Assembly: GCA_024679065.1 (NCBI GenBank)
Contig: JAGIQG010000024.1
Location: forward strand, 3,100,001-3,164,000
Direction of reading: 5' to 3'
Length of the DNA: 64,000 nt
Source: Sphyrna mokarran
Taxonomy: Eukaryota
Shown: positions 1 through 64,000 of the stretch, in pieces
Layout: each line of letters starts with the position of its first letter
How positions within the stretch are numbered: position 1 is the first letter of the stretch
Program-made: the position numbers and the translations under genes
Notes under the pieces: generated by a model
Seen by the model: only the letters and a program-made list of their open reading frames with translations
What the model was told of the DNA's origin: nothing
Database searches by the model: none

Positions 1-3000
1 GAAAGAAGGGCACCTGTATAGAAGGGACGGGGAACACTTAAATGGGAAGGGCGTGAATATCTTAGCTGGGAGGTTAGCTGGAGTGTTTTGGCAGGATTTA
101 AACTAATATGGAGGGGGGAGGGGCTGAGACTGATAGCTCGGTAGAGAGTGAGATGGGAGATAGAGTAAGCTTGGATGAGAAGAAATACACCAGGGAGAAG
201 GAGGTTCCGAGTGGGCTTGGAGATCTGGAGTGTGTCTGTTTCAATGCGAGGAGCGTAACAGGAAAAATGAATGAACTTAGGGCCTTAATGTTTGCGAGGA
301 ACTTGGATGTGGTTGCAGAGACGGAGATGTGGTTAAAGGAAGGGGAGCAGTGGCAGCTGAACATTCCTGGGTATAAGTGTTTCAGGCGTGACAGAGAAGG
401 GTCCAGAAGAGGTGGAGGAGTGGCATTGTTAGTTAGGGAGAGCATCACAGCGGTGCAGAGGAAGGACAATTCAGAGGAGTTAGGAGTGGAGTCGCTGTGG
501 GTGGAGTTGAGGAATAAAAAGGGGGTGATTACTATGCTAGGGCTGTACTATAGGCCACTCAACAGCCCGCCGAAGAAGACATATGTAAAGACATTTTGGA
601 TAGGAGCAGAAAGAACAGAGTCGTTATAGTGGGAGATTTTAATCTCCCTAGGGTGGATTGGAAAGTACATAGAGCTGGGGGTTTGGATGGGGAGGAATTT
701 GTAAAATGTGTACTGGAAGGATTATTGGAGCAGTATGTAGCTAGCCCGACTAGAGAAGGGGCTATATTGGATTTAGTTCTGAGTAATGAGCCAGAGCAGG
801 TGGTTGATGTTGTAATAGGGGAACATGTGGCTAACAGTGACCACAATTCTGTCTATTTTAGGATACAGATGGAAAAGGATGCTTGTTGCCGAGGGACAGG
901 GTGCTGAATTGGTGGAAGGCTAACTACGGTCGGATTAGGCAGGAACTTATGGAAACTGATTGGGAACGGTTGTTCAAGGGTAAGTCCACGCTGGGCATGT
1001 GGGACTTTTTCAAGGGAATACTGAAAATGTTGCAATAAAGATATGTGCCGGCCAAGAGGAAAGACAGGAAAGGTAGGATTAGAGAGCCGTGGATTACTAG
1101 GGATATCGAGGACTTGGTTAGGAAGAGAGGCGTATGTTAGGTCAAAGCAGCTGGGAATGGAGAGAGCATTGGAGAAATATAGAGAGAATAGGAGGGAGCT
1201 CAAACGGGGAGTTAGAAGGGCAAAAAGGGGGCATGAAATGATTTTGGCGGATAGGATTAAGGAAAATCCAAAGGCTTATTACTCCTATGTTAGAAATAAA
1301 AGGGTGGTTAGAGGAAAAATCGGACCTCTTAGGGATAGAGCAGAGGAACTGTGGTTAGAGCCCAAGGGAATGGGGGAGATCCTGAATGAATACTTTGCGT
1401 CGGTATTCACGAAGGAGAAAGCCTTGTTGACCGGTCCCATCTCTGAGGGAGCTGTAGACTAGTTGAGGGAAATATCAATACTGAGGGAAGGAAGTGTTAG
1501 AGCTTCTAGGTAGCATTAAAATTGATAAATCTCCGGGGCCTGATGGCATATATCCCAGGCTGTTTACTGAGGCACAAGGTGAAATTGCTGGGCCTCTGAC
1601 GCAAATCTTTGTCTCTTCTTTCGACACAGGTGAGGTTCCAGAGGACTGGAGAATAGCTAATGTTGTACCGTTGTTTACAAAGGGTAGTAGGGATAACCCT
1701 GGAACTTATAGGCCGGTGAGTTTGACGTCAGTGGTAGGGAAGCTATTGGAGGGGATTCTTAGAAATAGGATGCATAGGCACTTAGAGTGTTGCAATTTGA
1801 TTAGGGATACGCAGCACGGATTTGTTAAGAGGAGGTCGTGTCTTACGAATCTGGTAGAATTTTTTGAGGTGACGAAAATGGTTGACGAAGGGCGAGCCGT
1901 TGATGTCGTCTATGTGGATTTCAGTAAGGCGTTTGACAAAGTCCTTCATGGGAGGTTAGTTGAAAAGGTCAAGGCTAATGGGATACAAGGACAGGTAGCT
2001 AGATGGATAAGTAACTGGCTTGGTAATAGGAGACAGAGAGTAATAGTGGAAGGATGTTTCTCTAGCTGGAGGTCGGTCACTAGTGGTGTGCCGCAGGGCT
2101 CGGTACTGGGACCTCTTCTATTTGTAATATATATAAATGACTTGGAAGAGGGAGTAAGTGGAGTGATCAGCAAGTTTGCAGACGATACAAAGATGGCTGG
2201 ACTTGCAGATAGTGAGGAACATTGTCAGGCAATGCAGCAGGATATAGATAGGCTGGTAGCTTGGGCAGACAGATGGCAGATGGAATTCAATCTGGATAAG
2301 TGCGAGGTGATGCATTTTGAGAGAAAGAATGTAGTGGGGAGGTATATGATAAAGGGTAGACCTATTAGGAGTATAGAAACGCAGACGGACCTGGGGGTGC
2401 AGGTCCACAAGTCTCTGAAGGTGGCAGAACAGGTGGAGAAGGTTGTGAAGAAAGCATATGGTATGCTAGCCTTTATAGGAAGGGGTACAGAGTACAAGAT
2501 CTGGCCTTTAATCTTGCAGTTGTATAAAACATTGGTTAGACCTCATTTGGAATACTACATCCAGTTCTGGTCGCCTTACTACTGGAAGAACGTGGAGACT
2601 CTGGAGAGAGTGCAGAGGAGATTTACCAGGATGCTGCCTGATATGGAAGGTCTGAGTTACGAGGAGAGGTTAGGCAAATTGGGGCTGTTTTCCTTAAAAA
2701 GATGTAGACTTAGAGGAGATCTAACAGAGGTGTACAAAATTATGAGGGGTAGAGATAGAGTAAACAGGGTTAAGCTTTTTCCTAGGATGGACTCAAAAAG
2801 CACGAGGGGTCATGGGCTTAAGGTCAGGGAGGTAAGGTATAATTTGGATGCTAGAGGGAGTTTTTTTTCCACACAGAGGGTGGTAGGGGTATGGAACACA
2901 CTGCTAAGTAAAGTGGTGGAGGCAGGCACTCTGGAGTTATTTAAGAGATACTTAGATGGGCACATGAACAGAATGGGAATGGAGGGATATAGAAAACTGA

Positions 3001-3469
3001 TTTAAAATAGGGATCATGAGCCTTGGGAGTCCCTGGAAAGTGTGTAAATAGATGATGATATTGATGTACTTGTTTTTATCCTACAGGTGCTTTGGTCCAC
3101 CTTGTTGTCTAACAAGGGGCATATACACGATGGGTCGTGAGAGGGCTGCTCTTGGATTTTTTTTGAGAGTATCCTAATGCTTCACATCGTTAGTGTACGC
3201 TTGACCTGGACCATTTGATGGGCAACATGACAGCTCAGTGACTATTGCTGTGCTGTGCAGATACGTAGATTTGGGCCTGTGTCTGTGGGAGTTTGCGCGT
3301 TCTCCCTGTGCTTGCCTGGGTTTTCTCCAGGTATTCCAGTTTCCTCCCACATCCCAAAAGATGTACTCTTAGGCTAATTGGCAGAACAAATTCTCCCTAA
3401 ATTGTCTCAAATTTGGTTTCAATCCATAGATCTATAAAAAATAGATAGGAATCACAGGTAGAGGTAGGA
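1..3469 (+). mobile_element. CR1-clade LINE, long copy running off the left edge (end of ORF1, frameshifted ORF2, long composite 3'UTR)
   Basis: 2-106 encodes an SGNH-esterase-like ORF1 end (DGEHLNGKGVNILA, stop 104-106). ORF pieces 108-629 and 596-907 give the APE endonuclease (CFNARS, GDFNLP, SDHN). 1494-3005 gives the RT (GVPQGSVLGP, FADDTK, RGHGLK). The 3'UTR 3006-3469 matches 57225-57690. Confidence 0.95.
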
Positions 3470-3520
3470 TAAATGAGGTGGTAGCACATAAGCAGGTGAA
3501 GGCAAGAGATGTGATGCAGG

Positions 3521-3526
3521 TTTATT
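3521..3526 (-). promoter_or_regulatory. candidate polyadenylation signal (AATAAA) of the B7-family gene
   Basis: TTTATT on the + strand about 240 nt beyond the stop codon at 3768. Confidence 0.55.
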
Positions 3527-3767
3527 TCATTAAAATAAATATCTCCAAAAGCTTCTCATGCTACATATCGTGCATTGAGTTGTTTAAATTACAAACACAA
3601 TTTTCAAAATATAAATAAAGTTAAATTTCTCCTGATCCTGCAGGAGTTAATGACATTTACATTTGGGCAGAGCTTTAAGAAGCAGTAATTCCATCTTGCT
3701 TCATGGCTACTTGGATAAATAATCACACATTTCCCTGAATGGTCCATCAAGAATTACAGAATCCATT

Positions 3768-3904
3768 TTAAAGTTCTCCTGTTATTTTACGATGATGTTT
3801 CTTGCACACAACTGTCACCAGCATTAATATAATGAGAAATTCAGTGACAAGGAGAGAGACAAGTGACCATCGAATTCTTGTCTGTGCTTCAGGAGTTTCC
3901 AATT
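3768..3904 (-). CDS. B7-family gene exon 4: stalk, transmembrane segment and short cytoplasmic tail
   Basis: Acceptor ttttcctttttctcag, phase 1. Reads (E)LETPEAQTRIRWSLVSLLVTEFLIILMLVTVVCKKHHRKITGEL*: a hydrophobic stretch followed by basic stop-transfer residues. Confidence 0.85.
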
Positions 3905-4244
3905 CTGAGAAAAAGGAAAATAACTGTTGGTGGTTTCAGCTTTAACTTCATTTTTTTGGTTCATGGTTTAAAATACAATGAAAGAACAGTTTTAAGAATC
4001 CAATTTATGATTTTTTTACAATGGATAGTGTAATAAGACCCTAAATCAGGAACAATATTTAACAGAATATAACACCTTTAACACTGAAAAAACATCCCAA
4101 AGCAGCAAGCAAAGAAAAGCACTTGATGTTATATCATGTCATTCATGATTGCAAAGCAATTTACAACCAATGAAGTATTTGAAACTCAGGTCATTAGTGT
4201 AATGCAGGGAGAACAGAGGCAATATGTGCAAAACAAGCAAATCT

Positions 4245-4345
4245 CCCACTCATCTGACAAAAGGAGCAGTGCCCCAAAAGCTAGTGGCACTTGCAACCAA
4301 ATAAACCTGTTGTACTTTAACCTGGTGTTGTGAGACTTCTTACAA
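4245..4345 (+). mobile_element. Penelope-like pseudo-LTR fragment with a decayed hammerhead motif
   Basis: ctgacaaaaggagcagtgccccaaaagctagtg...aataaacctgttg...ggtgttgtgagacttcttac; related to 12170-12290, 35480-35585, 53900-54140 and 56000-56085. Confidence 0.6.
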
Positions 4346-4704
4346 CAAGCTCCACCTGACTCAACAAGATTGGTGCTAAAGGGAGACATGAACACACAAC
4401 CACCTATCACTGACGGATGATATCTGCAAAAGGAAATATTGGATGGGAAGGCACAATAATAAAATCTATGTCTTTGACTAATCAAAGGGAAATTTTAAAG
4501 GAGAGGGGGGGATAGAAGGAGTAGGGTGATAGGGAAGGAGTTTGCCAGCAGCCAGAAGTAGTAAGTTAGGAGTAGAATTCTTAATTTTGAAGGTTCCAGA
4601 TACAAAGAGAGATAAGGCCACAAAAAAAAAAAAAGACTAGAAACAAGAATTTTAAATCTGAGGCACTGTGGTGATGAAGGCCAGTGAGCATTGGGTGAAA
4701 GTTC

Positions 4705-4960
4705 ATAGAATTATTGAGCCACTACAGTAGAGAATGAGGCCATTCGTCTCAAGTCTGTACTGTCTCTGAAGACCATCCACCCCAGGCCGTCCCCTTGCAC
4801 ATTTACCATGGTTCATCCACCTAAGCAAGATATCTTTGAACCATAAAGAAAACCATGCAGACAGGGGGAATTTGCAAACCGCAAAGAGACAGACACCCAA
4901 GGCTAGAATTTAACTCGGGTCCCTGGCACCATGATGTAGCAATGCTAACGACTGTGCCAC
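4705..4960 (-). mobile_element. HE1/V-SINE-like tRNA-derived SINE
   Basis: The reverse strand reads gtggcacagtcgttagcattgc...gggacccgagttaaattc (A/B boxes), then a V-domain remnant and a CR1-like tail. Confidence 0.7.
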
Positions 4961-5479
4961 TCATTGGGTCTCAGACCAGGATGGGATAAAGGATAGGAGT
5001 TTTGGAAGGGCTGGAATTTATATAGGGAGCAGGATTCCAAAATCGCAAAGAGGGAGAGAGAGTGATGGAGAGACAACAAGAAACATTGCAGTATTCTAGT
5101 CACAATTGTCTAGAGTCAAAAGGTATTTAAAAGCAAAAAAAAGTTTGTTAAAAATCACAAATTCAAACATGCAGCTGTTCTTTCATGATCTTGGAAACTG
5201 ATAAATATCAATAAAATCAGCCGTTTAGACTTATGATACTGAAATAGAAGCTATATGAAAATAAGAATCAATTTGTAGAAGGACTATTTCTGTTTTTAGC
5301 AACCAAAACTGTGACACATCACTCACAGAAACCTGGGGGACAAACTAGAAAAATGCAGCTGGTTCCTACATTTCATGTCAATTCATTGTTCTCCATTAAG
5401 GTGTAGTAATTCAGCACTGCATTACAAGACAACATGAGCTTCAGAATATAGAGTGTGTCAGATATACAAGTGAACCTAC

Positions 5480-5764
5480 CTTTAGAAAGGCCAAATGTTC
5501 GAGAGACTGATTGATGTAGTACATCATTCCTTAATCTAAATGTGTAGTTAGAACTTCTATTGGCATCACTGACTTCCAGAATACTCTGCAGTGAATAGAG
5601 ACCATCTCCACTTTGCTGGTATAAAGTCTCAGACAATGGAGAAATATCCTTGTTTTCGTCATTGTACCAGGAAACGGAAGCTTTGGGATAACCTTGGGAT
5701 TCAAATTTGAACACTGTCCCAGAAGGTCTCAGATGAATAGAAAAATCAGGTTCCTTGTAAAATG
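5480..5764 (-). CDS. B7-family gene exon 3: IgC-like domain lacking cysteines
   Basis: Acceptor ccctgcag, donor G|gtaggt, 285 nt, phase 1-1. AFYKEP...FESQGYPKASVSW...DGLYSLQSIL...NYTFRLRN follows the B7/butyrophilin C-domain pattern. Confidence 0.9.
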
Positions 5765-6863
5765 CTGCAGGGCAAATGCAGACAAGTCGTCAGAAACAAG
5801 AAATAAACAAAATTATGCCAACTAGGGTCTCCCCCATTAATTACCATAATTGAATGCAATAAAAAAAAAAATGTTCAAATGACAAGTCTGAGTACAAACA
5901 GATCAGTGACAGTTAGTGATCAATTTGTAAAGATGTTTAAACCACAAATTAATAATGTAGCCATAACATTACTATAATATCCAACAGGCTGCTGTTAGAG
6001 CAGATTCAGTATTGAGTAGAATACTGTTCAGCAGTTTAGATTGCCACTGATGGACATTAAGATATAGTCAAACAGGGTTAAAATCAGCTACTCATGTTCA
6101 ATTGGAACTGACTTTTTATATGGTGACAGCACCCCAGCAGACGAAATGACCTATAACTGCTGAATGGGCTGCCTGTAACTCTTCTTGAAAATAAAGAGAG
6201 TCTCTGAGCAGCTGGCTGAGTGTGCTGTTTTTTAATGTTACCCAGTCACTCGTTAGACTGATGGGCACAAATATCAACTTGTGATTTCACAACTACTCCC
6301 ATGACTCCGGATTACTATCCTCCCAGCCAGAACTGGCAGCTTCTGAACTCAATTTTATCAATCTAGCAGATGGGAAAATGTAAATGAGTTTTAGGAAATT
6401 GGATCTGATCATTAAATCCACAAGATTCACCACATTTCACTGGAATTCTATCATGAGATTTAGAATACAAATTGAAGCATGTGTTTACTCCTTCCATTCC
6501 TGATATTTTCCCTCCCCTTGCTCCTGTAAGAGTTTGAAGCTTTGCTGGGGTAAACAGTGTCATGTTCAATTAGTTAAATCATCATCATTCATATACGCAA
6601 CTCTCAATATTCACCTATGATGGCTACATCAGCTTAATGATGTCCAATTGGTAAAGTGAACAGCCAATAGGGGAGTTTCCACCTTAAGAGACATGGCAAG
6701 GTCAGCCAATACCCTGTTGGGAGTAGAGAGGAGCTAAACCCTGTGACAATCCACTTGGTCTGTACTGCTTACTTTAGACACTCACTCACTGGATCATTGC
6801 AGGTTACCAAGAAGCATGATTTTGATATACAGCACAGAGACCCAAAAAAATAGAAAGAAGTAC

Positions 6864-7217
6864 CAGCAAATATTAGAGACAGCGTGTCGTGGCCACCTCC
6901 CTTTGTATTACTGACAAAGCACTTGTATTGTCCAGCATCCTCTGCTCTCACTCCTTCCAGCTTCATTGAGGCATTCCCGTGTTTTAATTCCTCATGGAAT
7001 AAGCTTGTCCTCCCCGAATAACGAGAGCTTTGGTGACTCAGTTGCTCTTTCCCATAATAATAACTAAAAACAACTTCCTCAGTCTCGACTCGTTGCCAAT
7101 TGATGACCAATCCATCGAGTGACGATTTATCCTGAACTGTAAAGCTACATCCCAGCACTGTATACTGGCCATAGATAGCAGTCACTGGGGTCTCTGAGGT
7201 ATAAACCCTAAATTCAG
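6864..7217 (-). CDS. B7-family gene exon 2: IgV domain (CD276/VTCN1/HHLA2-like)
   Basis: Acceptor tttcttcacag, donor G|gtactt, 354 nt, phase 1-1. LGCSF, INWQ, YSGRTSLF, GNASMKL and EDAGQYKC are typical B7 IgV motifs. Confidence 0.93.
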
Positions 7218-8119
7218 CTGTGAAGAAAAAAAAAAGCGAATATAGGAGGTTTATTGCAAAAATCAGTTTAAGGACAGTTAATCTGACCATATTTAACCTT
7301 GAACACATCAAAAAAAACAAACAAACTGCAAATTATTTCTCTGCTTTCTCTCTTCTCTTCTCCCCTTCCTCTGATGGAAGGATATTTCCTGATACGTTGT
7401 CTCACCGATTCACTCAACAAGCTCACCTGAACGTTACAGGAACTGAACTGGTCAAGGTCATTGCCCAGCAATCAGGACAGGACCCAAAATCCATCTTTTT
7501 AAACTTACTGTAGCCAGAGGACTCCAGGCTTCCCGTTCCCTTGCAGTCCAATTCAATCCTGCCCCAATTTAAAATTTGTTAGGACAGACTATGCAACAAG
7601 TCTAGTATCTCCTTGTGTGCGTGCCTGGTGTCAAAGCAGGGTCTCTGTCCATCCTGAGGGAGGACAGAAAGTTTGGAAATTGATGGGAATATTAAAATAA
7701 ACATGGAATGCTGAGAGAGGACAAGGAGCAGATAAATAACTTCCACACATGTGACAGAGGGTACCAAAAGCCCAAATATAAAATCAATATAATAAATATT
7801 AGCTGAATAACCATGAATGTACTAACACCATTGAAGGAAAGAGTAATGATTGAAATGCCTGATACAGGGGGATTGGACTGGATAATTGGTTAAATATTGG
7901 TCTCTCAACTCTGCGATTAGGGATGAATCCAATCCAAGTTGAGAATCTTCATGAATCGATACCATTTGCAGAATTTTAACCGTTTCCCCTCCAGATCCCA
8001 CTGACCACGAACGCGATATAAAACTGCCCCAAATTAGCAATCTCACTTCAAGTTTCACAGGCTGAGTAAGATCATTGGAGGGAAAATGTTTGAAATGCTC
8101 TAGACTGATTAGATTGAAC

Positions 8120-8270
8120 ATAGAAAAAAACAAGATGCCGGAAAAGCTCAGCAAGTCAGACAGCATCTACTTTTAGCTTGTGTGCCTTTGGTCAGAGTTC
8201 CGATGAAAGATCACTCGACCCGAAGTGTTGACTGTTTTATTCCACAAATTATTCAGAAATTCAGCAACTT
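8120..8270. repeat. quasi-palindromic repeat family with a hammerhead-like core (decayed copy)
   Basis: atgccggaaaagctcagcaagtcagacagcatct...gatgaaagatcactcgacccgaagtgttgact; same family as 40485-40660 and 59470-59655. Confidence 0.55.
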
Positions 8271-8578
8271 GAGTTAAAATGTTCAGCTCCCCTACATAGA
8301 CCGCCCTCTCCTCAAAATTTAACCACAACATAAAAATCAGTAAAAAGCACAGAAAACGCCGAGCTCTTTTAGTAAACAGACACCAGGCTGTTTGTTCTCA
8401 AAATAATTTGGTAAATTTCCAACACAAGAACAATATTTGTGGAAAGTACCCACCAAAATTACCAGGCATTACAAATAAACATGTACTTGCTTTGGGCTAA
8501 TCTGGTGAAAAGGACAGTTTAAACTGTGTAGATTATTTACTAAAATATGTCAGAGAATTCTTTAATTGAAAGACTTAC

Positions 8579-8651
8579 CAAGAGTTGAACTAAATCCTGC
8601 CACGAGCAAAGCAGCAAGCAGGTTTGTCAAAACACTTTGATCACTTTTCAT
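8579..8651 (-). CDS. B7-family gene exon 1: signal peptide
   Basis: ATG at 8651 gives MKSDQSVLTNLLAALLVAGFSSTL plus a phase-1 G|gtaagt donor. It splices in frame to the IgV exon; total CDS 849 nt, 282 aa. Confidence 0.85.
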
Positions 8652-8759
8652 AATATTTAATCACTTATCGGACAGGGGCACAGCCGCCACCTGTAACTCC
8701 ACTCACCACCTCCTCTCTCAGCTCTGTTCACTTACCCAGTTAATGGTTCTAATATAAAA

Positions 8760-9010
8760 AGTTACAAACTGGGCGGTCCCAGAGTCGTTATATCCCATGA
8801 CGATTCACGTCATTGTGTGTATCGGAATCTCCATGGTGATTCTTAATAAGACTGGGGAGAAATGGAACTTCCACTTCCTCCGAAGTTTATCTGTGGTTCC
8901 GTCACAGTTTTCTACTGCGATATTTTCAGTGTAAATGCAGCCTCTGTGAAACATCGGACAGACTCCCAACAACATGATATAAAATCACCACAGACAGAAA
9001 ATGAAAACGA
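8760..9010 (-). promoter_or_regulatory. putative proximal promoter of the B7-family gene
   Basis: GC box GGGCGG at 8771, CRE-like CACGTCA near 8806, NF-kB-like GGAATCTCC at 8824 and GGAACTTCC at 8864, IRF-like GAAAATGAAA at 8997, and locally raised CpG. Confidence 0.4.
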
Positions 9011-10261
9011 GCTAATTGCCAGCAGCTAAAATCTGTGGAGAGAGAAACAGAGTTCATGTGCCACATTGTATACATACCAGCTAAAAGATGCATTGTAGCA
9101 AGGCTCCTTAGACAGCAATCTCCAACCCCAGGATATCGGGATGTGTTTAACACAAACTGCTGGAAACTAGGCATCAAAAACATCCTAATATTTGTTATTA
9201 TTTACAGTTGTTTACCGGCTTCCATTAGCACATCGCTCCTTCCAGAACCATCTCGGAGTTTCTGTGATAAGGAAATGATGATGTATGTTAGCATTAGCAT
9301 AATGAATATTAACCCTTCACAAACTACAGCGTCCAGATAGACTGATCACTGGATTTTAAATTTCAATTCAAATTTCATCATCTGCTGCTTTGTGATTCTT
9401 ACCCTGGTGCTCGGGGCATTAGCCTGGGTCTCTGGATTACTGGTCAGTAACAACACTACTGTGCCACTGCCTCCTCCTTCATGTCAGACCCATTCCCCTG
9501 ATGTTGGGGGGCAGTAACTCTCACCACCTTTTTTTTAAGGTCACTGACCATTTATCAGAATAAGGAGGAGTTTGAAATCTAACAGTATTTAACCAAGGGA
9601 GCATTGGCCCATATTCACTGTAAGTCCACCCAGTAAAAATGTATTTGGGGCCCAGAACCTCAAACTATTGTTTACGAGGTGCAGTGACCTCCCTGCCCCA
9701 ATAATGTGGACAATCTACAATCACCTAGAAACCTAGTGGTGATCCTCCAAATCCAATGTGAAGAAAAGTGGCTCAACAATTACAATGTGCCCCGTATTGC
9801 AATGCTAATCAGACAGAACAGCTTCACTGGGCAGGACATGTCATTCTACTGCCAGACACCAGACCCACCGCTCTCTTCGGAATTTGGTCATGGTTTAGAC
9901 GCCACCTGTCCTGCGCATGGCAGAGTTTTCAGGTCACACACTGGGTGTAATCACCATCATAGAACCTATTAAACCAGAGTGAATCATATCATGCTCGATC
10001 CTGTGAGACTGCCACCACCCCCCCTACCCATTCAACAGAAACATTTAACCCACGCTCACACCCACAGTCAGACCCAACCACATCAGTTTAAAGCTTGTTT
10101 TTAAGCATGTTCACCAACTTACACTGAATTATGGCAACACAGCAAGTTCAGCACGTGACCCAGATTTTAGAATCAATTTTTATATTTATTTGAGTCAGAA
10201 ATAATAAAATATCATCTCAATTTTTAATGTATTTAGTTATAGAAACAGTGACCTGAGTAAT

Positions 10262-11140
10262 ATTTGATTTGTTTTGATGTATTATTGTTACATATATTAG
10301 TATACAGTGAAAAGTATTGTTTCTTGCACACTTTACAGACAAAGCATACCATTCGTAGAGAAGGAAATGAGAGAGTGCAGAATGTAGGGTGTGGAGAAAG
10401 ATCAACTTAATGCAGGGTAGGTCCATTCAAAAGTCTGATGGCAGCAAGAAAGAAGTTGCTCTTGATGCATTTGTTGATACGTGACCTCAGAATTTGAATC
10501 TTTTTCCCAACAGAAGAAGGTGGAAGAGAGATTGTCCGGGTTCCATGGGGTCCTTGATTATACTGGTTGTTTTGCTGAGTTGGCGATAAGTGTAGACAGA
10601 GTCAATGATGGGAAGCTGCATGATTGATTGGGCTACATTCACGACCTTTTGTAATTTCTCACGGTCTTGGGCAGAGCAGGAGCCATACCAAGCTGCGATA
10701 TAATCAGAAAGAATGCTTTCTATGGTGCATCTGTAAAAGTTGGAGACAGTTGTAACTGACATGCAAATTTCCTTGGTCTTCTTGGAAAGTAGAGGTGTTG
10801 GTGGACTTTCTTAGCTATAGTGTTGGTTGGGAGGGGGGAAATCAGGACTGGTTGATCTGGTTGATCTAAAAATTTGAAAATTTCGATCATTTCTACTTCA
10901 ATCCCATTGATGTAGACAGGGGCATGTTCTCCTCTATGCTTCCTGAAGTTGATGACAATCTCCTTCATTTTGTTGACATTGAGGGAGAGATTATTATTCC
11001 CTGTATCTTTTCTGTACTCTGTCTCATTATTGTTTCAAATCCAACCCATTATGGTGGTGTCATCAGTAAACTTGAAAATTGAATTGGGGGGGAATTTAGC
11101 CACACAGCCATAGGTGTAGAAGCAGGATAGCAGGGGGAGG
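10262..11140 (-). mobile_element. Rex1/Babar-type LINE 3' fragment
   Basis: FTDDTTIMG, KKVHQHLYF, NFYRCTIESIL and AWYGSCSAQDREKLQKVV peptides; (ATCAA)n-like tail. Confidence 0.85.
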
Positions 11141-12169
11141 ATAAAGGTGGGGATAGAAGACATGCATTGACAGAAATCGCACTGGCATGAAGCTATCCCA
11201 CAACATACCAAGCAGTCACACTGAAATAAAACTCTGAAGATCTCATTAATGAGGCCAACGGGTAGCCCCCAAAACTGATCCCTCCTCCTTCCCATCTTTG
11301 AACCATTTGAGATTAAAATTCAGGCTTCCTGATTCCATCCTGTTGCCCACACCAAACATATTATGGTGCCACCACCATATTATTAGGGTCAGCAGGCTTT
11401 GTAACAGTATCATGCTATACTTTCATGAAATTATATAGCTAATTTGTAATTCCTTCCCATACCTGTACTTAATTCTTTCCATGTCCTTTCCTTCCAATCT
11501 CTACAGTGATACCAAACCCTCACCCTCAATTCTCTGAGCATCAGCAGCCAGTCTCCCAGGCTCCATGCTATGGAATTCCATCCCTAATCCAATCCTACTT
11601 TCAACTCCCATCCCCCTGTATGACCCTTTTTAAAACACAGAGCTTATCAAAGTTTTTGGTTAATGTTAACTTCTCTAGCTCATGTCTATGTGCCTCTGTA
11701 GCTACCTTTGTGACTTGTGTTGGAATGTTTATCCTTATTGAAAGCCTGATATACTGGTTCCTGTTGTACCAGTTTGTGTTGTTTAGTGTCTCACTGCATT
11801 GGATGATCCATTTTAGCTAGCCTAACCAATAGGACTCAAAAAAAATCCCATTTTGCTCTGTTCCTGTTATTTTGCTGTTGACTTAACAAATTTCCAGACC
11901 ATCTCACTGCCCTGTTTTAGATAAATGCTGTCAGGCCAAGAACAAACATTCCTCTCAAATCACCTGACAAGATTAAAGAAAATAGCTGGTCTGCTTTAGA
12001 CACGTGTACATCAGAAATGATGCGAACTTGAAAATTTGCATGTATGAAGAAATCAGATTGTCTGAAGGTCAGTGTTGAAGTAGTTCCACCCCACAGTCCA
12101 CCTTCCCGAACAGAATCAGGGGACATTGATATAAAATAAGGGTCCCCTATTTAAGGCAGACAGGAAATT

Positions 12170-12290
12170 CATGTGTGCTATTGCAGACCAGAACACTGTA
12201 TTTGCCTGATGAAGACGAAAGTCGAAAGCTAGCACATTTACTATCAAACAATAGGTTGGATTTAAAATTGGTGTTGCCAGACTCTTACTG
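12170..12290 (+). mobile_element. Penelope-like pseudo-LTR fragment containing an intact minimal hammerhead motif
   Basis: TGC-CTGATGA-A-GAC(GAAA)GTC-GAAA-GCTA-GCA at 12203-12234; the flank matches 35480-35585, which follows a GIY-YIG ORF. Confidence 0.7.
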
Positions 12291-12299
12291 GTATTACGC

Positions 12300-13137
12300 A
12301 TTCCCAGAGTTTAGAAAGAGGTTGCTAGAGGTAGTGGATGCATTGACAGTCATCTTCCAAAATTCTGGAATGGTTCCTGAAGATTGGAAGATAGCAAATG
12401 TCAACTCACTATTTAAGGGAGGGAAAGAGAAAACAGAGAATTACAGAGTTATATCAGTAGTTAGGGAAATGCTGGAATCTTTTATAAAGGATGTGATGGG
12501 TAGACACTTGGATAATCATGATCTGATTGGGTGTAGTCAGCATTGACTTACAAATAGGAAATTATGTTTGACAAACTTGTTGTAAGATTTTACTAAATAA
12601 TCTGACAAAGGAGAGTCGACGGACTGATTTCCAGAAAGCTTTTGGTAAAGCTCCCACAAGACCTGATTAGTAAAATAAAAGCACATGGAATAGGGGGTAA
12701 GATACTGACATGGAGTGAGGATAGGCTAACAGGCAGAAAAGAGAGAGCAAGAATAAATGGGTCATTCTTGCATGAGCAGGCTGTGGTGAATGGGGTACTG
12801 CAGGGATCAGTACTAGAGTCCCAGCTGTTCACAATATATATCAGTGATTTGGATGTGGGAACCAAATGTAATATTTCCAAGTTCACGGATGATATAAAGC
12901 TTGGCAGAAATGTATGGTGTGAGGAAGATGTAAAACAGGTACAGGAGGATTTGGACAGACAAGAACATAGAAAATGAAATATACTACGGAAAGGTGTAAA
13001 GTAATCCATTTTGGTAAAAGGAACAGATGTACTTCCTAAATGGTTAGAAATTCAAATGTGTAGATGTACAAAGGGGTCTGAGTGTTCTTGTCTATAAGTC
13101 ATTGTAGGGTAATATGCAGGTGCAGCAAGCTATTAGG
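12300..13137 (+). mobile_element. old CR1 LINE RT fragment (5' part, interrupted by a younger CR1)
   Basis: VPEDWKIANV, GVLQGSVLESQLF, FTDDIK; continues at about 15265. Confidence 0.85.
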
Positions 13138-15257
13138 AACAAAGAACAAAGAACAAAGAACAAAGAACAACACAGCACGGGAAACAGGCCCTTAGGCCCA
13201 ACGAGCCCACGCCGCCGTCCTAACGTCTTAATGACATATCCTTGACCTTAGGCTATGCCTATCGTTGAAGATTCCCATATAGGGACCAATATAGGGACAA
13301 TTTGTTACCCAATCAGCCTAAGAGCACATTTTTGGGATGTGGGAGGAAACCGGAGCACCCGGAGGAAGCCCACGCAACCACGGGGAGAACGCGCAAACTC
13401 CCGCAGACACGGGCCCAAATCCATGTGTCAGCACAGCAACAGTGATAGTCTCTGAGCTGTCATGTTGCCCATCAGATGGTCCAGTTTAAGCATACACTGA
13501 CAACGTGAAGCACTAGGCAACTCCTGAAGCAACCTCCAAGAGCAGCTCTCGCATGACATGCCACATGCATGCCCCTTGTTGGTCAACAAGGTGGACCGAA
13601 TTGCCTGCGGAAACAAATAAGACTTAATTAAACATGCTAAAAAAAAACTAAGACATTCCCGAGATGAAACTAAAAGATAGTCTACTACTATTTGGTCCTC
13701 CCGATGTTCAAACAGTCCTGCTATATCCCTTTATCTGCAGACCGCTCATGTGGCTGTCCAAGAGACCCTTAAACAACCGTAGCATGCCTGTTCCCACCAC
13801 CTTACTCAGCAGTACATTCCACACCCCCACTACCCTTTGTGTGAAAAACTGGCCTCTAATATTCGTCTTATACATAGCCCCCTGAGCCCGTGACCCCTCG
13901 TTCTATCCATTTCTAATGGTGGAAAAAGCTTACCACCATTTACTCTATCTATACCCCTCATAATCTTATATACCTCTAAAAGATCCCCTCTCAGCTGACG
14001 TCTTTCAAGGGAAAACAACCCCAATGTTTTCAATCTTTCCTCGTAAGACAGCCCTTCCATACCAGGCAGCATCCTGGTAAATCTCCTCTGCACTCTTTCC
14101 AGGGCCTCTACATCCTTCCTGTAGTACGGCGACCAGAACTGGACGCAGTACTCCAGATGAGGCCTAACCAACGTTCTATACACCTGCAACATCAGACTCC
14201 TACTCTTGTATTCTATACCTCTTCCTATGAAGGCTAACATACCATATGCTTTTTTTACCACATTCTCCACCTGTACTGACACCTTCAGAGACCTGTGAAC
14301 TTGCACTCCCAGGTCTCTCTGCATCTCTATACTCCGGATAGTTTTACCTTTTATCCTATAACTCCCCTCTACATTATTCCGGCCAAAATGCATCACCTCG
14401 CATTTATCCTGATTAAATTCCATTTGCCATCTATCTGCCCAATCTAACAGCCTATCTATGTCCTGTTGTATTGCCTGGCACTGCTCCTCAGTCCCCGCCA
14501 ATCCAAGTATCTTAGTGTCATCAGCAAATTTGCTGATCACACCACCTACCCCCTCTTCCAAGTCATTTATATACACACAAATAGAAGGGGTCCTAGTACA
14601 GAGCCCTGTGGCACACCACTAGTGACAGACCTCCAGTTGGAAAAAGAGCCTTCCACTACTACCCACTGTCTCCTCCTCCCAAGCCAGTTCTCAACCCATC
14701 TACATACCTGGCCCTGTATCCCATGCGCCTTAACCTTTTCTATCAGCCTACCATGAGGGACCTTATCAAACGCCTTACTGAAATCCATATAGACGACATC
14801 AATGGCTTGTCCTTCATCAACCGTTTTTGTCACCTCTTCAAAAAATTCCACTAGATTCGTAAGGCACGACCTCCCCTTAACGAAGCCATGCTGCGTATCC
14901 CTGATGAGATCGCAGCGCTCCAGATGCTCATACATCCTGTCCCTGAGAATCCTCTCCATTAGCTTACCTATAACTGAAGTCAAGCTCACCGGCCTATAGT
15001 CCCTGGGTTATCCCTCTGACCCTTTTTAAACAACGGTACTACATTTGCAATCCGCCAGTCCTCTGGGACCTCCCCTGTGTCCAAAGAAGAGACAAAGATT
15101 TGCGTCAGAGGCCCAGCAATGTCATCCCTCACCTCCCTTAGCAGCCTGGGATAAATACCATCAGGCCCCGGAGCTTTATAAATCTTTATGCTACCTAAAA
15201 GCCCCAACACTTCGTCCCTCGTAATGATTATTTCCTTTAACGGGTCCACAAATTCCT
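13138..15257 (-). mobile_element. 5'-truncated CR1 LINE with composite 3'UTR, nested in an older CR1
   Basis: RT ORF pieces 14986-15249, 14567-14989 and 13830-14576; (GTTCTTT)n tail at 13138-13170; flanked by attaggaa / attagaaa (TSD-like). Confidence 0.92.
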
Positions 15258-15264
15258 CATTAGA

Positions 15265-15790
15265 AAGTCTAATAGAATATTAACCTTTTTCACAGGAGTA
15301 GTGTAGTCTTGCTTCGATTGTATAGAAGCTTGGTTAGACCACACATGGAATACCGAGTGCAGTTTTGGTCTACTCACTCGGAAAGGATATTATTGCGAAG
15401 AGGGCATGCAATGAAGGTTTGCCAGGCTGGTTCCGGGTATGGTGGGACTGACTTATGAAGAGAGATTGGGCAATCTGGACTTGTATTCTCTGGAGTTTTA
15501 AAGAATAACAGGTAATCTCATTGAAACCTACAAAATACTTAAAGAAATAGACAGGGTTCTTGCAGATATTTCCGTAGGAGAGTCTAGAACCAGGAGGCAC
15601 AATTTCAAAATAAGGGGGAAACAACTTAGGACTGTAATGAGGAGAAATTTCTTTACATAGAGAGTTGTAAATCTTTGGATTCTCTATCTCAGAGGGTTAT
15701 GGGAGCTCAGCCACTGAATATGCTTAAGGTAGAGATTGATAGATTTCTGATTATCAATAATGTAAAAGGATTAGAGGGATTGTGGGCAGT
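15265..15790 (+). mobile_element. old CR1 LINE 3' part (continuation of 12300-13137)
   Basis: Decayed LYRSLVRPHMEY, YEERL and RGHNFKI coding remnants. Confidence 0.8.
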
Positions 15791-16999
15791 ATTACCCCCA
15801 GTCCCACATTAAACCTTGCTATTGCCAGATTTGTTTTATATCACACTCTCCCCTACTTTGTTTTCCTCTTTTGAGAGACTTCTCTATCCAAGCGAATATA
15901 CTACATCCAATCATGGGCTCTTATCATAAAATTTAATCTTTCATGAGATACCTTGTTGGAAGCCTCTGGGAGTCCAAATACAACCAACTACTGGGTCCCC
16001 TCTATCCACTCTGGTTGAGACCAGAGGGTCTTCGGAAGGTGACATGATACCGTAGGAAGAGTAACATCTGACTTTTTTTGAAAGCTGCAGGTGCCTTTCA
16101 TGAGAGACAAGCAGACATTCCTGATCTGAACATTCCAACACACTTCTGTTTAGTCTCCAACATTTCACTCTCTCTAAACATGACGTCCTCCAGAACAATA
16201 CTTCCAGTGGGTTTAGTTGCATCAAGTTCAGTTCCTCGGTCACACCTCGTGCTTCCTAGTTTACGTATTAAACTACCACCTGATTTGTTCAAGTCCCACA
16301 AACACTTCCTACTCTAATTACATAGATTGATTTTAATAAAGGAATTTCTGGATGATTTGATGTGAGTGTTCCTGGAGTGGAGAATCCTGTCTGACAGCAT
16401 TTCTAAATGGGCCTAACCAACCGAATATATAATAACGTATTGTTACAGGTAGATTATCGTCCTCTTTAAGACTCTTCAGCACTCAGTATGTCCAATTTGC
16501 ATTGATATAAATTGCCATGTGTAGAAACATCTCATTTCCCATTGAACCAATACATTCATTCTGGCTTTGTATTTCATGACCTGATTGACTTTTCTATCAA
16601 ACTGTTCACTGGTGGAGATAGTCTCTGATTCAGCAAATGGGATGACCCAGTAGCTGTTCACAGTCCTGCAGTAGTTGGTCAGTTTTAAAGATGACTGGGA
16701 AGGTTCAATGTTCAGTGTTGGGACTGATTATAAAGAAGAATTGCTAATCTAAATCTAAATCAGTGGCTATTAACTCTGGATAATTTTTCATATGATACAT
16801 GTCTTTATGCCAAAGTCCAGCAGAATAAACTCCTGAAGAGTGCCCACTACCAATGTCTTACTACAAGTGACTATGACTCATCTTCCATTCCCCCATCCTG
16901 CAGTATAAATATTTCCCACATTCTATGCCTTTTAGCTTTGACAAACACCATTTGTATAAGAAGTCAGGTCACAAATAGCCAATTACCTTGAAAATACCT

Positions 17000-18753
17000 G
17001 GCGATGATCTTTGCGTCATCCATGGAAACGGGAGAGGTTGCGGAGGATTGGAGGATTGCGGATGTGGTTCGTATTTTTAAGAAAGGGAACAAGGATAATC
17101 CGGGAAATTACCCACCAGTGAGTCTGACCTCAGTGGTTGGTAAGCTGATGGAGAGGCTTCTGAGGGACAAGATTTATGAACATTTGGAGAAGTTTAGACT
17201 GATCAGAAATAGTCAGCATGGTTTTGTCATGGGCAGGTCATGCCTTACGAGCCTTGTTGAGTTCTTCGAAAATGTGACTGAACGCATTGATGAAGGAAGG
17301 GCAGTGGATGTAGTGTGCATGGACTTTAGCAAGGTGTTTGATAAGGTCCCCCATGCAAGGCTTCTTGAGAAGGTGAGAGGGCATGGGATCCAAGGGGCTT
17401 TGGCCTTGTGGATCCAGAACTGGCTTGCCGGCAGAAGGCAGAGAGTAGTTGTGGATGGGTCTTTTTCTGCATGGAAGTCAGTCACCAGTGGAGTGCCCCA
17501 GGGATCTGTTCTGGGACCCTTGCTGTTTGTCATTTTCATAAATGACCTGGATGAGGAAGTGGAGGCATGGGTTAGTAAGTTCGCCGACGATACAAAGGTC
17601 GGTGGTGTTGTGGATGGTCTGGAGGGATGTCAAAAGTTGCAGCGGGACATAGACAGGATGCAAGACTGGGCGGAGAAGTGGCAGATGGACTTCAACGTGG
17701 ATAAATGTGTAGTAGTCCATTTTGGCAAGAATAATGGGATGAAGGAGTACAATATCAAGGGTAAGAGTCTTAGCTGTGTTGTAGAGCAGAAGGATCTTGG
17801 GGTCTGGGTCCATAGGACTCTTAAATCAGCCTCGCAGATGGAGGAAGTGGTCAAGAAGGCGTATGGTGTACTGGCCTTCATTAATCGAGGAAATGAGTTT
17901 AGGAGTCAGGAGGTAATAATGCAGCTCTATAAGACTCTTGTCAGACCCCAGTTGGAGTACTGTGCACAGTTCTGGTCGCCTCACTATAGGAAGGATGTAG
18001 AAGCTATTGAAAGAGTGCAGAGGAGATTTACAAGGATGCTGCCTGGATTGGGAGGCAGGCCTTATGAAGATTGGTTGAGGGAGCTGGGACTCTTCTCACT
18101 GGAGAGACGTAGGTTGAGAGGCGACCTGATAGAGGTTTATAAAATGTTGAGAGGAATAGATAGGGTGGATTCTCAGAGGCTATTTCCCCGAGCTGAAATG
18201 GTCACTACGAGAGGACACAGATTTGCTAGCACGAGGGGACACAGCTTTAAATTAAGGGGTATGAGTTATAGGACGGATATCAGAGGTAGATTCTTTACTC
18301 AAAGAGTGATTAGGGAGTGGAATGCCCTGCCTGCAGCTGTTGTAGATACGCCAAGTTTGGTGGCGGTTAAGAGGTTAATTGATAAGTATATGGAAGAGAA
18401 GGGAATGGTTTAGTTTGGAGGGGCATTGCTTTTTATTTTGGTCGGCACAACATCGAAGGCCGAAGGGCCTGTTCTGTGCTGTAATGTTCTATGTTTAAGG
18501 TGCAGGGAAGCAAATACAGAGGGGATGTTAGGGGTAGGTTTTTCATTCAGAGGGTGGTGAGTGAATGAAATCGGCTGCCATCAGAGGTGGTAGAGGCAAA
18601 CTCACTGGGGTCTTTTAAAAGACTTCTGGATGAGTACATGGGAACGAATGGGATAGGGGATTGTAGATAGGTCTGGGGATTGGTAGATATATTTGTGATC
18701 GGCACAACTTGTGGGCCGAAGGGCTTGTTTGTGCTGTAGCGTTCTATGTTCTA
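17000..18753 (+). mobile_element. 5'-truncated CR1 LINE with an open 469-aa RT frame; contains a second CR1 3' end inserted at 18225-18493
   Basis: ORF 17004-18413 (GVPQGSVLGP, FADDTK); two CR1 tails ending in gttctatg at about 18493 and 18753. Confidence 0.92.
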
Positions 18754-19096
18754 ATATATTAGAGAATTAGACAATACCATAATGTAGTTTATTGAATATG
18801 TTGTAATAATCGTTCATTGAGTTACTAAAAAAGAAAACATTGAAAAACTTCATATCAGTAAAACTCTTGCTATTTACTTCTCTTTTTAAAAGGGTAGCCT
18901 CTATTTTGGGGGTTGGTTTCATCCTGAACCCTCACCGAAGCCCACACCCAATATTCACAGGCGAATGGGTTTTGATAGAGATGAAAGCAGCTATTTGACT
19001 GCTTGGGGCATCACAGTCATTGAGACCAAAAAGTCAGCTCCACTCCGCCCACTATTGATGTCATCGCCCGGTGTCCCTGACAGCCACCGCCGGAGT

Positions 19097-19521
19097 GGGG
19101 GGGGGGGGGGGGGATGGCGGGGGCGGGGTCGGGACCGGGCCGGGGTCTAGGGTCGGGGTCGGGACCCGGGGTCGAGACCCGGGGGTCGGGACCCGGGGTC
19201 TGGGGTCGGGAGTCCGGCGTCTGGGGTCGGGGGTCCGGGTCGGGACCCGGGTCTGGGGTCGGGGGTCCGGGGTCGGGACCGGGGTCTTGGGTCCGGGTCG
19301 GGGTCTGGGCCGGGGGTCCGGGGTCGGGACCCGGAGTCTGGGCCGGGGTCGGGGGTCGGGGGTCCGGGGTCTGGGGTCCGGGGTCTGGGGTCCGGGGTCA
19401 GGACCCGGGGTCTGGGCCGGGGGTCCGGGGTCGGGACCCGGGGGTCGGGGGTCCGGGGTCTGGGGTCCGGGGTCAGGACCCGGGGTGTGGGCCGGGGGTC
19501 CGGGGTCGGGGGTCGGGACCC
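19097..19521 (+). repeat. G-rich satellite of GGGGTC(C/T)/GGGACCC units preceded by poly-G
   Basis: About 425 nt built of GGGGTC, GGGGTCC, GGGGTCT and GGGACCC units, with extreme G skew. Confidence 0.95.
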
Positions 19522-19669
19522 GCTCCCTGTCTTTGTTCTTGTTTCATTTTGAAGCCGGAAGCTGCAATTCCGGCATTCACCGGGGGTGGTGCTATCGGTG
19601 ATATCTGCACATGTGCAGCAAGTGCTCCCCCTAGTGTTGTAACAGGCATACTGCAGGACTCAGCATCAG

Positions 19670-19960
19670 ATACAGCAGCACAGTTAGACCATTCAGCCCA
19701 TCGAGTACCCTCTGCCATTGGATCATAGCTAACATGCTCCTCCTGCCCTTTTTCCTGCCTTCTCCCCATAAACCTTCAACACATTACCAATAAAAAATCT
19801 GTCTAACCCCTTAAATTTACTCACTGTCCAAGCGTCCACTGCACTTGGAGGCAGCAAATTTGACAGATTCACAACTCTTTGGGAGAAGTAGTTTCTCCTC
19901 AACACTATTTTGAATTTGCTATTCATTATCCTAAGACTATGACCTGTCACCGTAGAATGC
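19670..19960 (-). mobile_element. CR1 3'-end fragment
   Basis: TGHSLRI...RNYFSQRVVNL peptide and CR1 tail. Confidence 0.8.
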
Positions 19961-19984
19961 CCACAAGTGGAAAAGCAAATTGCG

Positions 19985-20872
19985 TGGAAAGTGGAAAATC
20001 TGCAGAGGGACCTGGATAAGCTGAGTCAGTGGGCGAGGACCTGGCAGATGGAGTATAACATTAGCAAATGTGAGGTTATCCACTTTGGTAGAAATAATAG
20101 TAGGAAGGAATATTATTTAAAGGGTGAAAAGCTGCAGCATGCTACAGTGCAGAGGGATCTGGGGATCCTTGTGCACAAATCGCAAAAACGCAGTCTGTAG
20201 GTGCAGCAGGTGATCAAGAAGGTGAATGGAACATTGGCCTTTAAAGCGAGGGAGATAGAATATAAAAGCAAGGAAGTCTTGCAACTGTGCAGGGCACTGG
20301 TGAGGCCACAGCTGGAGTACTGTGTGCAGTTTTGGTCCCCTTATTTGCAAAAGGATATATTGGCCTAGGAGGGAGTACAGAGAAGGTTCACAAGGCTGAC
20401 ACCGGAGATGAGGAGGGTTAGCTTATGAGGAGAGATTAAATAGACTGGGCGTGTACTAGTTGGAGTTTAGAAGGTCGAGGGGGGGATCTTATAGAGACTT
20501 ACAAGATAATAAAGGGGCCAGATAGGGTAGAGGTAGAGTGATTCTTCCTGCTTAGAAAGGAAAACAGAACTAGAGGGCACAGCCTCAAAATAAGGGGGAG
20601 GGCAGTTTAGAACAGAGTTGCAAAGGAACTTCTTCACTCAAAGGGTGGTAAATCTCTGGAATTCTCTGCCTGTTGAAGTGGTGGAGTTACCTCATTGAAT
20701 ATATTTAAGTCACGGGTAGATAGATTTCTGATAGACAAGGGAATTAAGGGTTATGGGGAGAAAATAGGAAACTGGAACTGATCCACTTCAGATCAGCCAT
20801 GATCTTATTGAATGGCGGGGCAGGCTTGAAGAGCTGGATGGCCTACTCCTGCTCCTATTTCTTATGTTCTTA
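19985..20872 (+). mobile_element. CR1 3' fragment
   Basis: LQRDLDKLSQWARTWQMEYN, VRPQLEYCVQFW; tail cctactcctgctcctatttcttatgttcttat. Confidence 0.88.
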
Positions 20873-20874
20873 TA

Positions 20875-21340
20875 TCTGTTCCGTGTCTACTTTATCCATA
20901 CCTTTTATCATCTTGTATATCTCAATTTCATCACCCATCATTTTTCTCAACTCTAGAGAGTATAGGCCTAAACTGTTCTAGCTCTCTTCATACGACAAAC
21001 CCCTCATATCTGGAATCAATCCAGTGAACCTCCTCTGAACTGCCTCCAATACCATTACATCTTTTCTCAAATAAAGGGACCAAAGTTGTGCATAATACTC
21101 CAGACGTGACCTCATCAATGTCCTGTATAGTTGCAACAATACTTCCTTACCTTTATATTCTATTCCTTTAGCTATAAATACAAACATTCCATTCATTTTC
21201 TTTATTATGTGCTGTACCTGCATGCCACTTTTCGGTAACTCATGCATAAGGACACCCAGATCCCTCTGCACCAGAATACCCCAAAGTCTCTGCCGTTTAG
21301 ATAATAAGTCACCTTCCCATTTTGCATGACCTCACGCTTA
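20875..21340 (-). mobile_element. CR1 fragment
   Basis: QRDLGVLMH...LYRTLMRSRLEYY...VQRRFTGLIP. Confidence 0.85.
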
Positions 21341-21799
21341 TCCACACATCACACTTATGATGTTGCCTCTGGCCATAAGTCACTCTGCTGGACACCTGGT
21401 CACTGACCACTGATTAATTTTATTATTGTGTTGAGACCCAGGGCAGAAACTCAAAGGTGTTTTATGAAGTTAACCTGGGTCTTAAGCTTTTACCTTTGAA
21501 CTTGGCACAGGTAAGCATGTAATGTTTCACTCCAGATATGATTCAAGTGACCCATTGGGATGCTCTAATCAAATGAAGTTTATGAACACAGTTAAAATAT
21601 AATAAAAAGAATTAGCATAATTTTTAACCAATTACATGAATTTTAGACAACACAATATAAACCCTAACAGCTAGCTATGTATGTTGTTCCATGTCAAACA
21701 ACACCAACAAACATACACCCCTTTCTAGCACAAAAAGCAAATATCCTCACATGATGCTGCATTTTGCAGCTTTTTAACACCTGCATTCAGTAACACTGC

Positions 21800-22760
21800 A
21801 AAAAGTAGTGTTACAGTCATAGCTAGGTATAGAGAAAGATCCACTTAATGTGTGGTAGGTCCATTCAAAAGGCTGATGATGTCAGCAGGGAAGAAATTGC
21901 TCTTAGTGATTTCACATGTCCTCAGACCTTTTTTTGTGTCTTTCCTGATGGAACAAGGTGAAAGAGGGGATGTGTCAGGGGTCTTTGATTATGCTGGCTG
22001 CTTTTCCGAGGCAGCAGGAAATGTAGACAGAATCAATGGGTGGGAAGTTGGTTTGAGTGATGGATTGGTTTTATTCATGATGCTTTGTAATTTATTGCGT
22101 TCTTGGACAGGAGCCATACTAAGCTGTAACACAACCAGAAAGAACGCTTTCTATGGTGTATCTATAGAAGTTGGTGAGAGTTGCAACAATCATGCCAAAT
22201 TTCCTTAGCCTCCTGAGAAAGTAGGCGAGCTTTCTTAACTATATCTTCTGCACGGAGGGACCAGGACAGGGTTGTTGGTGATCTGGATGCCTAAAAACTT
22301 GAAGCTTTTGATCATTTCTATTTCATCCCCATTGATATAGACAGGGACTACGCTTCCTGAATTAGATGATTATCTCCTCTGCTGCTACTGAGGGAGAGAT
22401 TATTGCCATGGCACTAGTTCACCACATTCTCTATCTGTTTTCTGTACTCTGTCTCATCATTGTTTGCGATCTGTCCCATTACAGTGGTGTCATCAGCAAA
22501 CTTGAAAATCGAATTGGAGGGGAATTGGCCATACAGTCATAAGTGTGTATGGAGTATAGTAGGAGGCTGAGAACACAGCCTCATGGGGCCTGGCGTTGAG
22601 GATAATCGTGGGGGCAGTGTTATCTGATTTTATTTGATTTGATTTATTATTGTCACATGCATTAATATATACAGTGAAAAGTATTGTTTCTTGCTCTATA
22701 TAGACAAAACATACCATATATAGGAAAGGAAAGGAGTGCAGAATGTAGTATTATTATCAT
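21800..22760 (-). mobile_element. Rex1/Babar-type LINE fragments
   Basis: Nucleotide similarity to 10262-11140 (FADDTT region; tttgatttgatttattattgtcac tail). Confidence 0.8.
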
Positions 22761-22764
22761 AGCT

Positions 22765-25700
22765 GCTGTTATTTGTCCATTGTCATCGATAAGGACCTTA
22801 ACACCATTAGTCATTTTGAGGCTGGTTGTGGTATGTCCGAAGATGACTGATCAGGCCAATTCGGACACGGAATGTCCTGGCAAATATTGGACAGACTTGT
22901 GTAGACACTGTAGTTGTTGTGCTGGTGGCTCTGGATGTGCAGCTCATGCTTAAGTTGTGCTTCAGCAATACACCTTGCTTCGTAAGCTTGACAGCCTTTG
23001 GGGATGAGGCAGCACCAGGTAGGGCGGTTTTGAACCAGCATTTCCCAGGTGGTCGTGTCAATGTCAAGCAATTTCAAGGAGGCTTTGAATGTGTCTTTGA
23101 AACGTTTCTTCTGCCCTCCATGCGAATGTCTTCCAGCAGAGAGTCCCTCAAAAAGGAGCTGCTTGGGTGTGCGCTCGTCTGACATACGGATGACATGACC
23201 TGCCCACCGGGTCAGCGTTCTCATCAGCAGTGTGTGGACTGATGGTAGACTTACTCTAGAGAGAACATCAATGTCTGGTACTTTGTCTTGCCATCTGATG
23301 CGTAATATTCTGCGAAGACAAGTCATGAAGAAATGATTGAGTTGTCTTGCATGCCTTCGATACACAGACCACCTTTTACAGGCATACAGGAGGGTAGTGA
23401 GTATTGCAGTGCTGTAGACCTTCAGTTTTGTTGCTGAGCTGATTCCTCGCCGTTCCCATACAGTGGAGCATAGTCTACCGAAAGCAGAACTTGCCTTTGC
23501 TATTCTGCAGTTAACTTCTGCATCAATAGTCACTGCTTGGGGGAGGGTGCTGCTAAATGAACTGTAGTTTCTGCCCTTTGATTATGATTATGGATTCTGT
23601 GTAAGTTGCATGAGGAGCAGGCTGGTCTTTTTAATGTTGATGGTGAGTCCAAAGTTGTCACAAGTTGTAGAAAATTTGTCCATACTGACTTGCATCTCTG
23701 GCTCTGAGCCAGCATACAGAGCGCAGTCATCTGCAAAGAGAAAATCTCTCAGAACAGTTTCTTTCACTTTGGTAATAGCTTGAAGTCTCCTCAGATTGAA
23801 AAGCTTCCCATTCACACTGTACTTGAGGCTGATTCCAGCAACACTGTCCTGGAAGGCATCATTCAGCATGGCAGTAAACATCATGCTGAACAGTGTGGGT
23901 GCGAGCACAAAGCCCTGTTTGATGCCATTGGTGACTGGGAATGCCTCAGAGGATTCTCTGCCATCCAGTACTTTGGCCATCATGCCATCATGGAATTGGC
24001 GTACCATCTGAATGAATTTGGAGAGGTGTGATACTCCACAGGCCTTGTCGGCTTACAGTGTCAAAGGCTTTTGCGAGATCAACAAAGGTTGTGTAGAGCT
24101 TGTAATTCTGCTCCTGACACTTCTCCTGAAGTTGCCGTGCAGCAAAAATCATCTCTGTATCCCACGACTTTTGCAGAAGTCACACTGTGACTCTGGAAGG
24201 AGGTCCAACTCCAGATGAGTGACAGCCGATTTAGTAGGACTCTTGCAAGGGTCCTTCCTGTGATGGAGAGCAGCGAGATTCCTCGGTGGTTATCACATAA
24301 TTGCCGATTGCTCTTCCTTTTGTACAGGTGTACGATGGAAGCATCTTTAAGTTCCTGAGGAATGGATCCTTGCTTCCAAAAGGACTGGAACAACTTGGTG
24401 AGCTGCTTGATAAGTGCAGGACCAGCAGCTTTATAGGATCTCAGTGGGTCTGGCATCTGCCCCAGGGGCTTTGCCACTGGATAGCTGGCTGACAGTTTTC
24501 ATGACTTTGACTACTACAGGTGGGTCATCCATGGCGCTGTTGATAAGAACCTGGGGAATCCTGTCATTTGCCTCATCGTTAATAGATGACGGTCAGTTGA
24601 GGACAGCTTCAGAGTGTTCAGCCCATCTCTGCAGGACCTGAGCCTTCTCTGGAATGACAGTTATACCATCTGTACTCAGGAGGAGGAACTCCCGAGAGAT
24701 TGAGGTTCATAGAGAGTGTTGAGGGCTTCATAGAACTGTTTCAAGTCATTTTTGTCAGTGTATCCCTGTATTTCATCTGCCTTGGTGCTCAGCCAAGCAT
24801 CCTGCATTTTACACAGTTTATTCTGGACTGTCCTGCGAGCACTGGGAAAAGCATTTTTCTTAGCAGCTGAAGATGAGTCGTTCTGACAGGCCCGATGAAG
24901 ACGGTGCTTTTCAACAGCCTGTATCTCCACATCATTCTCATCGAACCAATCATGCTGTTTGTGGGGTAGAGAGCCCAAGTATCTTCAGGGCAGATGTATG
25001 GACAGCATCCCTGAAGTGTTCCCAGTCATCCTCAGTGCTGCCTGCGAGGTGTGGGTCAGCAGGTTTGATTTCTAAGTCTTCAGCCAGTACTGAAGCTATG
25101 CTGGGGTTCTTTAGCTTGGCCGCATTGATTCTTTTCATAACCTTGCTTCCTTGGGATTGCCTCTTGGTCTGATGCAGAGCCTCATTTTGGAGACAGTGAG
25201 CCTGTGATCTGTCCAGCAGTCAGCACCACACACGGCCTTGGTCACTCTGACATCCTGCCTGTCTTTTCTCCTGACAATGACATAGTCGATAAGATGCCAA
25301 TACTTAGATTGAGGGTGGATCCAGGAGGTCTTGTTATGGGTAGGCAGACAGAAGGTTGTGTTGGTGATGAGGAGGTCGTGACCTGCACAGGTCTTCATTA
25401 AGTGTAGGCCGTTACTATTATACTTGCCCACTCCATGCCTCCCAATGACTCCCTGCCAGATTGCACAGTCACACCCTACTCTTGCATTGAAATCTCCAAG
25501 TAAGATCAGCTTTTTGGTACTGCTCACTGTTGATATTAGGGCATCTAGTTCTTTGTAGAACTTGTCTTTCATCCTGTCTGGGTTGTTTATTGTGGGGGCA
25601 TAGGCACTGACCAGGGTAGCTTGACTTCTGTTGTGTAGTGGAAGCTGTAAACAGGTTGTTCACAACCTTGGGTAGACTAGCAAGTTTCTGAACAAGATGA

Positions 25701-26722
25701 TTCCTGACGGTGAATCTAACTCCAGCATCACAACGCTCATCACTGCCACGACCACTCCAGAAAATAGCATATCCACCTCCAGTTTCAGTCAACTGACCTA
25801 TGTTAGCAAGTCGAATTTTGCTCAGGGCTGAAATATCAATGTTGTGTCTTGCAAGCTCTCTGGCAACTAAGGCTGTTCTCTCTGGTTTTCTACTGTAGGA
25901 TTGTCCAGAAGCGGTGCACGTTCCAAGTGCCAAGGGTGAGCGGTGTCACCTTGTGTTTTATTTTGTTTGTTTGACCGCAAGATGGGACTAGATACAATAA
26001 ACTGGCCAGGGTGTAGTGAAGCAGGCAATGTTTAGGGCACCTTTTTGAGCCCCTTCCTCGTTCTACGGAGGTGACCTGAAGAGGACTGCTCAGTCACCCA
26101 GGTAGACGCTGAGTTTCACTGCTGCTTCGATCAGCAGAAAACGACCATTAGACTTGAGCCACCTGCGTGCAGTTCGGTGCTGACAGCTCCCAGTGTATCC
26201 ATACCTGCTGCTTCATCACTCACCCATCGCCACAGGACTTCAAGGGTTGAACAGGACATTGATGTTGATGATGATGGTGTCAAAACTAGCGCTTGATTTG
26301 GATTAAAGTGAGGGAGATTTGTGCAGCATCAGCCTCACTCTCTCTTCTCAATTCCCATCTAGGTCCAGTGGCAAGACAAGAGTCAAGATGGCTGGAGATG
26401 GGATTAGGCACAGTGGGTGATCAGGACATTTTCTGTGTCTTGTTCTGCTCTTCATGTTCCACTTGTAGAGACCATCTTCTTGACTGTTGGATCTTCCGTT
26501 GGTCTCGTCCGCTCAATGCGCCGGACTCTCTCTTCACATGCTGGGATAGACATCTCTCTATCTCACCGAGGGTTGAGACCCGTCAGCTACCCTCACCTGG
26601 TTTAGCTGGCTTGTCGAGGCCGTTGCCCAGGGAATAGCTGCTGTCGTATACAAAGAGCTCCGGGGAGCCACAGGTGAGAGCCGAGTCCCAGCTGGTGATA
26701 AAGGGCGGACAAACTGCCCTGA
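22765..26722 (-). mobile_element. near-full-length, frameshifted RTE-clade LINE (~3.95 kb)
   Basis: LGTWNV...ERTALVARELARHNIDI, LGDFNARVG and WTDHRL (APE); NHRGISLLS, GIKQGFVLAPTLF and LFADD (RT); RIAKASSAFGRL, RWAGHVIRM and GGQKKRFKD; ~770-nt 5'UTR. Confidence 0.92.
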
Positions 26723-26727
26723 AAGGA

Positions 26728-27197
26728 CACAACATAGAACATAGAACATTACAGCGCAGAACAGGCCTTTTGGCCTTCGGTGTTGCGCCGACCAATTGAG
26801 AAAAAGCAATAACCCTCTAATCTAAACCATTCCCTTTTCATCCATAAACTTATCTACTAACCTCTTAAACGCCACCAAACTTGGCCCATCTACAACTGCA
26901 GCAGGCAGGGCATTCCATACCCTTACCACCCTCTGGGTAAAGAACCTACTTCTGATATCCGTCCTAAAACCACCACCCCTTAATTTAAAGCTATGTTCCC
27001 TCATGCTAGTTTTCTCCATCCCAGGAAAAAGGCTATCACTGTCCACCCTATCTAAACCTCTAATCATCTTATATGTTTCAATAAGGTTTCCTCTTAGCCG
27101 CCTCCTTTCTAATGAAAACAACCTCAAATCCCTCAGCCTCTCTTCATAAGTCCTGCCCTCCATACCAGGCAACATCCTGGTAAACTTCTGAAGAGCT
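26728..27197 (-). mobile_element. CR1 3' fragment directly upstream of the RTE 5' end
   Basis: ORF 26822-27238 C-terminal RT peptide; (GTTCTAT)n tail at 26730-26748. Confidence 0.88.
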
Positions 27198-27249
27198 GCA
27201 TTTATATACCGTCTTCCTAATTTTCTGTGCCCTTTCAACCAGAACTGTG

Positions 27250-27893
27250 TAAAATGGCAAAGGAAATGCCTTTATCACAAAGGGGATAGAATATAAAAGC
27301 AGGGAAGTCTTGCTGCAACTGTTCATGGCACTGGTGAGCTCGCAACTGGAATACTGTGTGCAGTTTTAGTCCCCTTGTTTGCGAAAGGATATATTGGCCT
27401 TGGAGGGAGTACAGAGAAGATTCACCAGGCTGATACCGGAGATGAGCAGATTAGCCTATGAAGAGAGATTGAATAGACTGGGCCTGTACTTGTTAGAGTT
27501 TAGAAGACTGAGAGGGGATCTTATAGAGATTTACAAGATAATGAAGGGACTAGATAGGGTAGAGATAGAGAGATTCTTCCCGCTTAGAAAGGATAGCAGA
27601 ACTAGAGGGCACAGATTCAAAATAAGGGGGTGTGCAATTTAGAAGGAGGAGCTTCTTCACTCAAAGGGTAGTGAGTCTCTGGAATTCTCTGCCCATTGAA
27701 GTGGTGGAGCTACCTCGTTGAATATATTTAAGTCACAGGTAGATAGATTTCTGATGGACAAGGGAATTAAGGGTTATGGGGAGAAAGCGGGAAAGTGAAA
27801 CTGATTCACTTCAGATCAGCCATGATCTTATTGAATGGCGGGACAGGTTCGAGGGGCTGGATAGCCGACTCCTGCTCCTATTTCTTATGTTCT
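27250..27893 (+). mobile_element. CR1 3' fragment, same subfamily as 19985-20872
   Basis: KDILALEGVQRRFTRLIP...RTRGHRFKI; similar tail. Confidence 0.88.
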
Positions 27894-28099
27894 TAAACAG
27901 TGTGCCCTGTGTTCAGTATGATTGCTGCATCATTCCCTCTACTGGTGAAATGTGCAATTGTATCTAGTCCCAGCAAGAGAGATCCTGGGAACAGGGATCC
28001 TATGGTGTGGTTCAGAGCTGCAATCTCTGCACAACCTTAAAATGAAAGTAAGTTTACCACTTGTGTAAATATTTCTGCTTTTACATTTTAACACACTTC

Positions 28100-28800
28100 C
28101 ATCAACAACAACTCATATGTGTATATATTAACTATGGTAAAGTGCCCCAAAACACCACACAGAAGAAATCTGATAACTAGCCACATAAGATATTAGGATG
28201 TATGACCAAAAAAATCTCAAAGAAGTCGATTATAGGGATTGTCCTTGAAGAGGAAAGAAAGACGGAGAGGTTTAGGGAGGGAACTGCAGAGTTTAGAACC
28301 TCAGCAGCTGAAGGTGAAACCACCAAGATGAGCAAGAGACCCATGTACCGGTGGCAACAAGGATAAGAGTCATACTGGGGGAACGGCCAGCGTAAAAGGA
28401 GAATAATGAGGACAAGAGTAACGGAGGTGTGGATAAAGGAGGTTTTGAGAAGTTCTGTAAGAGCAGAAATGTGAGTGCATGGCCAAAGGCCTGATGTTTG
28501 GAAATTTAAAAGTATCATTTTAAGTGATTTGGGGAGTTATTCCAGGATGTATACAAGCTGAACTGTTCTAAGAGGAGGAAGGAGGATGTTGTTGGTGACG
28601 GTTGTGAGAATGCCATATAGGGTGATAAGGCTGATTTCTGTACTGATGGGTAGGAAAGTTTATGTATATTAGATTCAAGAGGATAGGTGGGCAATAAACT
28701 ATGTTAAGATGGAGGGTGAAATTGCCAAGGGTAAAAAGGCATTCAGTGTACAAGCTGTGAGAAGAAGTTCATAAAGGTATATCAAGGAGAGAGATTCAGA
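28100..28800 (-). mobile_element. decayed L2-like LINE fragments
   Basis: ggagaggtttagggagggaact motif shared with 30090-30450 and, inverted, 63500-63900. Confidence 0.5.
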
Positions 28801-29504
28801 GAGGGACATTGGAATATTATCTATTGGTATAGTTCGCAGACTTCAAAGTTATTGAACTTGTGTAACTGGATTGAAAACAACAATAAAATAGGAGATTGTG
28901 ATTGAATGACCTGGTTATGTATTAGTGAAAGATTAGTTTGATATTTTTCTGATTCTAGCGGCTTACTGAGATTTTTCATGATTTTTCATGCTCCCAATAT
29001 TTTGGGGATGTTGTACAAAATTGAACATTCATCTATCCTCCAGATCTAAATCAAACCCCCTGGACTTTCCAATAAACATTCTTAGACCATGTGGTTTAGT
29101 TAAACTGTGCAATCCAATCTCCCTGGGAAAATTTGTGTCTCTCAGGGAGTGAAGGTCAGAGAATTGGAGGTTTTCACACAGTTGCTCTTCTCCCTGACCT
29201 GTACCCCCTTTCAGTGTGATTTTTGAGTTGGGAGCACAGAATTTGGTATTCATACAGACCAAAAGACACTGTACGTTTATGGTGAAGTCAACTCAATAAA
29301 TATCGTAACATCGAAGATTCTTGTTAATGCTGTTTCTGATCAAAATGATGAATGGTCCTAAGGTTCCTCACAGAATTGATTTTTTATGTTTCCCTGTCTC
29401 TATTTTAAAAACAGCGAGGCTTGTGGAACTGAACATGTGTATTTATGCAGAACTTTTTAAGCTTCATGTTTTTATGTGTCCAGATCACCAACAACCTGTC
29501 CTGG

Positions 29505-30080
29505 TCCCCCTATACTGATGCTATAGTTAAGAAAGCCCATTAACACTTCTACTTTCTCAAAAGATGAAGGAAATTTGGCAAGTCAACTACAATTCTCACC
29601 AATCTTTTCAGGTGCACCATAGAAAGTATTCTTTCTGGTTGTATTGCATCTTGGTATGGATCCTATTTTGCCCAAGACTGCAAGGAACTCCAAAAAGTCA
29701 TGAATGTAGCCCAATCCATCACGCAAACCAGCCTCCCGTCAATTGACTATCTACACTTCCCGCTGCCTTGGCAAAGTAGCCAGTATAATCAAAGAACCCA
29801 GCACACCCCAGACATTCTCTTTTCCACCATTTTCCATCAGGAAAAAGTCTGAGGTCACGTACCAACCGATTCAAGAACAGCTTCTTTCCTGCTGCCTCAG
29901 ACTTTTGAATGGACTTACCTTGCTTTCAGTTGACCTTTCTCTACACTCTAGCTGTGACTTTAACACTACATTTTGCACTCTCTCATTTCCTTCTCTATGA
30001 ATGGCATGCTTTGTATAGCGCGCAAGAAACTATACTTTTCACTGCATACTAATACATATGACAATAATAAATCAAATCAA
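29505..30080 (+). mobile_element. Rex1/Babar-type LINE 3' fragment
   Basis: Reverse complement of the 10262-10830 region; TIYTSRCLGKVASIIKEP; aataaatcaaatcaaa tail. Confidence 0.82.
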
Positions 30081-33000
30081 AAAATAGTAAAACAGTACAA
30101 GGTGCCTTACAAGGGAATTATCAAACAATATGTAACACTGAGTCATATGAGATGTTAAGACAGGTAACCAGATGTGGCCAAACAGATAACATTTTGAGGA
30201 ATGTCATAAAGGAGGAGAGTGAATTATGGAGAGGAAAAGTTTAGTACGGGAATTCCAGAACTTTGCGCCTAGGTAGCTGTCAATGGTGGACTGATTAGAA
30301 TCAGAGAAGTTCAAGAGATAGAATTTGAGGAACAGAGGTATCTCAGAGGGTGTGGGGCTGAAGATTACAAGTTAGGGATGGGTGAGGCAATGGAGGAATT
30401 TGAAAACCAGGATGAGAATTTTAAAAGCTGGACTTTGTTTGACTGCAGCCAGGTTACCAAGTACCGGAATCATCTGCTCTGCTCAGAACTGAGTCACGCA
30501 GAACACTCCCAGAAGGCCAGTGAAAACTGTTGAGGGATGTTCTCAAAGCGTCATGAAGAGATTAAACATCACAATAGACTCATGAGACACACTGATTTGT
30601 AACCAAAACATGGAAAGTTTATTCAAGAAGTCACTGGACACATTGATAGACTTTGTCAGGAACATACAGAGGAAAAGTCAAGGTATCAGAGAGAGACCTC
30701 AAACCTCCAAAAAATTTATCTACTCCTCTCTCCTAGCACATCTTGCATATGGTAGAACCTGCCACATTGGATTATCAGTCATCTCACAACCCATAAACTG
30801 GAGGGGAAGCAGATCCTCAATCCAAAGGCAGGCATTCCTGACTTCCAAAAATGAGTCCAGTCACCTGAAATGTTGGACTCTGAGAGACAAATGCAGGATT
30901 GATTTGTGTCCTCTGCCTCCTGTCGGCTGGCTTCAGTTCACCAGAACATCAACTCAGTTCTCTGTTAGAATGTAACCAGTGATAACATTGTATCTGTTGC
31001 AAAATGACCAATGGCAGCAAGTTGTAAGGATCAGCTGACCCAGTAAACCATGTAACGAATGACAGGATGATGTGATGATGAGCTGACTCAGTAAATAAGA
31101 AACTTTATTGCTTGAAGTGGCCCAGGAGAGGCCTGAAGTTTAGAGTAATGAAGTTTCTTTATTAAACCTTTTCTTTGATTTCTAAGTGGGAGGAAGTTTT
31201 GTTATATTTTTACTGTCTACGTTTGAAGATTTCTTTCTCGATAAACATTCCCTACAGTCCCTTAAACTCATCCATCCCCATGCTCCCTCATATCTCCCAT
31301 GCCCCTTGTCAAGAAGCTTAAATAAAGACTTAAAAATTGAATGAAATAAAGATTAAAGAAGCTTGGATAAAAGGGAATTGATAAGAGTATAGCTATCTAA
31401 AGGACTTGGATATGTGAGTTAGCTTTAACAGCAGAGTAAATAGATATTTGTTTAAGTGAAGTGGAGAATATTCGAGTATGGAATTGACAACATTAAAACT
31501 ACAGAAGAGATTAGTTCAAAATGAAGACGTAGGAAAGCTTGTCACACTTACATGCTAAAAGTGTGACTTCAAAAGTTTTAGCATGAGATCAAAAGGGAAA
31601 TAGGGCATATCAGTAGCAGAGTTAGCCCTGTACTGCAAGATAAACAGTTAAGATCATAGCCACATCCAGATAGAAAGAGAAACCCTCACAAAGCAGGACT
31701 CTTTGCTAGAAGTTGCTGCTTCAAAACTTTTGAAAGTCTACGCTGCTTCAGGAAAACTCCCAAAAATTAAAGGTAAATTTGTGGGTGGTAACAGCTGGAC
31801 GTTAACCTGGTGTTATGAGACTTCTTACTGTGCCCATCCCTGTCCAATGCTGGTATCTCCACCTCATTATTTTTCCTGGAATTAGTTCAGAGTTAAATTG
31901 TATGGGATGTTGCTTTTGGACAAGGGCCATTTCTCAGTTTAGGAATGAAGATAGATGCAGAATGGGGAGCCCAAGAAGATGGAGGCCATCATGAAAGTCC
32001 CAAGCCCAGAGAATGTGTCCCAACTGATGAGATAGCTCATGAGACTTATTAATTACTATGGCAAGTTCATCCCAGATCTGGTAGCTGTGTTGGAAGCCCT
32101 GCATCAGTTAATGGGAAAAGGTTAGCCATGGAAATGAACCTGGAATGTGAGGAGGCTTACTGAAGTAAGCTTCCAAAGATCAGAAGTGTTAATTAATTTT
32201 AACCTAAGTTAATATTACGGTTATCATGTATCACTTTGCCTTATGGGGTTGACACTGAATTCTTTCATATCTTACCAGAGAGGAAAAGCCCATTGCTTTT
32301 GCATTGAGGTCACTAAAAAAGGCAGTGGAGAATTACACCCAATTTGAAAAAGAAGGCTTGGCATTGTCTTCAGCCTTGAGAAGTTCAGTGGCCGGCACTT
32401 TGTGTTACTGAACACAGACTGGTAACATTCATTTTAGGTTGTAAATTGGGGTACCATCAATGGAAGCAGCAGACCTGCAGGGATGGGAGTTTTGGGAAAT
32501 TACCACTTCGGAGTCAGACTGGGGGTGCAACAATAGTTTTTTTTAATGAAGCTTTGTGGAGAAAAGGCACTGGCACTCTGCAGTACTGGGCAGTACCTTC
32601 TGTCAATAATACAATAGGAGTGATTTATTTTTATACCTTTCAGACAATGGACAGTCTGGACATTAGCTATTTGATACATCATTACAATTGAATAGGATCA
32701 ATAGTTTAACACCTTTTTACAGCCAGTCATATACAGACATTGGCATTTAACATTGCATTGTTTTATAGAATGGACTATCAATGACTTAGTTTCAGTCTAT
32801 ACATACAATAACTGGTTTTCCTGCATTTATGTATTCCCATTTATAGCTAATCTCCTTATTGTTCTAGGTCTGTCCTTATCTTAAAAGTGTCTCAAGCTCT
32901 CTACTGGCTTCCTGTGGTATCAGATTCCTGCATGTTTAACTTTAAATAACTGTCTGTCCTGCATGTTTTTAGTTTCAAGTAGCCGTCTGCACTAAAACTC

Positions 33001-34342
33001 AGTGCCTGCGTAATGTCTTTCTTGCAGTTAACTTTTTTTATGTGCCAAGTAGCCATCTTTGTGATTTTTCCCATTACATGGGCATTGGTTCTACTCATAT
33101 GGAATCAGATACCGACAGTCAGAGAAGGATGGCAACATGGGTGCCTCGTTAAGGCTGCCAGTTCCAAGAGTACGCTGGGCACAGCTTGCAAGAACAAAAA
33201 CAGAAAATGCTAGAAAATCTTTAGCACATCTGATAGCATCTATGAAGAGACAGAATACAGCCAATGTTTCAAGTCCAGATGATCCTTCACCATAGCTCGT
33301 TGCCAGGCTCCAGCACCAACTTGGAATAACAGGGGATAAAAACGTTCAGGGAATTTTCCCATTCCGCCTGCCATAGGAGTCATCGCAGGCGGTGGGCGAA
33401 CCATGGTAAAGGTCTGTAGACCTCGGGTTGGATTTTCCAGTTTTGGAGTGAGCATAGCTGGAAAATCCCAGCTTATGTATTTCTCCCAAGAAGATAAGGT
33501 CCCAGTGTCAGTGAGTCAGGTGCTGACCACTATCTGAACGACCCAATTTTGAATTAAGGACTTAGTCCTGAGTGGGAGGCCGAGTCATTGGAATCATCCA
33601 GGAATCATCTTGTTCAGGAGGCGGAAGTTGTCCGTATCAGATGGGAGTTTAATGTGAGAGATGAGAGTCAATATTTCCCCCACATTCAGTGGAAAGGTTC
33701 TGGAACAAGTGTACCAAGGATATTCCGGCATGGTATGATTGAAAGAGATAGCCAGGGGTTACTTTTGGTGGCCAAACGGGGATTTCCAAATTGAGGAGAA
33801 AGCGGAATGGTGAGAATCCTGCACATTGGTAAGGAAAGTGCTGCTATTGTTGCTCCTTGATACATAGGAATAGCCATAGTGTTGTTTTTTGTGAGCTATA
33901 CAGGCAAAGCATATCATTCACAGAGAGTGAAAGGAGAAAGTGCAGAAGATAGTGTTACAGTCATAGCGAGGATGTAGAGAAGGATCAATGTAATGTGATG
34001 TAGTATAATGACCTTGGCAGCAGATTCACGTTGACTCAGTAAAGGGACTCCACTCCACTGCAAGGGGCCTGAGGTAGTGGTGATAAAGTTCACATCAGCC
34101 GGAGCAGCAGTAGACGAAATATTTGCCAGGTTTGGGAACCCTAAACACGCGTTACAGATATGGTCCACAGTTTGTGGCAAAAGAGCTTGGGGATTACTTG
34201 GAAAAGCATAGAGTCAGAGAGGTGAGATCAGGCTCATACCACACCGTGATAAATGGCCAGGGGAAGAGATTTGTGCAAACCCTGAAACAAGCTGTAAAAG
34301 CCTCACAAAGGGAGGGGTAACCAGAAAATTAAATCAACAAGA

Positions 34343-34770
34343 TTTGATTTGACTTATTAATACAATAATATACTCTATATGTATTAGTATAGAGTGAAAA
34401 GTATAGTTTCCTGCAAGCTATACAGGCAAAGCATACCGTTCATAGAGAGGGAGAGGAGAAAATGCAAAATATAGTGTTACAGTCATAGCTAGGGTGTAAA
34501 GAAAGATCAATTTAATGTGGGGTAGGTTCATTAAAAAGTTTGATGGCAGCAGGGAAGAAGCTATTTTTCAGTCAGTTGGTATGTGTGCTCAGATCTTTAC
34601 ATCTTTTCCCAGCGAAAGAAGGCAGAAGAGGGAATGTCTGGAGTGCATAGGGTCCTTGATTATGCTGGCTGCTTTTCTGAGACAGTAGGAAGTGTAGACA
34701 GTGTCAATGGATGAGAGGCTGGTTTGAGTAATGGACTGGACTTCGTTCACAACCCTTTGTAGTTTCTGAA
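34343..34770 (-). mobile_element. Rex1/Babar-type LINE 3' end nested in the Gypsy element (shorter related piece at 33880-34000)
   Basis: Matches 10262-10650. Confidence 0.78.
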
Positions 34771-35049
34771 CTCATATTGCAACACGCCACACGCGATGAC
34801 TCAGTGCTCACTGGCCTCCTTCATGTTCAATCAGCAGCTGAGAATCTTGTTTGCTGCGCTCGCAGCCGGAAGAATCCAGGGAGGGTGACAGGGCGCAAAA
34901 CAAGGACAGACGGGCAGGAACCTCAAAGTCGAGGACCTTCCAAAGAGGGGAGATAATCTTGGCCGGAAACTATACGTCTGGGGAAAAATGGATTCCAGTG
35001 ACTATGGTGGCTGTAATAGTACAGACCAGGGATGAGCTGGTCTGGAGCA

Positions 35050-35585
35050 GACAGCGGATGAATGAACATCACTCGACAATCACCAGGCAAAACAGTTCCC
35101 TTCCTGTGGGCGAACACTTCAGCAGTCATGGGCATTCGGCCTCCAACCTTCGGGTAAACGTTCTTCAAGGGGGCCTTCACGACACACGACAGCGCAGAGT
35201 CGCTGAGCAGAGACTGATAGCCAAGTTCCACACACGAGGATGGTCTTAACAGGGATCTTGGCTTCATGTCACACTATCTGTAACCCCCATGACTTGCCTG
35301 GGTTAGCAAAAAACCTCACTTACTGTGCTGTCTGGAGAAAATACACATCTCTTTAACCTGTGCTCAGTGCTCCTTCCACTCACATTGTTAGCCACTTTAA
35401 GACTTGAATAGCAGGTTAGGTGTAAGGATTCGCATTCTAATCAGTAATCTGTAAACTGTCTGTGCTGATATGTGTGCTTTTGGAGACCAGAACACCTCAT
35501 TCACCTGATGAAGGCACAAAGCTAGCAAGTTTACTATCAAATAAATCGGTTGGATTTAAAATTGGTGTTGTCAGACCTTTTACTG
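35050..35585 (+). mobile_element. Penelope-like element 3' fragment (GIY-YIG endonuclease C-terminus plus pseudo-LTR)
   Basis: RQRMNEHHSTI...LPVGEHFSSHGHS...RRVAEQRLIAKFHT, followed by a cacctgatgaagg partial hammerhead and aataaatcggttggatttaaaattggtgttg. Confidence 0.82.
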
Positions 35586-35895
35586 CAGATATGCGGACCA
35601 GTTGGCCACCGAAGTTCCTCAAAATCCAGAACCAGTCAGGATGGAACCAGTGATGTCACCCATGCTGTGTGTTTCCGAGCCGGGGTTGGTCATCCGTAGG
35701 GAAGAGGCAGCAAGCAGTGCCAGCAGATAACAGCAGCCAGTCAGAGAGGGACACATCCCTCCACAGCAGAAGCTCCCTGAAGTCCGAGAATCATCCTGAG
35801 ACGAGGAGAGAGTCTTCCAGAAACCACCAATCCCCTGAGAAACTTATCATGTCTGCGTAGACTACTGATAGGACATCATGCATAGAAGGGGGATA

Positions 35896-36206
35896 CAAAG
35901 AACAAAGAACAAAGAACAAAACAGCACGGGAAACAGGCCCTTCGGCCCAACGAGCCCGCGCCGCCTCCTCGATGTTCCCACTTGTACCCGTGATCCCTGT
36001 CCATGTTTATAGATCTATGGATTAAAAACCAAATTTGAGACAATTAAGGGAGAATTTGTTTTGCCAATTAGCTTAAGAGCACATCTTTGGGATGTGGGAG
36101 GAAACTGGAGCTCCCGGAGAAAACCCACGCAAGCACGGCGAGAATGCGCAAACTCCCACAGACACAGACCCAAATCCATGTATATGCACAGCACAGCGAT
36201 AGTCAT
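35896..36206 (-). mobile_element. severely 5'-truncated copy of the composite CR1 3'UTR (V-SINE part plus tail)
   Basis: Reverse complement of 57458-57755; (GTTCTTT)n tail. Confidence 0.85.
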
Positions 36207-36927
36207 GGGGGTGTTGCATTTCCATGTTGTCCACAATGCCTGTGGAGTACTTGTAATTGTGTACATACGTTTGTTTATGGGAGCTTTGAAATAAAGGGGT
36301 GTTATATTTTTAGATACTACCCCTTTAAGAATGTGAGTCAGGTGACCCTCTTCACCCAGGGTGGAATTTGAGGAGTCAGTCTAGGGCTAACTGTGAAGCG
36401 GGAAAGACCTAAAATAAATGATTCTTTGTTTAAATTCTACAGCCCTACCTTGTGGTCCCTTTATGTCTTATAACAAAGACCCACACATAATAGTATCGAA
36501 CAGCTTTTTTAATTCCCTCATGTTTTTCCAGGGCCATTTATTAATTCTTCAAAGAGTTTTTCAGGGCAGCGACTTCTCACTGAGAGGTCTGGAGGCTTAT
36601 GTGGTTAAACGTTAAATGTTTACCGGTAACACACAACTATATTGATCTCCACAGGATAGCCTTGACCAGATACTGTCTGTGTCTGTCCCTCTACTGTGGC
36701 TACATTCATGGCTGGGTTTCCCTGGAGAGGGAGCATATGGTGTCCGAGGGCATTGTTGATGCCTTCCATGCCCATTGGACACTGGAGGGGTTGTGCTGTA
36801 TTATTGACTCCTGTAATCACATTTTACTTTGATTTCCTTTCTACTTTCTCCTGTTTCACATGGTTCCCTTCTTTTTGGGGGTTGCCCCTTTTAATTTATC
36901 CCTCGGTTCATTTGATTTAGTTTAATT

Positions 36928-37185
36928 GTAGAATCATAGAACACTAGAGTGCAGAAAGAAGCCCTTCGGCCTATCGTGTCTGCACCAAATACAATCCCAC
37001 CCACGCCCTGTCCCCGTATCCCTTCATATTCTACCCACTAATTCTCTAACTTATGCATCCCTGGACATTAAGGGACAATTTTTTAGCATGGCCAATCAAC
37101 CTAACCCGCACATCTTTGGACAGTGGGAGGAAACTGGAGTACCCGGAGGAAACCCATGCAGACATGAGGAAAATGTGCAAACTTA
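36928..37185 (-). mobile_element. HE1/V-SINE-like element
   Basis: V-domain cacatctttggacagtgggaggaaactggagtacccggaggaaacccatgc and CR1-type tail. Confidence 0.8.
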
Positions 37186-37589
37186 ATTGTTTAGTTAAAA
37201 AATTGACCAGGCACTATGTGCATGCTGGCTTCTGGTGGATAAAGCAAAATACTGTGGACATTGGGAAATATGAAATAAAAACACAAATTGCTGGAAAAAC
37301 TCAGTAAATCTGATACAATCTGTGGAGGTAAACAGAGTTAATGTTTTGAGGCCATATGATCTTCACACACCAAAAATGTGCAGGTTAGGTTGATTGGCCA
37401 TACAAACTTTCCCCTTAGTGTCAAGGGGATTAACAGGGTAACATGCATGGGGTTATGGGGATAGGGCCTGGGTGGGATTGTTCATGTTTGTCAGTGCTGG
37501 CTTGATGAGTCACATGCAACAGTTCTATGATTCATCACTAACTCTGTTTCTCTCTGTGCAGACACTGCCAGATCTGCTGAGTTTTCCCA

Positions 37590-37855
37590 GGGTAGAAATG
37601 TCAATTGCCAGGGGACATAGGTTTAAGGTAAAAGGGTTAAGGTAAATTACTGGAATGTGCTGCCAGAGGAGATGGTAGAAGCAGATTACAAAGCAATGTT
37701 TAAGAGGCATCTGGGTAGAGACACAAATAAGTAGGGAATAAAGAAATATGAACTGCATAGAGCCAAAAGGTCTTAGTTTAGAAAGGCATCATGTATAGTG
37801 CCATCTTAGCTTGGTGGGCTGAAGGCCTATTCCTGTGCTGTTCTGTTCTGTTTTC
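37590..37855 (+). mobile_element. CR1 3'-end fragment
   Basis: ggggacataggtttaaggt...gggctgaaggcctattcctgtgctgttctgttctg. Confidence 0.7.
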
Positions 37856-38809
37856 TAACATTTTTTGTTTGATTACTACCATACTCAGTCCACTATCATG
37901 TGACTCTCCATGTTTCCTCAGTTTCTTTTAGGTCAAATGAAGTAAACAAACTCAAATTACATTAGGACAAAGTAAAAGGAAGGGGAACAGCCCAAAGAAA
38001 CACAAAAGTACAAAGGAAACTTAAGACACATAAAATCAAAATATGATTGTTGGAGTTTATAACGCACCTCAGCCCCCGTGGTGCCCAGCGGGCATGGAAA
38101 TGTTTCTCCAGTCCCGCATTAACCTTTACTGACCCTATATGACCTTTCCCCACTACTCAGATTTCAGAACTTCCTCCCACTTCTTGAAAGGTTTTCCCAA
38201 AACTAATGATATTAATAATTGTGGAAGCAAAATGGTGCTTTATAAATAAAAATAAAGTATCATAGGGAATGGATGGCCAAATATTAGCCTTTTAAGAATC
38301 TCTGAATGTGCTGTTCTAAATGATTTGTTCAATCCGGCAATCGTATACCTTGCCATTTGCTAATTGTTGTTTGTGGTATTTTATTGTGTTAGGCTGAATA
38401 GATTGCTGACACAATCACAAGAGTCACCGAGTGCAAAATAAAAACAGTTCCTTGTTTGTGGAACGCTTTGGAGTGTCTTGAGAATATGAAACGTGACAAT
38501 AAATTCAACCCGTAGCTTCCACACACACCCCCCCCCCGTGACATGTGGTACAGCAGAAGCTTCCTGTAACAGTAAATAGCCCGTAGGCAATGTAGCAGAT
38601 CCTGCAGCTCACGTACAGCATGTCTGCAATCTTTACTGGGACGGATTTAATGAGATGCTGTTCCAATTTTAAACTAACCAATGGGGATGAACATATCAAA
38701 ATAAAGGGCAAGAGCCCGTCCAGCATGGAGAAGAGCCATTTTGAGGCTGTGAATTGGCAGCAAATGGAACTCCAATTGCCCCCCCCTTCCCCCAATGAGG
38801 GCAGCGTGA

Positions 38810-39480
38810 ACGGCGGGGGAGCGGGGCGGGGCGGGGCGGGGCGGGGGGGAGAAATCTACTACAACAACAACAACAACAACCAGCCGCGGCCCTTTGTCCC
38901 AGCCCGAGGGAACGACAGCCGCCCCCTGATTGGCTGCAGCACTGTAACAGTTTGGCCGAGACCGCCTCCTGATTGGCTGCAGCCCCTGTAACAGTTTGGC
39001 CGAAACCACCTCCTGATTGGCTACGGCGCTGTATCGGCTGGGCACGCTCTGTGATTGGCTGTGGCGCTGTATCGGCTGGGCACGCTCTGCGATTGGCTGT
39101 GGCGCTGTATCGGCTGGGCACGCTCTGCGATTGGCTGTGGCGCTGTATCGGCTGGGCACGTTCTGTGATTGGCTGCGGCGCTGTCTCCGGGTTCCATTTT
39201 CTGCTACATTCAGGGGGCGGGGCTCGGTAGTTCCTCTCCGGCAGCTGATGGTCCGAGTGGCCGGGAACAGAGCTCTGAGAGCCGGCCTTCCGAGCAAGCA
39301 GCGCCGGGGTGTGCGCGCCAGGGCCGAGTGGGTGAGAGGGCGAGCTCGGAGAGGGGGTGGGTGCCGCGATGGGGATCGCTCTCTCTGTCTCTCCCTCCTC
39401 CCAGAGGTTTGGTCTCGTGGTGGGCCTGTCTTTTGTTCTCGCTCCTCTGACTTGTTTTTTTTCTGCTTTCCAACCTCCTC
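38810..39480 (+). promoter_or_regulatory. CpG-island promoter and first-exon region of PNRC2
   Basis: High CpG density; (GGGGC)n Sp1 boxes at 38813-38848; (AAC)n at 38859-38880; seven inverted CCAAT boxes; GC box near 39215. Confidence 0.8.
38925..39185 (+). repeat. CCAAT-box minisatellite (two 43-44-nt units, then four and a half 38-nt units)
   Basis: GATTGG starts at 38928, 38971, 39015, 39053, 39091, 39129 and 39167; 38-nt unit gattggctgtggcgctgtatcggctgggcacgctctgc. Confidence 0.95.
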
Positions 39481-39707
39481 CCCCTCCCCGTTAACTCTCA
39501 GTCCGAGAACAAACAGCGCCGACTCTCACTCTGCTCCCCTCTGAAGGAGGAAAGAAAGTGGTGATGTTGTTAAATGGCCGTTTTCATGTCGTGTGAGAAA
39601 ATTCTGCCGCAAAAGGGGGAGGGGAACGTTTAAATTAAACGCAATTTTCAAATAAAACTTTACTGTTTATGGAAAAAAGGTTTCTCGTTTTGTCCTTTTC
39701 CGCGCAG

Positions 39708-39999
39708 TCGTTCTGGTTGATTTTAAAAAAACATGTATTTTTTAGACTTGATTGTTCGAAGCTGATTTTTGTGTTTTGCTCTTGAAGGAAGTGACTTGTA
39801 CCCAGCCCTGTGTGCCGAGCAGACCCATGTTGTGTTTGGCTCCACCATCTTCTGTCCGAGTTCGGCTCGTGCAAATTCTTAGCTGGGAAAAGTCAGCCAG
39901 ATTGACCAGTGGCGAGAGATCTCCGATAATCTGGAGCCCAAGTTTCCAGAAGGCTTTGGATAAGGCGGTGGATGAGTTTTGGGATTTTTCAACGGAGAG
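39708..39999 (+). other. PNRC2: candidate non-coding 5' exon of PNRC2
   Basis: Donor GAG|gtaggt at 39999/40000; candidate acceptors end at 39707, 39744 and 39787; the coding exon has a clean acceptor ending at 42496. Confidence 0.4.
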
Positions 40000-40179
40000 G
40001 TAGGTGTGTGAGCCGATCTCAGACTCGGAAACATCCATAGAATCCCCACCGCGGAGAAAGAAAGAGGCAAAATAAAAACAAATTACTGCGGGTGCTCGAA
40101 TCTGAAACCAAAAGAGAGAATGCTGGAAATGTCAGCAGGTCTGGCAGCATCTGTATGGAGAGAAAAGAGCTGAAAGCAG

Positions 40180-40450
40180 GAAGAGGTCTTTAGGCCCATC
40201 GAATCTGCACCGACTCTCCAAAGAACATGTTTCCCAGACAACCGCCCCAGTAATCCCACCGTACCCAACCTGCACATTTTTGGACAGTAAGGCACAATTT
40301 AATGTAGCCAACCCACTTGCACATCTTTGGACTGAGAGGAACATCTAGAAGAAACGACACAGATGCAAAGAGAACGAGCTAACTGCACATAGTCAGCAAG
40401 ACTGGAATTGAACCCAGGTCCCTGACGCTGAGAGGCAGTACTAACCACTA
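40180..40450 (-). mobile_element. HE1/V-SINE-like element
   Basis: tRNA-like head gtggttagtactgcctctcagcgtcagggacctgggttcaattcc on the minus strand. Confidence 0.75.
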
Positions 40451-40484
40451 CATTCATCGACAAAGATTGCATAAACTAAAACTA

Positions 40485-40660
40485 AAACAAAAACAGAAAA
40501 TGCTGGAAAGTCTCAGATCTTCTGACAGCATCTGTGGAGAGAGAATAGAGACGTTTCAAGTCTAGGTGACCTTTCATCAGATGCTGTCAGACCTTAGATT
40601 TTCCAGCATTTTCTGTTTTTGTTTCAGATTCCAGCGTTTGCAGTATTTTGCTTTTATCTT
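40485..40660. repeat. palindromic repeat with a hammerhead core on the minus strand
   Basis: Arms aaaaacagaaaatgctggaaa / ttttccagcattttctgtttt; minus strand 40580-40550 reads CTGATGA-A-AGGTC-accta-GACTT-GAAA-CGTC. Confidence 0.75.
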
Positions 40661-41564
40661 GTTGAATAAACTAAACAGTTCCAAATTATGAAACATTTTT
40701 TCAAACAATTGTTAGTCCTCTCTAGGATGAGTCAATTTAATCCTATCTCGAGCTGCCATAAACTTTAATGATTACAACTTCCATTTCTTTTTCAAAGATC
40801 ACATGCGGCCCATAACATTAATATTAGTGCTGTTCAGCCCAGAACTGTAATTGGAAAGTTACTTTATTCTTTCTTGGGACATGGGATTGCTGGCAAAGTC
40901 AATATTTGTATTTTAACCTGTTCACATTGTGTTTTGGGGGTTAATTAGGATTGTGTTCTGGAATTGAAGGAGTATTCTGTACTTAGTATATTCATAAATG
41001 TGTTTTGTCTGTTTTCTATTTTGTGGTCTTAAAATCTCAACTGTCTCTAAATTTTTCTGAGCTGTTCCTTGGGTAATATGGTTAGTTTACAATGGCATCA
41101 CATATATTTTCAATTCAGTAAGCACTTCCTATAATCATACCTGATTTTGAAAATCAGAGGCTTCTGTTTAGGCAGATATGAATGCTGCTTTGTGACTAAA
41201 ACTGCTTAAAGAGAACCTTATTGAAAAGAAAGGGGTCCTCATGACTTTTTCAGTGGCACTTTGCAATGAAGTTGTTCTCTGCTATCCCAGTTAGTATTTA
41301 AAAAAAACAAAATGTTGAAAAATCTCAGCAGATCTGATAGCATCTGTGGAGAGAGAAAAGCTGATGCTTTGAGTCTGTTAGTCTCTGTCAGAGTTTTTGG
41401 TATAGAATCAATGTAACTTATAGCTCAAAAATTAGAACAGGAACATTTCAATGTTTAAAAAGCCATGCCCCAGATTGAAATATCATTACCTTTTGTCACA
41501 AGACACTTATTTTGATTCAATATTTGTGGTCAGTTATTCAAATGTGCAAGATATGGACTTAAAA

Positions 41565-42472
41565 TATAGGGGGCATGGTTAGTAGGTTTGCAGATGACAC
41601 CAAGATTGGTGGCATAGTGGACAGTGAGGAAAGTTATCTCCAGTTGCAATGGGATCTTCATCACTTGGCCAGTGAGCTGACAAATGGCAGATGAAGTTTA
41701 GTTTAGACAAACACAAGATGATACGTTTTGGTAGATTGAACCAGGGCAGGATTTACTCAGTTAATGGTAGGGTTTTGGAGAGAGTTACAGAATAGAGATC
41801 TAGGGGTACATGTTCATAGCTCCTTAAAAATAGAGTCTCAGTGGATAGAGCAGTGAAGAAGGCATTCAGCATGCTTGGTTTCATTGATCAGAACATTGAA
41901 TACAGGAGTTGGGTCATCTTGTTGAAGTTGTACAAGACCTTGATAAGGTCGCACTTGGAATATTATGTACGGTTATAGTCACCAATTAAATAGGATATTA
42001 CTAAACCAGAAAGATTGCAGAAAAGATTTACTAGAATGCTACTGAGACTTGATGGTTTTGAATTACAAGGAGAGCTGGATAGACTGGGACTTATTTCTCT
42101 GGCGAATAGGAGGCTGAGGGGTGATCTTAGAAATCTATAAAATAATGAGTACAGATGAGCTAGTTATATCTTTTCCCAAATGTAGGGGAATCTAAAACTA
42201 GAGGGCATAGATTTAAGGTAGGTGGGAGAGATACAAAACTGTCCAGAGAGGCACTTTTTTTCAGTGGTGAATGTCTGGAACAAGCTGCCAGAGGTAGTGG
42301 TAGAGGCAGATACAGTTTTATCTTTTCAAAAGCATTTAGATAGTTACATGGGTATCGGGGGGGGGATATGGGCCAAATGCAGGCAATTGGGATTAGTTTA
42401 AGGGTTTTTAAAAAGGGCGCATGGACAGTTGGGTCAAAGGGCTTGCTTCTGTGCTGTAAACCTCTGTCATTC
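41565..42472 (+). mobile_element. decayed CR1 3' fragment in the PNRC2 intron
   Basis: FADDTKIGG, VKKAFSML, LYKTL and RGHRFKV remnants; tail ends just before the acceptor polypyrimidine tract. Confidence 0.85.
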
Positions 42473-42521
42473 TAATTGGCTTTTATTTCTATGCAGGTGA
42501 TAGTTTCTTTGTAAAGAGAAA

Positions 42522-42971
42522 ATGGGAGGTGTTGAAAGATTAAATATCCCAATATCTCAACCAAGCCATGGGACTCCAAAGAGGAATCAGCACTTAAGCA
42601 ATAACAGACAGAAAAACAAGGATGATAATCTTTACCATGTGAAGACAATGCACAAGAAAGGTGAGAAGGGACATGGACGGCATCCATTTATCTCGGAAAT
42701 GTGCCAGGTTGTGCAGAAGGAAGGGAAACATGTTATGCACTTTACTGCAAATACTGCAAACAATCAGAGTTGGGAGGCAGTTCTGAGCAGCTCAAATACA
42801 CTGTTTAGATCACAGTGTGATCAAAATTATGCTGGAGCCAAGTTTAGTGAGCCACCATCACCAAGTGTACTACCCAAGCCTCCAAGTCATTGGGTACACA
42901 TTCCCCTGAAGCCTTCTGATCACAGTGAAATGGCCTTTCAATTGAAATCCATGCTTAAAGTGCAAGCGTAG
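42522..42971 (+). CDS. PNRC2: proline-rich nuclear receptor coactivator 2 (149 aa, single coding exon)
   Basis: MGGVERLNIP N-terminus; NYAGAKFSEPPSPSVLPKPPSHW motif; FQLKSMLKVQA C-terminus; acceptor tttctatgcag ending 42496; tail-to-tail with SRSF10 as in mammals. Confidence 0.96.
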   Translation: MGGVERLNIPISQPSHGTPKRNQHLSNNRQKNKDDNLYHVKTMHKKGEKGHGRHPFISEMCQVVQKEGKHVMHFTANTANNQSWEAVLSSSNTLFRSQCDQNYAGAKFSEPPSPSVLPKPPSHWVHIPLKPSDHSEMAFQLKSMLKVQA

Positions 42972-45035
42972 CTATTTCTTAAAATGCAGAAGAACCACAC
43001 AGCTGGAAACATTTAATGGTTTCTATTATTTAATACAGGAGTTTTATTTTTTTTAAAAGCACTGCCTTTATTGTCCTTCCAAGCTGGATATTTGCTTAAT
43101 TAGTCCAGTTTTGATTTGCGACCAGCAGTTGTACAGAGGGAATTTGTTCCCTCTTACCCATTCTGCCTTTCCTCCTTTTTGTCTGTGTGTTAACTGGAAA
43201 CTAAGTCCAAATTAGTGTTGCAGTTTTAGTGCTGGGGCATTCCCAGTGATAGAACTTTCATTACAATTGATTCAGTCCAAACAGTGCTGAGATTACTTTG
43301 GCCATCTTGCTGAACTTGTCCAACAGAAGCAAGTTGTCAATGTATTTTCATGTGCTGGAAAACATGTTTCATTACCTCTTTTGGAACTCCTGATATTAAA
43401 TTGGTTCTTAGTTTTTGGGTTGCAGAAAGATTCACAATACAGTACCTAATGCACAAGATGAAATTACATTTGCCAATGTTAAATGTTAGGGGCCTTTTGT
43501 GTTTTAATGTATATTTTCATTGAGAAATGTAGCTTTGTTACCAACCTACTGAGGCAAGTGTACTGTACCGAATAGGCAACCATTTAAAATAGCTGCTCGG
43601 TTTATTAACTGAAATTATTGAGCATTTATGTTGCCTGCTGTTGCTAAGATTAACACTAGACCTTTATCTGTCTTCAAATGAGCACTAAAATGTTATTCTA
43701 ATGCAAAACTGGAACATAAATTTTAATTGGTGGTCTGAAATTTATCATTTGCCAAAAATAAACTCTTGTACAGGGAACAAAGGTCTGTGTTATTTTAGAA
43801 TTGTCAATAAGAATGAAACTAGTTAAAGTTAATGTGCAAATTTAAAAACTTCTGGCCAGTTTCTTTTTTGAAAACTTTTAACCTGTAGAAAGAGCCACAA
43901 ATAATGTAAAACTTGTAGCATATGTATATTACAATGCAGGACTTTGCCTGCTGGATAAAGTATTTTAGTACAATAGTTAAATGTATAAATCATGCCACCA
44001 ATTTCTTGGTATGTCAAAACTTAAGAATATTTTTTGTTAAAGAATGGATAAGAAAAAGCACAAGTATTCCATGATGCTACATGTGACCAGTAAGCTTACA
44101 CATATGTTTTTGAAAAGAATTACTGGTCTTTATTGCTTGGTGCAGGGAAAAAAAAAGCTGTGGAAATGTATTTTCTATTTTAAAAGAAAAACTTTAAAAA
44201 AAATTGTGGTTGCTGCATATTCTGTAATGGTGATACCATTTGTTTTAAATAGACTGAAATGAGCAATCTGAATTTGTATTGCTGCTTGCACTTTTCACCA
44301 TTGAAAGAAAATCTAATCTTTTCACAAAGTGGGTAAAACCTATAAATGTCAAAGCCCATTCTGTAACCTTAACAGCAGAATTGTGATGGGCTTGGATTAG
44401 TGACTGTTGTCATGTTGGCTCACTGTTGCTGCACTGTACAGTTTGCTTTGAGAACACCGTATGTAAAGCTTTAATTCCAACAGCGATGGTCCAGTGAGCG
44501 TTGATTATTATTCTTTGCTCAAGTTGTTAGCTTTTGGTTCCTATATTGTGTACCAGATTTAGCGATAGCAACCATATCACACAATTTGTCAAGATGCTTC
44601 CCTTTGTCCAATGCTTGAAATTTTTATTTTGATTTGGTTTAAGCACTTTGAGTTATGAATCACCTATTTCACCACCCCACCCCTGGCCAACATTTTGCCC
44701 TTGTTTATTCAGCAGTCACACCAATTCAGGAATATGGTTCTGCTACCAATTTTATTGTTCTCGTCTCTGGTAGCACCTGACAGAGGGACAACTGTTCATT
44801 CCTGAATGAATACGTAATGAATGTCATCTTTCCCAAAAAGACATGCTGTACCTCTTGGCACCCTATCTTTGGTAAAATTATCTCCTAGTACAACGTGGCT
44901 TGGAATTCTGTCAGTTAACTTGATTTGTTATTAGCAGTTAAAATTTTGTAATGGAATGATTGTTTCACATTTTTGTAATTAATCCCTTAATTTGATTTTA
45001 AAACTGCATTTAACATGTTGTGAATTGGATATTCA

Positions 45036-45041
45036 AATAAA
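45036..45041 (+). promoter_or_regulatory. candidate distal polyA signal of PNRC2 (proximal AATAAA at 43757)
   Basis: AATAAA followed ~20 nt later by GU/U-rich gtgtttgtttttgt, closing a ~2-kb repeat-free 3'UTR-like tract. Confidence 0.6.
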
Positions 45042-48000
45042 GTTTTCAGCTCCCAAAATGGTGTTTGTTTTTGTCCCATAATTATGGGTTCATGTTGTAA
45101 CAAACCTCTGAAGGATGAGGGTGCGTAAGAATAACATTGCTCATGTATGCCAGATCAATTCAGAGTAACCTTACTTCACTCCTTTCGTTGGTTTTAATTT
45201 CACTTTCAATTAGGGGGAAACACTAAGTCAACAATGCTAGCAGCTGAGAAATGCTCAGTTAGCTGCACTCCTAAAACTTATATTAACTATGGCAAGAAGG
45301 ATAATGAGAAATTCAATTTAACAAACATCCAATAAATTTAACATTGTATCTTAGACTAGAACAGCTTGAATATGGTCACATTACCAAATGGCCTTTAATT
45401 GAAATTAATTTACCATACTGAGATGTGGGAAAAGAGGCAACTTGATCTTAGAACCTGTCACCAAATGTTTATCATAAACCAGCACTGTGGAACTATAGCT
45501 GGAGCTCTGGCTCCAGAGCAGCATTCCCGTCCCTAATGAATTAACTATGAATTATTCCAAGTATACTCTACAATATGAAATTGGATGTTTTTCGTTTGAA
45601 CATACAGAATTTTATTGCTGGAACATGATTGGAATGAGAGAATTGCATATTCACAATGGATCACTGGAGTGCATCTCTCCCCCACTTAAGTAATGAAGAC
45701 TGTGAAGGCATTGGAAGCTGGGAATTGAGATGTGAGCAGAATGCTCAACTCAACCATTGAAGTAGAAACCGTACACTACAGAAAGAGCTGTTTGGCCCAA
45801 TGAGTCTGCTCCAATTCAGAGCATCCCACCAACACCATCTCTGTAACTACACATTTACTATGTGTAACTAATCTAGCTTGCAATCTTTAGACTGTAGGAG
45901 GAAACTTATGCACAGAGAAAATGTGTAGAATTTAGTCATGAGGGTAGAGTTGAACCTGAGTCTCAGTTCCTCCAGTTGATATCCTCTCTTTTCAATCCAA
46001 CACAAATTCAAAATTGAACTCAATCATCTAAGATCACTAGTCTAGTGTTATTTGTTAGTGTTAGTCTAGTGGACATTTAGTTAAAGCCCTAGTTTCAAAC
46101 CACCCAGACCATGTGGGTTTTCAAATTTTCGTGGATTTTGGAACTCCATGTGGGCTCTCTGGACTTATTGATCAGTCTTAAACAAGTGATTGTAAATTTA
46201 TAGATTGGGCCTCCATACCAGAAATCCTCTGTCCATTGTAGTTCAGGCAAAATTTTAATCTATTAATCTTAGTGATTTCCACAGGATCCAAAGATTTCAT
46301 TCATGGGCATCACTAGCTGGCCAGCATTTGGTACCAATCCCTAACTGCCCTTGAAATGGTGATTGCTCATAGGTAAAGTCCATTTGCTGTGGGTTGATCC
46401 ACAATGCCATTAAGGAGGGAATTCCAGGATTTTGATCCAGTGACTGGAGGAAAGGCAGTGTTTCCAAGTCAGGATAGTGTGTGGCTTGGAGAATTTGTAG
46501 GTGGTGATGTAGCCATGTATCCTTCCAGATGGAAGTGGTTGTGGGTTGCACAGTCTAAGGATCTGTGAAACAGACATGTAGAGAATGAGGCCAGGAGGAG
46601 TTAAATCTTGGGAGTACTGTATTAGCTATGTATTGTGCTCCCTTTGTGTAAAGGAACAAAATCAACTGAATTCAAATTGTGCAGATACAACTCTTGCTGA
46701 TTCTAACTAGAGTGGCGTCTTCAATCCTTCCATTTTCTTTAGAGTTGTTATAGCACAGGAAGCTATTTGGTTCATTAGGTCTGCACCAGCTCTCCAAATG
46801 ATCATGACTCTGCACATTGTTCCTATTCAAACAGCTATCTGATGCCTCTTGAACACCTTGATTCAACCTGCTTCCACCACATAGAGGCAGTGCATTCCAG
46901 ATCCAATTACTTGTGAAAAATTCTCATCACATTTGCTTCTTCTGAAAATCACATGCCCCCCCTCATTTGTGATTATCCTACAAGCAGGAAGTTTCTCCCC
47001 ATTCACTCTTGTCCAGCCCCCTCATGATTTTAATCAAATTTCAGCCTTCTCTCCAAGAACTTTGGGACAGAAAATCTGGTTAAGAAACATAACATGCATT
47101 AATGAGTTCAGTTGTGAGCACTGTACAAAACAATGCACATTACTGTCTCTGAAACACAGCAAATCTTCAAATAGCCTCAACTGTAATACTTAAATCAACA
47201 CTGCAGAAAATCTAAACTGTGACCAGTTAAATTAGTGTCCAATTCAGGTACCACACCTTAGGACAGACACAAACAGTTAATGAGAGGAAATAATGCAGAG
47301 ATACAGAGAAGACCAGGCACATGGGACTAACAAAATTCAGTGCCCAAATGACCTTTTGAATTCTAATTATTCCATTCACAATATGGTGTCACTGCATAGA
47401 GTTCTCTCAGAAGTACAAGATTCTTTTAAGAAAATAAATCTTTCAGATACTTCATTATACAGCACAGATTTATTTACAAGTATGAAGTTACAGTCAGCTA
47501 TCATGAACAAAAAGGATGAACACAAACATCCACATCTGATTCAAAAACCTAAATGAAATATAGTTTGCTTTAATTGATAACCTGTGCTAAGTCTGTAAGA
47601 GGGTTTATTTGCACTGCATACCTTAAACTGAATTATAGGAAGTTATGAAAAGCGTACCCTGTATTTGTCATCTTCTCAAGCTTTTAGAGCAAGTCTTGAA
47701 TCTTGTCACTTCTTTGAGTCACAGCAAGGAACTGGACTTTAAAACCAAGATACCCTGAACCTAAACAAGAATTGTCACATAACCCTGATGTGATCCAAAC
47801 ACAGTTGATTAAGTCACTTACATTATATCGTGTAACACTTATTCTTTTCCCAGTTCTGCTTATTCAAATCACAAGGTGAATAGCTAAATGTGACCTCACT
47901 ATCTTCTGCCCCCCCCACCCCCCATTCTTAATCTTCCGTATATATTATTTGGTGCCATACAGAGCAACAAAGACTAGAATGGTCAATACTTGATTTCAAA

Positions 48001-49048
48001 TGCCACATTTTCCTAATCATGCAAAGACCTAGACAACTTAGCATTTTAAAGCTTAAACTGAAAACATTTCTACTGTAGATGAACTTTTACAAACAGCTTT
48101 TATTAAAAAGACTTGGTATAAAAATCCCTTTTTTTTTTACAAGCTTCTACCAGAAAGAAAAAAGTTTGATCACAATACCTCTGCTGTTTTGGAAAATAAT
48201 CCAATTCCTCCATCAGATATCAGTTCCTGCATTTGTCTTACAATAAGATTGCAGATAGTTATCTAATGGCATTGGCAAATTATACCTTTACAGTCAAGAA
48301 TGAAAAGAAATATTCATGCAAAATACACAAATCAATACTACAGGAAGCATGCCAGACTACTGCATTGCATAAGCACACACATGAACAAAACATAAGGTTG
48401 TGGGCAACATATTGCCAATACTTTTGATTGTGCTTAAGATGATCAGTTGAGTAAAATAAGGAGAATTTCTGTAAATTGATTACCCAAGCAGTGTGTTTTA
48501 GGCAATTATTTAAATGATGTAAAACCTCACACTGAAGTTATGTTAATACAGCACTGCACTGATGACATGTCCTTTGTTAACAGTAACCATTACAAATTTT
48601 GAATTCACACAGTTTTGATTTTACCAGCAGCTTTATTAATCCATCAGAATATCAAACTGGGAAAACAATTTAGTATAGTTTTGGACAATCAGTATAGAGG
48701 GCACTGCTTTATAAAAAAATTACTAACAGTAACATAGCCATGGATCAAATATACTTTTCTGAATTTGCCTAAAAACAATAGTGAACAAGTGGACTTTCAA
48801 TGAACCAATGAGTAACATTAATGTTAATGGCACTTTGAACCTTATTAACTGGTCAGTTGTAGTTACTGCATCATTCTGTTTAAAATCATGGTAGAAATCT
48901 TTCAAGCACCATCAACAAATTAGTCTTGCACACTAAGTTTTCCTGTAGTCATAAAACAGTACCCACCTTCTCTTAACAACTACAAGACCCCAAAAAACAA
49001 AAGAAAAAAGCACAAATGGAAGCTGCAAGTTGATGACCATCCATTGCT

Positions 49049-49271
49049 TCAGTCCTCATGGTGACTGTCAGATTTGTGGCCACTCAGTGACCTGGATTTC
49101 GATCTAGACCTGGATCTTGAATGGCTGCATGACCTTGATTGCGATCGTGTCTTAGAATCCTTTCTGGATGCCGATTTTGATCTTGAAACAGACTTTGATC
49201 TGGATCGGGACCTGGATCTAGATCGGGACCTGGATCTAGATCTGGAATAAGAACGATGGCGACGCCTGTGC
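49049..49271 (-). CDS. SRSF10: SRSF10 last coding exon (RS domain)
   Basis: Acceptor ttatttctag, phase 2; RHRRRHRSYSRSRSRS...SDSHHED*. Confidence 0.88.
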
Positions 49272-49893
49272 CTAGAAATAACGAGCAGTTTGTTACACAA
49301 TGTAAGATTCCATTTTAAGTAAAACAGATCAAGTTACCAGCAAATACATAGCTTTCCTCTTTCATTCTGCTTTTTTTGCTACGTCCTACATCGGTCTATC
49401 TCTACACTAGCAAAACTCTACTTGGCAATTAGAAACCAAACAAAAAATAAATAGGATGAGGGGAAAAACAGCAAAAGTAGAAAGCTTATGGGTACTGGGG
49501 CAGAGAATGTGCAAAGGGTAGCTTACGTATAAAAGGACATGAACAAACTTGGAAGAGATAAGAACCAAGAACGCCAGGAGGAATGCTTTCCCTTAAAATA
49601 TAAAACTGCAAATACCACTCATGTGCATTTAGTAACTGTAGCTGCATTGGATAAGGAAACAATCAGAAACTCTAACTTCATTGCACACTAAAAATTCATA
49701 CTATTTCCTCTTGGACAGTATATTCTACAGAAGGCAGGTAAAGAGCCAAGCCTATCAATTTTTTCTCTAATGCAAAGTACTATAATTTGAACGATCTTGT
49801 GGCACTAATCTTAAAATAAAATCAACTTTATACTTAAAAAAAGCCCATAACACATCCTTTAGTTTTAGGCCAATGCAGTCTACGTGACCCTAC

Positions 49894-49953
49894 CTGTCAT
49901 TGAAAGAGTTACTACGGCTGCGTCTACGCTTTCCACTTGATCTGCTCCGTGAA
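49894..49953 (-). CDS. SRSF10: SRSF10 short RS exon
   Basis: tttttgtatgcag| ... AG|gtaggg; 60 nt; NSRSRSSGKRRRSRSNSFNDR, comparable to human NSRPTGRPRRSRSHSDNDR. Confidence 0.85.
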
Positions 49954-50040
49954 CTGCATACAAAAAACCGAATAAAGATCTGAGAAATATATTATGCTGA
50001 ATTTAGGATAAAACACAATATGCGTGTTATAATCACATAC

Positions 50041-50212
50041 TTTTTAGGGCTGTCAGACCTCCTGTGACTTCGCTCATATGAACGACTTCGAGATCGCCTT
50101 CTGTCATAACTTCGACTCCTGGATCTCCTCCGCCTATCATAGTCATCATAACGGTCATATCGTGGTGAACTTCGCGATGATCTTCGTTCCTTTGATTTCA
50201 TCTGACCAGGTG
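50041..50212 (-). CDS. SRSF10: SRSF10 exon (TPGQMKSKE...YDDYDRRRRSRSRSY...SPK)
   Basis: ctgactatag| ... AA|gtatgt; 172 nt; phases agree with the neighbouring exons. Confidence 0.92.
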
Positions 50213-50472
50213 CTATAGTCAGAAAGACAAAATTCTCAATTTTAGAACAGCAATCACTTGTTGAATACATCTTCCCTTTCCCTGCACTTCCAAATACAAG
50301 TTTCCCATGAAGCAAATGGGAATACTTTAGCAGCTTCAAAGTCAGCATGGACAACTAGTATTTTGTTATTCTACATCACCTACAACATATACTAGGCCTA
50401 ACATATACTAGGATACAGCTTTCCCAGAGTGGAGACTTTCATTCCAAAAAACTGCATAGACTTGCTTAGCTA

Positions 50473-50754
<282 letters not shown>

Positions 50755-51909
50755 TTAAGGGGGCTTTTCACTTTCACAGGTTTCGAACAAATCCTACAAT
50801 CTTCAATACACATTTTCAACCACAACATTGTTTTGCCAAAACTTAGAAAGTTTGTTTTTGTACTACATTTAAAATATACGATTCCAAAACTACATTACCC
50901 TATATAAATTCTTACAGAAAAATCTATGTTTAATATTACCAAAATGAGTCATAATTAAGGGTAATCCACCAAATTTAAGTGAATTAGATCTACAAGAAAA
51001 TGCAGAACAGCAATAAAGACAATATTACATCCTAATACTATTAGATTGTAACTACCCCATCACCGCATGAAATTAGATCAATAAAGCTTTTTCTGATCTT
51101 TTTAAAGTACGTTCTCATTCATTAATAAAATCAGATTTAGCAAAATGCTGCAAACAATTCAGTATTAACTTGTAAATAAATATAAATCATGTCATACAGC
51201 TGGTCAAAAACATGAAAATAACATTTAAGTGTTTCACTCCAGTAGGATGTATTCTTCCTTGGAGAGGAACTGTAATGATATGTCACAATAGTAATCACAC
51301 TGGAAAAGGGCAGAAGAGGCCTGCTTGTTGGGCAAGTGCCTTCCCATAGCTCACAGGCATCTGTAATGACTGTCAAGCCTTGCTTTAATTCACTAAGACA
51401 CCATCTATTAGTGGCTGCAATTGTAATTCTGCAGCACCTAACTGGTTTAGAAGTGGCTATGTAACTTCTAAGAAATGGAATATGAAAGCAATTTAAATCA
51501 AAGAAAAATTCAAATATGGGATTTTTAAAAAAGGAGATCCACTGATCTTTAGAAAAGTGACAATGGCAGAAACTAAGTGAAATCAAATGTCAAGAGCATT
51601 CTAAAGCCTTAAAAAAAAACTCATGTCCTCTATTTCGCACTTGTCATAGTCTCTCTGTTCAAGTCAACACAGCTGGAAACAAAAAAGGTCCAGAAAATGC
51701 TCCAAACAAAATTTTTGAAAAGAACATAAAGGAATGAATTTATCTGCAGCACTGAGACTTAAGATTTACCAGTTAAACGTTTCAATAAAGAACTGTATTA
51801 CACAAGGATTATTTAAGTTTGTAAAAATCACAATTAAAAACATAATATTTAAGAGCGAATGAATTGTTTTCACTATGGTAGGATACAACATCAGGACTTT
51901 GCTGGTTAC

Positions 51910-52244
51910 CTTAAATTTGGCTGTAAACTTGACCTTGCACCGTCAGCTTGACCTTTAACTCTTTAAGTGCTTGCCAGAAGGACTTGACATGAGGCGCTGG
52001 CCCAAATAAGACACTTGGCTTTGACTTTGACAAAACAACCTTTTTTCCAATTGCAGACAAATCGAAGCCTTGACTTTTTCCCTCTTCAAGCTTTAATCTT
52101 TTTCACCCTCCCTCTCTTTTCTTCAAGCCTGATCCTTAAGAGGTCTTTGGCTTGTCTGCTTGTCTTATGCTTGGATTCTATCTAAAAGGCTCTTTCATAC
52201 TTTCTTTGTGGGTTCGCCAGTTACAGCGGATTGCTTTAAATTTT
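51910..52244 (-). other. SRSF10: putative GA-rich poison (autoregulatory) exon of SRSF10 inside the minor intron
   Basis: Acceptor ctttttgttgttgttgcctcag|, donor AAG|gtaacc, 335 nt; stops in all three frames within 70 nt; purine-rich GAAGAAAAGAGAGGGAGGG tract. Confidence 0.7.
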
Positions 52245-52669
52245 CTGAGGCAACAACAACAAAAAAGTTATGTCAGGGGATGGGTATAAAAAGACAAACA
52301 TGCAGGGTTTGAAATCACTTTTTTGACTACCACCAAAATTAGCCAAAAAAGACACCAGCAAGTACGTTTTTTTTAAAACAAACAGCTAAAAGTTGTCACA
52401 TTTTCTATGAATTAGATGAACTTCTGATTAGAAATACATACCTTACAGCATAAATGTAAAGAGAGAAAAAATGTTAGACAAGCAAGAATGGGGTGCACTA
52501 CATAAATTCAGAACCAGCAAATCCCTGCAGCACCAACTCAACAAGCAGTACATGAGTTACACAAACTGGAGCAGTATGATTGTTTCTGCATTATAAGCAT
52601 AATAACCACTAATTTATTGAGTAAGTTTCCTAGTCCTGCCAAAACATTTATGTTAACAGGAACATTACA

Positions 52670-52955
52670 ACAACTTCATCTTGAAGTTTTAGTCGTAGGT
52701 AGGCTTACGTTAACGCTGCAATGAAGTTACTGTGAAAATCCCTTAGTCACCACACTCCGGGGCCTGTTTGAGTACACTGAGGGAGAATTTAGCATTAACA
52801 ATGCACCTAACCAGCACATCTTTTGGGCTATGGGAGAAACCCATGCAAACACAGGGAGAACGTGCAGACTTCACACGGATAGTGACCCAAGCCAGGAATC
52901 GAACCCAAGTCCCTAGCACTGTGATGATGCAGCAGTATTAACCACTGTGCCGCTG
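52670..52955 (-). mobile_element. HE1/V-SINE-like element
   Basis: gcggcacagtggttaatactgctgc...ggacttgggttcgattcctggcttgggtcact head and V-domain. Confidence 0.8.
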
Positions 52956-53899
52956 TTTACTGTCTTCATCTTTAATTTTAATATCTAGGTTGTTCCAAAT
53001 GAGCACCAAAATACTTACCACACAACATTGTTATGCAACAATCCTCAAGTTACTTCCTCCATTTTTTAAAAAAAGTTTTCGTACAAAAGTGTATTTTAAT
53101 GCTCTGTCTAATGTGCAGTATATAGAATAAAAATGAAAACCCATTAAACACCAATGATCTCATGGTAACTGACATGAAATTTTGTAGTATTTGAGACCTA
53201 CAGTTTCTCAAAATTGCACTACTATCGCAGTCTTCCTTGGACAAATGTTATACTCTCTTTAATGAAATTAAACTTATATAATCTGTCATTCCTTGATATA
53301 AAATTATCCAATGATTTGAATGTAAATAAACCAAAGCAGGAATTGAATTGAAACTAACTGATCTAAATATACTGCATACAATAAACATGTACAGGCATAG
53401 AAGTATGATCAGGCATGTTAAAAAGAGCATGCCAATTTTTAAATTTAAAATCTTACTCAAGTTTTGATTCTGTTTAAAGTCAAAATCAAGTGTTAAACAG
53501 CACTGATCCCATAATTTTGCATTTAAGATATCTGAATCTCTGGAAAAAAAATACTCTACCTTGATCTGTACAGTGTCAATTTATCCTCAAAAGGACTTGC
53601 CAAGAGATGAAATTCTCAATTCAAAAAAGTCACAGATCAGTTGAAAGATTTATTATTAGTCCAAATATTTACTGGGATTGGGGCTCAAAACTCCTTTTGA
53701 TACAGAATTCTGTCTCAACTCAAAATGATAACACAAGAGTGTGTCAGTGTATGTAACACTTGTATATAACCCACAGGCAAAGCAAGCATTCACTATTGGT
53801 GCACATAAACTAAACACATTCCTCTGGACAGCAAAGTAGATGTTTCAGTCAGGCAATGCAAACAGACTGCAATTATTGACTTCAGACCTGTAGTTAGTT

Positions 53900-54142
53900 C
53901 AAGATGTAGAGATGCTGGCGTTGGACTGGGGTAAACTCAGTAAGAGGTCTGACAACACCAATTTTAAATCCAACCGATTTATTTGATAGTAAAATTGCAA
54001 GCTTTCGGCCTTTGTAGCCTTCGTCAGGCAAATAAGGAAGGCTACATTCACCTGACAAAGGCTACAAAGGCCAAAAGCTTGCAAGTTTACTATCAAATAA
54101 ATTGGTTGGATTTAAAATTGGTGTTGTCAGACCTGTTACAGT
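53900..54142. mobile_element. inverted pair of Penelope-like pseudo-LTRs, each with a hammerhead motif
   Basis: 53940-54028 is the near-exact reverse complement of 54051-54139, with a 22-nt spacer. Confidence 0.85.
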
Positions 54143-56089
54143 TCAATGCAGCCTTTCACTGTCCACAACTAACTTCATTAACTTTTTTCCAAATGCTTTA
54201 AGTGACAATAAAAAATATTCTCAAAATACATAAGGAATTAAAAATATCACAGCAGGCCAATCAAGATTTTATGACTTGAATTTTGAATATGCAACTGTTC
54301 AAAGGGAATTGCTTATTTTTCAAAGCAAAGCTACAGGCCCTTCCCAAAATGCCAGCTGTAGAAAAATCTTGTGCTCAGCAAGATATTGCGGTACAACTAC
54401 AACAATGGTATCTAGCAGATGTAGAATATCACCCAGGTGTATTCTGCTCACAAGACAGAACTAGTTCAAGTCTGCTAGCTAGCATCTAATCAGCCCAAGC
54501 CTGTCATATGAAAAGTTTTCAGCAGCACTATCAAGGCAAAATGGCTCAATGATCTTCTCTTCATCAACTCAGCTTGGGTTTCACTAATCTGCCCAGCTCC
54601 AGAACTATTTACAGCCTTTGTTGAGACAAGGACATGAGCTGAATTATATTTAAGCCAACTGAATTGGGAGAAATTGTTCAGAAGCTAATATCATATGATA
54701 CAAAGAAATGCAGTAACTCAACTACATATCATTGCTGCAAGGTTAAACGATCTGGAGCTTTAACATCAACATTCCTTCCATAAGGAGTTTCTTACTTTAC
54801 TGATTATTGAAATGTTCAACTCAATTTGTAATTCCTCCGATGAAGCAGTAAAAACCTGACTGCAGCAAGGACTGGAGAACAGCCAGGTTTGGTGAATAGC
54901 ATGAACACTCGTGCCATGCGAGTGCCAGACAATGACTGTCTCCTGCATGATAGGCCAATTAATGGCATTAAACTGGCCAGAAGTCCATCAACATCCCAGA
55001 GAGTACCAAGAACCTGGAGTCCAACTGAGCCAATCATGTAATTTCTATGGTTGTTAGAGGTTCAAGACTAGGGATTTTGTGGCAAGTAGCTCACTTCCTT
55101 CCTACATTCTACACAGTAAGAGTCAGTTAAGTGTGATGCAATACTTCCTACTTGCTTGAACAGGTTGAACTGCAATAGCCAAGAAGCTGCTTGACTGGCA
55201 CCTCACAGATGAGCTTAAACTTTCATTGCTTCCACTACTGGCTGCAGTGTGTGCTACACACAGGATGCACTGCAGAAACTCATCATAAATTTTATGCCAG
55301 TACAAAGTGCAAGGAAATACTATCTTCATGTTGTACACAATGATGACTGGACAGCTATTGTTATTTTACTAGGTCAAATCAGTGGAGCTGCAAATCTAAG
55401 TGTTCAGATTTTCACTGAACTTGACCTCAATTTAAACTATTCAAAGATTTTTCCCATTCTAAAAATTTACATTTTTAGATTTTAGGAGAATGTACATTAC
55501 CAGAAGAATCCTCCTAAAACTAGTTCAGTTAAAAGTCACTAACAGGTTATGCAATGATTTGACATATTTATAAATGGAACATTTTGCAATATAACAAACA
55601 TTTATATTAGTCCCATTATGGAAATACAGTTTTCCCTCAGGAAGGTTGCTTCTGATATGTATACGTTAGCTTTTACAGAAGATTAGATCCAATCCCATTA
55701 TTCAATTTGGTGTAGCAAACAGTGCTACCTTCAGGTGGTCGCGGTATGTTTAACGTACTAGAAAGTGTGTGCATATCCATGACCAACTTGAAAATAAAGC
55801 TGTTTTTAAATTCAGAATACACAAACATGCCAATTCCCAGTATTTATGTTACAAAGTCCTGGTCCCTTTACTATACCTGACTACTGATTTATCAAATCCA
55901 TAAAAACTTATGTCTACAAATCTCAATGAATGCAGGGACAACAGCATATTGCAGGGTTACTCAACAAGGAATCCAAAGGCTAAGATTAATGATGTGGAGA
56001 TGCCTGAAGGAGGAATGACACTCCTAAAAGCTCATACTACCAAACAGACTTGTTATTTAACCTGCTGTTTTGAGACTTCTTACTAAGAT

Positions 56090-56410
56090 TAATAATGCAG
56101 CAAGTAGAGTTCAAATCTCACCATGACAGTTGGAGGAATTAAAATCAATAAATTGCTAGTCTTATCAATAATGAGTATTTTGCTATGTTTGTAATGAAAA
56201 ATTCATCTGATGAACAAACGTCCCACGGGGGAGAAAATCTGCACCATATCCTGTCTGGCCGACATGTGACTCCAGGGCTACAGCAATGTGGCCGAGTCCT
56301 AATTGTCCTAAAAATGACAGAATATCATTGGACAGTCACCATCACATATTCAAAAGACAAGTGGAAATGACCAATAAATGTCGGCCTTGTCAGTGGTGAT
56401 CACATTTCCA
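56090..56410 (+). mobile_element. decayed SINE
   Basis: B-box-like gttcaaatctcaccatgacag; tail caataaatgtcggccttgtcagtggtgatcacat related to the minus-strand piece at 46295-46350; related head at 9345-9480 (-). Confidence 0.5.
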
Positions 56411-56551
56411 AACCAAAATTAATAGAAAAAAATATTGAATTACATTTGCTCTTCTCAAGAGCAGACCAGAGGGGATTGGAGGAATTTACAGTGATATCGA
56501 ATTAGGGAAGCAAAAGGCTCACGCATCTGAATCTGTAATCATCCATACTTC

Positions 56552-57756
56552 TAGAAATAATGTAGGGGGGCGGTATATGATAAAGGGTAGACCTATTAAG
56601 AGTATAGAAACACAGAGGGACCTGGAGGTGCAGGTGCACAAGTCTCTGAAGGTGGCAGAGCAAGTGGAGAAGGTTGTGAAGAAAGCATATGGTATGCTAG
56701 CCTTCATAGGAAGGGCTATAGAGTGCAAGAGCTGGCCTTTAATGTTGCAGTTGTATAAAATGTTGGTTAGATCTCATTTGGAATACTGCATCCAGTTCTG
56801 GTCACCTTACTACTGGAAGGATGTGGAGACTCTGGAGAGAGTGCAGAGGAGGTTTACCAGGATGCTGCCTGCTATGGAAGGTCTGAGTTACGAGGAGAGG
56901 TTAGGCAAATTGGGACTGTTTTCCTTAGAAAGACGTAGACTTAGAGGAGATCTAATAGAGGTGTACAAGATTATGAAGGGTATAGATAAACAGGGCTAAG
57001 CTTTTTCCTTGGATGGACTCGAATAGCACGGGGGTCACGGGCTTAGGGTGAGGGGGGTAAGGTATAATTTGGATGCTAGAGGGAGTTTTTTCACACAGAG
57101 GGTGGTGGGGGTATGGAATGCGCTGCCAAGTAAAGTGGTGGGGGCAGGCACTCTGGAGGTATTTAAGAAATACTTAGATGGGCACATAAACAGAATGGAA
57201 ATGGAGGGGTATAGAAAACTGATATAAAATAGGGATCATGAGCCTTGGGAGCCCCTGGGAAGTGTGTCAATAGATGATGATATTGATGTACTTGTTTTTA
57301 TCCTACAGGTGCTTTGGTCCACCTTATTGTCTAACAAGGGACATACACGCGATGGGTCGTGAGAGGGCTGCTCTTGGATTTTTTTCGAGAGTATCCTAGT
57401 GCTTCACGTCGTTAGTGTACACTTGACCTGGACCATTTGATGGGCAACACGACAGTTCAATGACTATCGCTGCGCTGTGCAGATACATGGATTTGGGCCT
57501 GTCTCTGTGGGAGTTTGCACATTCTTCCTGTGCTTGTGTGGGTTTTGTCCAGGTGCTCCGGTTTCCTCCCACATCCCAAAGATGTGCTCTTAGGCTAATT
57601 GGCAAAACAAATTCTCCCTAAATTGTCTCAAATTTGGTTTTTAATCCATAGATCTATAAACAGACAGGGATCACGGGTAGAGGTGGGAACATCGAGGTGG
57701 CGGCGCGGGCTCGTTGGGCTGAATGGCCTGTTTTATGTGCTGTTTTGTTCTTTGTA
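56552..57756 (+). mobile_element. 5'-truncated CR1 with complete composite 3'UTR; same subfamily as 1-3469; antisense within the SRSF10 U12 intron
   Basis: ORF 56577-56999 is nearly identical to 2346-2770; the 3'UTR is nearly identical to 3006-3469 and continues to a gttttgttctttgt tail. Confidence 0.93.
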
Positions 57757-57787
57757 ATGTGAATCCAAATGACTTTTTAAAAAGAAT

Positions 57788-58215
57788 CAGCTGTGGTTCA
57801 GTTGGTAGTTCTGCCGGAGTCAGAGGATTGTGGTCAACGTCCACACAGGATTGGGTCACAATAATCTAGGCTGACATTTCAGTGCTGCACTGAGGGAGTA
57901 CTGCACACAGAGGCGCCGTCCTCAGATGAAATGTTAAACCAAGGCCTCTTCAGATGAATGTAAAAGTTACCAATGCACTATTTTGAAGGGGAGTTGGGTG
58001 TGCCCTGGTGTCATGGCCAATATCTATCTCTTAATCAGCATCGCAAAACTGATTGGGTCATTGTCACATTGCTGTTGACAGGAGTTTGCTTGGCACAAAT
58101 TGGCTGTTGTGTTTTTTACATGACAAGTGACTATAGTTCAAAAGCATTTCACTGACTAAAGTGCTTTGGGATATTTGGTGGGCACAAAAGCAGCTATACA
58201 AATGGAAGTCTTCCT
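57788..58215 (+). mobile_element. Deu-domain SINE (SacSINE1/AmnSINE-like)
   Basis: tRNA-like head; Deu-like core gaggcgccgtcctcagatgaaatgttaaaccaaggcc...ccctggtgtcatggccaatat; L2-type tail aaagtgctttgggat...gctatacaaatggaagtct. Confidence 0.72.
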
Positions 58216-59471
58216 TTACTTAAAATAACAGGATTTCTACTAAGCAATTTTCATACTGACAAAATGTTAAATTCCAGGTGTTTCAGGGTTTTCCTATTAT
58301 TGTCTATAGGTAACAATATGAAATGTAGCAGCGCTGCATTTAATGCAGGATTTTAAGCATTTAGTGTGCTCACTACAGCTACAATACCATGAATTTTAAA
58401 TGCCTAATTTAAATTTAAATCACAGATTCAGACTATCATTTTTACTTTTAAAAGCACAAAACCATGATTCACTTGAGACTTTAACCAAGCAGCTAAAATA
58501 TTTAAAACTTATATGGTCACCATTTATTACACAGCCTCTTACTTGTGCTTTGGAACACTTCTGGAAACTAAGTTAAAATGACAATACAAGCTAAGCAGAA
58601 TGCCTTATTTATCTTTATAAGTTTACTTTAAAAACTATATAAACTATTACATTTTACATTCTTACATATTTAAATAGTTTGATGTTTTTTAATTATGTGT
58701 AAAATTGTATAAGAAATTGGAACAATTGAATTTAAGATACAAAATGCTGCAATATGCACACTTCCCCATATTACAATAAAATGCAGCGACACGGGAATAC
58801 CAAATTTTGGTTTGTAAATTTGTTTGATTTGTAATTAAGTTTTGGGTATTCAGGATCTGGAAAATGTGACACAAAACCATTTCCACTCAGTGTACAGCAT
58901 CTAATCTCCAAGCAATGTATTATATTACATTGCTACAAGTGTGTGCTAATCAACTAGGTAATCTTTATGTCAGAATTCACATGCTAATAGCACTGAGTAA
59001 CAGCTCTAATACTGCTTCACACCCCTTTACTGGAATTATTATAATTCATGCTGAAATGTAATCTGGCCATTCCCAAAAAGCTTTCAGATTTATCAGAAAT
59101 TTAATTGCTTGATATTACAGAACTTAAATATTGCTGAAGAGACAGACCAATTTAAGTCATTTGACTCATTCACATTGACAAGAAGCAACATGGATCTACT
59201 TGATGCGACCCCTTCTCTGCAAATAAAAAAAACACATTCAAGCTTTGTAGCTTTCCTGAATAACCCAGGAGCATGGGAGCCCACAATTCCCCACTGCTTT
59301 CTGCACTGCAACACTTTGGCCAGGGTCAACTTGCCAACTGATCAGCATCTTTTCTTTGGCTGTATAAATTGAAATCATTTGAAATTTGGCACTCTTGATA
59401 AATCTGGCATTCTTGATGAATACAAGATGAAAAGGTTGGCAACATGTTTTCTTTTCAATAAATAAAAGCAA

Positions 59472-59655
59472 ATTACTGCTGAAGCTGGAATCTAAAACCA
59501 AAAGAGAAATTGCTGGAAAATCTCAGCAGGTCTGGCAGCATCTGTAAGGCGAGAAGACAGCTGATATTTCGAGTCGAAACATCAGCACTTCTCTCTCTTT
59601 ACAGCTGCTGCCAGACCTGCTGAGATTTTCTAGCAATTTCTCTTTTGGTTTTTCT
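59472..59655. repeat. palindromic repeat (same family as 40485-40660) in the SRSF10 intron
   Basis: aaaaccaaaagagaaattgctggaaaatctcagcaggtctggcagc...gctgccagacctgctgagattttctagcaatttctcttttggtttt, with arms of ~75 bp. Confidence 0.85.
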
Positions 59656-60606
59656 TTTCAGCAATATTCAAGACGTTTAATTACAGTCACCATAGCTAGC
59701 ATGACAGTGTGTCTAATTCAAATACAAATTTCCACACATGCAAGACTTCCGTACAGTCCCCAACACTTAAAATGTCCACGTTCAAAGTTAGTGGATTACA
59801 TCACACAGAGAGCAACTTATTTATTTGCACTGTGAATTTCAAAGCTGCCAGAGGCAGCATCTGCAGCGTTCTTTAGTTTGGACAGAAAAAGCTATATTAG
59901 GAATTGCTAAAACATGAATTATCTTTATTTTTACACTAAACACTGTTGAACTTCATCTCAATAAAATGCTGATCAAATTAAATCAGGATCTATGATTTAC
60001 AGGATTAAAATTTAACTGGACTTCTAATTTCCATGACAGCCAGTTGAGAATCTTTTTCCTGAGAGGCATTTAAATTCAGGGCAACGACCTATCCTGACTA
60101 TTTGAACTGTGCAGATACTGGTCAAGGAATATGACAACGAAGGCCAGACAGGCTATCGGATTGGGAGCAATCCGAGTCTAAACCACTCAACTGTTAAGGC
60201 TCATGAGGAAACTGATTTAGAGTGGATAGGTTCTCCTGTGTTGCAATATTAATGTTTCGGTGAAACTGACTGACAAGACTAACCTCAATTAGCTCAATTT
60301 TAAAAAAGATTTACTCTTACAATGAGAGTTTAGTTAAGATTATTTCTCAGCAAAAGGATTAATTTTTTTATAACCTCATGATAGCAATGCCGTGTTATAT
60401 TAGCCACTGCATACAGCAGGCAAATCGTGTTCATAAAAGCGTGACCACTGTGAGCGATGGAAACTGTATATAGCAACAAACACATGCCCTTGGCATTATC
60501 TCTTAAATATGATCCCAGCCCCAAGCAGCAATTTCCAAAAGAACAGAGCTATATTGAACCAGACTGAACTTGACATTCAAATGCATCATACAGTGAAAAG
60601 ACCTCA

Positions 60607-60858
<252 letters not shown>

Positions 60859-63499
60859 CTACAACCATCTAAGAGATTTCTTTGGAACATCAAATCAACT
60901 TGTAAACTGTCTACAGGATGTCAGGAATAGGATGAATCAAATTATTGGTTTCCGGGTGAGCAAAATGGCAACACAATCTATTTTAAAAACAAGATTATTT
61001 ACTAACGCCTCAACGTTAAAAGATTTATGGTTCTTCCAGTCTTAACAATTCTCAAATCATTTTAAATATAATTCAAACGTTAATTTTCATTGGATTAATC
61101 ACCAACTGTAAGAAATTTTAAGCCAAAAGATTTGGCTTTGTGTGCCTCTGAACTAGCTGCGAAGTCACATCCAATATAATCTGTGTAACTGTTTTGCATC
61201 TCCTCTCCAGTATTTTATCAATAATCAGGGTCTCTCAGTTGACTCTTTTTAGCCACTCAGGTCCTGCTGCCTCTCCTGAGATTTCCAGCCTGTCCACAGT
61301 TTATCATTTTGTATCATTGATGTTTGCATCTCATTTTAATATTGAACTGAATTAGATCAGATTAATTGCTATAATCCAAATTAATTTTAAGCACACTAGA
61401 ATTTTCCCAGCCTCTTCAATCTGTCTCCATTTTCATCCAGATCAATTTTTGATTTTAAGGAAGCTTCAGCACCAGTTCCACCTATTCAAATCAAAGTGCT
61501 TCCAAATTTGAATATGTTTGAATCATTCATTACCACATTTATAAATATCATTCAAAAATAAAAATTAAACAATAAAATTAATTTCATTATAGCCTTAGTC
61601 TAATTTAGTTCAATTAGATAAAACAAATTCACTTATAATGAGAATAAATGAGCTTACCATCTTACTTATCCCTATTTTCCAAGTAGAAAGTTACACGTTT
61701 TGTTAGAAGATTAACATTATAAAAAAAGTTAAATATTTCTTTTGTGGTACAAAGTTTTGGAAAATGATTATCATTTTAAGATAACAGATTCTATTCAGCA
61801 TTTATCTGACAGGTCGAAACGTACTCCCCACTTAAAAGTCAAATTCTCTAGAGATGGGGATACAATACTTTAGCATGTTATAAAAATCTTAACTAAATAA
61901 GTAAAAATGATAAGATTTTTATTTTTTAAGAGCAGCGTTCGACTTAGCTGCTAATTATTGGCTCAAAATGTTTGTTGAAATATTTTACTGAAAGTGTGCC
62001 GTTTCCAAGTTAAGTCAAATGTGAGCGTTCCCACAAATCAATGGGAAATGCATAATACTGCATCTGAAAAAGGAAAGTTCAATCTTCCATCTGTTTTGAG
62101 GCAGTATGTAACAGCTGGGCATCAGCAAGCACACAATTCGCGTGCTCCGGGCTAGAGTTTAACTCCAATTACCATGAGCAGCCATCCTAGGCAAATGTTA
62201 GCTAAATAAAAGGGCTGTGATGTCCCCAGAGTGTGAAATAATCCACTATTAATCATACCAATAGTCAAAAATTAGCAATAATCAAAATCAAGCTAACATA
62301 AAACCTTATTTAAAAGCATTAACTGAACAGGAAATCACATTACTTGGAGCACAAGGAATACATGAAAAGCCTAAAACCAAAAGAGAAAATGCTGGAAAAT
62401 CTGTCAGTATCTGTAAGGCACAAAGAGCTGACGCTCGAGTCCAAATGACTTTTTGTCAAAGCTCATGAAAAGTCTAAGCGGTTTGCATTTTTATTTGTAC
62501 AATTAAATATCTCAGTGATATTACTGCATTACAAATAATATTAACAAACTCAACATACAGGATCAATTAGCAATTATATCAATTAGCAATTGATATAAAA
62601 TAATTCAACCAGTTAAGAATACTTTTTCTATCTGCTAATGTTTCTTAATACATGGTATACTACTAATGCTTTTACTATACTCCAAATATTTTTTCTAGTT
62701 CAAAGATTTATGGATAATTCAGAACCATACCTACAGATTGAAGGTATTTTGATAACCAAGTTGTGTGGTAATTGTACATGTTTTTCTTTTGGGACAATTA
62801 TTCGAATCTAATTCATTACTGCACTTAAAACATTGACATTACTAAAATCTAATATTTTTTGAACACGAGATCCATGTCTACTAATAGATGAATACATCCT
62901 CAACAAGCTTCTTAGCAAGTTTTTAACTGTTAGAATCTTTTCTAAAAATACTTTATCCCTTCTACACTGTTGATACTTGGGCAAATTTACTGAACTTAAT
63001 TGCATCAATTTTTTTAAAAATAAGTGATCACTAAATCTGGCTCAAATTTACTCCACTAAAACCGTACTAATTTCAATTATTACTTGTATACATTTGAAGT
63101 TCTTAAGAATGTTACAAAACACCATAAAGCAAGAATTCATAAGGTTTTTAAAACCTTTGAAGTGTACAAAGTATATGAACTCATTTTATTTAAAAAATGT
63201 TGGGAATCCTTGCATGTATTTTGATGCATAGGTCACAAATGTATCTTAATAGTGTAAACTCAAATCCAAACCAAATATTTTGGCATATCTATCCTAGATA
63301 GACCAAACAAAACAATATTAAATTCAGAGAGTAACTTGAAATGCATAAGACTACACTATATAGAGAATTCTTTTAACTAGCATCCCAACAATTACTTTTC
63401 AAAATAGCTCACTAAAATCTAATATCATTTTCTACACCTTATCTTTGTCACCCATATACTTGACTATTTTAACATAGTCCCAGCTGGACTCCACATGCC

Positions 63500-63905
63500 C
63501 TACACTGCACAAATTTGAGACCAAAATTCTACTGCCTGAGCTTTTACTCAAAAGTTCCATTGCCTCTACACTCATTGTCTCCCACAGTAAGCAAATCAAC
63601 TTTAGAAATTCATATCCTTATTTTTAAATCCATGGTCTCAGCTCTCCTCTACCCTGACCACCTCCAGCTCCAGAACAATGCAAGATCTCTCAACATTCCC
63701 CAACCTTACCAGATCCCCAATTACCTTTACTCCCCAACTGACAGCCTTGCTTACAACTGCCCTAGTCCCCAAGATCTGGAATTCCCTCCTAAATCTAAGA
63801 GGCCTCTTAAAACTCTCTTTGACCAAACTTTGAACCACTTACCCCAATGTCCTTGTGAAACGCGGTGTCAAATGCTGCTTTATAATAGGTGCTTCAAATA
63901 CACCT
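63500..63905 (+). mobile_element. decayed L2-like LINE 3' fragment
   Basis: aaattcatatccttatttttaaatcc...ctggaattccctcctaaatct...ctctttgaccaaactttg; reverse of the 28100-28400 type. Confidence 0.55.
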
Positions 63906-64000
63906 ACTTTTCTTTACAAATATTTATGCTACACTTAAACATCGTCCATTTATTTTCTCCAACGTTCCACTGTTTGTAACCCGGGACAAAGTGAATCTGG

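Follow-up and report, generated by a model that had tools for sequence, protein, structure and literature searches.

A predicted RNA fold, an acceptor-like site and a captured SINE in the 3′ UTR of a CR1-type LINE lineage of Sphyrna mokarran

Why should a LINE without introns carry, behind its last reading frame, what looks like a 3′ splice site followed by a stretch of RNA that is predicted to fold? The question is raised by 64,000 nt of shark DNA (GCA_024679065.1, contig JAGIQG010000024.1, positions 3,100,001 to 3,164,000 of the forward strand), and by the window we mean this whole stretch. A sequence-only reading had pointed to three such blocks of about 120 nt, each in the 3′ UTR of a CR1 copy, and had proposed a selected RNA element, perhaps a ribozyme and perhaps reached by splicing.

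The module and its CR1 lineage

The first copy, on the plus strand, is a nearly full-length element whose start lies about 890 nt before the window. The 3′ end of ORF1 occupies positions 1–106 (stop TAA at 104–106) and ORF2, the frame of which is broken in this copy, positions 108–3005. A single base separates the ORF1 stop from the ORF2 start (TAA T ATG, 104–110), an arrangement that suggests termination–reinitiation. ORF2 matches PF03372 and PF00078 above cut-off and encodes an AP endonuclease and a reverse transcriptase; ORF1 of a sister copy matches Lipase_GDSL_2 with an E-value of 3e-5 and 25 bits, below the curated cut-off of 32.9. We take the element to be a CR1, as the earlier reading did, in view of a terminal tail in common with the short-UTR families, the local tree setting it against two short-UTR window elements.

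Behind the ORF2 stop (3003–3005) lie, in order, a variable spacer (3006–3060), an acceptor-like site (3061–3090), with a branch-like TTGAT at 3061–3065, a pyrimidine tract and CAG/GTGC divided at 3086/3087, the block (3094–3212) and a captured tRNA-derived SINE (3213–3490), which ends here without the terminal CR1 tail. The second plus-strand copy repeats this order, with the acceptor-like site at 57283–57312 (57308/57309), the block at 57316–57434, and at 57435–57755 the SINE head (57435–57496), its core (57497–57580), the diverged part and the CR1 tail. The third, more diverged copy is on the minus strand and has its acceptor-like site at 13604–13630 (13605/13604; branch-like TTAAT), its block at 13478–13597, and the SINE part, the CR1 tail and (TTCTTTG)n at 13150–13477. 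The three blocks, closed by GGTCCA and TGGACC, and the pyrimidine tract with CAG/G just before each of them are thus where the sequence-only reading had placed them, and the other CR1 ends of the window have short UTRs, as it had said. A fourth copy of the family, at 35900–36205 on the minus strand, is 5′-truncated, begins inside the SINE head and is without the block.

One CR1 lineage carries the block as a constant component of its 3′ UTR. At all 60 loci fetched with two window types, the sequence continues collinearly along the CR1 3′ end. A covariance-model search of 1 Mb, in stretches picked regardless of their content, gave 21 strong hits and one chance hit; 19 of the 21 lie behind an ORF2 end and two are 5′-truncated. 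No free-standing block outside CR1 was found among either set, and extrapolation gives a family of about 58,000 block copies in the 2.77 Gb genome. Most CR1-like ends have a UTR of 60–100 nt with the same tail, and the block is present in at least 18 of 120 ends among those listed. An independently inserted repeat, which the earlier reading had named as the case that would count against it, does not describe the block itself; the sequence right behind it, by contrast, is a captured SINE.

The copies fall into subfamilies A1, A2, B1, B2, C and D1–D3, with single E and F copies; the two plus-strand window copies with a block belong to A1 and the minus-strand one to B1. The sorting, by motifs and with at least one copy misfiled, took in 153 of 235 unique hits, the excluded ones being partial, low-scoring, near a locus edge or chosen by junction patterns. 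From stop to AG there are 81 nt in A1, 103 in B1, 21 in B2, 163 in C, 20 in D1 and D2 and 19 in D3, a range of 19–163 nt. The sequence upstream of the block had been called not alignable; on the contrary, every spacer aligns to the long C/F one as a deletion variant, and the acceptor was therefore inherited rather than acquired convergently. Throughout, the last ~19 nt on the block side are spared by the deletions. The idea that the spacer begins with a decayed CR1 tail finds no significant support (P = 0.30–0.92).

The far end of the element varies as well. A short oligo-A end replaces (TTCTTTG)n in 22 of 29 D2/D3 copies (e.g., L333:1471, L328:1462 and L345:1471) and in one of four D1 copies, in none of 77 A/B/C copies and in one of 27 short-UTR tails, and some D3 copies read TTAATAAAAAAA. 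Copies that match the D pattern exactly number 7,047 genome-wide.

Several neighbours may be recorded here. The first CR1 copy lies within a tandem segmental duplication of three units 40–48 kb apart (G000:C816:3015616, 3055096 and 3103060; L003, L002 and L001), which adjoins a butyrophilin/B7-like gene with IgV and IgC domains (5373–7332, minus strand). Positions 19017–19728 hold a GC-rich tandem repeat, both strands of which have open frames, and a decayed element with endonuclease and reverse transcriptase pieces, presumably RTE/BovB-like, lies at 22811–25945 on the minus strand. A gene with a PNRC motif (PF15365; 42504–42971, plus strand) adjoins an RRM/RS-domain, SR-protein-like gene (49100–60760, minus strand), which we take to resemble SRSF10. 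Inside the latter are two long, near-perfect inverted repeats, at 53960–54120 and 59490–59655 (about -101 and -116 kcal/mol), possibly MITE-like or fold-back elements and dsRNA substrates.

The predicted fold and the captured SINE

Against shuffles, the blocks of the three window copies fold with z-scores of -4.8, -3.2 and -4.1 in sense and -2.7, -1.6 and -1.2 in antisense. All seven subfamily majorities behave alike, with z from -2.2 to -6.8 in sense versus -0.3 to -2.9 in antisense (ORF windows, +2.3 to -3.6), and strong sense folding is also found in subfamilies whose blocks have 65–75% identity to that of A1. The predicted fold has a closing stem of 6–7 bp (P1), a hairpin of 7 bp (P2) and a long arm with internal loops, among them a conserved 4×4 internal loop. 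The proposal of a multibranched structure of about 120 nt is thus borne out as to a predicted fold of the sense strand; in shape, three helices meet at a junction, one of them being a long, interrupted arm, and the whole is not richly multibranched. In D2 and D3, P2 is lost and P1 lengthened, with z still at -6.8 and -5.7. At P2 two copies (L275 and L278) have fold-back inversions, and in another (L204:1452–1506) an internal deletion has brought ORF1 up against mid-block sequence at a common hexamer.

Hairpins that keep their pairing while their sequence changes had been pointed out in the earlier reading, and it is here that the case becomes weaker. The CCTTGTT/AACAAGG hairpin, P2, had been quoted as an example; its stem is identical in the copies compared, the 57 kb copy breaking one pair, and since the loop alone varies, this is not covariation. 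The other quoted changes are mostly one-sided, from Watson–Crick to G-U; in two pairs both partners do differ when the 3 kb and 13 kb copies are compared, at 46-102 through a CpG-type change in one copy and at 45-103 not. In an alignment of 15 copies, 91.3% of the cells are paired versus 89.1% when shuffled (0 of 500 shuffles as high), and seven pairs show double changes versus 3.8 (5 of 500); the shuffle ignores the relatedness of the copies, and two of the seven pairs are artefacts of the D rows in which P2 is lost. No double change falls in P1. Columns 41-110 and 37-114 show stepwise paths by way of G-U, and columns 47-101 and 62-87 show swaps. RNAalifold, which does not keep P2, assigns covariation -0.6 of -71.75 kcal/mol.

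Paired columns change less often than unpaired ones (41 of 85 versus 17 of 23). Taking private mutations that arose after insertion as the neutral control, pairing is kept in 23 of 40 alternative states versus 77 of 195 private mutations (p = 0.053; non-CpG, p = 0.073). In the D lineage the block evolves as fast as fourfold sites or faster, with identities of 81% versus 85% between B2 and D2 and of 86% versus 97% between D2 and D3. Covariation comes out modest, above shuffles that leave relatedness aside and borderline against the neutral control, and a selected cis-acting RNA structure receives moderate support from the sense-only folding, the fewer changes in paired columns and the borderline keeping of pairs. 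We consider that the modelled fold is probably real but loosely constrained, and a loose constraint suits a binding platform or an insulator better than a catalytic core. Two further ideas were dropped after inspection by eye: a pseudoknot between the P2 loop and the junction strands is inconsistent over the subfamilies (alignment A3), and a coding role is opposed by stops in each frame and a T run of variable length.

The block matches no Rfam family, and the earlier reading had recognised none: the Rfam covariance models give no hit in the window at the gathering threshold, and the best matches on the block, at 11 and 25 bits, are at chance level, the latter being to a miRNA model with a cut-off of 80 and reflecting the hairpin shape only. 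The core of the hammerhead consists of CUGANGA and GAAA, and that of SECIS elements of RUGA with an AA loop, and C-D snoRNAs have boxes C and D. The hammerhead core is absent from the sense strand of all seven majorities. For twister-sister, the loop strand GCUCA occurs as GCTCA in the SINE head only, and its partner GC(U/C/A)AG is absent from the sense strand. HDV-like ribozymes combine a nested double pseudoknot with copies that begin where cleavage falls; by motif inspection the block shows no L3-like motif in sense, and the 25 sampled copies have no common 5′ end. The SECIS and C-D snoRNA motifs are missing from the majorities and find no match in Rfam, and resemblances to Y RNA, SECIS, CTE and snoRNA were set aside on the same motif and Rfam checks.

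Conservation does not stop with the block. The SINE copy begins eight bases behind it and comprises an A-box remnant, a conserved core and a diverged 3′ part before the CR1 tail. Its origin is clear from the stand-alone SINE, which is abundant (142 core hits per Mb) and the majority sequence of which aligns with the head, core and 3′ part of the captured copy, establishing homology to a tRNA-derived SINE. The B box, 18 nt, is deleted in the four subfamily majorities aligned and was kept in one old copy only (L155:2921). We take the captured SINE to be of the V-SINE/HE1 type. The name fits a table row of PMC3747384 in which the shark HER1 LINE is paired with the HE1 V-SINE, and PMC5499810 describes conserved SINE domains as functionally unexplained. 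A1 and B1 are 65% identical at fourfold sites, against 82% in the block, 90% in the head of the SINE, 95% in its core and 64% behind the core. Since the head and core exceed the block, the selected unit must be larger than the block, which is its less conserved half; the unit proposed earlier, 3066–3215, stands as far as the block is concerned and falls short in that conservation runs on past 3215 into the SINE.

The acceptor-like site and the search for spliced products

For the acceptor we used a rule that was written after seeing the sequences (YAG/G, at least 11 pyrimidines of 14, no AG in the tract, and a branch-like motif). All seven subfamily majorities pass it, against a background of 153 sites on both strands of 1 Mb of random DNA (0.077 per kb per strand). 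In simulations of four lineages, neutral retention has a probability of 0.012–0.10 with the branch term and of 0.07–0.27 without it, and the identity of the acceptor region between A/C and B/D, 61–68%, is that of neutral sequence. In B2 and D a branch-like motif is found again at about -20, overlapping the ORF2 stop codon. Because the AG lies only 19–21 nt behind the stop in these subfamilies, any donor must come from an ORF, from the 5′ UTR or from a host gene. ORF2 has two strong donor-like sites, AGG/GTAAGT and CCG/GTGAGY, which are conserved in A, B and C, the second also in short-UTR families; a donor 30 nt into the 5′ end of the window copy is not conserved and was rejected. AATAAA and ATTAAA are absent from six of the seven majorities, a hexamer being present in 16 of 155 copies, so that a poly(A) site would mostly have to come from flanking DNA.

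The 5′ UTR has signals of its own. In full-length copies (L186, L173, L206 and L268) its ~330 nt contain a pyrimidine tract and AG; ~100 nt upstream of the AG, C, B and one A variant also have GTGAG, which resembles a donor, as in a short intron. None of 27 A-type 5′ ends is a spliced copy.

That the block is reached by splicing, or traps host exons, finds no support in the retrocopies. Four genome-wide searches for junctions at the AG, with patterns that cover part of the possible donors, gave 192, 25, 9 and 2 matches. Among 100 listed matches of the first pattern, 33 have foreign sequence upstream, judged by eye, and no 9-mer occurs twice; the rest are small deletions or duplications. Follow-up of 22 loci and of all 25 matches of the second pattern gave mostly ordinary truncated insertions. 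The B/D pattern has 9 matches (control, 1) with no recurrent upstream sequence, and the last, for joins from the two conserved ORF2 donors, has 2 matches genome-wide, neither of them from a donor. One retrocopy (L256 = L280) joins ORF2 exactly to the acceptor, at 6 nt of microhomology. Retrocopy groups of the SpIRE or SVA type, joined at the acceptor to one donor exon, were not found with these patterns.

Among the matches listed, recurrent upstream sequence at the AG is confined to two pairs of AG-truncated copies (L284:1518–1700 with L283/L297, and L281 with L285), in which the upstream flank is common and the downstream flank is not. Judging from these flanks, the pairs fit 5′ transduction of host-driven read-through RNA; the twin junction of L283 and L284, considered as a trapped exon, has its upstream sequence at those two places only and fits 5′ transduction likewise. 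Of the rows listed for the RNA contigs of four runs, over window positions 1–3250, none puts a joint or loose end at 3086/3087; 39 joints and 1,046 loose ends lie outside that listing, and the contigs are evidence neither way. Contigs of run X6, from another organism, cover the block bins and those of run X10 do not, and a gap in the contigs proves nothing. Within the SR-protein-like gene, the 57 kb copy sits in an intron but in antisense orientation, and hence cannot trap the transcript of this gene.

Possible roles and known systems

We propose, at a probability of roughly 0.4, that acceptor, block and SINE form a captured and selected cis-module of the unspliced LINE RNA, predicted to fold, which would aid the finishing of this RNA and its handing on for copying. 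An ancestral CR1 may have read through into, or template-switched onto, the end of a host intron and the exon behind it; the fold would have come with the exon, as would a SINE that had a CR1-type tail, and the resulting chimera would have been copied as one unit, followed by loss of the B box and by selection on the RNA. U2AF and U2 would bind the branch, pyrimidine tract and AG without excising an intron, and recognition of the acceptor would mark the last ~460 nt as a terminal exon, favouring 3′-end formation and export. The fold, starting 7 nt behind the AG, would leave the site exposed and might act as a protein-binding or insulating stem. What was observed in support is the order of the module, its presence in every sampled subfamily, the SINE downstream, the predicted sense folding and an acceptor kept through the spacer deletions. 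On this reading the acceptor would likely act through recognition and not through cutting: a motif retained without spliced offspring fits such a role, and recurrent spliced retrocopies are not expected from an acceptor that acts without excision.

It is tempting to go further and to suppose that the decoy 3′ splice site, a fold not described before and a domesticated V-SINE core let an intronless LINE mimic a terminal exon and recruit the early spliceosome without splicing, so that its own RNA, and host RNA that runs into truncated copies, would be finished and retrotransposed. We regard this stronger version as improbable. If true, it would be a new LINE strategy and would provide a direct assay for the unexplained V domain.

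A doubtful but serious alternative to the selected cis-module is that acceptor and block are relics of the capture, left from a host intron/exon boundary, with selection falling chiefly on the head and core of the SINE and the block surviving as a self-folding spacer under loose constraint. The better conservation of head and core, the neutral divergence of the acceptor region, a P2 that is dispensable in D2 and D3, the borderline covariation and a neutral retention of up to 0.27 without the branch term all agree with a relic; strong sense-only folding kept in all seven subfamilies, deletions that spare the tract, and a branch-like motif again at about -20 in B2 and D do not. True splicing, from ORF2 or host donors to the acceptor, would produce RNAs that lack ORF2 or carry trapped exons and that are degraded (e.g., by nonsense-mediated decay) and seldom copied. 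Such sites are used by L1 and SVA (PMC5860796; PMC6139936), and the two conserved donors and the one exact join speak for it; we think it distinctly unlikely, however, given the microhomology at that join, the zero joins from the conserved donors, one of which also occurs in short-UTR families, and nine B/D junction matches with no recurrent upstream sequence versus 7,047 exact D-pattern copies. Moreover, AG-truncated copies were apparently mobilised in trans, and spliced RNAs could therefore have been copied.

Two further readings have less in their favour. The site might be a recursive, or ratchet, splice point, with CAG/GYRMTT acting as an acceptor and then as a donor, so that sense copies in introns would be skipped harmlessly. 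The match to the U1 consensus at 7–8 of 9 positions in full-length A, B and C copies is in keeping with this, but the G at +5 is never present, B has GC and A1 GTGCTT, and the element would gain no clear benefit over having no acceptor. AG/GT is also the plain consensus of an acceptor, which we count against the ratchet, and on the whole we hold it to be very unlikely. Hardly credible, and the least probable reading of all, is a new self-cleaving ribozyme or nuclease substrate, such as a Microprocessor-like hairpin, that cuts the LINE RNA. A stable fold of ~120 nt, the conserved 4×4 loop and the one weak hairpin-shape match to a miRNA model would suit cleavage; no known catalytic core was found, the fold tolerates many mismatches and even the loss of a whole helix, 25 sampled copies have their 5′ ends at scattered positions with no site in common, and by a rough estimate the density of junctions at the block start is near the general truncation rate. 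The ribozyme suggested at the outset thus has neither an Rfam match, a hammerhead or twister-sister core, nor a discrete 5′ end among those 25 copies to recommend it.

The selected cis-module would matter because LINE 3′ UTRs are thought, in the passages cited, to be important mainly for a short terminal stem-loop that is read by the reverse transcriptase (PMC3747384). Here a lineage of tens of thousands of copies kept a further module of ~300 nt through ~0.3–0.4 substitutions per neutral site. Two questions come with it, the role of conserved SINE cores and the use by a LINE of splice-site recognition without splicing. Since the element is autonomous and comes with natural variants (spacers of 19–163 nt, P2 present or lost, B box present or lost, a microsatellite or an oligo-A end), both can be tested by a retrotransposition assay. 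In the literature we found no published description of a module of acceptor, block and SINE; it may be catalogued in Repbase or Dfam, which the search did not cover.

We know of no LINE in which a terminal acceptor couples to 3′-end formation. In human cells, a terminal acceptor of the beta-globin gene does so without excision of an intron (PMC3737548), and an acceptor near the 3′ end of the shark RNA could, in the same manner, act without intron removal; the beta-globin case, as described there, has a poly(A) signal, whereas most of the shark CR1 subfamilies are without a poly(A) hexamer. The twister-sister-like “lantern” ribozyme of human LINE-1 is likewise a structured RNA with internal loops inside a LINE, but the opposing loop strands that it requires are absent from the shark block (PMC11620745).

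With the canonical vertebrate CR1 LINEs, which have an esterase ORF1, the element has in common an ORF2 with endonuclease and reverse transcriptase, a putatively GDSL-like ORF1 and 5′ truncation (PMC13343379), and its terminal tail is the same as that of the short-UTR CR1 families of this genome. It differs in its 3′ UTR, which measures 440–590 nt rather than 60–100 nt and contains the acceptor-like site, the block predicted to fold and the body of a SINE, as far as the passages cited describe such elements (PMC13343379; PMC3747384). MER6/MER6A is a DNA transposon that carries a headless V-SINE; there, too, the V-type SINE core travels on another mobile element and has no functional Pol III promoter, although in the shark the carrier is an autonomous LINE, its RNA contains the module, and the block and acceptor are added upstream (PMC6887750). 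The L1 SpIREs and the exon trapping by SVA_F1 and pt_SVA_D6, with spliced retrocopy groups of 84 and 94 members, also involve a splice-acceptor signal in a non-LTR element, and 5′ transduction is seen here too; the spliced retrocopy groups that define them did not appear in the shark CR1 searches (PMC5860796; PMC6139936). Overall, our analysis leads us to regard the system as a CR1-type LINE that has captured a SINE, in which it is comparable to MER6, and that has an acceptor comparable to those of the L1 SpIREs and of SVA exon trapping.
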